Below are positions 1-64,000 of a stretch of DNA of 64,000 nt, piece after piece. Source of the DNA: Epithemia pelagica (Eukaryota; Protista; Bacillariophyta). Numbering within the stretch: the stretch's first letter is position 1; every line of letters starts with the position of its first letter. The stretch lies in NCBI GenBank assembly GCA_946965045.2, contig OX337229.1, positions 4,836,001 to 4,900,000 on the forward strand, given 5' to 3'. The position numbers and the translations under genes were made by a program. The notes below the pieces were generated by a model that saw nothing but the letters and a program-made list of their open reading frames with translations, made no database searches and was not told the DNA's origin.

Positions 1-511
1 CCGTGCACGTACACGACACAATTATTATTGAAATCAACGACGTTGGTCAAACGGTCGAATGATTTATACTGGTAGAATAACGCCAGTGTCACAGGATTCG
101 CAGGTAGGGGATTCTTCGGACGAAGCTTGTCATTGCAGATGGTCGCAGTTCGCATGTCATCCAACAAATACGCAAATCGACCCAATTCACGCCAATAACG
201 CGGATACTCACGGAGTGATTTATCTTCGCCATTGGACGAACCGCGAAGTTGGAAGCGGACTGTGTATTGGAAGTCGATCTCTGGAGGAGTCATGGCCTCC
301 TCTGCTATATAGCTTTAATTAGACTCTCCATTTCGATTTCCTCCTCTTTCGATAGCTTCGTAGCCACCACTTCGCCTTCCTTGCGAGGACGAAAGTGAGT
401 TTCCACGAGTTCAACTGTTGTTGCTGCGGTTGCTTCGCTAGTCATTGTCTTTTCTAGTTTTGATAGGATGTAGATAGGATCAAATGACTTTTTATGATTG
501 TTACAACTCAT
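1..511 (-). pseudogene. ORF running off the left edge, frameshifted near 305-320; possible N-terminal part of a tyrosine recombinase (Crypton-like)
   Basis: Minus frame open from ATG 293 to the window edge: MTPPEIDFQYTVRF...LREYPRYWRELGRFAYLLDDMRTATICNDKLRPKNPLPANPVTLALFYQYKS...; it is not in the ORF track. It joins the 305-511 ORF by a 1-nt shift. The family call rests on pattern resemblance only. Confidence 0.35.
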
Positions 512-780
512 TAGAAGTGTTTGATTGTTGAAAAGGAGATCTTTTTGCCATGGATGTGTCAGAGGTCGTCTACAAGACGATCATTGGGAAGTTCGGAAGT
601 GGTGGGGCTATAAATTCATGCCAAGGATGGCACGGTATCCGCGATTCAACGGAGATTAAATCGTGTTGGGTCACTGGTTGGTTCACTGTTGGGTCAGTGT
701 TGGGTTATAGGTATTTTTATAGCGTCAACTGTAGTGTCTTACGCGATATTTTACTATATATACTAAGAGAACAAACGGGA

Positions 781-863
781 ATGTCGAAAGGTATGTCGTT
801 CGATGTCGAAAGGTATGTCGTTTGATGTCGTTTGATGTTGTTTGATGTCGTTTGATGTCGTTT
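781..863 (+). repeat. Tandem array of GATGTCG-core units (TTTGATGTCG / ATGTCGAAAGGT)
   Basis: Directly visible; inverted relative to the CATCCGACAT array at 3476-3532. Confidence 0.85.
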
Positions 864-1429
864 CGGGCTCGCGCGCAAACATGGTTTGCCTCAAAATCCA
901 GCGGTTTTCATTCAGTTGATGGGTCAACCGTCAATGATTGACTCGTAACGTTGTGATTTCTCTTAAAGAACTTCAACTGCTGGAGAGTACATATTCTTTT
1001 GGCGATAAAAACATCCGACATCCTACTTCCCATTAGACGTCCACAAAATACTGTACAGACACACAGACTAATCCCGAACTCTAATACATCTTGTGTGTGA
1101 CACGTGTAGATCTAGGCTGGCTTGACCTGAGTGATCAACCGTCACAAGTTGAAGGCTTGAGCGTTAGATCGTTGTACTCCCAAGATTCTTTTTTCATGAA
1201 AAACTCACCCACGAAACACAGCAGAACAGAGTCCACATGGCCACTCAATATCAGTAGTTGAAATCACCCAAAACTGTTCTCCAACTACCAATTCTTTGAC
1301 TAGCCATAACTTTTGAACGGTACGTACCCAGACTTGCGGTCCTGGCCCATTCGAAAGTTCGTGACGAGACGGTTCTAACGAGCTATTGGATTCTTCTCTC
1401 GCACATTCAGAACGAAAGTTATTGTCACC

Positions 1430-3259
1430 TCAACATTGGGTGTCCTGAATTCTGCCTGGCGAGTTTTCAATTCTTTGACTAGTCTTTATATCTGTTAGGA
1501 AACGTTGAATTTTCCATCGTAATTCTCTTGAAAGAAACTTGCAAACATTTCTGGAATGAATATAGGCCAGTAGTAATGACTTTGATGTAATCAATTCGTC
1601 TTGAGTCTCGCAATACCTGGGGTACATGAAAGTATAACACCACTGTTTGACAGTGTAGCAAAAGAGTTTGTACTCCCGACTATAGTTTGTATCAATTGCA
1701 TTACCAAAAGAGCAATGCCGTGACCAACCTTTATGGATGATGTGCCATCCACATTGAAGACGAACACAATTTGGCATGAATCGTCTACAAGCTTCTTCAA
1801 CTTCGGTGATTTCATGCGAATCTCCATCAGTGATTATTGCTTTTATCTCATTAACCCATTCCCCACCAAGAAGCTTTGGCAAAGCCCAGGAGAAAACCCA
1901 TCAAAATGTTGCTTGTTTTTGATCACGCAAGAACATTCGTAGTATAATGATGTATTTTCCAAAGGATGTGCGAATTGAGGCCGTTAGAAGAGGTCTAGAT
2001 TCCTTGTTGGTTCCTTCAGTAACATCCACCTTGAGAACATGAGGAAATAAGCGGAACATACGCTTCTCCTTGTTTGTGATCCAAGCACATGCGATGAAGA
2101 AATTTTGGTCTGGTTGGATTTCCAATGTATCCATATCTGCGGAGTATTCATCAAGAATTTCTGCACAAAAGGCAGTCATGTCTGTGACATCTCGTTTCCC
2201 ATCATCGTATTGGTTCTCACTGAATATCATACCAGCTTGACGCTGGAGTCTTGCATTTATTAGGTTCTGGGGACGGGCCCCCCAAATACAGTAACTCAAT
2301 TCAGGAGTTGACCGTAACCATTCCACGACAGCTTCTGCACCGACTTTAATTCCCTCGTAGTGATATTTAGATTCTGATGCCATAGTACAAAATGCCCACC
2401 GCGTTTGCTCGGGTGTAAGTGTAATGTCATGATTCGCGTGGAAGAAGTTGCGTCCCAAAGCAGGTCCAGTGTTTGCCTTGCCAAGCTCAGCTGCCCTTTT
2501 GCGCTGTTCACTTGTTAGATGTCGAAGTTTGGTTGGAATGTCTGTTGCCATCCGTTTGAAATGGTTACAATGTGTTACTGACCCTGAGCTACGTTTTACA
2601 TAGAAGCCATGCATATCGATGTAGATGTCAAATTGGAATGAGCATGTATCTTCGTTTTTGAGTGCGCGATTCGTAACAACCTTCCGTAGACCCTTTTTCC
2701 CATCAATTCCCCTGCTGTTGCCTCTTTTGTCATTGTGTAACGAGATGTTTCGGTGTTCCATTTCAATGCTATTCCCTGGAGGCTGTTTACGCTTCTTGTT
2801 GTACCGTCGGTAGCGGTCACACATGAATGTTCTTGACATGTATGGAGGTTCACTTCCCATTGGAAAAGCCTTACGATTAGCCAATGACTTCTTGTTTGTG
2901 TTACCATTCATTACAATAGAAAAACCATTCGCAATGGCAGCTCTGGAAATACGGGCTCGTAAGATTGAAAAAGACCCTTGTTCATCAAAAACAGTGCTGG
3001 GGTCGGTACAAGGAGGGAATTCATTTCGGTTGAAATATGCGTAGTAGCCTTTGATGTGGTCTGCTTGAGGGAGCCATCCAATGAACACGCAAATGTCGAC
3101 GTCCATTGTTGTCGCAGTTGAAATACAGTCATCTCCAGTGTGCATTGGGAATGTCATAGGTGAGACCCATTCTGTTTCTAAGGAGTTAAAGTATCGGTCC
3201 AATTCATATTGAATTCTGTCATGAAGATTTGTACAATCGTTGTTGTCGTCCATGGTCAA
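1430..3259 (-). mobile_element. Mutator-like (MULE) DDE transposase with one in-frame nonsense codon, probably 3'-truncated
   Basis: Motifs KVDVTEGTNKESRPLL (first D), IITDGD (second D) and CGWH (CxWH). ORFs 1901-3259 and 1430-1882 are in the same frame, separated by TGA at 1901-1903. Confidence 0.85.
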
Positions 3260-3475
3260 GCACTGGGTGACATATCAAGAGGAGGGTCCAGATGTGGTGA
3301 GATGCTCAAGCCGATTCAAATTCCAACGGTTATTTGCATTAAGATTATTTAAACACTTTTGGGAATGGCAGGCGGAATTGTGAGGCATGGCAGGTGGCTT
3401 GATAACAGGATAGGGATGAGGATAAGTCTGTGCGTCTGTCCAGTATTTTGGGGACCTATAATGGGATATTCCTCT

Positions 3476-3532
3476 GACATCATCCGACATCATCCGACAT
3501 CATCCGACATCTACCAAATCCTCCGACATCCG
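3476..3532 (+). repeat. Tandem 10-mer CATCCGACAT array upstream of the MULE ORF
   Basis: Directly visible: three exact units plus degenerate copies. Confidence 0.85.
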
Positions 3533-3684
3533 TGACTCTGGATGTTTTCCTCATATTAAAATAATCTGTAGCTAGTATGATCATATCAGAGGTATTACTG
3601 TGTGATACTGAAGAAAGGAAACATCGTGATGATACTCTGAGTAGTACAAGGATTACCTACGTTTTGAGTCCATTACCGGAAGTT

Positions 3685-4151
3685 GCTGTGACTGCATTTG
3701 ATCCACACTCTACTCATTACTGACCCTGTGTCATTCATTTTTCATTTGCTCCAACCTGCCTTCCACAATGTCTGATTGTAATGATAATGATGACTCATCA
3801 AAGGTGGAAGAGATCCTTTGGTGTCATGGTTGAAGATGAAAGTAAGTGAATATCCCTACATTTGGAGAAAATATAAAATATCTTGCATTGCCTGCGGCTG
3901 CTGCCTCTTCTGAACGGGCGTTCAGTATTGCAGAACTGATCATATTTGCGAAGCAAGCATCACTGGACCCAGATTTACATTTTGTACATGAGAATTGGGA
4001 ACATGTGTTCACCATAAGATAGATTTCACTAGCTTCTAGCTAAGCATTTTCATCCTGGTAGCACAGGTAGTCTTTTCTCCAGCGGATGCGCATACCTCTA
4101 GCTCCAGCAGAGCCTTCTCCGATCCAGCGCCTGCTGCTGGAGCCACCTATA
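3685..4151 (+). mobile_element. Degenerate, truncated copy of the hAT derivative, inverted relative to 5862-6679
   Basis: Aligns with the reverse complement of 5862-6560; keeps one TIR (GCTGGAGCCACCTATA, 4136-4151) and a decayed hATC segment. Confidence 0.8.
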
Positions 4152-5438
4152 CAGTCCCCATTCGCCATTATTTCCACTCCATATTGGTGAGGCGGCCAGA
4201 CCAAACTCGGTCGCGTTTCGTGGACACGTGCTAGGGAGAGCTTGCTCTCAAATGGGTGACTTTGCCAGCTCTACAACTGCCAGCAAGCGGCCCTGCGTGG
4301 ATGACGGTTGGTTGTTTCATAATTCATAATGCCGGACAAGCACACAATCCTTTTCTCTTGCCAAAGCACATCGTATCAATGACATTCCAGGTGAGCTTGA
4401 TCCATTGAGGATTGCCATGACAATTACATTGCTCATGCTCACTCACACTTGTCACTTTTGCTTGCTCTGCTCATGGGACGAGAGTCTGCTCATCTGCTGT
4501 GTCTCTGGCTCAGCAGCTCATTACTTGCCATTGTTCATTTCTGTCAAAATGATACCCATAACTTCCATTGCATTTATCCACAGACTATAGACCTCCTTTT
4601 CTTTATTAACTAGAAATAGAACTCAAGTGCTAGCCATCCATAGAGTGTAGTGCCTTCTGTATTCGTGTAGTACATCAGTTTTCTGTTTTGAGCACGTCAA
4701 TGACCCTCAGTTTCACCATGAACACACGACAGAGCAGCTCTTACACGCTTGTACAGCTACAAATTGAATCATTCGCTGTTTGACTCTAGCTCTAGGAGCT
4801 GATAATTGGAAAGTAGGGTGTGGCAAGTGGCAAGAGCAAGATGGAGCCATCTACTTGAAGCAAAAACAACAAAATGTTCGGTCGTTGAGAAATGATTGAC
4901 AATGATACTATGAATAGTGAATCATCTATCCTACAGAAAACGTGAAAGTAACCAACCAGCCAACAATCAAACGACAAAAGAATTACAAGAAGGGGAAAGG
5001 GAAGGATATTCCACTTGACCACAAGCAGCTTATACCCAGTCTACTCGTACAACATGAGACAAATCCAAAGGATCATGCAAGAACAAAAGGAAAGATTGCA
5101 GCAGTGATGAGTAAGAAGAAAGAAAAGGAGACAACAAGATTAGAAATAAGCAGCAGTAGTGAGAAATTAAATGCGATTCAGCCCAGCATGATCCGTCCAT
5201 GGTTCTTACCTCACGTCATGGTCAAGCATTTGCCTCGGTTTTGGGTTTTGTGACAGACGAGAACAAGAGGGTTGCCCAAATTTATGAGCATTCAGAAACC
5301 ACTGGACGCAAGCCGACCTTGATGTAACGGTGTTGGCAATTAGAGATACTTAGAGCAGTGGCGGGCGATATTCAAAAAAGATAGGGTTGGGGATATGTCT
5401 GGCCGCCTCACCAATATGGAGGGGAAATAATGGCGAAT
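4152..5438. mobile_element. Non-autonomous TIR element, possibly Tc1/mariner-pogo-like
   Basis: 42-bp inverted repeats with 1 mismatch at 4160-4201 and 5397-5438. The left end reads TA|CAGTCCCC...; the right end lacks the outer 8 bp. No recognisable transposase inside. Confidence 0.55.
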
Positions 5439-5861
5439 AAAAACAAAAGAAGCGGTTTTTTGCTTTTGTGAATTGTGAACTCATCACTTAGTCGAGTCTT
5501 GTTTGCAGGTCCTGTTCGTGCACCCTCGGCGTAGATATAGAAAGAGACATGTCTTTTCCATGTCTCAGTCGCAGTTTTGTCGTGCGTGTACTGACGGGCT
5601 TACACTGTACCCCCAACCAGGGGTGAGAATCGGGTCGCACATAATAGAGGATATTGAATATCATTGACGGACGGACTACCTATAAATCTCACGGGGGAGC
5701 TTACACTGTAGGAGTACATAACTTATCAGAGGAACATCTCCGGATCCGGGATCCGGAATCCGGAGTCCGGAGGGCAATCGACTCCTCGTCGCTATTGCCC
5801 TTCTCGTCGTTAGCCCTCGTCTTTCGTCGTCTCGTCCACCCTCAGCAATAAACATAAACTA

Positions 5862-6679
5862 TAGAGGTGGCTCCAGCAACAGCTCATCTCTGCTGGAGCT
5901 AGGTAAGCGCTGGAGACGTCTCTGCTGGAGCTAGGTGAGCGCCTCCAGCCGGAGAAAAGACTACCTATGCTACCAGGATGAAAATGCTTAGCTAGAAGCT
6001 ACTCCTAGTGAATCTATCTTATGGTGAGAACACATGTTCCCAATTCTCACGTAAAAAATGTAAATCTGTAACGGTGGAAGGGTCCAGTGATGCTTGTTTC
6101 GCAGATATGATCAGTCCTGCAATACTGAATGCCCGTTCAGAAGAGGCAGCAGTCGCAGGCAACGCAAGATATTTTCTTGCTAGGCGCCAAATGTTGGGAA
6201 ATTCACTTACTTTCATCTTCCACCATGACTCCACAATGATAAAAATTCCCATAGAAGGCTTTCTTCTCCGAAGAAGGAACATATACTTTGTCTGTAGCAT
6301 TTTTATACTTTTGGGTTACATCAATATCCTCTCCTCCGTATGATACAATGATGGGTGGCCTGTTGTATCCATCCGAGAGAACCTTCTTTTTCTGCGTGGC
6401 CTTCGAAGTGCCATCCATATCAAGCTCTTCCACCTTTGATGAGTCATCATCATCATTGTAATCAGACATTGTGGAAGGCAGTGTGGAGCAAATGAATGAC
6501 ACAGGGTCAGCAATGACCAGTGCGGAGCAAATGAATGACATGCAACAGGCAACAGTCACAGAGAACGGCGACCAATGTAGCGCTCTTTTCTCGCAACAGA
6601 AAATCTCTGCTGGAGTTTCTCCAGCGCTGGAGCTCCAGTGCTGGAGCTGCGCGTCCGCTCACCGCTGGAGCCACCTCTA
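5862..6679 (-). mobile_element. Non-autonomous hAT element (818 bp internal-deletion derivative)
   Basis: Perfect 16-bp TIR TAGAGGTGGCTCCAGC; 8-bp TSD ATAAACTA at 5854-5861 and 6680-6687; hAT C-terminal dimerisation motif WWKMKVSEFPNIWRLARKYLALPATAASSERAFS; CTGGAG/CTCCAG subterminal repeats. Confidence 0.93.
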
Positions 6680-6971
6680 ATAAACTACCTACCTACATTC
6701 CACTTCACCCGGGCGACGGGCGACCAATGCGAAAAATGAAAAGCGTTCAGCATTTCCCACAAATCTAAACTACAAACTACCCTTCACACTCTTTGTTATT
6801 TCTCTATTTGAAAGGCTATTTATAAAAATGTTTGACCATGATCATCTACTTTCAAATGATTGGATGATGGCATCAGTAGATTCCTATTCCTCACCTCCCA
6901 GTATGATGTAAAATCAACAGTCAATATCTTACCCCGGGATTACTGGAATTTTATCTCAGCCGAATCATTTT

Positions 6972-7784
6972 CTACGCTTTGGATTTTTTGTACGGATTGA
7001 AAATTTCTCCTGCATTTGATCGTTTTGAGGCCTCTGTCACTTTCTTTGGGAATTTAAGTTCACCTGACTCGCTCATGTTCCAAGCATGTTTTAATTCAGT
7101 TCGGATACGTTCGCAGTCCGGGTCATCAGGAGGTAACAAAGAAGTATGTTCGTAGTGACGCAAGCGAGCCGCCACCGTGTAGTTGTAGGATCCTACCATG
7201 GCTCCTCCTGAAGAAACAACGGCTTTTGTATGGAAGTACTTTGCACTTGGGCTTCCATTGTCGCGACCAAACTGTTTGATATGAAGTTTCTGTACCGCAG
7301 CTCGCACGGCTTCGTCGTTGTTGATGAATCGTTCAATCGTTTCAACGTTGAAGTGCTTGGGTCCTAAAATAATGTAGATCTGCAGATTTCCGTGTTCCTC
7401 TTGTGCAGAGTAACAGATCTGGTCCAACGCGTAAAAGTCTGTGAGGTAGGGAATGGACATGTACACCCTCGACCCGCGCTCAACATGGTGCAGCAGGTGT
7501 AGAAACCCCAGGAACGGGTGGCGATCGTGGACAAACGAAAGCCCACCCATGTCAGGTTTTTGAGCGTCGTCGTAACGCATTGCTGTGTGCAAGACAACGG
7601 GACGCGTTTCGACCAACTCTTGGTAGCGATCCAGTTCGCCTTCTTTGCGAAGCCATTGATCGTTGAAGAAGTGCCCGTCGCCAACTCGTACCATCGCTTC
7701 TTGCTGCTCTCGTTCGTAAGCAATACCCATATCGACGTCAAGGTCAGCCTGCGCAATGGGCACGAAATTTTCTCCAAAGTCCAT
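6972..7784 (-). CDS. Single-domain phospholipase D-superfamily protein (Nuc/Zucchini-like nuclease), 270 aa
   Basis: YFHTKAVVSSGGAMVGSYNYT = HxK...GSxN motif, with the canonical D replaced by S; upstream RVYMSIPYLTD strand typical of PLD-like domains; intact and intronless. Confidence 0.75.
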   Translation of the reverse strand: MDFGENFVPIAQADLDVDMGIAYEREQQEAMVRVGDGHFFNDQWLRKEGELDRYQELVETRPVVLHTAMRYDDAQKPDMGGLSFVHDRHPFLGFLHLLHHVERGSRVYMSIPYLTDFYALDQICYSAQEEHGNLQIYIILGPKHFNVETIERFINNDEAVRAAVQKLHIKQFGRDNGSPSAKYFHTKAVVSSGGAMVGSYNYTVAARLRHYEHTSLLPPDDPDCERIRTELKHAWNMSESGELKFPKKVTEASKRSNAGEIFNPYKKSKA

Positions 7785-8011
7785 TTTGATGCGGCATTTT
7801 TGTCAACTCGTAAAGGAGAAAGTGAGAAAGGTTGTGATTTGTGATGCCGTTGATGTCTCTTTTCCATGTCTCAGTCGCATTTTTGTCGTGCGCGTCTACG
7901 TGTAGAGATTCACTTCGGTTCCCCCACGTGCGAGCACTCATTGAAAAGCATTTGCCACAAGCCTCGAGCCATTGGCGCGAATGAGTCATCTCTTTTCTCT
8001 CGTCTCAAAAA

Positions 8012-9745
8012 ATGGAACGAATCAACCACCGAACAAAGCGACGACAACGAGTCGTGTGGTTCCTATTGTTGTTGCCACCATCGTTGGTCTACGGATGGAA
8101 TGTTGCTTCTACGAATAGAATCTTGAGAAGAACAACGTTACAGGGCAAGCAATATTGCGCTGGAGCGTCCATTTCATTCTATCACCAATGCCATTGTCAG
8201 GTTGACACCGATCATGTTGCAAGGACGACAACAACCAATACTCAACTATGGACGGCACCAACATCCACCACCATCGAAGACGAACCGCTTGTTGCTTCGA
8301 TACCAGAAATTATTACAGCAACCGGCGAGAAGGCATTTGAAGATGAAAGAACTGATTCCCCGCTTGCACAAGCTATCGATTCAAACAGTGACAGTACGTT
8401 GACAGTAATTGCTGACCAAGACTCTGATGTGGCCCGAGTCAAGGGAATTGTCATTTCGTTACTGTGGGTGATTGCAGTCCTTTCAGCACTGGACCGGGTT
8501 GCAATGGCCGTGGCCTTGGTACCCATGGCAGAAGAATATGGGTTTACCGACAGTGTGAAGGGGTCCATTTCGTCCCTCTTTAGTGTCGGATACGGTTTGT
8601 GCATACTCCCTTCGGGACTGTTAGTGGCCAGTGTGTCACCGCGTGTCGTCATGGCATGCGGTATTGTGGTTTGGAGTATTGCCACGATTGCGACGCCGTA
8701 TGCCACTGGATTGGAAACCATGGCCCCTCTCTTGTTGGCTCGGGCCTTTGTGGGAGCGGCCGAAAGTGTTGTCATGCCAACCTTGCAACGGTTACTATCC
8801 ACGTGGACCAAGCCAGAAGAGAAAAGTGTCGCCATGGCAACCATTTTTACGGGTTTTCATGGAGGAACTATTGCTGCCTATCTGCTGTCTCCCCTCATCA
8901 TCGATTGGTTTGGAACCTGGCGAGAAATATTTGTCCTTTATGGAGCGTTTGGACTCGCCCTCCTTGTGCCCTGGTTGACCTTTGCCAGGGATGGACCCAA
9001 CGACATTCACCTGGAACTAGCTACAGAAAACACTGGCGACGAGAGTTCTGCCATCGCAGAACTCGACGTGGCATCTCGATGGAATGACGCGATTGGTCAG
9101 TTTCGGGAGGCTCCATGGAAGGAATTCTTCCAATCCAAAGGCACCTGGGCAATGCTCTTGGCGCACTGCTCCAAAAACTGGGGACTTTACAATACGCTGG
9201 CTTGGACTCCCACTTTCTATTACGAACAGTACGGTATTGGGGTGCGGGATTCTATTTGGCTTTCGGTCTTGCCCAGCATATCCGGGGCCTTGGGAGGTTT
9301 GGTGGCAGGAAATTTGGCCGATGGTATTATCCGCAACTTGCCCGAACGAACAGAGGAGGCATTAACCAATGTTCGTAAAGTATTTCAGTCGATTGCCTTG
9401 TATGGACCGGCACTGGCGTTGGCCACACTCGCCTCCAATATACCCGAGGATCCTCAAGTGGCACAGTTTTACCTCATGGCAGCGGTAGGTCTACAGGCCT
9501 TTGTCGTGGCTGGCTTTGAAGCGGGCAACCAAGAAAAGGCAGGTACCAAATGGGCCGGTCTTTTGTATAGTATCACCAGCTTGCCAGCCGTCATGGTGGG
9601 TACGTTTGGGGTCTGGTGCGTAGGTCAAGTGTTGGATTCCACAGGCCAGGATTGGTCGGTTGTGTTCAATATAAATGCGTTTGTGAACGTTCTAGGAGCC
9701 ACGGCTTTTGTGGCTCTTTACAATTCCAAGAGAGAGTTCGAATAA
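8012..9745 (+). CDS. MFS anion:cation symporter, PHT4/SLC17-like phosphate transporter, probably plastid-targeted
   Basis: 577 aa; SALDRVAMAVALVPM, multiple TM helices, WLPTFY-like WTPTFY, N-terminal leader. Confidence 0.85.
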   Translation: MERINHRTKRRQRVVWFLLLLPPSLVYGWNVASTNRILRRTTLQGKQYCAGASISFYHQCHCQVDTDHVARTTTTNTQLWTAPTSTTIEDEPLVASIPEIITATGEKAFEDERTDSPLAQAIDSNSDSTLTVIADQDSDVARVKGIVISLLWVIAVLSALDRVAMAVALVPMAEEYGFTDSVKGSISSLFSVGYGLCILPSGLLVASVSPRVVMACGIVVWSIATIATPYATGLETMAPLLLARAFVGAAESVVMPTLQRLLSTWTKPEEKSVAMATIFTGFHGGTIAAYLLSPLIIDWFGTWREIFVLYGAFGLALLVPWLTFARDGPNDIHLELATENTGDESSAIAELDVASRWNDAIGQFREAPWKEFFQSKGTWAMLLAHCSKNWGLYNTLAWTPTFYYEQYGIGVRDSIWLSVLPSISGALGGLVAGNLADGIIRNLPERTEEALTNVRKVFQSIALYGPALALATLASNIPEDPQVAQFYLMAAVGLQAFVVAGFEAGNQEKAGTKWAGLLYSITSLPAVMVGTFGVWCVGQVLDSTGQDWSVVFNINAFVNVLGATAFVALYNSKREFE

Positions 9746-9845
9746 GAGGCGGCTAGCACCAACAGTTCGATATATTTAGATGTGTACAATTTTATTGACA
9801 TTCGAAACAAACAAGCGTTCCACATTTATGGTATGTTACAATTAT

Positions 9846-12128
9846 CTACACAATATACTTGGTTTCAGGATCTGGGGCCGCATCTTCGAGTGAACTGCTG
9901 TTCCGGAATTTACGGCCCTTTCGGTTGCGTCTGGGAGAAACTGCATCCGCATCATCTTCAATATCACCAGTTTGGAGGAGTGAAACTCGCACAATCTCTT
10001 CTCCTCGTGTAATTCGTCCACTAGGACCGCCCGTGACAAGGAAACTCTGCTGAAAGTACGTATCGACTACTCCCCATGTATCTTCTTCCACTTCTCCCGA
10101 AGGATCTGTTGTACAAATATTATATTCCGTCCGTGCTTGAATAGCAATACGAACTGCGGATGTCGTTTGGAGAGCCATGGCGGCAATACGCTCCTTCACG
10201 GATCCAATGTTGAGACCTAGACTCTTGGCGTGGGCCGCAGTGGCTTGTTCCGCCAGAGTCTTGCTGTCTCCGGGGCCCCACGGTTCTTCTTCCTCCCGAC
10301 TCGCCGACGATTTTCGTCTCATATAGAAACGACTCTGGGATTCTCCTCGGTTCGATCTGGCCTCGCGCTCCAACACATACAACCATTCCACGAGGCGACC
10401 TTCACTTTCTACCCGAAGAATGTGCTCCTTTCCATCCTTGGTGGCAATGGTCAGGACAAAATATGTCTCGGTACTACGTTTGCGCACAACGCTAATCGCA
10501 GCATCGGTCAAAAGAATGACTCCACGTAAACCGTGCGGGCGTGGCAATGCTCCATCGTAGTAACTCAAGGTCTTCTCGGACAAGACAAAAAAGTATCCTT
10601 TCCATGCACGTTGGAGTTTGGTCCGCTTCTTCATCCATCCTGTCTTGGACTTGACTCTTCCCTCTCCTTGCTGCTTCCCACTCGGCTTTTCTTCTGTGAC
10701 AAGAAGGGCAACAGGTTCGGCTTCTCTGGCACTAGGCGTCACGACGACAAGTTCCGAATTGTTGCAGAGCGTCGATATACAAAAGTACGAATCTCCACCA
10801 CTGCGTGTCCGATTACCGGCCAAAAGAATATCTCGTGCATACGCCAACGCTTGAGATTCCATCATATCCGACTGTCCATCCGTACTCTCTCGAGAAGCGC
10901 GGAGAATTGAATGCGCCACCGCGCCCACGATCGCTTCGGGTCCATGCGATTCGTTGCCATGCCAAACTGTACCATTGATCGAAACGGCATCGCGTTGTAG
11001 ATCACGCCAGAGCTGTTCTACAGACAGATCCACTCCCAATTCTTTAAAGGCTGTCGCCTGTGTGGCACCTCCCCCACCACCACTTCCATTGGGCCCTCCA
11101 GTACCCGCATCTCCGCCATTGGCCATACTGGATAGCAGCGTCTGTTTGGCAATCCATTTGATAGGTACGCGGATGGGGTTGTTTTCGAGTTCTCGAATCG
11201 CCGAAATGTATTCTTGTTTGGTGCCGGCTTGACGGAGGACGTTTTGAATTTTAAGGTACAATCTCAAGTCTTGCTTAAAGGGAGATCGCGGACTGACATG
11301 CCGTATGCGACCACGATGGTCCGTTCGATCATCGTCTGGAGCACCGGAGGTCGTAACGGACCCACCCACGGTTGCCGTGTGAATGGCCTTGAGCCAATTT
11401 TGCCGTTCTTCGCGACTCGCAGCCAGCCACAGTCGTTTGGTTCCACCGGCAGCGATTTCAATGATAGCTCCTCGAGGCGTAAATTTCAAGGCTTTTTTGT
11501 GCAACCGAACGGCTCGACAGGAACAATTGTGGGCCTGAAGCGGAATATTTTTGCGGAGAATCTCACCGTCGTTGATAGCATTTTCATAATAGGAGAACAT
11601 CCCTCGTCTAATTTCGACGTATTTGACTTTCCAAACACCGTTCATCAAGTGCGATGCCTTCTTCAACGGCCCTGATTTCAGTACCATTGGATCCATCATA
11701 CCAAGAGTGGGGGCACGAAGGTCTCGTTCTTTTAACAGTGTCAATGCAGCCCTCAAGAAGATTCTCTGTTCCATGGCAAACTGTAGGGCAGTTTGTTGTT
11801 GCGCGAAAGACTCCAACGGATCATCGTCTGTGTCCTTATCCAGAGCGTCTGGGAAGATAAAATTGGATACCGAGGGCGAATTCTGTGATTGATCCACAGT
11901 ATCGGACGAGTGAATCAAAAAGTTGGCTTCGCCATCACCTACAATTTCATGCAAACTTTGGCAGGAAGTCTCCGCTGCATGAGATTTTCCGGAAGTGTGA
12001 TGGTCCACTTCCGATTCATCCAGCACGGAGGTTGTTGTCGTGTCTCTCGAATCCTCGGAAGAAAGAGCATGGACCATCCGGATGTCTGGAGGTGACGAAG
12101 AAGCGACTGTGGGAAAGGCACAGTCCAT
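9846..12128 (-). CDS. Double PH-domain protein
   Basis: 760 aa; KSGPLKKASHLMNGVWKVKYVEIRRGMFSYY and KTGWMKKRTKLQRAWKGYFFVLSEKTLSYY, each followed by a C-terminal W helix. Confidence 0.8.
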   Translation of the reverse strand: MDCAFPTVASSSPPDIRMVHALSSEDSRDTTTTSVLDESEVDHHTSGKSHAAETSCQSLHEIVGDGEANFLIHSSDTVDQSQNSPSVSNFIFPDALDKDTDDDPLESFAQQQTALQFAMEQRIFLRAALTLLKERDLRAPTLGMMDPMVLKSGPLKKASHLMNGVWKVKYVEIRRGMFSYYENAINDGEILRKNIPLQAHNCSCRAVRLHKKALKFTPRGAIIEIAAGGTKRLWLAASREERQNWLKAIHTATVGGSVTTSGAPDDDRTDHRGRIRHVSPRSPFKQDLRLYLKIQNVLRQAGTKQEYISAIRELENNPIRVPIKWIAKQTLLSSMANGGDAGTGGPNGSGGGGGATQATAFKELGVDLSVEQLWRDLQRDAVSINGTVWHGNESHGPEAIVGAVAHSILRASRESTDGQSDMMESQALAYARDILLAGNRTRSGGDSYFCISTLCNNSELVVVTPSAREAEPVALLVTEEKPSGKQQGEGRVKSKTGWMKKRTKLQRAWKGYFFVLSEKTLSYYDGALPRPHGLRGVILLTDAAISVVRKRSTETYFVLTIATKDGKEHILRVESEGRLVEWLYVLEREARSNRGESQSRFYMRRKSSASREEEEPWGPGDSKTLAEQATAAHAKSLGLNIGSVKERIAAMALQTTSAVRIAIQARTEYNICTTDPSGEVEEDTWGVVDTYFQQSFLVTGGPSGRITRGEEIVRVSLLQTGDIEDDADAVSPRRNRKGRKFRNSSSLEDAAPDPETKYIV

Positions 12129-12666
12129 GGCTTTCTCTCAATTCAGTATCTTGCCAAAAGCGAATCTCACGGGAACAAACCTAATTGAATTTCTAACTTG
12201 TGCTTGACAAGTGACAACGCTTCTCTAGTTCATGGTCAAGTGGAGAAAAAGAAAATGGGGGGGCCCCTACGAGGCGGGCGTCGGAATCAATGCCTCATCC
12301 AAACTTGAGAGGGGGGGGGCCAAATTATTCATCACTGACCACACACAGACACGGGCACGAGCGAGCGACGGTTACGCCCCATCTAAACATCTCTTTGACA
12401 TCTGATTTGAATAAAATTGCTTAAGTATCTTATCGCCAGCCAGATCAGAATGGCTGGCGATTTTTCAGTTGATGTCGGGATCACAAATCAATCCCAACAT
12501 CTCGCGTGAACGCAAAAATGAACACAGCAACAGAGAATCTCTAAATTGGAAGGTTCGATACGTTGTTGGAGTTCGCAAAGCACAACAACTTCTTTCAAGA
12601 AGAATCACTTTCTTTCCAATCGTACTAGGAAGACGTTGTCCATTGGTCAACCAACAGCAGAGGAAA

Positions 12667-13635
12667 ATGGCAGATACCCATCCATCTGAGCCACGAATGA
12701 AATACGTGGGTGTAGGATCGCTGCACAACAGCGAAGAAATCAAGACAGAGGAGAGTGCCGAGAAACTACAGCGAAAACGCGAAGCCGCAAGGATTCGACA
12801 GCAACGATGTCGAGCACGGAAACGAGCAGCGGCAGCCGCATTGGAGTCAAAACTGGACCCAAGAGGAAGAGGTCGACTCCATCACCCTCATCCATGCCAA
12901 GTGAGCGAGGGGCACCCCATACCACTACACGTACCTCGGTCGCATGACACATCACCCATTGCTATCAAGAGAGGACGATCATCCAAACTAATGGTACCAA
13001 CACCCACAGAAAATTGTCCACCTCGGCATGGAGGCATGATTCTTACGACTCCTGTCAATACATCCCATTCGCATTACCGAAAGCCGTTTTCTCCTGTGGA
13101 AAATACAACTCCTCTTCCTCTCCACAGAGGTCATTCTGCTCCACCACCTCCTCAAACCACAGGAGCTCCTCACCACCCGTACTACATGGCCCCGTGGTAT
13201 CATCACCACCACCCAGCTCATACAGGCCATTGGGCAATGCCTCCACCCAATCATCACCACCACCATCCTTATCCACACCCAATGAATGCCTACCCCATGC
13301 CCCATCCGATACCCCCATCGTCGTCCACTCACCATTCGAGTGCTTCGAGCACGGACAGTCCTGTCGAGAAGGAAGCCACTCCCCCTGTCGGTTCGCAATC
13401 TCACAACAGTATGGTGCCCCCAGTCACTGTGAGCTCCACGCCCAAAAGCAGTCCCCTTCATCATTCCTTTTTTCCATTTGCCTCGCCCTTGCTCCCGACT
13501 CCCACCAGCACGGATCGAGTGCTCCTAGGACTTGCACGCAATGTTTCGTCCCTACCTGCTACCACGCCAATAAAACCAAGCAAAGAACTCGAATTGGAAG
13601 TCAACAGATCATTTGGGAGTGATATTTCCACGTAA
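12667..13635 (+). CDS. Low-complexity Pro/His-rich protein with a bZIP-like basic region (putative transcription factor)
   Basis: KLQRKREAARIRQQRCRARKR basic motif; no clear leucine zipper; start taken at ATG 12667 within the 388-aa ORF. Confidence 0.55.
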   Translation: MADTHPSEPRMKYVGVGSLHNSEEIKTEESAEKLQRKREAARIRQQRCRARKRAAAAALESKLDPRGRGRLHHPHPCQVSEGHPIPLHVPRSHDTSPIAIKRGRSSKLMVPTPTENCPPRHGGMILTTPVNTSHSHYRKPFSPVENTTPLPLHRGHSAPPPPQTTGAPHHPYYMAPWYHHHHPAHTGHWAMPPPNHHHHHPYPHPMNAYPMPHPIPPSSSTHHSSASSTDSPVEKEATPPVGSQSHNSMVPPVTVSSTPKSSPLHHSFFPFASPLLPTPTSTDRVLLGLARNVSSLPATTPIKPSKELELEVNRSFGSDIST

Positions 13636-14063
13636 CCATCTGTGGGGAACACACACACATGTCCGAGTGAAACCATGAGAGTTTTTATACCAGGGGCACA
13701 AAAGTCTATCAAAAGTTCGAGTACAAGGGGAACCCCAGCGCAACATGATACTAGAATGTTCTGTGAGACTACGACTACAAGTATTAGATTTCTGTTTTTG
13801 ATGTACCTTAAACTCAGTGGATTGCTAGTCAATGGGCGTACTGCTTCCGACCGCATTTTATTTTCGTTCTCCAGTTTCCTTAACAGCGCAGTACGTGGTA
13901 ATCAAACAAGCACTCGGAAAGTCGAGGGATAATTATCTCTGAAACCCATACACAAGTTCATCTTCGCAAACTCTCGATCTAATTTAAAATTGCTTCTCTC
14001 TTTAGTTTAGGGAGAAGGAGTAGCTGCATCTATGTTACGACGGAGTTGAAGCACGATTTTTTC

Positions 14064-16417
14064 TTAAATCCACATGAGTTCATCTTCATTTCCGTTCGCA
14101 GCGTAAGAAACTTCAATCGCGGCACATTCTTGTAAGACATCCACTTGTCCATCCTTGTCATCGTGCTGCGATGAAGGGAGACCAAACCTGGAGTTGAGCT
14201 CAGCGGCTTCCGCGGCAAAAGCACCCGGGGTGCCAGATCCCTTTCGTCTGTGCCTCGCCAACACCTCTTCCTTCTTCAGTGTCAGGAGAGCCAAAACAGA
14301 TTTCCGGTTGCTATGGCGTAATCGCTTGCTGACATCGGACGGACGGCTGCCTTGATGATTTCGGCACATCACCGTTTCAGGATCAGCTGTCGCCAAGGCG
14401 TCCACAATCTCCAATTCGGTCCCCGAGAAGCACGCTGAGTGTAATGCCACGTTGCCAAGTTCGTCCGTAATGTGGCAAGCGCCTTGGTCCGCAGACAAGA
14501 GAGCCCTGATAACCTTTGTACTTGCATACCAGGTGCAAGCAATATGCAAAGGAAGAGCACCACCAGGCATTGTACGAGTCAAGACTCCAACAGGATGGGC
14601 TGCAATTAACGCTTGCACGACCTCAACTGGTGGTTGTCGCTCACATGCATAATGCAAAGGCGTGAACCCAGCTGAGGCCATAAAGCCACCACGAGTGGTC
14701 ACCTCAAGATCTAGCTCCGCCTGCAATGGATTGATCTCCAATCGCAGTAAAACAGCATCCCATTGCTCATTTTGGATGAGTTTGGACAGTGGAATATCGG
14801 GGTCGTCTCCGATTGGTTGACCGAGACTGTATGTCTTCGGAGAGAGATTCAGCTTGCTCAAGAACCCGTTGAGTTCCTGTTCAATCTTTTGGTCTGACCT
14901 GAATATCGATAAAGAAAAGCGCAAAAATGAGATTGGGTCCGTCGGTCGGTCGCGTTTCATGCTAAGCGAACAGACACTTACTCGTGACCATAATAACTAT
15001 TTCTCTCATCCAGTGTGGTATCTTCATGGGAACCAAGTGATTCATCAATATCAACAGTCGTAGGACCTCTGTTCCGTCTATTACGTCCGCCATCAGAATG
15101 CTCCAAGATATCTGATGGACGACTCCAGTAGCTGGGATGCTTTCGAAGAGCCCGAACCAAAGCTGCTTGATGTGGGCGACCATTTTCACCGGCCATACAG
15201 AGAGCCTCTTCCAATGGGGTTCTCTCCCATCGGTTTCTTCCGACTGTTGCATCAGGATAGCACTTGAGAAGCGAAATCGCAACATTGGGATGAGAAACAC
15301 CCCAGTGAGCGGCCAGATGCAACGGGAGGAATCCATCCTTGTTTCTATGACGAGCAGCAGATGGGTACGAAGTAATCAGAGTCGATATCACACGGGGCGT
15401 AGCCCTGCCGGCACATGCAGTGTGCAACGGCAATCTTCCTCCCTCACTGTCCATTCGGAGGCTTTTAGGATACGCATCAAGCAGGGCATTCATGACTTGT
15501 ACTGCCATTTCTTCTCGTTGCGCAGAAATCACTATAGAGTTTTTGACCGCGACGGACACGAGCTTCTTGCTAGGGTTTGAGTTGCTTCTTGTCAAAGGGG
15601 TGGACGACATCGCGTTCTGCATCATGGGACCACCAGTGTACGCCTCCTGAGCATGAATCTCGGACATATGTGTTTCCGTAGTGGCAGAGGTAGCATCAGA
15701 AGCTACCCGTCGAGAGATCATCGATGGTCGCGCAATACCAGATCCTGTGCGTGGAGTTCCGCTAGATGACGATTGGCCAAACGATCCTGAAGATCCCTGC
15801 GATTGAATAGGAGGACGTTCCATGCTTGATGAGGGTGAACGTCTATGTTTCAGCGAAGGAGGAGGGCCATCCTCTTTGGGTGCACAAGACGCGAACGCAG
15901 CTAGGTGAACCGGCAAACATCCGTGTCGAGTCTCACGCTGACCGGCTGCTTCAGGATATAGTCTGACAAGCAGCAAGATGAATTTGCAGATCTGAATGAA
16001 TGTATCCTCCGACGAGTGAACATCAGATTGCATAGGATAAGACCCCGCACTTCGCAACTTGAAGCATGCGTGATGAAGAGCAAGTCGCTTCGATCCGGAA
16101 AGCTTTGCTTTTCCAGTGGACGAGGAAATTTCCGTTTGAGATTTTGTTCGAATCGTGGCCCAAGTTTTGGAGTCTCTTGGATGGCGCTTTGCTCTGTCCA
16201 TGGCTTTCTCCCACTGGCCGAGTTCCATGAAGTAGAACAACGGCGGCAGTTCCTTGGAGGACCGTTTCGAAGGCCGATGGGTTGGGGAAGGAGAGGAGGA
16301 CGTGCTGTTCACAGGACTTTCAGTACTTTTTTCAGATCTGCTAAGGTCCGACCTACTCGACGTACTGCCCCCTTGCGGGTTGCCACCCGGCGACGGCGGT
16401 TGAATTGACAACATCAT
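14064..16417 (-). CDS. Ankyrin-repeat-like protein, two exons (intron 14899-14981), about 755 aa
   Basis: Repeated LPLHxAC motifs in both ORFs; a GTAAGT...TTCAG intron joins them in frame (H-E|S-D-Q-K). Confidence 0.8.
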
Positions 16418-16871
16418 GACGGATGATGGGGAGAACCGTGACCTGAAGTGAAAATTGGTTCAATCCACCTCCCACCAAATGCGGCCTCCAGAAAATGAAG
16501 GTTCTCCGGTGCTTCCTAGTGATTGCCTTCTTCCAAGCGCTGCTCAATGAAGCAAAGCTCCAACGTATTCAACGCAGGACTACAACAAGAGCAACAACAA
16601 CTGAGCCACAATGGGTTCAGGCGTAAAACGGACTGCCTCGGGCACACCGATTTTGTGTGTGCGGGTTGCGGCGTTTGCTTTTGGCTGTTGTAGCGCAGGG
16701 CCACCCCAACCACGACTTGCGTACAACCCCGTTTCATTCAAGCTTCCGTAATGGGGAGGATTTTCCCGATAGCCAAACCCGAGATCGCATGACACGACCA
16801 CCTGGGAGTAGCCCCGTGGCTCTCAACCAGGACTGGCACGCACGCCGAGCTTACAAGAACCTTCCTTTGAA

Positions 16872-18043
16872 ATGCTGCGCGCATTCAGTCGCCGGATTGT
16901 CGACAAACGAATGCGCAGGAAACACATGAACCAAACTATCGATGCTATGATGGATGATGGTACAAAAAGGGACGGTGAAAACTTAGAGTTGTCATTTGCA
17001 ACAATTGAGCTATTTGCGACGCCATCCTGCCTTAGCACCACACACGACATGATATCAAAGGAAACTCTTGCCGCACAGTATAATGGACTATCTCCTGTCA
17101 AAGATTGACAACGGTCCAAAATGGTTGTGGCTCCTCGAACACCTTGATGCGGCGGCCGATGATCGCAAGATATTTGGAACGATTCCTGCCCGGACGGAGG
17201 TTGTGGCTTGCCATGTTTCCGTTTCTGGCGTTGTATCGAACCGCTCTAGTTGGAAAGACCTATGTTTGCGCTGGAGTATCGGGATCTGGGAAAACCACGG
17301 CCGCTCATTACCTTCTTCATGGTGACTACAGTCTGCGATCGCAGAGGGGCCTGATGATTCGAGCACACGCGTACCCCAACTTGGAAGAGGATTTTGCCCA
17401 ATTTTTGGACGCCCAAGGCGCTGCTCCCTTACTTCACCTAATCTTGGTGAGGGCATTGACACCTAGAGATGGAAGGGAGCCGACTGTCCTGCCACGTGGA
17501 TTTGGATCTGCCATGGATCTAGTAACGTCGAAGTTCCGTTCGGCTATCAAAAGCTGCGGGGTCGTCTCTTTTGAGACAGATATGGTGCACATGAATCACG
17601 GGAGAGCCACGCGTATTAAAAATCGCCCCAACTGCACTGCCCTACCCGTCCTCATTATTGATGGACTCGTCAAGAGTGATGCCAACAAAAATTTCGTCAA
17701 CAAGCTGTACAACGAGGCCTTCTCGGCAGCGATAATGGTGTTGATTCTCGTCAAGGAGCCTGACTGGGCGACAGAAATCATCGGCATAAATGGTGGGGTT
17801 CACATTCTGCCGGTGGATGGGGTCATTTCCAATCCTCGGATATCCGTCGGATTGTCGTTCACTGACGCTCCCCTCTGGACCATGATGAGATGGAAAGTGG
17901 AAGACCTCAGGAACTTTGCCAATCTTGTCGGTATCCGCGGTGTGCAAATAAGAGAGGACATGACTCCTCAACAACTTTTAGATCTCCAGAATGATGCTAT
18001 CCGTGAGCAGGACGGTGACGGCAGTATTCTCTATGGAGTATGA
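16872..18043 (+). pseudogene. P-loop NTPase (AAA-like) gene with a frameshifted 5' part
   Basis: Walker A GVSGSGKT and Walker B-like VLIIDG in 17105-18043; the upstream coding-like sequence is spread over three frames (16872, 17068, 17105). Confidence 0.5.
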
Positions 18044-18788
18044 TGAACCTTATGAGCCACCAATTGTTTCAAAAACCCAAACCAGATGGAGTTATAAAAA
18101 GAGAGATTCGTATAAGCTGGTCCTCCCTTCTGGTCATTGCTGGCTTGGGAATGCAAGTCTAAACAACGATTAACATAATTATTTTCATCGCAGCATTGAC
18201 TGCTATTATTTACTCTGTCATTCTTTCTGCCCGGGCAGTTCGGCAGCAAGTTATTTGTAACTACAATATGCGTATGAGGCTTGGTCTATCAATACGGCTT
18301 TGTAACTGCCTAGCCTGTCGTGTGACCTCCTGCATGAGACTCTCCGGAACAATAGACCAACCTTCTTCCGCCAACACCTTGACAATAAAGTCAAACTGAT
18401 CATTTTTCTTGGCGCGAGGGTCATCTTGTAACGGTCGAGGTTCAACAACTCACGCTGCAGCTCCAGGAAACACTTTTCCTTTTTCTTGCCTTGATCAAAC
18501 GAGTAGATGAACCGACCTAAACAGGTGGAAGCCAACCTCTAACTGAGAAGCATGATGATTGGCAGACTAGCCCTTGCGTCGAGTAGTACAGCCATAATAG
18601 GGTCACGGAAAATGGGGAATCGAAATCCGACCAATTAGCGACCAGATGACTTCATCGAAGATATACGAGCAACGGGCACTGTTACCCAACAAATAGCCCC
18701 AAGAGACATATTGACTCACGGGGTCAATATGCACTATACAAATTGACCCACCCTGGGGCGTTGGTCAATCCGTTCCCACAAATCACAA

Positions 18789-20699
18789 ATGACTTTAATA
18801 CTCCTCTTTCGCATTATACTCCCTATCTATCCGTCCATTTTTTGGACTCACATCGCACCTCCATTGCTTTTAGGAAATCATCCCAACACGACAAACACGA
18901 TGACGACAATCAGAGTCAACCGTATTGCCAAACATAAGACAACCGGCGTTACATCTAACCGCCCACCTGGTGTCATTCATGTTCTTCGATCATTTCCTAA
19001 CGCAACGAAGCATCAACTTGGATGTTTCGATACCCCAAACTTCAAATTGCTTCTGACTGAGATGTACTCCTTGTGCATCCCCCCTACGTACCAAGAAGAT
19101 TTCATACGCCATTCAATGCGTTCTATTACTTCTATCTTTCCGTTGCCCATCGATACATCGGTTCCCGATATTCCCGTTCTTACAAGATGTATCATTGATG
19201 GGTTTCGTGCTCTCCAAGCACAACATGCTTCTTGTCTTCAAGAAGCTAATTTGATTGTAAGAGACGCAGTACCAAAGCAATTAACACAAGAACTACATGG
19301 ATGTTACTTGGTTGACTGTATCTTGTCCCGGACTCACAAGAAGCCAAGAATTTCAAACGAATCACGTTATTACGAAACAATCTACCAAACGCGTACATCC
19401 CGTTCGCTTTGCAACGATGAGAACGATGCGATTTTCCGTACGGTCATACTAATTTCCCCCTACTCTGCTTGCTTTTGGACAACGGCCTTTGTTGCCGACA
19501 GCTTCATCCCTACTGGTGACGTTTCCTTTGGAATTGGGTCGTCTATCACCAAGTCTCCCATGGCTTCTTTGCCTACCTCTTGGTTGCGACTTGTACAGAA
19601 AACAGGTTTGCCTGCACGGGGTGGCTTCATAAAAAAAATCAACCATGTTTGGTCGATTGACTTTTTACCAAGAAAAGCTTCTTTGCCTCGTGTCTATCAC
19701 TGTCTACATTTCAACGACGATGATCCGGATTCTCCACTCTTACCACCCGATCAAATTGGGTCCAACATATCCACTAAGGATTTACAAGCACAGCGTTCCT
19801 TGTACCGGTCCCTTTTTGACTCATCTCCTTCCAATAAGGTTGGTTGTCGACGGTATGTTTCAGGTGCGCTCTACCAAAACATTCCTCCTTCAGCTTACAT
19901 CTACGATCCATCTACAGCTGGCAATAATGCCTGTTTTCAAGCGTCCATCCTTGACGGAAATAAGCGTCCGATTTCCCAATCAAACATTGTGGTATGCTTA
20001 ATTCCACAGGAACACCAGTTATACAAGACTTTAAATGTGGCGTCTCGGTTATACACATCATCCAAAAGTTTCTCTAAAGGAGGAAATTGTCGACAAAAGA
20101 CTGGTGACAATGGTGTTATGAGCGCTTATGGACAAATGTTACATCGTTTTAAGAGACGCATCAACAGCATTTCCTTCCATGACAGCGATGGTCTTTTGAT
20201 TGAGAGAGTTCGAGAAACGTGTCATTTGGCAGCGGAATTCATATCAAATAATTTTCCTGGAACACTTTCCTTGTTGAAAAGTTTACGGACCATTGGAGGG
20301 CTCCAAATCCCAGACGACTTGGGTGGTGACGCCAACGGTTGCAGCAGTAACATTGCCATCAGTGTCGATCTTATGAACTCTTCACACATTGACATCAACG
20401 ATGCTAGTGTTGGAGTTGTTCTATTTTCAGAGACAGAGCTTGGATCTGCACGCAATTGGTACTTTGTCATGCCCAATGTTTTGATAAAAATTGACTCGAC
20501 AACTTACTCAGGTTTGGTAATTCGACTCTCCCACGGAGTTTCTATACTATTTGATGGACATGTTATCCGTCATTGCACAAGTGTTCATAAATGTGTCCGT
20601 TCCGCAGAGTCCCTTACGAGTGCCAAACGGGGACCCCACACTGTTGGCTGGTTTTTTGGGCTGTCCCTACCTGCCTTGACTCAAACCCCTGGAAGTTGA
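18789..20699 (+). CDS. TET/JBP-family 2OG-Fe(II) dioxygenase carried inside the transposon
   Basis: Intact 636-aa ORF. NSSHIDIND (HxD, His codon 20385), WYFVMPN, LVIRLSHGVSILFDG and IRHCTS (distal His, codon 20571) match the TET/JBP double-stranded beta-helix pattern. Confidence 0.78.
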   Translation: MTLILLFRIILPIYPSIFWTHIAPPLLLGNHPNTTNTMTTIRVNRIAKHKTTGVTSNRPPGVIHVLRSFPNATKHQLGCFDTPNFKLLLTEMYSLCIPPTYQEDFIRHSMRSITSIFPLPIDTSVPDIPVLTRCIIDGFRALQAQHASCLQEANLIVRDAVPKQLTQELHGCYLVDCILSRTHKKPRISNESRYYETIYQTRTSRSLCNDENDAIFRTVILISPYSACFWTTAFVADSFIPTGDVSFGIGSSITKSPMASLPTSWLRLVQKTGLPARGGFIKKINHVWSIDFLPRKASLPRVYHCLHFNDDDPDSPLLPPDQIGSNISTKDLQAQRSLYRSLFDSSPSNKVGCRRYVSGALYQNIPPSAYIYDPSTAGNNACFQASILDGNKRPISQSNIVVCLIPQEHQLYKTLNVASRLYTSSKSFSKGGNCRQKTGDNGVMSAYGQMLHRFKRRINSISFHDSDGLLIERVRETCHLAAEFISNNFPGTLSLLKSLRTIGGLQIPDDLGGDANGCSSNIAISVDLMNSSHIDINDASVGVVLFSETELGSARNWYFVMPNVLIKIDSTTYSGLVIRLSHGVSILFDGHVIRHCTSVHKCVRSAESLTSAKRGPHTVGWFFGLSLPALTQTPGS

Positions 20700-23600
20700 T
20701 GGAAATTCTGATTCATACACCTGTTTTCACTACATTTGCAGCTTGCGTCACAAGCCTGATTTTTCTTCCTGCACCCACAGTTGTTCGTCGTACATTGAGA
20801 ACTGCTTGCTTTACAAGAACATCCAGTGCCATAACTCTTAGTAGTACGTAATTTTGTTTTCAACTGTCCTTCCTGACTATATGCGATTCAATGAGCGTCA
20901 CGGATCGACAAAAAAGCCATTTTAGTGGGATCAAATGTTTTGTCAATAATCTGTTTCTGTAAATCTCGACGTGCTTTGCCCATTGGTGAAGAAGAATGAA
21001 TAACACTGTACGTGTCCCGTGCATACCATGTTGGTGTTCTTGTTCGTTTATCTCCTATAATCCCTTCAGGCAGTACCAATCTAACAGATGGTTGCAAACT
21101 GTGAGAGACCGCAAAAACAAGGCAGTGTATTCCATGGCGGCTCTGGTTTGCACAATCTCGAGGGTCAGGAAACAGGGCTACAGCGTCTCCAACGGAAACT
21201 TGGAATCCAGCTTGCTGGTTCATCCTTATCATTTTGGTCGCTTGTCTTCGTTGTTCCGCCTGGCGAGTGGATATATTTTCATATCGAGTATATTGCCTTT
21301 CTGTCGTATCGTCTATCATAAGAAAACTACAATTACATCCACGTACATCTGAGTATTACTATAGAGCAAATGGAATGGAAGGAGAACAACTTACTTCTTG
21401 GATTGGTTTCTTTGCGAGCGACGTGTTGGTTCTTCAGTTTTTTCTGTGTCCATGAAACCAGATAGATAATTCAAATATTGCTCTTTCAACGACGTCTGAC
21501 CGACCGATGTATATTCCTCATGGAACTTCTGCCGTAATGCAGAATTGAGATTTTTCCATGCTTTGATGATTATTTTCTTGAATATGTTTCCGACTGTGGA
21601 TCGCCAAGTATCTTCGGAACGTGTTGATGGATGTAGATCTTTCCTTTTCGAGGGATTTTTCAATACAGGCCTCATTAAATACATAATACTCAAAGAAGCA
21701 AGGACTCCACAGGAGTGCGAATCCTTTTGGATACCCATCATTCTTGTATCATATGCAATCGTCCAAAAGGCAGACGATGAGTGGCTGTCATCTGTCTGCA
21801 AGCAATGGACTGGACGCACATTACTGTCTGCTTGCTGTAGGAGTTCGTAATACCATAAAGTCGCCAGAGCACTCTTGTTCCACAGTGAAAGATCGTTTCC
21901 CCCCGACATTCCATCATAGACATCAATTTTTTTCTTGTCGATATCGATGTGGATTACAACATAATGGCTTTTGCCGAAACCAAGAGAAATAATCTCTTTA
22001 ACGTAGGGATCTTGATCTTTCAAACTATATGTCTTCATCTTCCATTTTCTTATTTCTGAAAGATCTGCTTTCGAATAGTTTGTTGTTGAATTATGGAACA
22101 GTATGGTCCTGTTGTGAAAGTAGTGCTCTACCAATGTGCCGAAGCTGTGTACCAACGAATGCGGTAGCCACTTTTGAGAACGATCTGAAAAGTAATGCTG
22201 GAGACATTGACCCGATGGGACTTGAAGTACTTTGGTCGATTGACCACAAGAACAATCTTTGCAAGAAAGGTGACCAACAATGAATTTGTCTTTCCTATTT
22301 GCACCGACGAAACTACCTGATGCAATAATTTGTTGGTACGCATTGGCCAGTGGAATTGTCTTCAGATGCCGTCGATCAGAAGGCTGTGGTGAAGGCATGA
22401 TAACAATCTCTTCTCCAGACACCACTTTGTTGTGATCTTGAGACGACTTGCCCAACACTTCGGTCAATTTGTCCGACTTAGGAGGCGATGTGTTGGACTC
22501 ACGAGGCAATTTGTCCGACTCTTGAGGCAATACGTTGGACACTTGGTGCAGTTTGTCCGACATCTGGGGCAATTTGTCGATCACTTTGGGTGTTTTGTCT
22601 GATTCTTGAAGCAATTTGTCAGAAACTTGGGGCGATTTGTCCGAACCAAGTGGTAACTTGTCAGACATTCGGGCCGATTTGTCTGTTTCTTGAGGCCATT
22701 TGTCAGACATTTGGGGCGATTTGTCTGTTTTTTGAGGCGATATGCCGGACACTTGGGGTGATATGTCGGACTTCTGAGGCAATACGTTGGACGCCTGGGT
22801 CGATTTGTCTGACGCTCTAGGCAATAAGTTGGACTCATGAGACAATCCGCGAGATTCTAAGGGCAATTCGTCGGACACTTGGGGCGATTTGTCTGTTTCT
22901 TGAGGCAATATGTCGGACACTTGGGGCAATTTGTCTGTTTCTTGAGGCAATATGTCGGACACTTGGGACGATTTGTCTGTTTCTTGAGGCAATATGTCGG
23001 ACACTTGGGGCGATATGTCAGACGCTTGTGGTAATTTGTCCAACACTTGAGACAAGACGTTGGATCCTTGGGGTGATTTGTGTGACCGTTGAGGTGATAC
23101 ATTGGAATCGTGAGCCAATCGGTGAGACAAATGGGGCGATTTGTCAGACTTCTGAGGTAATATGTCATGCTTATGAGGCAATTCGTCAGACAAATGGGGC
23201 GATTTGTCCGATTTCCGAGGGAATGCCTGCAACACTTGGGATGATTTGTCCGACTTGTAAAGTGGTTTGTCTTCATTGTCCTCATTATACGTGTCTTCAT
23301 CATCACTATCAGTTGATGAACTCATGACAGGCATGGAAGTGGCCACTTTTTGACGTGCCCTATCCCGGAGTTGGGAAATAAGCAATTTCCCACGTTTATG
23401 AGAGCTGGAGGCTCCAGAAGTGTCGGACTCAGCAGTATCTTCACCAGCCGATTCACATGGGAGACACGTTAGTTGGCCAGAAGACATGATATGTGGCCAA
23501 AATTCGTCTGGTATGTTGGACCAATCAGACTTTCGGAAGGTTTTGAAAACCTCATCTTCTGGTGTCATGTCGCTATCAGTAGAGTTTTGTTGAATGAGGG

Positions 23601-25463
23601 AACGGACCCTTTCTGTTGCCAGGTCTCCCAGTTCCTCAATATCATTTACCGTTAATTCACCAACCTTGGCATAATGTTCCGCAATTTCAATCGAGCCAGT
23701 GTTGAGACACCGCTCAAGAGGTGTTTCCCCATCTCTTAATTTGGATGAAGAGTATCCTGTCGCTCCTTGAAAGTGATTGAAAAAGGGGACTCCAAATACA
23801 GTTTGATAAGCTGACATGGGCGTGGTACCAGTGCGACGAATTGACCCATTCAGAGCAGTCATTGCCCGTCCTAGTGCCATTGTCCAGTTGAAATTTCGGT
23901 TGCCCTTGGACCATTCCTCCGCAACATAAGACTGAACGATATTGCGGATGCTCTTGTTGGCGTTTTCGACAGAACCTTGATCCCGGGGCTTTCTCGGACG
24001 GCCTTGCACGGTAGTAATATGCGGGTTATTGGCCATGAGCATTTTGATTATTTCTTTCCCACAAACTTCCATTCCATTATCTGTTTGGTAAATGGATGGA
24101 AAACCAACGATGCCAAACATCAGAGATAAATGGTGAGAAATAATGGCTGTATGTTTCGAAGGGACCGCCGCCAACAATACAAATTGAGTGAAGTGATCTT
24201 TACAACTCAAGATGTATCTCATCTCTACTCCATGGACGTCCTTATCGCCTGCACCATTTGCATCGGACATTTTAACCAAGTCGACTTGATACCGATCTCT
24301 AAAAGCCAGAGAACGGATTGGTTTTACGGCACCTTTATGAGGAGCTGCCCGTTTTTTCCTCATGGAACAACGTGGACATCCCATGATGTACGCCTTCACC
24401 TGACGACTGGTGATGTTTGAATATGTTTCTTTCAAAGCATTATACGTTGTTTCCTCGCAAAGCCAATGTCCAACGCTGACATGGTGCTCGCGAATGACGT
24501 CGAAAATTTCATCCGCCGAAAGAATCCGTTTCCCATTGTCATCAAATAAAACATAGTGTGTCTGTCCATTACGACGTACTTTCCAAACTTGACGGCGACG
24601 AAATTTCTTGTTACGCCCATGGGGGTGGAGCAACCTAAAGCCGAGGCCAGTCCGTGGATCAGGTTGACCAGGTAGAGGTGCTTTTGCGTGAGAGTCCCCA
24701 TCCTTCCAATGCCGCAAGACATAGATTTCTTGTTCGAGTTGCTGGCGGGACAACACGCGCGAATTTTTTGCGAAATCACGGATAGGCTTGGTGTAATCTC
24801 CCGAAGAAGTGTCAATGGTAAAAGAAGTGCCAAAGACATGCTCATTGAACAGCATGCGATGTTCGTTTACAAGACTTGAGTCGTTGTCCTCAGGAAAATT
24901 AGATGGGAGAATCGTCACCGACTTTTGCATGGAGGAAGACGAATTTCCTTTCTTGTTGCATGAGGCCGTCGGTTTCTTGGTGGAAGATTTAGAACCAACG
25001 GACCTTTTAGCTTTCCGTGAGTCTTTTTTCTCCTTGTAGCCAACCTCCTCCGATGAGGAAGAAGAGTTATCGGCACTGTCGCTTGTAGAATCTTCTGATG
25101 ACGACCCAGAATAAGTAATTCTGGAAGCGGATCGAGCGGTACGACGCCGGTCCTTTTTGGGTTCACGAACAGAAACATTTGAAACAGACGATGCCCGTCG
25201 TTTTGAATTCGTCTTGTTTCTTCGTCTAGGGGCAGACGACAGAGAAGTGGAACTGGTACTATCGTCATCGTTGTCATGTCTTGCTTTCGACGTACGAGTT
25301 TTTTTGTTCGATTCGGACGGTGTTTTTTCCTCTTTTTCCCCCGCCCATAATCAACAGATTGCTCTTGTTGTTCTCGCAACTGTTTCAGAAACGGCTGCAA
25401 CAGAGCAAGGTCTGTAGGGTCTATTTCAACCAGTTCCGTCTGTTTCCTTTTTTTCCTTGGCAT
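20681..25463 (-). CDS. Ginger-like transposase: H2C2 zinc finger + DDE integrase + repeat linker + Ulp1/C48 protease + spliced C-terminal CXC region; slightly decayed
   Basis: EHHVSVGH...CPRC; YQVDLV, QTDNG and GSVENAN (D-D-37-E); SHYVVIHID...VYDG...QKDSHSCG (His-Asp-Gln-Cys). Predicted intron 21327-21394; in-frame TGA at 20888-20890; CSCK...C...CGC...C...CKC...C at the end; frameshift near 25340 in the 5' extension. Confidence 0.85.
22460..23260 (-). repeat. Coding minisatellite, 21-nt (7-aa) units such as SDKSPQV / SDILPQE / TDKLPQV
   Basis: Dozens of degenerate in-frame units; near-exact 42-nt dimers at about 22870-23010. Confidence 0.9.
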
Positions 25464-25480
25464 GAGGAACTTAATTCTGC

Positions 25481-25676
25481 GGCAGAGCTACCACACTGTC
25501 GTCTCCCACCAACAGAATTACGTATCAACTTGAAAGGAAACGAATTCCACCAACAGGAAAGTAGAAACAGAACGTAATTCAATGGCAGAGCTACCACACT
25601 GTCGTATCCTACCAAAAGAATGACGTGTCAACTTCTTGAAAGGAAAGGAATTCCAACAACAGGATAGTAGAAACAG
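25481..25676 (+). repeat. Two-copy tandem duplication, period 103 bp, just upstream of the transposase start
   Basis: GGCAGAGCTACCACACTGTCGT...GTAGAAACAG at 25481-25570 and 25584-25676. Confidence 0.85.
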
Positions 25677-25871
25677 ACAAAGTTGACAGATGCAAACGGC
25701 ATGATAAATGAGAAATAGCACAGAAAAGGAGAAAAGGGAAGGAATATACTCATACCTTAGCAATCTCAGAAGATAGAGCAAGAAGAATGGGAAGTAAAGG
25801 TACGGAGTGCTTTCAGCAAGGAAAAGAGAGAGAGTGTTGTTTTTGGATTGATCTAGTAGTTACGTGTGTGG

Positions 25872-28800
25872 CTAAACTAAGAAATCGGTGGTGGGGTGAG
25901 GGGCCGGGGAATAGAGACAGTGTGGGTTGTATTGGTGGGGTAAGTAGCGGGTAGCCGGGCAGACGGTGAAAACGGAAGATCTTTGGATGCGTAATAATTT
26001 GCAACGGGAGGAGAGGTGCAGATCAACGTTGGAAATAGAGTCGAGAACGTGTTGTGACAGTGCGGTAATGAGTGCATGACCAAGGGTGAGCTTTGTGTGA
26101 TGGGTCAATGATTGCTGGAAAGGGGTGGATGGAGAAGACAGTGGGGTTTGTGCTCGTGGGAGGACGGCCGAGGGACCGTACTGCGACAGGTTGTTGAAGG
26201 CGAGGAAAGCGTCGGGGTGGGGGTTGCAACGGGCGGAACGGCCAAGCTGTGGTGTGGACCATGGTGGCGGTTCGGAGGGCGTAAGAGAGTAGCGGGGAAC
26301 CGGGCCGAAGAAAAGAGTTTGTGCGAAATGGCCGAGGCCTCCGAGATGATCAACCGAAAATGGGAGGAGGAGCAAGTCGTTGGTGTTGATGAGACTGGTG
26401 GCGGTGGTGTCATGGGTGAATTTGTGTCGAGCGGCGGTATGGTGAATCAGGGAGGCCTCTTGGGCAATGTGGGAGAAAGAAAAACCGTACCTTTTGTGCT
26501 CGGTGGAGGGAGTCGGGGGGAGATGTGGGTGAGGAGGGGGAACTGTGATGTCGATGGCGACATAATGAAAACGGTGGTCGGGGAGTGGGGGTTGTAACGC
26601 CATGCCGATATCGGCCGGGCGAATATTACGGGGGTGGTGTGGGAGAAGGTTTGTTGGTTCTAAGTGAATGTCGGAGCTGTTGCGGACCCAGGGTGTGCGC
26701 GGAGCCAAGTCCTGTAGGAGAAAGAAAACGGCATCACGGATGCGGTTGGACAGTTTTGTTTTGTGTTGTTTCGAGCAAGAGAAAAAGTGGTCGCCATAGG
26801 GATCGAGAATCGAGCGGCTGGGACAGTGGCAATGGTGAGGATAGTGGGAGGGGAGGAAGGCAATGCGGAGTTTCCGAGCAATGGCGACGTCGAAGATTTT
26901 GTTGGGTAGGCGGAAATGGTGGAGGAGACGAGATTGGTGCAGTGGTAGGCTGGTAAGTGGCGACAAAGCGGAAGGCAAAGAGCGTTGCAGTTCAGGGGGT
27001 GTAGAGTTAACAATCAACGGGAGGAGGTCGGTTTCCTGGGAGTATTGGGTGAGTTGGCGTTGGGCATCGGGCGGGTACGTGTTGGGGTTGGTTGGGTCGA
27101 AAGGAAAGGACGTTGGGGGGTAAAGGGAGGCCAAGGTTTCGTGGACGGTGAGAAGAAAGGGCTGAGTGGGGAGGTTGGGTGAAAAAAGGTGAGAATGGGG
27201 TGAGGGAATGGGGGAGGAGCGTGCGATGCGAATGGTGCGTCCGATGGCGTTGAGCAAGGAGGGTAAGGCGGACGAACGGTGGCAGCGGTAGCCAAGACCG
27301 CCGAGGGCTGTGGTGAGATTGGCTATGAGGAGGGAGTGGCGAGGGATTTGTTGGGAGTGGGTGATGTGCTGGAGGAAGGCGGTGGTAATGTCGTCGAGGT
27401 GTTGGGTGAAGGTGCTGGTCCAGAGGGTGTTTTGTGGGTGGAGTTTTGTGGGGTCTAGTTTGATTTGGAGGAGGATTTCGCTGGTGACCAGGTGGGACAG
27501 GGCGGGCAAAATGCAAGAACGGAAAAGGATGGATTTGGTCTGTGAGTTGTGTAGGGCCTGGAGTGCGCGTGCCTTGTTTGCAAGGGTGGCGAATTTTTGC
27601 TGGAGGAAGTGTTGGATGTAATCGGTTCCGCCAATGGGTTGTCCCAGGAAGCGGATCCCGGTGGTTATTTCGGCGTCTGTGGGGTTGTCCGGATTCAAGA
27701 ACTGGAGGGCGGCGAGGAGGTGAGATTGCTGTGGTGTGGGTAAATTGGGGAGGGGGCTAATGCCGTTGGTGGAGGTGAGTATGCGGCATTTGGATTTGTT
27801 GAGGTGTATGCCGTATTGTTTGCCGAGTGTTTGGAAATTGTCGAGGAATGGGAGCAGGTCGGTGTGTGGGACGCAAACTGAAGTATCGTCCATGATGCTG
27901 CAAGTGTGGCTTGTTCCGCCTTTGGTGTCGTCGTTGGAGTCGTTATTTTGGAGTCGGGAGGTGGCGAGTTGGCGGAGGAGGCTGTTGATTTATTTGTTGA
28001 GTGTTAGGAGAACGAGGCAGGCGAAAAGAGGGCTGAGGGGGCATCCTTGGCTAAATCCCTCGTCTTGGTTTATTGTGGCGTGGTTGCCTTGGGGGTCCTG
28101 ATACCAGTTGGTTGTCGTTGTTGAATACAACAGATCAAACAAGGGTAAGAGGGGTGTGGTTTCATCGCGAGAGGCCAGAATTTCGCGGCATCTCGTGCGC
28201 GAACATGCGTTGAACATGTTGGTGAGGTCTAACAAAAGAAAGGCTCTTGTTGGCAGAGGTTTGTTGTCCGAGGTTGTGATGAACTGGTCGATTTGTGTCT
28301 GGGTCATGTGGACCGCAAAGTCGACCCCGCCGCTGGTTTGGATGCCGTATTGGCCGTGTTTTGTCAGTATCGGTTCGATGTGGTCGGAGGTGGCGGTAAG
28401 TGCGATGGTGGCCGCGGTGCGTCTGAGGCCTGTGCCGATGCCTATTGGTCTCAATTTGTCGAGGTGGTTGATGTCTTTGTGTAGGGCAAAGAAGTGGATT
28501 GAGGCGAGGTACGAGCGGATGGGAGGCGGGATCTGGTTGTTTAGGATGAGTTCGAACAATGTTTTGAGGGAGTGGAAGTAGGGGCGGTCGGATTGGGGGT
28601 GGGAAGTGGAGCGGTGTAGTCCCATTGCCCGGTAGATGTCAATGGAGTCTGCGTAGGGTCCAGGTGCCGTGCCTTGGCTTAGGCGATGGAGTCCGTGTTC
28701 GAAGGTGGAGTCGCTGATGGAGTTTTGAAATGCGGGGAGGTATTGCTGTTGGCGTGTTTGTCGTGGTGGATCGAGGCGTGGCGGGTAGAGCGTTTGTTCA

Positions 28801-29705
28801 ACGATGTGGATGCGTGGGGGTGTAAGGCATGCTACGGGCATGGCTGCTGTGAGTCTGTTGTGGGCAGCGCTGGTGTTGCCAAGGTCGGCGGCCATTTGTG
28901 CGTACGGGGCCATGTGTTCAGGTGTCGGTGGGGTTGGGGTGGTTGGTATCTGTCGTTTTTTGTGTTTGTTGGTGCGACGGGAGAAAAAAGGTGTTGGTGT
29001 TGGTGGTGGGTGCCAGATGGAATTGTACAGGGAGATGAGGTCTCCTTGTTTGAGTTTGGCAACGCGGGCTTTGAGTGCGTTGTGGTTTGTGCGATGGTTG
29101 GTGTTGTTGATGGGGGCGAGGAGAAGTGCTTCGAGAAGTATGAGCAGTTTCCAAAATGGAGTGCTGTCGGTTTGATGTTTGGGGAGGGATTGGGGGTTGG
29201 CGGCGGTGGAGAAGGGTTGCGAGGCGGTGGTGGTCCATTGCGTGACTGTGTGTAGGGTTTGGAGGAAGAGGGAGCGGGCCTGGGGTTTGAGTCGGTGGAA
29301 ATTGGAGTGTCGGAATGGTGGGGGGGAGAGTTGGAGGGAGTACAGGAAGGATAGTTGGTCTGTCCATTGTTGTTGTTGCGTTGGTGTCAGGTGGCGGAGG
29401 GTTTTTTGTACGATGTCGGTGTTGGTGTCGGTGCGGGCGTGTTCTTTATTGACGTGCGCTTGTAGGTGGCGATTGGTGAGGTAGAGGGCGGTGCATTGAT
29501 TGCAAATTCGGCATGGGTGGAGGTTGACTTTTTGGCAGATTCTGTCCGTGAGGTATGTGGTGGGTTCGTCTTGGTGTGCTTGTTGGAGATGGAATCTGAG
29601 CTAGTCGGTATATGTCTTGCTTTTCGATGGGTGTGCGTGCCACGAACAATTCGGGATGGGGCAAGTTTGGCGTGGGGTTGTGCTGGGTGTGTTGGGGCTA
29701 GTCAT
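25872..29705 (-). pseudogene. LINE ORF2 (about 1277 codons): 2x C2H2, reverse transcriptase, CCHC, RLE; two in-frame stops
   Basis: CPIPNC...HLQQAH and CRICNQC...HVNKEH; LLDLTNMFN, GFSQGCPLSP, SIMDD; CHC...GDHFFSC, RPADI, AIDITV. One continuous frame broken only by TAG 29601-29603 and TAA 27990-27992. Confidence 0.88.
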
Positions 29706-32700
29706 GGTTGGTTCTGTCCCGAAGCTGGGCTGTGCTGGGAGTGTGGTGTTGGTCTATATCCATAGGTTCCGTTGTGGGGGATGTTGGTGTGGGGGTGAAG
29801 GTGGCTGTTGGGTCGTTGATGAGGTTTGTGGCAAATTGCCAAATGTGTCGGACGTCGGTGTCAGCAAAAGAGGTGACTTTTGACATGATTTCTTTGGTGA
29901 AGTGTGGGAGGAGGGAAGGGTCGTGGTCGCGTAGGTATTCGTCCAGGAGTTCGAATTCGTGGGTTGTGTCCTGGGAGAAGGTAGTGGTGGGGATTTGGTA
30001 TAGGAGATGGTCGGGTGGGCGGTTGTTTACGTCGAGGGCGTGGTTGGTGGTGTCGTTGGAGAGGAGGTTGGTGTCGGGGGGTGGGGTGGACCTGTGGTTG
30101 GGGTGTTCGTTGGTGTGGTGGTTGGTGTCGGGTGGGGTGGAACTGGGGTTGGTTTGTTCGTTGGTGTGGTGGTGGTTGGCTTGGTCGTCGTTGTCGTCTT
30201 CGTCGTTGTCTGCGAGTGCGGCAAACTGGTTGGAGGCTTGTGTCGTGTTCGGTGGCGTGCTGGTGGTGTGGGCCGGTGTAGGGTTGTCTTTCGGGGAAGC
30301 TGGTCGTTTGCGTGTTTGGTGGGAGGGGCTGTGGTCGGTTTGTTGGTCGTCGTGGTTCGTGTATGGTTCGGGGTCGTGTGGAGGGGTGGAGGGAGGGGTG
30401 GTGAGGTCGTGAATTGTGACTGGGTTGAATCGATTGGCTAGGGCTGCGAGTCTTTTGGTGCGTTGGGCGGGGGAGGGGCGGTGCGGTGAGGGTGACGGTG
30501 GTTTGGAAGTGATGGTGGCGGCGGTGGTGGTGAGTAAATTGGTGGGGAAGGCTTGGAGTTTTTGCTGGATGTTGGTTGGAGTGACGTGGAGGGTTCCTAG
30601 GTTACAATGGAGGAATAGGTTGTGGCTTTCGGGCGAGGGATTGTGGGCGGAGTATTGGGGAAAAATTCCTCTGTAATCTTTGAGATGATAGAGGGCGTCC
30701 CAGTCGTCTGGGGTGGCGTTTGGGTTGAGGTTGTGAAGCCGGACGACCGTGCAAGTTGCAAAGTTTGTTTCAATGGTTTTGAGACTGTTTATGTACTCGG
30801 AGCGTTCGGCCTGGTTTTCTGGGAAGGGTAGGAGGTGGAATGGTATGTTGTGATACGTGAGATCTTTTTTGTTGGCTGAGGTGAAAGCTTCTGTTGCTTC
30901 GATGAGTGTGTCAAATTTGTCGGTGGAAGAGGCTGAGATGATGAGGGTGGGGATAGTGAGGTGTGGTCCTTTTGGAGATTGGTTGCCCGTGATGGTGCCG
31001 TCTCGCAGGCCGAAATGGGTGGTAAAATCGACAGACATGTGGAGATCTGCCGGTAGAAAAGGCAGGAGTTGTTGGCGGATGGTGGAGAGTATGTTGAGAA
31101 AGGCGCGTTTGTGGTAGAGGGTCTTGGAGGGGAGGCCGGCCAGGATTCCGAGGCCGCGGCACTCGGTGTGGTTGCATGCCGGTGCGTAAAGACGTAACTG
31201 TGTGGCGCGCTCGTTGATGGTGGGCTGGGATTCCGGTGTATTCGGGGGGAGTATATCTTGTTGGCCTGTTGTGGGGTCGAGGGTAAAATCGGAGTGGTGG
31301 TGGTGGTTCCACTTTTGTAAAATGAATTTTCTGGCTTGTTCATGGAAGAGTTCGGGGTCGAATTGGTCTTCCGTTGCAGCTGGCTTGATTTTGACTTGGA
31401 ATGTGGACACGTGGCCTCTGGGTGTGTTGTTGTTGGTGCCGCGCCTGGTTGGGGAGGGGATTTTGGTGTTTTGGTATGTTATCTCGTGGACTGCGAGGAG
31501 GATGGGGTGTTCCAGGGACTTGTGGTGTTCGAGCGTGCCGTCGATGATGTTTTTGATTGTCGTGCCGCTGAGGGGTGGAAGGCGTTGTTCTCGTTGCGGG
31601 TCAGCGTTGTGATGGATGTATGCGTTCCAGATGACCATGTCGAGGGGGAGCTGGTTGAGTGTGTCGTCGTCGCAGATGTAGGAGTACGGGCTGGAGGGGG
31701 TGGGTGGCTTCAAGGGGTGTTTCGACGTCTTGTAAGGATTGGTTGGAGTGGGTTTCGTGGTGGTTAGAGTGGGTGTCGGGGTGGGAGGGGTGGAGGGCAT
31801 GATGGTCTTTGGGGTGGGAATGGTGAGGGACGGTGTGTTGTTGTTGGCCGCAGGGGTAGTGGTCGTTGGTGTCGTGGTGGCCGGGGTACGGTGGACGGTG
31901 GGCGGGGATTTGGGCTGGGGTTTGGACTTGGCCTGGAGAATCTTGTTGAAATGGTTGCCGGGGGTGGATGGTTTGGATTTGTTTTTTTTGTTTTTGGTTT
32001 TGTTGATGAGCGGTGTGAGGGTGGAGATGGGAACGTGGTTCGGGTCTTGGTGGGAGAGGCGGTTTTGGTGGGCGAGGGGCAGAGCCATGGTGGATGGGAG
32101 TAGGGAGGCGAGTGTTAGTAGCGACGTAATAGGCGTAACAATTTTTGGACAAAATAGAAATTGTGAGCCGATCTGAATATGGATAGTGGTGGAGGTTGGT
32201 TGGGATTGGTGTGGTGTTGGGTGGGCCTGGGGGGTTTGGGGGTAGTGTGTGTTAGTGTGTACTGATGGGGGTTCGGTGGCACGGGGCATCTGTTTTTGGC
32301 TTGCGTTTAAGGGTTCGGTTGTTCGTTGGTGTCGGGTGGTGTCTAGGGGGTGTCTGGTTGGGCATCCGGTGGGCGTCGGAGTGCATCTGGTGTGGGGCGT
32401 GTTGGGTGTACGTGGATGGGGATGGTGTCGTTGGCGGGTGGCGCTGTGTCTGGTTGGTGTCATGATGCATCTGGTTGGGGTCGAGTTGGGTGTACGTGGT
32501 GGTGGATTGTGTTGGTGGGGAATGTTCTGGCATCTGGTTGGTGTCGTGTTTTGGCTGGTTGGGGTTGGGCTGGAGGATGGATTCTGGTTGGAGTTGGGGG
32601 AAAAGATCGGATCCGGTGTCAGTGTGGAGGTGGCAGTAGGATTGGTGTCAGAGGTGGGTGGTTGGGTGTCAGCGGGCATCTGGAGTGGTGGTTGGGGCGG

Positions 32701-33273
32701 TAGGGGGAATGTGGATTTGGTGTCGGCGCAGGTGAGAAGGGGATGGCGTCTGGTCGGGTTTGTTTGGTACTGGTGGTTGGTGATGGGCTGAGGGGGACGT
32801 GGAAGTAGTGGGCATCTGGTAGATGTATGTTGGGTTTGGCTGGGCCGGCTGTTGGGTGTCGGTAGGTTGGGACGACGTGGTTGAGGGATGGTGTCAGTGG
32901 GGCAGCTGGGAGTGTGATCGCTGGTGTAAATGGAGGGGGGTGAAGGGAACTGGTTCTGGGGACAGGGTGGGGGACGGCGGTGGGAGAGGGAAGGATGGCG
33001 TCTGGGGGGTGGGGGGATGGAAGTTTGGTTAGGTGTTAGGGACCATGGCGTGTTGGGACGAGGGGGAGGAGAGGAGCGGTGGAAGGGAAGGGATAAGGGC
33101 GATGATAATATGGGTGGAGGCCGAGGGTTGGGAGGGAGGAGACTGCCAGGAGGGAGCGGGGAGTCGAAGGGGTGTGGTGCTGGAATGGTGGGGGAATGGA
33201 GTGCCGTGCGAGGGCCAAATCGTGCCGGAAGGGCCGGTTCGAACGGCGGCTTCCGGGGCCGGTGCACTCTCAT
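29698..33273 (-). CDS. LINE ORF1-like protein (Pro/Thr-rich); true start possibly the internal Met near 32078
   Basis: 1191-aa ORF whose stop overlaps the ORF2 start (ATGACTAG); its first ~400 codons are low-complexity and may be 5' UTR. Confidence 0.6.
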   Translation of the reverse strand: MRVHRPRKPPFEPALPARFGPRTALHSPTIPAPHPFDSPLPPGSLLPPNPRPPPILSSPLSLPFHRSSPPPRPNTPWSLTPNQTSIPPPPRRHPSLSHRRPPPCPQNQFPSPPSIYTSDHTPSCPTDTIPQPRRPNLPTPNSRPSQTQHTSTRCPLLPRPPQPITNHQYQTNPTRRHPLLTCADTKSTFPLPPQPPLQMPADTQPPTSDTNPTATSTLTPDPIFSPNSNQNPSSSPTPTSQNTTPTRCQNIPHQHNPPPRTPNSTPTRCIMTPTRHSATRQRHHPHPRTPNTPHTRCTPTPTGCPTRHPLDTTRHQRTTEPLNASQKQMPRATEPPSVHTNTHYPQTPQAHPTPHQSQPTSTTIHIQIGSQFLFCPKIVTPITSLLTLASLLPSTMALPLAHQNRLSHQDPNHVPISTLTPLINKTKNKKNKSKPSTPGNHFNKILQAKSKPQPKSPPTVHRTPATTTPTTTTPAANNNTPSLTIPTPKTIMPSTPPTPTPTLTTTKPTPTNPYKTSKHPLKPPTPSSPYSYICDDDTLNQLPLDMVIWNAYIHHNADPQREQRLPPLSGTTIKNIIDGTLEHHKSLEHPILLAVHEITYQNTKIPSPTRRGTNNNTPRGHVSTFQVKIKPAATEDQFDPELFHEQARKFILQKWNHHHHSDFTLDPTTGQQDILPPNTPESQPTINERATQLRLYAPACNHTECRGLGILAGLPSKTLYHKRAFLNILSTIRQQLLPFLPADLHMSVDFTTHFGLRDGTITGNQSPKGPHLTIPTLIISASSTDKFDTLIEATEAFTSANKKDLTYHNIPFHLLPFPENQAERSEYINSLKTIETNFATCTVVRLHNLNPNATPDDWDALYHLKDYRGIFPQYSAHNPSPESHNLFLHCNLGTLHVTPTNIQQKLQAFPTNLLTTTAATITSKPPSPSPHRPSPAQRTKRLAALANRFNPVTIHDLTTPPSTPPHDPEPYTNHDDQQTDHSPSHQTRKRPASPKDNPTPAHTTSTPPNTTQASNQFAALADNDEDDNDDQANHHHTNEQTNPSSTPPDTNHHTNEHPNHRSTPPPDTNLLSNDTTNHALDVNNRPPDHLLYQIPTTTFSQDTTHEFELLDEYLRDHDPSLLPHFTKEIMSKVTSFADTDVRHIWQFATNLINDPTATFTPTPTSPTTEPMDIDQHHTPSTAQLRDRTNHD

Positions 33274-34357
33274 CGTAGCTACCAGGAAGTCGACTGGGTG
33301 GCTTGGGTTTGGTTGGGTCTCGCTGATGCGTCAATCGTTTCGTCTATCGTCGTTTCGTCTCGATGTTCTTGAGTTGCGCTTTCTCTTTTTTGGTTGTAAC
33401 AGTAATCAGGAGAGGTGTGTGTTGGGAAAAATGAAGCCTGCCATGGTGTGACGGTGTGACAGCGCTGTCAATCACGATATATAAACATATTATCCTCATA
33501 TATAGTGGATATTGAAAGGACTACACAAGAAATCAGAGTCGTTGGCCATATTTCATTCATTCATAGATGGATATGGTTACGTAGAGAAGTATGGGCATTA
33601 ATTTAGAAAATGTACAGATAATCACTATTGTAATCTGGGACCAATAAATTCATATCGGGGTGAAATAAGGAAATCTTTATCGGAAGAATGAAGATTCGTA
33701 CAATGAAGAATCGGTTTATATGAGAATTCCCAGCTTGGTTTTATGTTGGAAATAAGTATTAAATGAAAATATAGACAAAAATATGGTCTTAATGAAGGCA
33801 TGTCGGGCTTACACGTGTAATAGTCAATTTGTAGTATGCATTTTGACTCATGAAAACTCATTTGTAATTTGTAGAAGACAAATGGGGCGTAAAATGGCCA
33901 ATTTTGACAAGATGTGCGATGTGTCTGACACAAATCCGACATATTGACCTACGCCATTCGACAAATCGACTAATGGGACATAATCGCAGAAGGGTCGCAA
34001 ATATGCCTTTGGGGGACAAAAATGAGAGACGGGGGACGATTTCTGAACGATGGTGTCAAATTTTGCATGGAGAGTTTTCAATGGAAAAGTCATGAATTGG
34101 TGCGGTCCTACCATTGCCATTGTCGATATGACTATTAGTACGATGTATCTGCAGAAGGCCGTCATCAACGGCATCATGGAGGAGGCGTATGAGGACGATA
34201 CCTGAGACGGACACATAAATTTTTTTTTCGAAAACAAAACGATAGGAAATGATAACTCGTTAGGAAATTCAACGCTAGAAAAGAACGATGGGGTGTGAAA
34301 TCGGACAAATTACAAATGAAAATGCGACTCGTCCATTTGTGGAATGCGCAATTTGTT

Positions 34358-34936
34358 CAAGGTTCCTCGGTCGACGTAAAGTGACGTCTTAGACGTTGGA
34401 CGTGACGTGACCAGGGTCAGCATGTCACGTCTCCCAAAATCTATTGACGTAGACGCGACGTTGAAGAAAAGAAATCTACCTTTAGTATACTGCCACCCAT
34501 GCCACTCCTTACGTTCATTTTAAGTGTGTTTTAGCAATCCTGATGTAACAATTGACAAGGTAACAGGTAACAAGCATGCAGATGCATTTGTCCCCACACC
34601 CCGTGATCTCTTACACAACACTGAGATGTCTGGCGGGACTCACTAGCCAATCAACAACATACACACGTAACACTAGAAGACATTCGTCTGCCTATTTGGT
34701 GTCATCAAGCATAGTAAGGCAAAGGAAGAGGCAATAAGGATGAAGGATGGAGGGGTCTTCAGCACCAGCAATACGGAGTAGCAACAATAGCTTCAACTAT
34801 GTGTATTAATGCAAGTATCTATCGTAGTCATATCCGCTGTCAACGTCTCTCAGCGTCTCTCAACGTCTACGTCTACGTCCACCGTCAATCCGTCACGTCC
34901 ACGAAAATCCATTGACGTGACGTACGAGGAACCTTG
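34358..34936. mobile_element. 579-bp MITE inserted at the inner edge of the Ginger right TIR
   Basis: 12-bp TIR CAAGGTTCCTCG; 7-bp direct repeat ATTTGTT at 34351-34357 and 34937-34943; many GACGT motifs in inverted orientation at both ends. Confidence 0.8.
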
Positions 34937-35183
34937 ATTTGTTGGGTAACAGCACCATTTCAATCAAAGAGACTACCTACCTAATACATTCGTTTCCGAT
35001 TTAACGAGTGCCTTCAGATGCGTACAACACAGCTCTATGATGTACACCGCATTCTTGATCGAAGGGAAATGAGCAAATAACAAGAGAAGCACACTTGCTT
35101 GTCCAAAGAAGTTGATCGAATCTGACGAGTATCGCACAGAGAGTCGTGAAAGGGACTACCTACACCGTGTTGTATCGTTGATC

Positions 35184-38100
35184 ATGTCGATTTTTGATGA
35201 AATCATGTCCATCGCCACGGAGATGAGGGAGGAATCGACTTTGAGCAAACGCCGAGAAGCTGGGCGTCGGCTGGAACAGCGACTGTCTTCAGCTCGAGTA
35301 CGACAACAGCTGGTGACCGAGGGAGGACGCAATGGCCATCACGCATTGGCGGAAGTATGGAGATACATCGTGAGCAATTCCATCGCATTTGTGGAAAAGA
35401 TTGCCGAGTCGAAATCAAAGTTGACAAAAGCCGACATTCTCATTGCATTCTCGATTGTGAAGTGCTGTGATCTTCCCGAAGATTCCTTGTCGTCGCATGA
35501 AGCAATGATTCACGGGAATTTCCGACTTTCTCGAAAAGAGGTAAAGGCAGTTATCAATTTTTGCCTACGGCTTCTGAATGACGACGAAGCGATCGGCGTC
35601 GCAGAGCTCGACCTGCTGGATATGCTCGCCTTTCTTGCAGGAAACCGGGGATATATGGCTTATCTCAGATCACAGAACGAAATTCAGGTCATCTTGGTAG
35701 AGGTCGAAAAAAGAATAGCAGACGGCAGTCTTTCGCAGAACGTTCAACAGAAAGCTGCCATTATATTTCACGATCTCTGTACTTGTATCGGTAATCTGGG
35801 TCTGGAGATGACATCTTTGGTTGCCGGATGCGTGAAAATGGTGTCTTTGTGGTGTCGAAGCCCCAACTTATTGAATGACAGCAGCTCGTTTGCCTTGACT
35901 TCACCTCTTCTCGCGGGTCTTACAATTGTTTTGCAAAACAATGTGGAACAAGCTGTCGCCGCATTGTCTCGGTACGGTCGAGCAATCTTCAAGCACGCAA
36001 AATATCGCTACCAAAGCGTGCCAGATCGGGGACAAAGACAAGTGCTGAATCAGTACTTCATATGTCACCTGTAAGTATCTTCGGGCCACATGTCAATTTC
36101 TCGAAGTCCGTTTCTGAACATGCCGCAGAATTGTTGCGCAGACAGCTGGCGAATTTAGTGGTCTCCTTCCTGGAGATCTCGGGGACCTTGGAGAGGCCAC
36201 TCTGACCCAAAGGCAGATTGGTGACCTGCTGCAGCTTTCCATGGATCGAAGCGGAGAAGTTTCTGTTTCATCACGGCCCAAGGATCAAGGAACCGAAAGA
36301 TTGGACGAAATACAGAAGACCCAATTGGAATTGACTGCTCGATTGATATCATGTGGGCAACGACTGGCTCTTTGTCGACTTGAGCAAGAGAACATGGGAA
36401 ACCTAAAACAACTCATGTTTAGTATGATCGACAATTTACCAAAGTTTGATGACCTTCCACGCTCGGATGACGTGAGAGAAACCTTTGCACCCAGCCCTTC
36501 TTCCGTTGTTGCGCAGACTCCATTCATGAGCCGCGTCTTAAAAGACCTGTTTGTGGCCGCATCCGAAACATTGTCGGCGCCGTCGAGCCAACCTATCAGC
36601 TCGGATATCGATGATGGGCGTCTTCCGATCTTTGCTGCCTTAAAAGAATCGATGTTGAGCGAGGATCGAGTTTCAGTCGACCGCATTGCCACCAGATCGT
36701 TGTTGCAGATTGTGGCTGCTTGTGCCGAGGCGTTTCCATCTGGAGCATGCTGGGCAAGTCGTTCTTTTTCGTGTTGGTCTGAAATACCGTCGAAGCAGCG
36801 GGATCTTGAGTACAACAGACAGGTTCACAGCTGTGATCCTCAAGATCTTGCAGCAGTTGTCATGGTTGTTGCTCGTATCCTAGAGTCCCATGGTGACCAT
36901 GACGGCGATACAGGATGCCAAAAGTGGGCTCTTCGTTGTCTCATTCGATTGGCGAAAGCCACCTCTTGTCTAACCTTGGTAACACCAGACTGTGATACAG
37001 CTATCCTTGGCAGTGTCTGGCAGACAGTGTGGTCCATCGTCTTCCGATCAGATCTTCGGTATTCCGCATGTACGGCGAACACAGGAAGCGACAGTGTAGC
37101 AGAACTAGTTTTGTGGACATTATCAGCCATAATACGAAATCTCTGCACGGATCCCCATCTTCGATGGATCGACAAAGTCAGAGGAAGGCGATCGTCTTTC
37201 CTTTATCGAAAGCAAGGCGACCTGTGGAATCTCCCAGTATTTTCATTGGTCGGTGACATATCGTCCCTGGCTCCTTTCGATGTCATCGTTTCACTCCTCC
37301 ATAGCGTAGGTCTCAGTGAAGGATCTGATTCGGTTGGTCATGGTCTAAAGTTCAAGGTGCACCTTTTGAAGACTCTACCAGAATTGTCGAGGAGGTTGCG
37401 GCTCATTAACTTTTGTCTCTGTCAAATATCAACCGAAGGACAAAGTCCTTTGATCGGAGCTGCGGTAACATCGCTTGCAGCTCTTCTTCATGGTCAAGAC
37501 TCAAAATGGTCGACATCTTTGCACCACATTTGCTGTGATCTCCCTGTGTTGGAGCTACCAACTATAAAACAATTTGATAAGCATACAAGTACCAACCTGT
37601 ACGACATTCTGTGGAGCCATCCCAAACCTTTAATAAATGCAGATGAAAGGATTGAGCAACGAATGGATTCAGTTTCAATAGTCAAAACTCGTCTGGAAAA
37701 CGCTATTTGTTTCGAAGACAAAACTCTCCGTTCTCTGGACATATTGGCGGCCTCGCAGTCTCACAATATCTCCACTTCTTTGGAGGGAGTTTTCGGGGAC
37801 TTCGTTGGACGCAATATGGAGAGTATTGATGACGAGTCAACTGCCCTTGGAGAGATCCGCCAAGTTATCGAGTCTAGTCTCCTTAGGCTAAAATTTGGTG
37901 TTTGCGTGTTCATGGGTCGAAACAAGGAGTCAATATCGGACGACTGTTTCCATGGTTTGTCGCTTCAACTGAGTCAACTTCTACAACAAGTCGCTCGTCA
38001 AGTCCAGGTTGTAATCCGCGATGCCCCGAATGTATTGGATGACGTTTATTGTGTTGTCAACTTCATCATCCGCGTGACCTCACTTGAACAATTGGATCTA

Positions 38101-41100
38101 CCAAGTACTTTGCTGGACGATTCTCAGGATTTTACATCGGAACTTGAGAAGTGGTTGGCTTTGTATGAAAACGAAGATGTGAGGATTGGATATGATCCTG
38201 TTTCTCCGAGAAAACAAAATCAACCATGTCCTGTTTCAGCGCTTGACCTCGACGATGACGACCTGGAGAATCGTATTCAAAACGAAGAAAGCTCGAGCAG
38301 CTCTCGCAAAAGAGTCAAGTCTGTGCTACAGCAGTCAAGCTTCAAGCGACCAAGGAAAGCTCTGAATGTGAAATCGCTGACACAGGTTGCGTTGAAAGTT
38401 GTTCGTTTATTGCTTGCTATGAAGCCAAACTTGCGCACAATGCGATTCATAATTGAGAAGCTTCTTGGAGTTGATCTTGACAAACCAATCGCATATTATG
38501 ATTCCAACCTTGTGGTAGACCCATACCTGAGTGCATCTTTAACTCGGCTTTTTTCACCATTACTACGTTTTCACGACAGTACGGCGGGTTCTGGTGCTTC
38601 TCTTCTTTGCCGCCTTGTCTTGATGACACGGAGAAACTCGCCTCCCCATTCTCTACTACATATGTTCGGCTACCGAGAATGTGCTTCTTTTTGTCTGGAC
38701 GATGGATGGAAAGGACTCCCAGCGCAAACGCAGTCTGATGCGAAAGAGTTGTTGACGATTTGGACTGAGTTGGACCCAGCAGATCGCAGGAGCTTTTCCC
38801 TACGGCCCTCCGTGAGAGCTCTTTCCATATCCACCATGTGCGAAGCTTACGCAGGTGGTGGTGACGTGATCCGTGACCAGTGGGTACAGGAGCATCCCAG
38901 ACATGTAATATCGTCGTTCTATGATCGCAGTTTCCTCGTTCGCAAAGTTGCATCGGTTGGTTTGACGTTCTCACTTGAGGTTGCATTGAGACACGATCAA
39001 GTTGCTGACTCAGCAATACGAAACTTACCTCCAGTTTCAAGTCGCGGTGATTCCTTCAGGGAATGGTACAAGTCTGGGAATGGTGAGGGCGGCATACAGG
39101 ACAGACAGACATGGGAGGATTCTCGTAAAGGGCTTGAGTTCTTTTGTTTATATTCCAAGGCACTTTTTGGTGGATATTCCAAGGCACAGAAGCGGCAAGA
39201 GTCGTTGCTTTTCGGCCTTTGTGAAATTGCCCATGATCGCAGCGATCTCGAAGTTGCCTGCTTTATGTTTACTGATTTTCTTGCCTTTCATTGTGGCTTT
39301 GGAACAGCAGAAATGATGTTAACAGCATCGCTCGATAGTCTTATTCAGCACTGGTGGAAAAGACAAGAAAATGGAGGTTTGTTGGAAATTCCACTTCTTT
39401 TGTCTGCGCCTAGTCTCCTTCGGTTTCTTGTTCGAACAGGTTCGACTTCATGCTTTCATGACACCAGTGACAATGTCTTTAACAACCTACGAACACATGC
39501 CGCCAACGAGTTCTTCGCCAGATATGCTCGTTACACCCTTCCTGGTCTTCTGGTATCATTGCATGACACTGGTCTTTCCGACAAGAGGCTTGTCGACTTG
39601 TGTTCAATATACGACAAAGAAGGGGACGAAGAAGAAACGATTTCTAAACTTATTCGAGGCCACATATCGAGTTTGACTGCCTTTACAAGCTTTTTGGAAT
39701 GCCTCTCACCGATAGAAGAACAAATCTCCTTGAAGTTAACTGAAGTGATCCAACGTTACGGGGAAGCCCCAGGACTTGTTCAACTTAGAACACGACACAT
39801 ATCGTCAACAGCAAAGTATTTCATCGAGTATGCATCTACAGCTACCGATACTGCTAAACCACACGATTTCCTCTCTCGGATTGTTGATAAATTCTCTGAG
39901 CTCTCGGGTGTTGTCAGTGAGAGTGGTGTTACGGATCCTTTTCGACAAGTTGGTCTCACCCTATCTGAAGTCTGTATTGCATCACGATCCTGGACTAGTA
40001 CTTTAGCCGTGGAATGGTTGGGACTACGGAGGATCCAAAACATGAAGATTTTGTGGAGCATCATATCTCGAGGCTCAGCAAGAAGGAGAACAGATTTGCA
40101 GATTGAATTTTTGTTTCTCTTGTTCTCTGATATCTGCTGTAATTGTACATCAACTCCGTTACTTGTTGAAGCTCTGAACCATTTGCGACATATTTTGGTA
40201 CACCTTACTGCGGAGACGACGTCGGTTAGATTATCTCGCGATGTTGGTGTGAAGAACGAACTCAGAGTTCTTTTCTGCTCCATCCTTCGACTTCGTCAGC
40301 GTCTAGAGTCAGACGCAAAGAGAATCCCAAGCACATCGTCGACATTGCATGATATATTAGAAAGACGAGCGCGAGGTTTGGCGGTTGATATATCGTTCAG
40401 TGCGATTATGATCGATACAGAACATAGTTCTGAACAATTTGGGAATGGAAAACCAAAGGATGAAGAAGATTATGTGGAACTCATGAAATGCTCAGGCACA
40501 GTCCTCAAACTCATTGTAGAAAATTGCAGTCTTCTTGGTTTACAGAAATGTGATGTAAGAATGTCTGTACCCACGCTGCTTGGAGACGATCGAGACTATA
40601 AGATCTATTGCAACGAACTTGGGTTGGGGACGAGCATTACAGAAGACATGCACAGGGCGGACATATATCATCGTCTTACTTCGAAACGTCCATTTGTACT
40701 GGTGACCGAAAGTACGAAGGGAGGGCTTTCTCCACACCAACATCTTTTGTTGTCGGAGTTACAAAATTTGTTCTTGTATCTTTCATCAACAAAGACACAA
40801 GAGTGCGTTGGATATGAAGGAGTCCACTTACTTCGGAATCTAGCAATGATATGTTTGGGCGCTCCCGATGAAATTTGCGCTGCGGCAAGCCGCTGCATCG
40901 GAGCATTGCACGCATTTCAGGATTGTGACGAAGTTTTATCCCCTGGTAGCTCATACCTTGGTGATGATCCTGTCGTTGAGGGTCAGCTTGCAGGAGTGTT
41001 AGAAGGGAGATGTCTCGAACTATTGATCGGCATAGCAAAGTCACCCTGTGTTTCAACAGCGGTGATCGCCATGGATTCTTCGAAAGCACTTCTGTCAGGT

Positions 41101-44100
41101 TCGAATGGCATGGATTATAGAGAAGCGTCGGGGTCTCTTCTTCTTCACTTTGTACCTGCAACAAAAGTACGACATTCGTCCCTTGTCCTGAACGCTTTCG
41201 AAATGATGAAAATCAAGGATTGCTTTGTCACCAATGAGACTTGGATAGAGTGGTGTTGGGATGAAGCATTCTGGGTGTCTTGTCTGGACTGGCCTTTTGA
41301 AAAATGGATCTGCTATTTGGTACCGGCAATTATTAGTTGTCACTTTGGTGTTGACAACAAGAACAGCGCGAGTGGGCAATCGGGTGGATTTATATTGCAT
41401 TGTCAGCGCATCTCACTCATGGAACCCGCATTCGCCGTTACCTTGTTTCCGCTTCTTATGCTGCAGCTTGTCAGTGATCAACAATCAAACGGGCAAAAGC
41501 CTCAAAGTCAAGTTCACAATGATGCGTGGATTGGCCATCCGAGCTCTCCTGTCATAGGGATGATATCGAAATGTTTCGGGGCGGTTCTAAGATCATGCGC
41601 TACACGGGAGAAGATAAATGAATCACGAGCAGTTGGTCTGATCGTGGACACTCTTGATATGATTCGGCGTCTTCAACAACATCGATTTCTAGTGTCGACG
41701 GCACACATTCGAAACCCAGCCACATTGAAGGCTTTCAGGGACTCAGTTGGAACATCCAAATCTCCATCTCAAGAGGCTTCGTCCACCAAAACGGAAGACT
41801 ATCCTTTAACAAGGGACCCTGTCGAATGGAGAGGGATCCCTTTCGGCGTCGGGCTCTTTATCAATGGACGTCATCTCGCTGAAGCCTGCTACAAGGTGAA
41901 GAAATATTGTTCCGCTCTCTTTTACGCAGAGAACTACGCTGAATTTCTGTTTGGTGGTTCCACACTGAGCTTCAAAAACGCAATCGAAGAATTAAAAGCA
42001 GGGAGCAGAGAGTTATTGTCGTCCGATATAAGCGGTTATCATCTATCTGAGTCAAGATTCCCGATAACGAAGCAATCGTTAGTCATTGAAGCCAAGAGCC
42101 TTTCCGAATTAATGGCTGGATGCTGCAAAGCCTTGGGTGCAAATGATCAATTGGATGCTCTTGTTGCACAAGTCTCAGATGTGATGTTATTGGAAGAGCA
42201 ATCAACGCTTTCGCTACAACAAGACTTCAAAAACAGTTGGTGTCCATCGCGAGTATTGAGACAGGTCGATCCAGACATGAGCTCTGGGCATCTTTCAGAG
42301 GGAACCGAGTTAGCTTTCGATAGCCTCTCGAAGTTAAACTTGTTCGGGACACTACAGACGAGTTTAAAGGGATTTGCATGTTCCACAAGTGACCCTGTTG
42401 CCGGGGACAGACTAAAGGAAAAGTGGTTCGAAGCCTGCCTTTTTGGAAACAGTTTGGAAACTCAAAATGGTGCATCTTTTTCTTATGATCAGTTCTCCTC
42501 GGACAGAAGTGCAGGGTTTTGCGAAAGCATTCTCACCGCCTTAACATCATTTACTTGCGACGACTACAACATCTCCCGTATTCATATCGAGGATGCTAGA
42601 GTTTCAACATTTGACGATATCGCAGAACTCGTAGCATCAGAGGCATCAACGCAGTCTAGTTCTATCCTCGTTGACAAATTGCGTTGTCTGAACAACCTAG
42701 AGAAAGTGCTCGCGACACAAGGGAACAGTGAAGGAATACTTGGGTTCTGGGAAGAAAACGACGCAACTGGGGCGATCTTGGAAAGAACGATTGAGTTTCC
42801 CAGGCGTCAGCCCTTACAACCGTTTACGAATCGTGTCCAAGAGCTTGTTTTACAACATATCTGTTCTAGCCAAGGGGAATCGGGATCTCCAGCCTCTAAG
42901 GTTCTTTCTTCTCTGCTTTGGACAAACGCCAACTTTTCATGCAGCAAGGGGAAAGCGGCTGAAGCGCATCATACGTTCCGGAGGCTTTCCGCGATTCATG
43001 GCAGTGCATTTGGTACTCCTGAGTTCTTCCAAGTTCGTCACCTAGAGGCAAGGATTCTTCAATTGCAAGGCGAATTCTCATCGGCAATACGTCATGCCTC
43101 GCAAAGCATAGACCGTCTATCGCGAGTACAGCTGAATCGAAACCATGATGAAACTAAAGCAGATCTCATGCTCTGTTGCGGAAGATGGATGGCAACCCAT
43201 CGTGTGGATTCAGCGGAAAAGATCCTTGAGAATTATTTGAAACCAGGTTTGGAACTTGCAAGAAGAATTCATGGCTCTGGTTCAACGACAAAATCTGCTG
43301 AGAGAGTAACCGAAGCATGCATCGCGCTAGGTGACCTTGTTTTCAACATTTACCAAACCGTCGCTGCAAGAGTAAAATCCCCAGAATGGGAAAAGGCCGG
43401 TATGAGTTTAGAGACAAGAGAAGCTGAGTACAGGGAGTACGACAAGATTGTAAAAGGTCAGCCAAAGGGAAAGACATCCAAACAAGATTGGGACCAGTGG
43501 CTCAAAGACCTACTTATTTTTATGATGAACCTTCAGCGAGACGTACGGCAGATTCGGAGTGAGCGAAAGAAGATAGAAAAGTCCATTGACGAATACAAGG
43601 ATCTCGCCTTTCGAACATTCATCGAGGCATTGTCTGCAGCTGATGGCAGCTACAACCTCATGTCAAAATATGTCTATCGGATGGTTGAAATTTGGCTGTC
43701 CTCGAAGAACGAAACGACTGAAGAGGATATTTTCTTGTTCGATTCGATCCCCTCCTACAGATTCGTCCAACTATCGAACCAACTTTTTTCCAGACTCACA
43801 CGGTCAAACCTTCTATTAAAGCGGTTGACTAAACGACTTTGTTCTGATCATCCATACCATTGTCTTTCTCAAATGATCCGATTATGCAATTCGCCTTCCA
43901 ACGACCGAGATAAGGAAAAAGCGAAAATTGCAAAAGAGACGCTTCATTCGATTAAGGATGAAAGTCCCGAATTTCTGGCCCATCTGACCGAAAACTATGA
44001 ACACCTTTTGGAATCCTATGTGTATCTCGCTGAGGTAAATTCAGACACCTTCTCTCGTGGGAACACAAAGAAGATTGGATTCTCTACTGTTTACACAGGG

Positions 44101-45584
44101 AAGGTCACCCGCCTTGATCATTGCGTGGGAAGAGGTGGCAGGCGAAAGCGATGTCCACCATGTGTGTTGACTTCTCCCCCATCATTGCGTTCGCAATGTG
44201 ACTACGGTGGTGGTATCGACGACCCCGTTGGTGGCGAACGTATTGAAAGGTTTGATGACCATTTCTCTATTGCCGACAGTGGCATCACGCGCCCGAAAAT
44301 AGTGAGATGCATTGGATCGAAAGGCGGGCGATTCAAGCAACTTGTTAAAGGAGGTGTAAGTAGTGCAGCTGTCGTGTTTTAACGTTCAGCGTAAAAGCAC
44401 GTTTCTCAGTTGTTCTTTCTTCCAGGATGACGTTCGAGGCGATGCGGTGATGCAACAAGTTTTCGAATACGTGAACGCATTGTTTGCTGAAGAGAAAACG
44501 GGAAGAGACAAGAATCTCAGAATTGTAACCTACAACATCCTTCCTACATCACCCACAACAGGAGTAAGTTCAAATTTGGTATGGGAATGGAAAGTCCTCT
44601 CGAATTACTTACGTCGTTGGTTGACAGGTTCTTGAATGGGTCGTTGATACTGTAAGTCGCTCAGATCCGGTGACAAGGAATTCTTACGCTTTGACTCGCT
44701 GACTAATTCATTTCGGTTTCCTTTCCATGTAGCTTCCGTTTGGCGACTACCTGAATGACAGAGGCAAGAATAAGGTTGGGGCCCATTCAAGATACTATCC
44801 TGGAGAATGGGGATCATATCTCTGTCGAGAGTACTTGAAGAACGCTCCGCGGGCTGAAAAGCGACAAGCATTCGAGACTATATGCAAGTTTCACTCACCA
44901 GCATTCCGATTTTTCTTTGTTGAAAGGTTTGTTCGGTCGTCGCGAGACTGGTTCGAAGCAAAGACTCGCTATACTCGCTCCGTTGCTGTTACCAGCATCG
45001 TTGGTCATATTCTAGGCATCGGGGACCGCCATTCGAACAACCTCTTAGTTCACCAGAGAACAGGTGAAGTAGTTCATATCGACTTCGGCATAGTGTTTGA
45101 ACAAGGGAAGCTACTCCAAGTCCCCGAAAGAGTACCATTTCGATTGACCAGAAACATTGTTGACGGCTTCGGCCCAACAGGTACAGAAGGCAGATTCACT
45201 ACAACAGCTCTTCAAACAATGAGAGCACTTAAGCAAAATGCGGAAGCTTTATTGACAATTTTGTCGGCAGTCACTGCGGATCCCTTGTATCGGTGGAGCC
45301 TGAACCCAAAAGTCGAAAGGAAGAGACGCGAGATACTTGGAATTGGGAGGTCGTCTACCGGGGTCGACCTTGGGGAAGAGGATGGTCGAACGAGTGGCCC
45401 CGAAAACACGAATGAAGGCGCCACCCAGGCCGTTCGGAAAGTACGAGAAAAATTAAGTGGCTACGAGGATGGAACTGCAGGTGAACAGCAGAGCACCGAG
45501 GGTCAAGTTCACTTCCTAATCAATTTGGCAAGCGACGTAGAGTCACTTAGCCACATGTATCCAGGGTGGGCACCATGGTGCTAG
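35184..45584 (+). CDS. ATM: ATM/Tel1 serine/threonine kinase (PIKK)
   Basis: TAN-like start; FAT region; kinase motifs GITRPK, VKGGDDVRGDAVMQQVF, GHILGIGDRHSNN, HIDFG, VPFRLTR; FATC ending YPGWAPWC. Introns 36071-36128, 44356-44425, 44564-44627, 44652-44732. Start Met is uncertain. Confidence 0.92.
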
Positions 45585-46147
45585 ATCTCCAGTCGAAACT
45601 GTGTCGTTCCGGTAACGAATAATCCCGAAAGCGGTGAAAGGGCATCCCTGATCAAATGTGTTGACTTTGACCTTACCTAGGATCATCTCCTAAGAGGACA
45701 CACTCCCTGTCGATTGCTGGTTTGGTGAATCCAATATATTACTATGAGAAGGTCTAAGGCCTAGATTCGTATTGCAATCTCGCTAGCTAGCTCTAGAAAT
45801 TACTCCTCTTGGTGCCTCACCCCTGATATCACCCCCTGGGGGTGAGCCTATGCACGATTCAACGAATCTCCGAGGTTGGAGTCGGGGGGCAAAAAACGCG
45901 AGGAACACACGTGGATCATGGCCGAATTTTTTTCGGTTCATATGTAATTCGGAAGCCAGAAGCCTAAACAAAATGCGCATTCCAGATCTCTCAAAATCGG
46001 TTAGGGCAATGCCAGTTTTGTCGGTTCAGCGTGACTTGAAAGGGCACACATTTTCATCTTGTTGGAAATCAGGAGGTCATTCCATTGATTGAAACTCGTT
46101 GTGCAAGAAGCAACACTTTTCACCTGTGTGTGTAGCCAGTCTTTACC

Positions 46148-46622
46148 ATGGTATTTGGCCCAATTCGACGTCGTTTACGCAACAACAACAAACTCTCTGA
46201 GCCGTCCCCAGCAAGGATTTCCGTTGCGCATGGCCAGGTAAAGAGAACAAAACAACCCAGGACTCACCAACACTCTCGGACAGTCGACGCACTCACAACG
46301 TTTCCTCGCTCTTTCCTCCCGGCAGCCAGTGGATTTTGACGGCTCGGTTTCTACAGATGGGGACTCAACAGCAGAGGACTCCAGAGCTGGCCAACTCGAT
46401 GATGTGGATGCTCCATCTTCTACAAATACACCCTCGGCTCCATTTGATGTGCTGGTATCAGGAAAACGAGTGGTTACCAATGGTCACCTAAGACTCACAA
46501 AGAACAAACATGCTCCAATCCTAATTGAACAAGTGGCGGACGAATCTGAAAGCACTCCGATGATGTCTCGTTCTAAGTTTGGTTGTTATGCGGCAGCTTT
46601 TGAATGTCTAAACCTGCCCTAA
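46148..46622 (+). CDS. Hypothetical protein, 2 exons (intron 46238-46325), 128 aa
   Basis: A phase-0 GT-AG intron joins ORFs 46148 and 46329 in frame. Confidence 0.5.
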
Positions 46623-46736
46623 GAAATATCGAACTGGCCGAGCACACTATTAGATCGTGTCTCCGAGAATATATGGGGGATGAGAAGTTCTCGGGTGGGG
46701 CGACCATCACAAAAATCACATTGCTTACCTTAATTT

Positions 46737-47702
46737 CTATAGAGGTTTCCAACCTTCATGAATAGCAACTATACCTCCCGTAAGATTCGTGTATTTTGCC
46801 TCTCTAAAACCTGTTCCTCGGATTCTGGCCAGAAGTCCCTTTTGGTTTGGAAATTTTCGTATACTTTCGACAAGATACTGATACGAAGCTCGATCCTTGG
46901 CAATTAACTCACCCATAGCAGGTATTACCTTAAACGAGTATGTCTCATAGACTTGTGCCAAAACGGGGAGGGTTACTTGCGAAAATTCAAGACACATGAA
47001 ACGACCGCCTGGTTTCAGGACACGAAGTGCTTCCTGAAGGGCCAGATCAACATTTGTGACATTGCGAAGACCAAACGCTATAGTATACAAATCAAACGTG
47101 TTGTCTGGAAATTCCAGAGACTGCGCATTGCCTTCAACGAATCGTAAACTTCTGGACTCGTCCAGGAGCCGGTCCCCGAATTTGGAGCGCGCACGTGCCT
47201 CTCCAACTCGCAGCATTTCTGGATTAATGTCGCAAACTGTCACCGATATGGGATCTTGGCCACTGCTTTTGGATCTTTCCACGCACCCAGCCGAATCGAC
47301 AAAACGAAAGGCCACATCTCCAGTACCACCAGCTACATCCAGAATATCCAGCCTCATATTGGTGTTTGTGCGTGCATGACGGGCCATGGCCGCCACATTC
47401 GATGTTTCCAATAGGTAGTCTTTCCACAGACGATGTAATCCTCCTGACATCACATCATTCATTACATCGTAAGTATCAGCGACTTGGTTGAAGACTTCCT
47501 TGACTTTCCCCTCCTTTTCTCCCACTGGCACCTCGGTGAATCCAAAATGCGTAGAATCATGGGATATATACGGAGGAGGTGGCTCTGAAGAAAATGAGCG
47601 CGCGGCAAAGTTCAGAGGTGTCCATCTTGAATGCCTTGAAAAGTTGTTGATCGAAAAGCGGCATGACTTTACTCTTGGGACATGGGACGCGAACCAGCTC
47701 AT
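46737..47702 (-). CDS. COQ5: UbiE/COQ5 C-methyltransferase, mitochondrial
   Basis: YDVMNDVMSGGLHRLWKD, LDVAGGTGD, IAFGLRNVT, YQYLVESIRKFP; mitochondrial-type leader. Confidence 0.95.
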   Translation of the reverse strand: MSWFASHVPRVKSCRFSINNFSRHSRWTPLNFAARSFSSEPPPPYISHDSTHFGFTEVPVGEKEGKVKEVFNQVADTYDVMNDVMSGGLHRLWKDYLLETSNVAAMARHARTNTNMRLDILDVAGGTGDVAFRFVDSAGCVERSKSSGQDPISVTVCDINPEMLRVGEARARSKFGDRLLDESRSLRFVEGNAQSLEFPDNTFDLYTIAFGLRNVTNVDLALQEALRVLKPGGRFMCLEFSQVTLPVLAQVYETYSFKVIPAMGELIAKDRASYQYLVESIRKFPNQKGLLARIRGTGFREAKYTNLTGGIVAIHEGWKPL

Positions 47703-47999
47703 CCTGTGGTGGGCACTGGAGAATTACGACGAAGGCGAAACAAGTGAACAAATGAACAGAAAAGTTGCTCAACAGTTGCTCTTCGTATAGCTTATTGTTA
47801 ATTTGACGGCTGGATAAGGATAGTATTCCGCCTCGATTCAGCTGTTCGTTTGGCACTTTATGTGGCCATGGTGGTGGTGGCAAGTGATGCGAAGTGTGGG
47901 CGAACGCGTGCTGAGCAAATAAGCGATTCTTAAGCGACCCAATCCTTTACCGGTCGCTCTTCTGTCTGCATGCGTGTCCTGAGTTCTGATAACGGCATG

Positions 48000-48675
48000 A
48001 CGATGAGGTATTCGACGAAGGTTGTTGTCATGTTCTCCCGTTTACTACCTCTGTTGATTCTAATCGCTGGAGTAGATGGCTTCAGTGTTGTGTTTATGGC
48101 CAAACGTGGCAAAGGAGGCCTGAAAAGGAGATTGAACGATTCCGTCGACGGCCGAAAGAAGAACAACTCTTCATCAGATGCAAAATCGGCCAATCAGGGT
48201 CGGGGACAAGAGATCACGGGCGTCACACTACCAGCAGAGGGCAAAGTGCAAGGTTGGGAGTTTGGAGAAGGTGTCCGATTAGCATGTGCTAATGTTCGTG
48301 GAACATACTATGCTGTGCAAGTGAGTGGTATTGAAATGAATGAGCAATAACAGAAGAACAAGCAATGGTTGTCTAAATATGCTTTCTTTCGGAATACAGG
48401 GACAATGTCCTCGATGTGGCTTTGATTTGTGGCAGGGTGACATAATTGCGGATGATCCTGGGTTTGACGATCTACCTCGATTGGCGTGTCCAACATGCTC
48501 CACAACGTTTGGCCTGTCTTCAGGAAAGAAAGGACCACCTCTGCGACGCACTGGTTTACAAGCTTTCGTGGGCAATCTAGCCAAACAAGCTACCATCGGC
48601 GACTCTGAAAAAGATGCCACCGTGTTCCAAATAACCAGGGACGAAGATGGACGTGTGTTCTGTAGAGAGAAGTAG
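48000..48675 (+). CDS. Plastid-targeted Rieske-ferredoxin-like protein with CxxC/CxxC ligands; intron 48321-48399
   Basis: Signal peptide (…VDG|F); YYAVQGQCPRCGFDLWQG...ACPTCSTTFGLSSG follows the Rieske spacing. Confidence 0.65.
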
Positions 48676-48690
48676 CCAAACATCTTCGTG

Positions 48691-50236
48691 CTAGTTGCTG
48701 CTTTTGCTTACCTTCTTTTTGTTCTTTTTGCGACTTTGGATCTTACGAGCTGATGCTACCAGGGCTCGTGCTCTTTTCAATGTATCATCATCCATGACCT
48801 TATCCTGAGGTCTAGGTCGCTTTTTAGAATCCTCTTTTGGTTGTTCTCTCTGCTCGGTCACTTCTTCCTCTTCTATCCTCGACTCCTTCTCGTTTGCCTC
48901 TCCATCTGCTTCTGTTTCAGTTGCTTCATATGGAGAAGAATTATCTAAGGGGGAGCACCATACTGCCAGACACGTGACGCGAGCACCAGTTCCAAGTTGT
49001 ACTCCATCAATAATGTCAACTGCCAGATCATCTGAATCGTCCGAAACCTCCTCCTGTTCCTCACTTGAAGGCTCTTGGTCAATTTCGTCTGTCGAGATCA
49101 TTCGAATTGCCCCACGAAGATCCATGAGGCTTACTACCCCTGCACTGTTTGCTGTTACGACGTATCCCATCCCAACGGACTGGATGCATTTAAAACGTTC
49201 TTCTCCTGCGACGGCCCCGTCGACGGGTTCAATGGCCATGATAGCACGGCGCTCTTCCTTTTTGTCGTGCTCCACTGCAAGAACAGGGAGAGAGCCATCG
49301 TTGCACGCCGCCGCAACAAACATTCCCTGCTCCACTGAAAAGAGGCAGACCTGGTTGACTCGCGATGGAAGATCAACATCCAGCAGGTTCTGACCACTAG
49401 AAACATCGCGAACAGTTATATGATTTCCGTAGCAGAAGGCATATGCTTGATCTCCAGTTTCGTCGGGCGTCCATACAATGTTGGAAATTGCATCATACTG
49501 TGCCTTTCCATCTTTTGCTATGGATGGTCGAATCTTTGAAACGAATGCAAGCCGACCCTTTGTCAAGTCCCATAGTTTGAGCTTTCCATCAGACTCGCCC
49601 CCCGTCAGAGCCATTTTTCCACTTGGATGAACAGCTATACACGCAACGCCACCATCGTGACCTGGCAAAACGTGTTGAACAGACCAGTCTCGTTTCTTAA
49701 AGATTGCAAGTTTTCCTTCTGAGAAACCCACCAGACAATGGGTACTACCTCGAGGATGAGGATTGCTGAGTGATAGATCCAACAGCAACGGAGGAGCAAA
49801 GGCCGAGCACACTGGTGTCCCAAACTCGGCTGGGGTTTGCACTTCCCCAGATGATGTTATTCTTTTTGCAAAGTCATGCGTACGAAGGACTTCGTCGTAC
49901 CCACAAGATAACACCGTCCCAGGAATATTTTGAGAACTTCCTGCAGACTTATCGTCGTTTGAGCTTTCCTTTCGTGTTTCGAGATGTGGCTGGGCCATTG
50001 TCATACTACGAACGCTCCCTTCATGAACTGGAGTCGCAAAGACAATTTTGAACTTTTTGGTTTTACGGTCCATTTCCCATCCTGCCATGACGCCATCTTC
50101 AGGATAAAAACGAATGAGACAATGAAAACGGGTGCATCCACTAGAAGTAAGAGCTTCAAAGACACTCACCATAAGATCCAAGGGCGACCATAAGCTTTGC
50201 GAACGGAAGCGCTTCACGGCTAGACGTAGACGCCAT
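48691..50236 (-). CDS. PAK1IP1: WD40 protein, PAK1IP1/MAK11-like (60S biogenesis); intron 50097-50169
   Basis: N-terminal GSYDG; HPSGKMALTGGESDGKLKLWDLTKGR; RFKCI; GARVTCL; lysine-rich tail. Confidence 0.8.
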
Positions 50237-50632
50237 GGTCGTCTTGTTTTATCTGTCGATCTTCACAAAAAATAATTGGTTGTGGCGAAAGAGCGAACGG
50301 ATGTGCGACTTCTTCTCATCAATCACAGGCGACCAAATGAAATTTAGCCACATAGACTCTACTACTAGTAGCTCCCTCATCCTCAATCTAGCGGCTTCCT
50401 AGTTGACCTTGTTCAAACCGGCTTTAGCAGCAAGGGACAGTGCCGGTGAGATCAATATGTCAAAGAACGCAAATGTGCATGGAACTCGCCCGTTCAACTG
50501 GTTCGACTAATTTGATCACGTAGTTTAGGTATGAAACTATCAACATCCGGCAGAACTGGCCCTTCTCTCCTACCCAAAACTTATGGAACACCCACCCTGG
50601 GTTTTGAGAAAAAAGAGAAGTCTTTTCTGTGA

Positions 50633-50857
50633 TCACGGCTTTGGCCTTGTTGCTACGCGGAGCGCGAGCCAAAGAGCCCCCACTGCAGTTGTCACTATGG
50701 CTGCTGTCCCAGCCTGACGGCGCAAACGTGCAAACACAGATTCATTGGCCGCTCGGTAGGTGTTCAGTTCATCAGCATCGATGCTCTTTCCCACGTAAAA
50801 GCCCAGACCAAACACAACGAGGTGGGAGGCGATCAATGAGCGGACAAGAGCTGTCAT
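50633..50857 (-). CDS. Small two-TM hypothetical protein, 74 aa
   Basis: ATG-started ORF with two hydrophobic segments in a short intergenic gap. Confidence 0.5.
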   Translation of the reverse strand: MTALVRSLIASHLVVFGLGFYVGKSIDADELNTYRAANESVFARLRRQAGTAAIVTTAVGALWLALRVATRPKP

Positions 50858-51180
50858 GTTATTCCAATGCTGTCGGTCAACGAGAAATGAATAACAAAAA
50901 GATCTTGATTCTCCCTCTCATCTGTCAGTGCACAGGATGACGTCAGCTCCTATTTTTGACCCCAAAAGCCACAAAATACAAAATTTGCTTGTCAAAATTT
51001 TGTCTACTGAGATTTTTAGAGTCAATCCTCTATTGGTCATAGAGTACATCCGAATTTCATAGTGTTTTCTTTTCTTTGCTCACATCTCTCTCTTCCTTCA
51101 TTTCAAGGAGTGTCAGTCCGTTGTGTCGTGGTGTTCGACGAAGATACCCCAAGAACGAAACATAAATCCAGAGAAGAATC

Positions 51181-52821
51181 ATGCAATCTCCCCTTTTATC
51201 GGGCGAAGACGCAGATGCGACGCCGTCTCTGAGTGCAGGACCACCCCTGGTAGAAGAGTCGGAATTCTCCCGCCTTATTGCTCAAAGAAGTCCACTAGAT
51301 GCTTTGGCCGAGCGGTTTGAAGAAGGAAACTCGGGAGCTATCCCATCAAACTTGCTGTTTCTGGATGTGGGACCCAATGATTTAGTCCACGGACGATGCT
51401 CCAGTGCCATATCGGTGATACCAGCCCGTGGGCCCTTTACGACAGCCATTGCAGGCACACTGGCCATCCTCCATTTATTTTTTGTTTGGGCGGCCTACAC
51501 ATCCGACATTTGGGCAGAAAGTCGAGTTCGAATTTCGATTGCCTGGCAGGAGCAATATTTGCCGCTTCTCAACGATGCCAAAGAGACCGTGATTCATTCG
51601 ACTAATCTTATGTCGTTATTACAGGATCTCAATGCAAGCCGAAACTATCTTCTCATGTTTCTTTTATGGTCGGTTTCGCTGCTACTTCCTTGCGCCTTCA
51701 TGATTGTAAGTCCAACTTTCGTTCTTGCTGACAGCATGTCACCGATTCTATATGCAAGTCGAAGTCGATCATGGACAGGAAGAGGGATTCTAGAGTGTTT
51801 GATGAGATGGGCTCTCTTCACATTCTACGTGATTATGCTGTTGAGTTTGGCCACGTCGTTTATAGAGTTGCAATGGACCGATACAACAATTCAAGCCGGA
51901 AATCGTGCTCGTGGTCCCCTGGCAGCATACCTTGTAGGTATCACCTGCGCAGTAGCTCTTGCTGGGCTGCTTCGATCTCCACCGGCTTCAGGGGCAATCG
52001 GATCAACTGTTGAGGAAGCCGAAACAAGCAGTGGCATTGCACTTGTCCGCTCTCCTCCACCACATGCATTTCAACACCCATGGATGCCAATCAACCAAGA
52101 GGACCAGCCCGCTATGACAGTTCTGGAGGAAACATCGCAAGAGCCCTTTGACCGGAAACGTGAAGAACCTACTCCGAGTGGGTTATCAACGCCTGATCTC
52201 GTCCCCGAAAATGATGGCGGCGAAGGAAAGAGCTCTGATCTTTCTTTTTGGAAGAAGTTTGCTGCGTTCCAATTCGGCTTATTGTCAGTCATCCTATGGA
52301 TTCCAGTGGTATATCTACCATTTGTCCACATCTCTTATGGGGGTGTGGCCACTAACTTTCTCTCCGAATCAACTTTGAGACTTTATGTTTGGGATATATC
52401 TTTCTCTCTCTGGCGGCAAGGGGTTGAATTTGGAACTCCGATTTGGATTCTTTTGACAGCGAGCTCTATTCTTCTATTGACAACAATGGTGCTCCCACTT
52501 CTCGCCTCGTGTCTAGGTGTTGTCGCATGGGTTGGAGAAGGTGAACTGTCGACCAAGTGTTATGCATGGCTGTTCGCGTGCAACCCGGCCTTGGGCGGTA
52601 CAGTCTATGCAGTAGCAGTGTTAGCGATGACGCATGCTTTGACGCCTCTAAGTCAGTCTCTACTGAACCAAGAGAGCGCTGGTATATGCCAGAAATTCAG
52701 CGATATGACAGGTGAAACGTGCCTCGATGTGAGCGCCACACCCCTTCCGGGAATATGGTTCTACTTTGCTCAGTCCATCATGTTGGAGCTTTTTGTCCTT
52801 GTTACTCTGAAATGGTGTTAG
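51181..52821 (+). CDS. Multi-pass membrane protein, PqiA-like (two repeats)
   Basis: 546 aa; two hydrophobic halves each with an 'SL...L...LW' pattern; ends PLPGIWFY. Confidence 0.55.
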   Translation: MQSPLLSGEDADATPSLSAGPPLVEESEFSRLIAQRSPLDALAERFEEGNSGAIPSNLLFLDVGPNDLVHGRCSSAISVIPARGPFTTAIAGTLAILHLFFVWAAYTSDIWAESRVRISIAWQEQYLPLLNDAKETVIHSTNLMSLLQDLNASRNYLLMFLLWSVSLLLPCAFMIVSPTFVLADSMSPILYASRSRSWTGRGILECLMRWALFTFYVIMLLSLATSFIELQWTDTTIQAGNRARGPLAAYLVGITCAVALAGLLRSPPASGAIGSTVEEAETSSGIALVRSPPPHAFQHPWMPINQEDQPAMTVLEETSQEPFDRKREEPTPSGLSTPDLVPENDGGEGKSSDLSFWKKFAAFQFGLLSVILWIPVVYLPFVHISYGGVATNFLSESTLRLYVWDISFSLWRQGVEFGTPIWILLTASSILLLTTMVLPLLASCLGVVAWVGEGELSTKCYAWLFACNPALGGTVYAVAVLAMTHALTPLSQSLLNQESAGICQKFSDMTGETCLDVSATPLPGIWFYFAQSIMLELFVLVTLKWC

Positions 52822-52991
52822 GAAGAGATGTGGTCCGAAGCTATACTAAGCGGGTTTGTACTGATGCGGAGAGCTCCCCGCATGTCGATTGTGGAAAGCG
52901 CACAAGCGTGGGAAACTCACAGACTCGATACTGGATGGCATTCACGCATACAAAGAGAGACTCGTTTCACCAATAAAAAGACAGATAATGG

Positions 52992-54164
52992 TTATTGTCC
53001 TTCCTTTTCAATGTGGTTCCTTGTTGCTTTCAACGAATCTTCAATTCCTCTCCAAACTATGGTAAAAAGGATCGACTGGAGTGCGTTCGTTGCCAATCTA
53101 GTACGTAAACCTCGTCCGAAAAGTCCTTTCCATCCATCAGCCGCCAGAATCTTGCGGATTATACCCGAGTAGCTCGATGTGCTCTTGGAGCCACTCACTT
53201 GCTTCATTGTTTTCACGACCCGGAATACATTTGCCACAATATCGCTAGCGATGCTTGCGACAAATCCAACGAAAGCATTCCTCAAAAGAACTGAAGGAAT
53301 AACTCTTTCGATCCAAGTTGCGGTCGTCATCATGTTATATGTCAAAAACCAAGGGTAATATGAGGCAACGCTCATAACAGCAACAGCAATTGCTCCCTCA
53401 TACAACACAGCAAAATTTCCCTTCTTCAGGCAACGAACCAAATTTTGAAATCCCTCTGTCGAGTCCACTTGCAGTACTGTCTTCATGGTATCAATAGGCA
53501 TGAGAACAATCCTCACCAACCCAAAAATAATACTCGAGACCATAGTAGTCAATCCTGGGCCCCACAACTTTGTTTCGTTGAAATTTCCGAGAAAACTCAA
53601 CACCCCTTCGTTGGCCGCAACGCCTGCAAACTTTGCAACAGGAGCTTGAACAAGTGCAAACGATAATCCTCGATACAGCCGTCCGACACCTCCACTCTTT
53701 AACAGAATTTGAAGCGCTTGGTGAAAGGTTGTCCCATATCTGTATTGGTAGTTCGTGATTGTTCGAAGCCACATTAGGGCGAGCACTTGAACTACCCCAG
53801 CCACTGCACCGGAGAATCCGCCTCCCATGGCCCGCTTTCCAGCCTTGGCCAGAATTTGACTCATCGTCAGCTTTGAACTGTGGGCACTAAGATTTGGTTT
53901 CAATGCCGTCTCATTCTTGTTTTCATCAGTAATCGAATCCGGCTGTTCTGAAGAAGTAACTACAACCGCGTGTACAACAAAGCTGCTGTGCCGTTCACTT
54001 CTGCCAGCAGGATCAAAATCACACCATGGAAACACCTGAACAACAAGGAAAAGAAGTGATATGAATTGATGAGGAGTTGGCAAACATCTTCGTAGTCTCC
54101 GCTTTCTGTATAAGCTTGTTTGAATACACCTGGTTGGGGCCTTCTTCAATGTCATGGTCATCAA
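52992..54164 (-). CDS. Mitochondrial carrier (SLC25) family protein
   Basis: MWLRTITNYQYRYG, MPIDTMKTVLQ, LFGRGLRTR: three carrier repeats. Confidence 0.85.
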   Translation of the reverse strand: MMTMTLKKAPTRCIQTSLYRKRRLRRCLPTPHQFISLLFLVVQVFPWCDFDPAGRSERHSSFVVHAVVVTSSEQPDSITDENKNETALKPNLSAHSSKLTMSQILAKAGKRAMGGGFSGAVAGVVQVLALMWLRTITNYQYRYGTTFHQALQILLKSGGVGRLYRGLSFALVQAPVAKFAGVAANEGVLSFLGNFNETKLWGPGLTTMVSSIIFGLVRIVLMPIDTMKTVLQVDSTEGFQNLVRCLKKGNFAVLYEGAIAVAVMSVASYYPWFLTYNMMTTATWIERVIPSVLLRNAFVGFVASIASDIVANVFRVVKTMKQVSGSKSTSSYSGIIRKILAADGWKGLFGRGLRTRLATNALQSILFTIVWRGIEDSLKATRNHIEKEGQ

Positions 54165-54356
54165 GAGACCATTGTCAAAATCGTAAAACTCTCCCCAATT
54201 CCCCCAAAAGAGTCTGGTAGCTAGGTTTACTATGCTCCTTTGACTTTTTGGTAGGAGTAGAGAATACGGATACTCCTAGCTAGTTCCTCGGCGCCATGGT
54301 AGTAAGAATAAGAAGTGTTTGAGAACAATGAACACACCTATCTACATTTATTCCTT

Positions 54357-56689
54357 TCATTTCTTTTTTGCGCTTGTAGTCTTGGAATCTGGCGCGTCAT
54401 TGTTCTTGCCACCAGCACTTCCTTGTGACATTTGCATTAGCCGTAGGTAAATAGACCTTGATGTATTCGCGAGGAAGAACGCAAATGCCTCCACTAGCCT
54501 CGACAGCTTTGCCTAGATGACAACAGTGAGAATACATCTACGAAGACGGATCACCGATGTTCGCTTTTCGTGCTAAACTTACCTTCCAATTTTCGTCGAT
54601 GGTGAATTCCGAGTACTCTGCTGTCTCGTAGAGCTGGAGAAGATTTTGACGTTGTTCGGTGAAGCAACTCGGAAAGAAACCAGGAAAGAATCTTTGAATG
54701 GCACCAAAAACCAAAACATGGCCTACTGGTGACAGCGGAATCAACAAGATAATGACAAAGGGTATAAACGTCAGTACATCCTTGAACGTGCGCCTAAAAT
54801 GGTCGAAGAAGGGTGAGATTTCCCGCACATGAAAAGATACAATGATCAACACGGACAGAGAGCTAAAGATGCTCGTACCTTATTGTTCGAACTTCTCTTG
54901 GTTTCAAGGTATACCCCTGCGCTGCCCGGGTAATTAGGCTCAGCGTGAACACAATATCATTCCAGAACAGACGGCATCCCTTTCCATAAAATGCCAGAGT
55001 CGTTTTGGTCTTATCGAGTAGATCAGCCAGCCAACGCATAATCGCCTCTCTGTCAAAACTGAGCCCTGTAATCAAATAGTCTATACCGAGACGGCGTTTG
55101 AAATCATTCATCTGATCCTCAACCACAGTGAGCACATCCCCATCAATACTTTCACCGTGCTCCACCTCCATCTTGAAAGATTCAACCTGTGACTCCAACA
55201 GGCCAAATTCGGCAATGTTAAGCCGGTCTTGAAGTGAAATATACCCCTTCATAGCTGGATTGCCTAATTCACCCGAAAGATACGTGTATATCCTCTCAAG
55301 TTCATAGAGCAGTGTCTGGAAAGAAACCATTTCCCTTGCCTTACCCAGGGCTTCTGACGACCCCATGATCTGATTTCTGAGTTGTGGTTCAAGTGTCGCC
55401 AAGTTCACATTCGCTACAGCTTGACCAACACCAATAGCCGAATTTAACAGGCTGGTATGCTGTACTTCGAGCTTATCGAGTTGATCCCGAAGTTCATTCA
55501 ATTTTCGTCGGGCTTCAATAATCTCGGTTGTTTCCGCAATCTGCGCAATGACTTCCTTTCCATGTCCATGAGAAGAGTCACCATTGGTGGTTTGCTCGGC
55601 ACCAGCTGGTTCAGGCTCACGTCCGTTAATACGAGCCCACACCGCTGTGCCAAACATGCGCAACGCCGCCTGGTCTTGCAACGCTCCATCCCAGTCAACT
55701 GTACCGTCGTCTCGAACATAAAGTTTTGGACCTGCTGTGTTGTTCATTTCGTCCGTTTCTCGGGGAAGCTCAACACGTATTTCAGGAAGATTCAGCTCGA
55801 AGCGGAGCTCGTCTTCATCAATGTCAATTTTGTAACCCTGAATGACTTCAATCAAGTTTCTGCGCGTCTTGATTATTCGTTCGAGCAGCGCTTCACGTTG
55901 CTCATGTGTATACACCTGTGAAGCGCTTCCGACACCGTTCGTCAATGTGCAAGTAAACATAGTGTCCAGAATCGGATCCGTGGTGAACTCGCAGCCCAAA
56001 TCACTGATTCGCTTGTTGAGCTTTGTTAAAAGTTTCTCGTAGTCGACAGCTCGCTTACGGCGTTTTTCAGCCTGGTCCGACACACTGTTCGATCCAGACT
56101 CAACCGTACAAGCAAATTCTGCAGCCGTGAGATCCTCCAACGCCTCACGAACCCAAACAAGGTCTTTGAGCCTCCGCAATCGAACGGAAAATGCACCTTT
56201 ACCTTTTCCCTGACTTTCCCGGGATGTCAGACTTGGACCATTTAGTTTCGTAGAGTGTGTTGCTTCATCTTCTGATATAGTTTTTTCAGCGATCGTGTCA
56301 TCAACTTCAACATCATCGACATTTGACATTTCATCGACTTTCACCTTTCCGCAAGGCTCTTTGGTGGAAGCTGAATCTACGTCAACGGATGTTGTTTTCG
56401 CGGGTATTGTTTTCACAGGCAGCGATCCAACGGCCGTATCATTCTCACTCTGTTCTTCGCTTGGAGAGGCATGTTCTGTTTTTCGTCGAAATAGTCGGAA
56501 CGAGTGAAGAGTTACTGTTGATGCCGCCTGTTGACGTCGTGAATCAAAGGGACTGCCGGTGTCCACGATCCTCCTGTTCTTCCAGTGGCTTTGGTTTGGT
56601 CGATATGCTGTTGGAAGTGTGAAGGTGGAGGCTTCTTGAAGAAAAAGGCTGAAAATCCAAATGCCTCGAGTAAGAGCGCACATGTCCAA
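54357..56689 (-). CDS. LETM1-like protein, plastid-type; introns 54794-54878 and 54513-54582
   Basis: KGCRLFWND...LKPREVRTIRRTFKD...IPLSPVGHVL...FFPSCF across canonical splice sites. Confidence 0.8.
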
Positions 56690-57343
56690 CTTATAACAAT
56701 GCGTCCATTGAATCCCAGAAACAAAAGAGTTTGTGTCACCAGTATCGTGATACTAGATGTGGCACTTCAGATGGAAAAGGGGACGAGATGAGTGAAGGGT
56801 CCAGGTGACGCACAATGGACCCGAACAAGAAGGGGATCATACCTTCGCACATCAACATAGATCAGTAGTTCCAGGTAGGCCTTAGTTGGCCCGCTGTCTT
56901 CTTCTTCTCGGTCGCAGGTCCTCCAGTCCTGAGTAGGTGGCAGTCGTGCGTGGTTTGTGGTTGTGGTTTGGCAGAACACTTATATCCCCAGCTAGATTCA
57001 TACAGATATAGGAGCAGCTAGAAATCATGTATCGCATTCTAATAGGGACGTATAAAAGTTTGGGCTTGCTGATTAACCTTATACGAGTAAATAAAATACA
57101 CTCATGGAACTCTAAACTCTAAAGCTAAAACTGTGCAAAGGTTGGTTATTGTAGAAGCGACGTCACCTTTGAATTCGGAAGCACCATTGATCCATCGCTT
57201 CCCCGGGCATCATTTTTTGCCCATGTAATGTTGTCTTCTGTCTTGAGAAGGAAACAAACATGGTATCGTGTCATAACTCTGATGCACAGCAGCGATCTTG
57301 AGTATGCTTCTCTTATCACAAAGTAAACACACCAACAAAGACG

Positions 57344-57881
57344 ATGAATTCGATGTCAGCAAAAGTGCAGAACCAACAATTGGGTCCGGATATATTGCGG
57401 CGTATCTTTGAGGACGAAGCCTTAACACAACGACAGAAAAGAGCATGCGTAAGTGAGGGTAAATGGCTTTTCTTTTGTCTTTGGACTTTCTTGTGCCTGA
57501 ATATTTACTTTTTTATCTTTATTGACAAAGCTGGTTGATCTTCAATCCATATGCATGAACTTGGCAAACAAGGACAAACTGAACATGAGGAAGCATCGTA
57601 CTGTCGGTGCTCGCAAGGTTCATTGGATGATGAACCATTGTCCACATGGATTTGAATATCTCAAAGCCGTCGTTGGCTTTGACCTCGTCACGGTCAACCA
57701 TGGACGAAGGACTTTCTTACGAATGGAACATGTACCAGACCGATCAGAAATGCGACAGCATGTACGAGATGTGACGAGAGTTCTTATTTTGGTGGATCCA
57801 AGCAGATTCATGGCAGCAGACTTTATTGCCGTTCGCGATAACTTCACCTGGGAAGTGCCGGGCCAACGATTTCAAGGATAA
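57344..57881 (+). CDS. Small hypothetical protein, possible PUB-like domain; intron 57449-57530
   Basis: In-frame GT-AG join; ICMNL...KHRTV...GFEYLKAVVGF resembles the PUB consensus. Confidence 0.45.
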
Positions 57882-58049
57882 GGAAACAAGATCCAATGTT
57901 GACAGTCTGTAAAATCGCTAGTTAAACGTTTATTCATGTGATATATCTATAAGTGCAATGTGAACAACTTTGCGCTGAACGAAGATGGTCGAATATTCTA
58001 CGTACGCCATCCTCGAACTGTACAAAATGAGCTGCGAGTTGTTGGTTGA

Positions 58050-59075
58050 TCACGAATCTTCAGTCGTCGTCTCATACGATGGTACCTTTTCCTGTTTATC
58101 TTCGGCGGAGTCCTTCTCTTCATGTGTATCTGGAGATTGTTCTTCCGCCGTAGAGGGCAAAGAAGGTGATGAATCCGGTGGAAGAGAAGTGTCTCTTTTC
58201 TTTCTCGGATAGGTTACGCACAAAAAGATTTCTACGAGACCGAGCATGGCACCGAGCCCGTTTGGAACGATGATGAAAAAGTCTTGAACAGCCAGTCCAA
58301 ACGCAAACCAGAACAGTCCGTTGGCTGTGCTTGTAACAACCAGAGGGATGTGTATTGATGCAGAATTTCGCTCTTTCAGAACAGTAAAAATAGTCGACAG
58401 AGGAGCTCCATAAAAGAAAACAAGATTCAAGTTGACAGCAACACCAACTATCGTCTCTTGTGTATCTCCACTGAATGAGTCTTTCCCATACGCGATGATG
58501 GTGATCACTGCGACCCAATATATGACAATACCAAGGACCAGACGCTCATGTGGAGCCGGAACAGGCTTGTGTTGGGAGGTTACGTCCCAAACAATCCGTG
58601 CATAGTCCCCTAGTAAACCAAGACGGCCGTGCTCCGGGTCCTCTGTAGCTGGTTTCAAAGTGTCAGATGATGGTGAAAGATTCCGACTTGACAATGAACT
58701 TGGTTCATCGATCAGACTTAATAATCTTGAACTCTCGGCTCGCAACGCCCCGATGATTGACTTTCTCATTTCTGCAGACTTGTGGTTTTCATACTGTAGT
58801 TTCACAGCAACCAGGTTGAGCCATACACTTAAAATGAATCCAGGAGCATTCGCAAAATAAATGAAAAGATTGTCAACCAACATGCCATATCCAACCCACC
58901 CAAGACAGTTTCCCAGCATGAAAGCAAATGGAGTCGGGTTGAGATCTCCTAGTTGGCCCGTCTCTGATATCGCTTTCGCGGCGTCGCGATAGGGCGCCGA
59001 AAACATAATGGTTGCCGTAATCGTGCCAGCCGCAGGGCAGACAATCTCAAGGAGTAGTTCTGATGTAGACATCAT
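58050..59075 (-). CDS. SWEET (MtN3/saliva) sugar transporter
   Basis: GDLNPTPFAFMLGNCLGWVGYG and FYGAPLSTIFTVLKERNSASIHIPL...NGLGAMLG. Confidence 0.93.
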   Translation of the reverse strand: MMSTSELLLEIVCPAAGTITATIMFSAPYRDAAKAISETGQLGDLNPTPFAFMLGNCLGWVGYGMLVDNLFIYFANAPGFILSVWLNLVAVKLQYENHKSAEMRKSIIGALRAESSRLLSLIDEPSSLSSRNLSPSSDTLKPATEDPEHGRLGLLGDYARIVWDVTSQHKPVPAPHERLVLGIVIYWVAVITIIAYGKDSFSGDTQETIVGVAVNLNLVFFYGAPLSTIFTVLKERNSASIHIPLVVTSTANGLFWFAFGLAVQDFFIIVPNGLGAMLGLVEIFLCVTYPRKKRDTSLPPDSSPSLPSTAEEQSPDTHEEKDSAEDKQEKVPSYETTTEDS

Positions 59076-59322
59076 TTTCCTGGGTTGTCTTTCGACACTC
59101 TTTGCCAAAATCACCGTCAGAATTCAGAATCAAAATGGAAGAAATGTTTTATGACGATTTGCTTCGCCCCCAAACCAGAACCAGACCCGAAGAGTTCCCA
59201 TCACGAATAATAATATGTAATATGTCTGCCATCTGGCGCATCCATACTCCATACGGTATACTTTTGCCCTTGACCATTACGTCGTCGATCGTTCGTGTGC
59301 TCGCTGGAAAATATCTACCCCT

Positions 59323-60725
59323 GCTACTGCTACCCGAAATCAACCTCGTCAAATCAGTTTTGCTGACGTTGCATTCGCGACTCACTTAGACTTACAATTT
59401 TCTCACTCCCACGGAACTTCGCGATGACGAATGAGAACGACACTCGACCATGAGCTCCGCGAAAGCGAAAGCGGCTTCCTCCGTTGGTCAACTGCAACAG
59501 CCCCCAGCCAAGAAGGCTCGAAAGGACACTTCAGAAAAGAATGCGCCTTTAATTTTGGATTACATGAGCGCATGGACTGACACGGTGGAAACCGATCAAC
59601 AACTCTCTACAGCCAATTCTCTCTTTGGATCCGAAAGTGCATGGTTTGTTAGAGATCAGTACATTGCTCTGTATGAACAAATTGTTTCTCGCTGTGATCA
59701 GGATGGACAAACCTGGAGATCGTCCATGGATCGGCTGGTGCTGGAAAGTCGTCATTCTTCGTGTACGCATTGGCGCGTCTTCGATTAACCGGAAAATGTG
59801 CACTGCTATACTTTCGCCCCAAGCTTGAAGCGGAAGGCGTTTCTGTCTTTTTCCCGCCAAACGGTGGCCAGCCGATTGCCATGCCGTCCAATGAAACAGG
59901 ACACTATCAACAGTTTATGAATTGGTATAAACAAGTCGGCCAAGCTAGATCTCTTTTCTTTGTAGATGGGAACGTGACTTTCAATGAAGACGCCATTGAC
60001 AACGTTACGTTCTTGGTCGCAAAGTCTCCATCCGGTACTCTTGGTTGGATGGATAAAGCAAAGGCGAAGAATGAGCATTGGCTTTCCCTTTGGCAAGAGG
60101 ATGAGCTAGTGCGATACGGACGTCTCGCGCAGATTGAAGGCATCGAGCAAATTGCTCGGGACAACTTTTTTTATATTGGAGGCATCGCTCGCTACACTTT
60201 GAAAAAAGATGAAGCACTATCGGCTATCGATTATGCCCTTCGCATGACCAACGGTCAAGCCTTAATGAAGGTCGTGACTATCGGAATCCAAGGCAAGGAC
60301 GAGAACAGGGAGATCGTTGATCGCTTGTGGGTTTTCAGATGACAGTGTCGCGTAGTCACACCGTGAGTCTCAAAGGAATCCTCTCGGCTCTAAGGTATTT
60401 CGATTCTGTATGCCGGGAATTGAACAAAACGCAGCCGCCAAGGACCTACCGGTTTTATTTCGCCGTGCCTCCTGACATTTATGATAAATTCTCTAACGAG
60501 ATACAAGCCTTTGTTGACAAGGCGGGCGCGGTGGTCAGAGACAATACAACTGAGGCTCGTGTCGAACAGTGGATTTTGAAGGTAGAATGAATCAACAGGA
60601 CGAGACGCGGACACTTTTTTTGTGCCTCTGGGGCTTGTCCTGGTCCGGTTTCACCCCTCCCTCAGTCGGTGTGCGAGGGGGTTCTTTGCTTCATGCACTG
60701 GCTACTGCTACCCGAAATCAACCTC
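59323..60725 (+). repeat. Perfect 25-bp direct repeat GCTACTGCTACCCGAAATCAACCTC flanking the CR gene
   Basis: Copies at 59323-59347 and 60701-60725. Confidence 0.9.
59450..60590 (+). pseudogene. Crinkler-related (CR) P-loop NTPase + PD-(D/E)xK REase-like gene, two frame breaks
   Basis: Walker A HGSAGAGKS appears after a shift near 59710; YIGGIARY; C-terminal GFQMTVSRSH...RFYFAVP...EQWIL in a third frame after an apparent deletion at about 60325. Confidence 0.7.
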
Positions 60726-61035
60726 TCAGACAGTCTAGACTTGGGGTCACTTTATGCGACGATCGATCAGTGCCTCATCACTTGGTTTCCCAAGAGGTCT
60801 TTCTTTTTCTCCATGAAAGATCTGGTGATTCTGGGAATAAAACCTCGAAACACCCCTCTAGCTAATTGCGTGCCTGAAGCTAAAGAAGCCATAGAATGGA
60901 ATATTCACAGCATTTTAGGATTCCAAAATGGACGATTGTGATAACATCCGGCTTCATTGCTCCACCAAGTCTCTAGACCTATATGGTTGGGTGTGTGTGA
61001 ATGTAGGTAGTCTTTCAAATCCACAACTATTGCAA

Positions 61036-62042
61036 TTAAGCGATTTCATAGTTGATAATGCGCGAGAACTTGGCTGCATCCAGGGACGCTCCACCTACGA
61101 GTGCACCGTCAATATCTGGTTGTCCCATGAGTTCATCTACGGATTCAGGTGAAACAGAGCCACCGTACAAAATGCGGGTGCTATCCGCAGTTTCTTGATC
61201 GTAGATGTCGGCCAAGATGCTGCGACAAGTCGCGTGGACCTTCTGTGCCACTTCTGGCGTCGCAACCTTACCTGTGCCAATAGCCTAAGGTAAAATGAAA
61301 TGAGAATGGACCCACTCAGAAACGAGACGTTGTGAATCCTTTCGACTTACCCAAACGGGTTCATAGGCAATGGCAACATCCGCCATCTGCTCCTTCGAAA
61401 TTCCAGCCAAACCCTTTTTGAGCTGTACTGCGCAGACTGCACCAGCAAGATCTTGCTCAAATTCGGATTCGGATTCCCCGATACAAAGCATCACAGACAT
61501 GCCCTCTTCGATTAGTTTGAGGCATTGCCTGTTGATGTATTCGTCGGTTTCTCCAAACAGAACTCGTCGTTCCGAATGTCCAGCAAGGGCCCATTGCACA
61601 CCCATTGACTTGACCATTGGTGCAGAGGTGGCACCAGTAAAGGCTCCCTTTCCCTCTGGGCACACGGCCTAGGAATAGAGTCAACAAATGTCAGCTCGAT
61701 GCACGACAACGGCTAAATCCCAAAACATCACTTTCATGTACTCACTTCAGCACCGATCTCAATCTTGTCACCAACAGCTTGCTTCGCGGCATCAATAAAC
61801 ACATAGGGGACGAAGAGAGCGACATCAGCATCAGGCGACGTCGGAAGCACAGAGTCAGCAATATCCTTGGCCAACTGAGTTGCTTCGTCCTTGGTTTGAG
61901 GGTTCAACTTCCAGTTTCCAGAGATAAAAGGCTTACGTTCAGCCTCCAACACCACATGAGAGGATCTGGAGGGTCCACGCAAAGGCGTGAACGCATAGGA
62001 CGAGGAGAGCAGGAAGGATGATACGGCGACGGAAAACTTCAT
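61036..62042 (-). CDS. TPI: Triosephosphate isomerase, plastid-targeted; introns 61669-61745 and 61285-61350
   Basis: FISGNWK, GHSERR, AYEPVW|AIGTG, YGGSV, LVGGASL; bipartite leader. Confidence 0.97.
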
Positions 62043-62275
62043 TTTCAAATTGATTGGTTTGTGGTGTGCGTGTTGCGTGGTCCTCGTCAGTTTACATTTT
62101 TGGATTTTTTGAATCGGATTCTATTTTGTCAAAAAGAGACGTTTTTCTCCTTCTTGCTGTTTTCATCTGTACATTTTTAGGCAAAGTCCTACTTTGGGGG
62201 TAATATAAACACAGTGCGACTGACCTGGTCGGATCTTTCTTTTTTCTGTGCTCTATCGACAAACCACGTACGACA

Positions 62276-62977
62276 ATGACAGATATCAACGATAACAAGA
62301 TGATGAGATTCTGGGCTTTCTCCATGGTATTTTGTTTTCTGTTGGAGACGGCTCAATGTTCCTTCGTCAATCCTTATTTACATGACAGGCATCTCGAGCG
62401 ACCAACCATTCTGCGCCTGGGCAAGGACGTTGCTGTCGACCGAAGATCTTTTGGCATCCGAGTGTGCGAATTCCTTGGTACCGTCCAAGCCGTATCAGTT
62501 TTGTCCCCCTTTCCAGCATCCGCGTATCCACAAGAAAATGAAGATAAAGAGAAGATCAAGAAGGGCTACGAGCGACTGAATTACCTGCTTGACAACTGGG
62601 TTGCCGAGACCACGGTTTGTGGAAAGGGCGACGACAATCCGTATACAGGCACAAAAGGATGTGAACGAACTCCTTTGATTGTCATGGACTATCTTGGTTA
62701 CAAAAGTACCAACGATCCATTGTTTAAAGCTGACAAGACGTTGAAACGACTAGCCGTTCTCGTTCCTACCGAAGATGGACCCACCTATCTAGATGCTATG
62801 GAAAAATGGGTAGAAGCAGCGGAGGAAGCATCAGGAATGGCATATGTAAGCAGCTGGGGAGAGGCAAATCCCGGTGGTGGGAAGGATCGCGTGGAGCTCT
62901 TCATCGAACGTGCCAAGAAGAATGTGATTGATGCTCGCGACAGCCTCGATACCGCAATACGAATTTTGGCTATTTGA
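62276..62977 (+). CDS. Conserved plastid, probably thylakoid-lumen, protein of unknown function
   Basis: Signal peptide, RR...ASA lumen-type leader, helical mature part with SSWGEANPGGG. Confidence 0.55.
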   Translation: MTDINDNKMMRFWAFSMVFCFLLETAQCSFVNPYLHDRHLERPTILRLGKDVAVDRRSFGIRVCEFLGTVQAVSVLSPFPASAYPQENEDKEKIKKGYERLNYLLDNWVAETTVCGKGDDNPYTGTKGCERTPLIVMDYLGYKSTNDPLFKADKTLKRLAVLVPTEDGPTYLDAMEKWVEAAEEASGMAYVSSWGEANPGGGKDRVELFIERAKKNVIDARDSLDTAIRILAI

Positions 62978-63357
62978 AGAAAGCACGATGTTTTTATACC
63001 AGCTTGATTCAATAGCGATACATGTCGATAGAAACCAAAGATATCGATGGGAATGAAAAGGAGTGCGTCGTGATCATGATGGTCTTACCCCTTAGGTAGG
63101 TCAAGCAGGTTACTCCACTATTATGGTTTATGGTCTTCTCCTAGAGTTGCTAGCATGGATTGGGAACTGGGACTCCAAGGACAAATGAAGAATTTTGAAG
63201 TTTGCAGGGTTTGTGACCCACCCGATAAACTTGGGGGACGAGAAACTCAATGGGCAAGAGACAGAGAGACTCGTGATCCATTTTGATTCACCGAATTCCG
63301 ATCCCGCTTCGCTATCACAATGGGCCGGGTCTCCTCTTTCAAGTCTCTTGGACCGCG

Positions 63358-64000
63358 ATGATCGAATACGACGCAAGTTCCTTTGGATTCAGGCTGTTAT
63401 TCCGACTTCATGGTAGGTTACTTTACCTTTGATCTGGGAACTACAAACGACTTTCTCATTATGGCGTGCTTTTGCAATTGCCTGCTCAACTAAACTTGCG
63501 CTTTGTCTCACTGTCCGAAAGGTTCGGCCTTGTTCAAGAGTTTGGTACCAGCAGCAATATCAAGTTCGATCTTTTTTGCTTTGCACTACACGACACACTT
63601 GGAGACAGATGAACACCAAATAATTCATCACCCATACACGGTAAGAACCATATTTATTCACTACTCCATCCCTACTGGTTCCAACGTTTTTTAATATGTT
63701 CTCTGTCGGATCTTTGGCACATTCCTCCCACACAATCCCAATATATCCATATTCACTATAGATGGGTGCCCTCATTGCAAGTCTCGCCTTTTTGTTGTCG
63801 TACAGGGCGAACTTTAGCTACAATCGATATTGGGAAGCCTTCACTGCCATACACCAGATGCATTCTAAATGGCTTGATGTTGGTATGCAGCTCTCCGCGT
63901 TTCACATGCAATCTACAAAATACGATCATGTTCGACCTCCGGCGTTTGGTGAATATGCCGACTTGACCTACGCAGAAAGAGAAAGACAGCGATTGAATCA
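63358..64000 (+). CDS. Bestrophin-like (UPF0187) anion channel, truncated by the window; introns 63413-63521 and 63641-63761
   Basis: Spliced product MIEYDASSFGFRLLFRLHGSALFK...HPYTMGALIASLAFLLSYRANFSYNRYWEA; not in the ORF track. Confidence 0.8.

Follow-up and report, generated by a model that had tools for sequence, protein, structure and literature searches.

The window analysed here is a 64,000-nt stretch of the diatom Epithemia pelagica (contig OX337229.1, positions 4,836,001 to 4,900,000). Within it, an element of ~16.3 kb (18680-34951) is enclosed by short terminal inverted repeats (TIRs) and a target site duplication (TSD), and carries two convergent genes together with two nested insertions. 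Its features are as follows.

18676-18679, unstranded: left TSD GCAC, the same four bases as at 34952-34955
18680-18694, plus strand: left TIR TGTTACCCAACAAAT, a TGTNR-type end with an exact inverted match at 34937-34951; ends identical in the sister copy L001
18789-20699, plus strand: gene for a predicted TET/JBP-fold dioxygenase, a 636-aa open ORF with motifs R435, H533-x-D535-x-x-D538, H582-G, R591 (His in this copy) and R594-H595-C-T-S
20681-21326, minus strand: last transposase exon, with a CXC cysteine cluster at ~20705-20830; shortened here by a premature TGA at 20888-20890
21327-21394, minus strand: probable 68-nt intron (GTAAGT...TGTAG), read from sequence, that would link main ORF and CXC exon in frame
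21395-24930, minus strand: main transposase exon, with HHCC finger and DDE core (~23941-24510), SDK/PQ repeat linker (~22441-23253) and Ulp1-like protease (~21631-22233)
~25847-33387, minus strand: nested non-LTR (LINE-like) retroelement of ~7.5 kb, not the transposon's own, with TSD TTTTGG and RVT_1 fragments; L001 lacks it at precisely this site
34358-34936, unstranded: nested 579-bp MITE inside the right TIR, with the 12-bp TIR CAAGGTTCCTCG and the 7-bp TSD ATTTGTT; absent from L001
34937-34951, minus strand: right TIR, an exact copy of TGTTACCCAACAAAT
34952-34955, unstranded: right TSD GCAC, matching the left

The first-pass annotation had proposed perfect 15-bp TGT...ACA TIRs flanked by a GCAC TSD, and both repeats are indeed exact; the chance expectation for such TIR matches is ~0.2 even with two mismatches allowed. 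In public read sets, contigs of other flanking sequence join the element close to its left end, at 18675 and 18679, either on the boundary or just beyond it. Word depth over the element in these reads is ~4 times that of the flank. The type of these runs is unrecorded, and they behaved as genomic DNA, with contigs of up to 509 kb and no spliced joints.

A sister copy elsewhere in the assembly (L001:6346-14693; together with the window copy, family A) shares these perfect TIRs but sits between other flanks, with GACC as its TSD, and lacks both the LINE and the MITE. At 8,348 bp it is the clean form (8.3 kb) of the element and contains only the two genes, in agreement with the ~8-kb, two-gene element that had been predicted on removing the insertions. 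Outside the transposase's internal repeat tract, 1.0% of the 7,635 bases aligned between the two copies differ. In both, the 3' ends of the convergent genes overlap: the minus-strand transposase frame bearing the CXC cluster ends at 20681, giving the 19-nt overlap with the dioxygenase frame that was first read from the window, and the same overlap appears in the gene calls of L001. These copies show that the element moves as a unit carrying two convergent genes with overlapping 3' ends. A 182-aa ORF at 24915-25463 was dropped as an element gene, as it is not conserved in two further families (B and C) described below.

The window copy itself is decaying and defective: a stop precedes the CXC cluster, the dioxygenase carries R591H, two insertions are nested in the element, and public reads contain a deletion allele. 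An intron had been suggested just before the CXC cluster; what lies there is instead a private CGA-to-TGA nonsense mutation at 20888-20890, where L001 has CGA and read-set contigs carry the intact G at 20890. The MITE, a single copy within the window, has left the terminal 15 bp of the right TIR intact because its 7-bp TSD duplicated the sequence there. Read-set contigs include MITE-free copies of the element as well as the MITE with other flanks. We found no LTR, TIR or other terminal repeats in the LINE-like insert at ~25847-33387.

The transposase comprises ~1,390 aa, in which an HHCC finger and DDE core are followed by a repetitive linker, an Ulp1/SENP-like cysteine protease, a short intron and the CXC cluster. 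The 68 nt at 21327-21394 are probably a true intron, and the corresponding sequence of L001 differs by one base only. The integrase-type transposase initially recognised between the TIRs is recovered by Pfam, with the ORF at 21391-24930 (minus strand) matching Integrase_H2C2, rve and Peptidase_C48. The H2C2 match (PF17921) has E values of 1.7e-5 (family A) and 3.1e-4 (family B), the rve match (E 1.3e-3) is under the gathering score, and the Peptidase_C48 matches (PF02902; E 3e-3 in family A and 1.9e-3 in family B) are sub-threshold and fall at the same profile positions. Using phmmer, the MMTV integrase was matched at E 6e-5 with an alignment spanning the core. The H, H, C, C and D, D, E residues are invariant in an alignment of four relatives, as are, in four aligned sequences of the protease region, a His, Asp, Gln and Cys in Ulp1-like order that may be the catalytic residues. 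The top Foldseek matches of this region are Ulp1, NEDP1 and SENP1/2 (E 3e-5, from a low-confidence model of pLDDT 56). Four further loci (L003, L008, L011 and L013) have homologous CXC exons, likewise convergent with the dioxygenase.

These features allow the element to be compared with described integrase-type transposons. Ginger1 elements have TIRs of 40-270 bp with TGTNR ends, a 4-bp TSD at CCGG or CCGT targets, a C-terminal Ulp1 domain and few, short introns (PMC2836005). Our element shares the TGTNR ends, 4-bp TSD, HHCC and DDE integrase-like transposase, C-terminal Ulp1 domain and short introns; it departs from Ginger1 in its 15-bp TIRs, its GCAC, GACC and GATT targets, its extra CXC exon and second gene, and its host outside Metazoa. 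A CCGG or CCGT target was found in none of five TSDs. Downstream of the core, the small four-sequence alignment contains no conserved GPY/F motif, in which respect the element is Ginger2-like, and YPYY was not seen. The short TIRs, the targets, the missing GPY/F and the sub-threshold rve match would each suit an element of another integrase-type group (IS3EU/GingerRoot or IS481EU) or a solo derivative of an LTR retrotransposon. We nevertheless regard this as very improbable. The HHCC finger present here is absent from IS3EU, GingerRoot, IS481EU and Polinton; these groups duplicate 6 bp, or around 4, 15 or 25 bp, of target sequence, and IS3EU and GingerRoot have TA..TA termini (PMC10045372). 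The Ulp1 domain of our element is one that Ginger1 also has. As for a retrotransposon origin, reverse transcriptase, RNase H and LTRs were not found in the clean copy L001, and the reverse transcriptase in the window is not the transposon's own, since the nested insert carrying it is absent from that copy. Together, the HHCC finger, DDE core, TGTTA ends, 4-bp TSDs and Ulp1 domain fit an assignment to Ginger rather than to IS3EU/GingerRoot. The Ginger hallmarks cited in the first-pass annotation (TGT termini, 4-bp TSD, Ulp1 fusion) therefore hold, with the reservation that the TIRs are short, the target is not CCGG/CCGT and GPY/F is missing.

The second gene is more divergent. The predicted structure shows a protein of ~600 aa, probably starting at Met38 (position 18900), with a TET/JBP double-stranded beta-helix fold and a complete Fe(II) triad. 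Pfam searches at E values up to 10 returned no match to it, PF12851 and PF20515 (Tet_JBP) included, and PDB sequence searches with profiles of 4, 67 and 65 sequences and with a 29-residue motif matched no solved TET even at E 10. A profile search did identify 666 relatives (cluster representatives); in a set of 67, one relative matches each of the two Pfam profiles (E 5.5e-3 and 1.4e-3, respectively). Membership of the TET/JBP family is thus argued from predicted structure and motifs. The AF2 model (pLDDT 85.5, pTM 0.86) has only TET family members at ranks 1-25 in Foldseek against the PDB; the top Foldseek and VIA matches all belong to this family, with TET2 as the best structural match, and among Swiss-Prot models JBP1/2 and TET1-3 rank highest. 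The next-best fold, that of AlkB/FTO-type enzymes, lies 4-8 Z units below. The TET/JBP-like character first attributed to this ORF is thus upheld by predicted fold and iron-binding motifs in spite of the missing Pfam match, and structure prediction of 18789-20699 puts the TET family on top, not a non-nucleic-acid 2-oxoglutarate oxygenase.

The putative active-site residues are highly conserved among relatives: H533, D535 and D538 in 67/67, R435 in 66/67, H595 in 64/65 and H582 in 57/66. For the distal iron ligand, H595 is preferred over H582 because it is better conserved, fits the TET2 motif (a parallel that we assume to hold) and has a suitable distance from the C-terminus; the spacing of H582 from HxD equals that in NgTET1 and CMD1. 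The ORF had been called intact. It is open over all 636 aa but carries the private R591H change, with Arg at this column in the three closest paralogues and in 50 of the 64 relatives that have a residue there. In families B and C the dioxygenase has a basic N-terminus.

At the probable position of TET2 R1896, no conserved Arg can be aligned and N615 or H617 is found instead; R591 and R594 precede H595. In TET2, R1261 and R1896 bind 2-oxoglutarate; the latter, which like NgTET1 R289 belongs to the last core strand, binds its C5 carboxylate (PMC7854593). R435 is a plausible counterpart of R1261. As no conserved counterpart of the second Arg could be aligned, the co-substrate may differ, as it does in CMD1. 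In NgTET1 (D234) and CMD1 (D350), an Asp three residues after HxD contacts the base at cytosine N4 (PMC7854593). By motif position, D538 would be equivalent to this residue.

The identity of the substrate bears on a possible alternative, that the TET fold is correct but catalyses another DNA modification, such as a JBP-like 5hmU or a CMD1-like 5mC adduct, with which the element would mark or shield its own DNA. We consider this unlikely, though deserving of serious attention: the invariant Asp of HxDxxD, the cytosine N4 contact in NgTET1 and CMD1, suits cytosine over thymine, and TET2 tops the structural matches. Oxidation of 5-methylcytosine (5mC) remains our preferred activity for the enzyme.

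It had been asked whether other copies with these or homologous TIRs contain the dioxygenase, and five do: L001, L003, L002, L010 and L008. Family B (L003, L002 and L010) and family C (L008:6345-14604) occur in the same assembly, with dioxygenases 48-49% identical. In families A and C both ends carry TGTTA, in family B the right one. The TIRs of L008 match at 13/15 positions and its TSD has one mismatch (GACC/GCCC), while L002 has a perfect GATT and L003 one mismatch (GATT/GAGT). All six copies of the three families (the window copy and these five) keep the convergent pair, and the dioxygenase ORF is open in 6/6. Two environmental contigs, L011 and L013, retain the junction between dioxygenase and CXC exon, with relatives at 36% identity. 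A tree groups the Ginger-linked dioxygenases in a single clade (support 94/92). The pairing of transposase and dioxygenase is thus old, being present in three families of this genome and in two environmental contigs. A metagenome scan with the four-sequence alignment gave no confirmed locus, and no transposase could be recognised within 10 kb of the dioxygenase relatives carried by L005 and L007. L004, a third paralogue from this genome, at first suggested a link to a KDZ/MULE-like transposase through a weak CxC5 match, DUF6729-like by Atlas. We treat it instead as a broken copy beside another element, since its dioxygenase breaks off before H595 and a Ginger remnant is absent.

DNA transposons do capture host genes, and the dioxygenase ORF might be a functionless fragment picked up in this way. 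The conservation of the pair makes such a chance passenger exceedingly improbable. The frame is open with all catalytic residues in 6/6 copies of three families at 48-49% identity, while the transposases have stops and deletions (a nonsense mutation lies in the transposase of both sequenced family-A copies, the window copy and L001). The linkage persists in environmental relatives at 36% identity, and small counts give within-family dN/dS values of 0.26 and 0.48 for the dioxygenase.

The same strict linkage to the transposase, with 3' ends overlapping in all families, could also indicate that the enzyme serves transposition or another role away from DNA bases and epigenetic marks, acting on RNA, on protein (transposase or chromatin) or on a transposition intermediate, and the nucleic-acid repair and RNA enzymes of AlkB/FTO type are the next-best in fold. 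This, too, appears quite improbable to us. The TET family leads AlkB/FTO by 4-8 Z units, and relatives of the same protein adjoin the unrelated Plavaka transposases in environmental contigs, which argues that it is not tied to integrase chemistry.

As regards DNA methylation, 27 of 688 CpG positions differ by a transition between the two family-A copies, and so do 26 of the 2,655 remaining positions with C or G (odds ratio 4.1, p 7e-7); this ~4-fold CpG excess indicates that these elements are methylated. Transposon-restricted methylation has been stated for the diatom Phaeodactylum (PMC12344493). In our main reading, to which we assign a probability of about 0.6 overall, 18680-34951 is one copy of a cut-and-paste, Ginger-type DNA transposon, enlarged by LINE and MITE insertions, whose TET-fold second gene oxidises 5mC and so counters silencing by the host. 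The integrase would bind the TGTTA... ends, excise the element and, through cuts staggered by 4 bp, insert it elsewhere. The dioxygenase would enter the nucleus, flip out and oxidise 5mC, with D538 matching the cytosine-N4-contacting residue of NgTET1 and CMD1. Host CpG methylation on transposons would thereby be removed or altered, and the element would stay transcribable. Both the oxidation of 5mC and this anti-silencing role are inferred from the comparisons above; CpG transitions continue to erode the copies, and demethylation, if it occurs, would thus be incomplete.

Iyer et al. (2014) reportedly described TET-carrying KDZ transposons in fungi. The first-pass annotation took KDZ to be the main transposon partner of TET enzymes, a view that is out of date: such transposons are already known in ~10 fungal lineages, not KDZ alone, with Dileera, Kyakuja, Zisupton, hAT, Harbinger, IS3EU, EnSpm, ESTA, Plavaka and Helitron as carriers (Kojima 2025; PMC12730594). 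Like them, our element holds a TET/JBP-type gene between its ends, beside the transposase and copied along with it. In both cases the dioxygenases are very divergent, some being recognisable by structure alone, the gene seems to shift between superfamilies (here, relatives lie beside Plavaka), and the proposed role is anti-methylation. Unlike them, it is a Ginger-type integrase element, outside the reported lineages, in a host that is not a fungus, and its enzyme is of HxD type in contrast to the HxE of the fungal PE-type dioxygenase. Human TET2, Naegleria NgTET1, Coprinopsis CcTet and Chlamydomonas CMD1 are only ~10% identical to it, with no Pfam or PDB sequence match; compared with these solved structures it has an extra N-terminal alpha/beta region, and nothing in it obviously corresponds to the second 2-oxoglutarate-binding Arg. 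We found no literature linking Ginger or diatoms with TET/JBP, using queries some of which, as phrases, would miss the spelling 'TET/JBP'. The Ginger carrier and the non-fungal host are thus new for TET-carrying transposons, so far described in fungi only.

The clearest candidates for mobile elements able to resist silencing by DNA methylation are transposons that bring a TET enzyme with them, and the three families and environmental relatives show the age of this partnership. With this element, a TET clade that standard annotation overlooks also gains a concrete protein that can be expressed. In algae with methylation largely limited to transposons, such a gene would make a methylation arms race directly testable. 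More speculatively, and with rather low probability, the 666 representatives unseen by Pfam might be a TET-fold clade that is recurrent cargo of unrelated superfamilies outside fungi and that, lacking the second Arg and perhaps using another co-substrate, makes an undescribed base modification that evades CpG silencing.

The 15-base string TGTTACCCAACAAAT has just two exact occurrences in the 64-kb window (18680-18694 and 34937-34951), which form the perfect terminal inverted repeats (TIRs) that the first-pass annotation had described. With up to 2 mismatches allowed, approximately 0.2 matches to this string would be expected by chance. GCAC directly flanks both element ends on the outside, and is the target site duplication (TSD) of the window copy, as had also been proposed. 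The convergent genes overlap by the 19 nt noted previously, as the minus-strand frame for a CXC cluster terminates at 20681, within the plus-strand dioxygenase open reading frame (ORF). The layout of the element is as follows.

18680-18694: left TIR, 15 bases, with an exact, inverted partner at 34937-34951
18789-20699, plus strand: dioxygenase ORF, open, 636 codons
21391-24930, minus strand: main transposase frame, 1,179 codons, with Integrase_H2C2, rve and Peptidase_C48/Ulp1 matches
about 25847-33387: nested, RT-bearing insertion (LINE), no terminal repeats, own TTTTGG duplication, missing from L001
34358-34936: nested MITE, 579 bp, 12-bp TIRs CAAGGTTCCTCG, 7-bp TSD ATTTGTT, missing from L001

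With its two genes enclosed by TIRs and 4-bp duplications, the element has undergone repeated and recent transposition. Exact-protein look-up of relatives of the plus-strand ORF, some near-identical and others 49% identical, led to further loci in one public assembly. One of these loci, L001, contains an 8,348-bp copy (6346-14693) with the same perfect TIRs, other flanks, and another 4-bp duplication, GACC; its alignment with the window begins at TIR base 1. This copy lacks both nested insertions, and its length bears out the earlier estimate of about 8 kb for the element without them. In contigs from public read sets, word depth over the element is approximately 4 times flank depth, and differing flanks join the element at 18675 and 18679, either on the TIR boundary or a few bases beyond it. 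Joints lacking the LINE, and joints lacking the MITE, also occur in these contigs. The right TIR looks intact because the MITE's target duplication supplies seven of its bases. The MITE has further copies with different flanks in the read-set contigs. The first ORF of the LINE (29698-33273, minus strand) encodes 1,191 amino acids with an N-terminal third extremely rich in Pro, Thr, and Ser, and has no match in Pfam.

Comparison of the HHCC finger, TSD, ends, and domains across integrase-type groups identifies the element as Ginger-type, in agreement with the initial assignment, with a mixture of Ginger1 and Ginger2 traits. Ginger1 elements have an HHCC finger, a 4-bp TSD (CCGG/CCGT), TGTNR ends, a GPY/F motif, and an OTU or Ulp1 domain (PMC2836005). 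The window-type element shares the HHCC finger, a 4-bp TSD, TGTNR-type ends (TGTTA), and a Ulp1 domain, but differs in TSD sequence (GCAC, GACC, GATT) and has no conserved GPY/F. Ginger2, with an HHCC finger, a TSD of 4 to 5 bp, and TGTNR ends, likewise lacks GPY/F. In contrast, the HHCC finger is absent from IS3EU/GingerRoot, which has a 6-bp TSD and mostly TA..TA ends, and from IS481EU, whose TSD is about 4, 15, or 25 bp (PMC10045372). The element has neither an RT nor an LTR of its own, and its TIR is only 15 bp.

The main transposase frame matches Integrase_H2C2 (E 1.7e-5), rve (1.3e-3), and Peptidase_C48/Ulp1 (3e-3) in Pfam, and none of the H, H, C, C or D, D, E residues varies among four relatives. 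Among solved structures, it is closest to retroviral integrases (MMTV, E 6e-5, with the alignment spanning the core). In families A and B of the dioxygenase-bearing elements, the C-terminal region gives sub-threshold Ulp1 matches that coincide in profile position; it has invariant His, Asp, Gln, and Cys, and its low-confidence model (pLDDT 56) has Ulp1, NEDP1, and SENP1/2 as best Foldseek matches. A 68-nt GTAAGT...TGTAG interval (21327-21394) is a predicted intron, splicing of which would connect the CXC exon to the main frame without a frameshift. The integrase-protease linker (22441-23253, minus strand) consists of degenerate SDK(S/L)PQ-type repeats in a long array, with 210 bp more in L001; the linkers of families B and C contain analogous repeats of different sequence.

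The gene pair is old, and is found between TIRs in three families. Family A (the window copy and L001) is ~1% diverged outside the repeat tract, with TSDs GCAC and GACC. Family B comprises L003 (~7.4 kb), L002 (1.5-kb internal deletion, TSD GATT), and L010, and its dioxygenase and integrase core are 49% and 56% identical to those of family A. Family C (L008:6345-14604) has TIRs matching at 13/15 positions, TSD GACC/GCCC, and 48% (dioxygenase) and 39% (transposase) identity. All six dioxygenase frames are open; several of the transposases are broken. A scan for the motif [WF]DGR[VIL]IRH[CG] across JGI metagenomes yielded 11 loci. At two of these (L011 and L013), the dioxygenase, about 36% identical, is followed directly by a convergent homologue of the transposase CXC exon (tblastn E 7e-20 and 9e-18). 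The five Ginger-linked dioxygenases group together as a single clade when 38 relatives are placed in a maximum-likelihood tree (support 94/92; 100/100 for A+B+C). Outside this clade fall the dioxygenases of two other environmental contigs (L006:1699-8365 and L017:3-5624; ~28-31% identical), each of which faces a Plavaka transposase in convergent orientation (PF18759, E 3.5e-12 and 5e-7). A single enzyme family is therefore cargo of two or more transposon superfamilies that are unrelated to each other, as has been reported for fungi. The family-B copies L002 and L010, on different contigs and with different internal deletions, share a flank (left of L002, right of L010) and not the opposite ones, which could reflect haplotigs or recombination between copies.

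The window copy itself is damaged. A TGA at 20888-20890, where L001 has CGA, cuts off the CXC cluster of its transposase. The dioxygenase ORF, initially described as intact, is open throughout its 636 codons, but codon 591 is CAT (His), in contrast to the CGT of L001, of families B and C, and of the read-set contigs. The L001 transposase has its own nonsense codon, at the site equivalent to window 23715. Read-set contigs have the intact state at all three sites, so an intact copy may exist. In contigs of two read sets (X1 and X3), the unique left flank runs through GCAC-TGTTAC (to 18685) straight into 33112, inside the LINE. This joint, which has no visible microhomology, represents a deletion of 18686-33111, either as an allele or as a strain variant, with both genes and most of the LINE gone.

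The window and L001 copies differ at 78 of 7,635 aligned bases, the repeat tract left out. Transitions affect 27 of 688 CpG C/G positions (3.9%) versus 26 of 2,655 other C/G positions (1.0%; odds ratio 4.1, p 7e-7), and CpG to TpG/CpA changes make up 35% of all differences. This excess is the signature of methylated-cytosine deamination, and implies that these elements undergo CpG methylation in the host germ line.

By its structural model and conserved residues, the second gene encodes a protein with a TET fold and an intact iron site, and it has persisted through deep divergence. The dioxygenase ORF has no Pfam match, even at E 10, and no match to solved structures by sequence. A profile of four paralogues recovered 666 cluster representatives at E ≤1e-3; the 67 aligned relatives gave one weak match to PF20515 and one to PF12851. 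In a Foldseek search of the PDB with an AlphaFold2 model built on this 67-relative alignment (mean pLDDT 85.5, pTM 0.86), ranks 1 to 25 are TET2, CMD1, CcTet, and NgTET1 (E 4e-10 to 9e-5), followed by AlkB-type enzymes. The top Swiss-Prot models are JBP2, TET3, JBP1, TET2, TET1, NgTET1, and CMD1. The model favors the TET/JBP identity first suggested. H533, D535, and D538 are conserved in 67/67 relatives, R435 in 66/67, H595 in 64/65, H582 in 57/66, R594 in 56/65, and R591 in 50/64. H595 is taken as the distal iron ligand because its stretch, H582-G..IL...R...H595-x-T-S, presumably parallels the TET2 stretch ending in H1881. With this register, there is no conserved Arg at the position of TET2 R1896, which binds the C5 carboxylate of 2-oxoglutarate, and the co-substrate may therefore be 2-oxoglutarate or another; CMD1, a TET homologue using ascorbate, provides precedent for a different one. 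Going by the residue roles described for CMD1, TET2, and NgTET1 (PMC7854593), HxD plus a distal His corresponds to the iron triad, and the Asp three residues past HxD to the one that hydrogen-bonds the N4 amine of flipped 5mC. Codons 1-37 of the window ORF are not covered by the model and have no counterpart in families B and C; the likely start is Met38 (18900). Locus L004 (10001-18387) holds a third paralogue from the same genome (P0003), in which similarity breaks off immediately ahead of the distal His motif; a DUF6729/MULE-like protein of 1,085 amino acids, whose CxC5 (KDZ-associated) match is weak, is encoded 3 kb away. The paralogue is probably a broken copy beside another transposon.

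The inferred mechanism is that the integrase would excise and reinsert the element and the dioxygenase would oxidize 5mC, or otherwise modify a base, countering methylation silencing. Such an anti-silencing role would match the one proposed for fungal TET-carrying elements (PMC12730594). Methylation in the diatom Phaeodactylum is reportedly restricted to transposons (PMC12344493). In fungi, about ten DNA transposon lineages are established carriers of TET genes (PMC12730594); the literature searched, including that study, makes no mention of Ginger or diatoms in this context. We rate as new the carrier superfamily (Ginger), the host lineage, and a TET clade missed by annotation, TET-carrying transposons being already known. 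The nearest Atlas cluster is mostly Bacillariophyta, which gives indirect support for a diatom host. The fungal PE-type TET has HxE, whereas the dioxygenase here has HxD.
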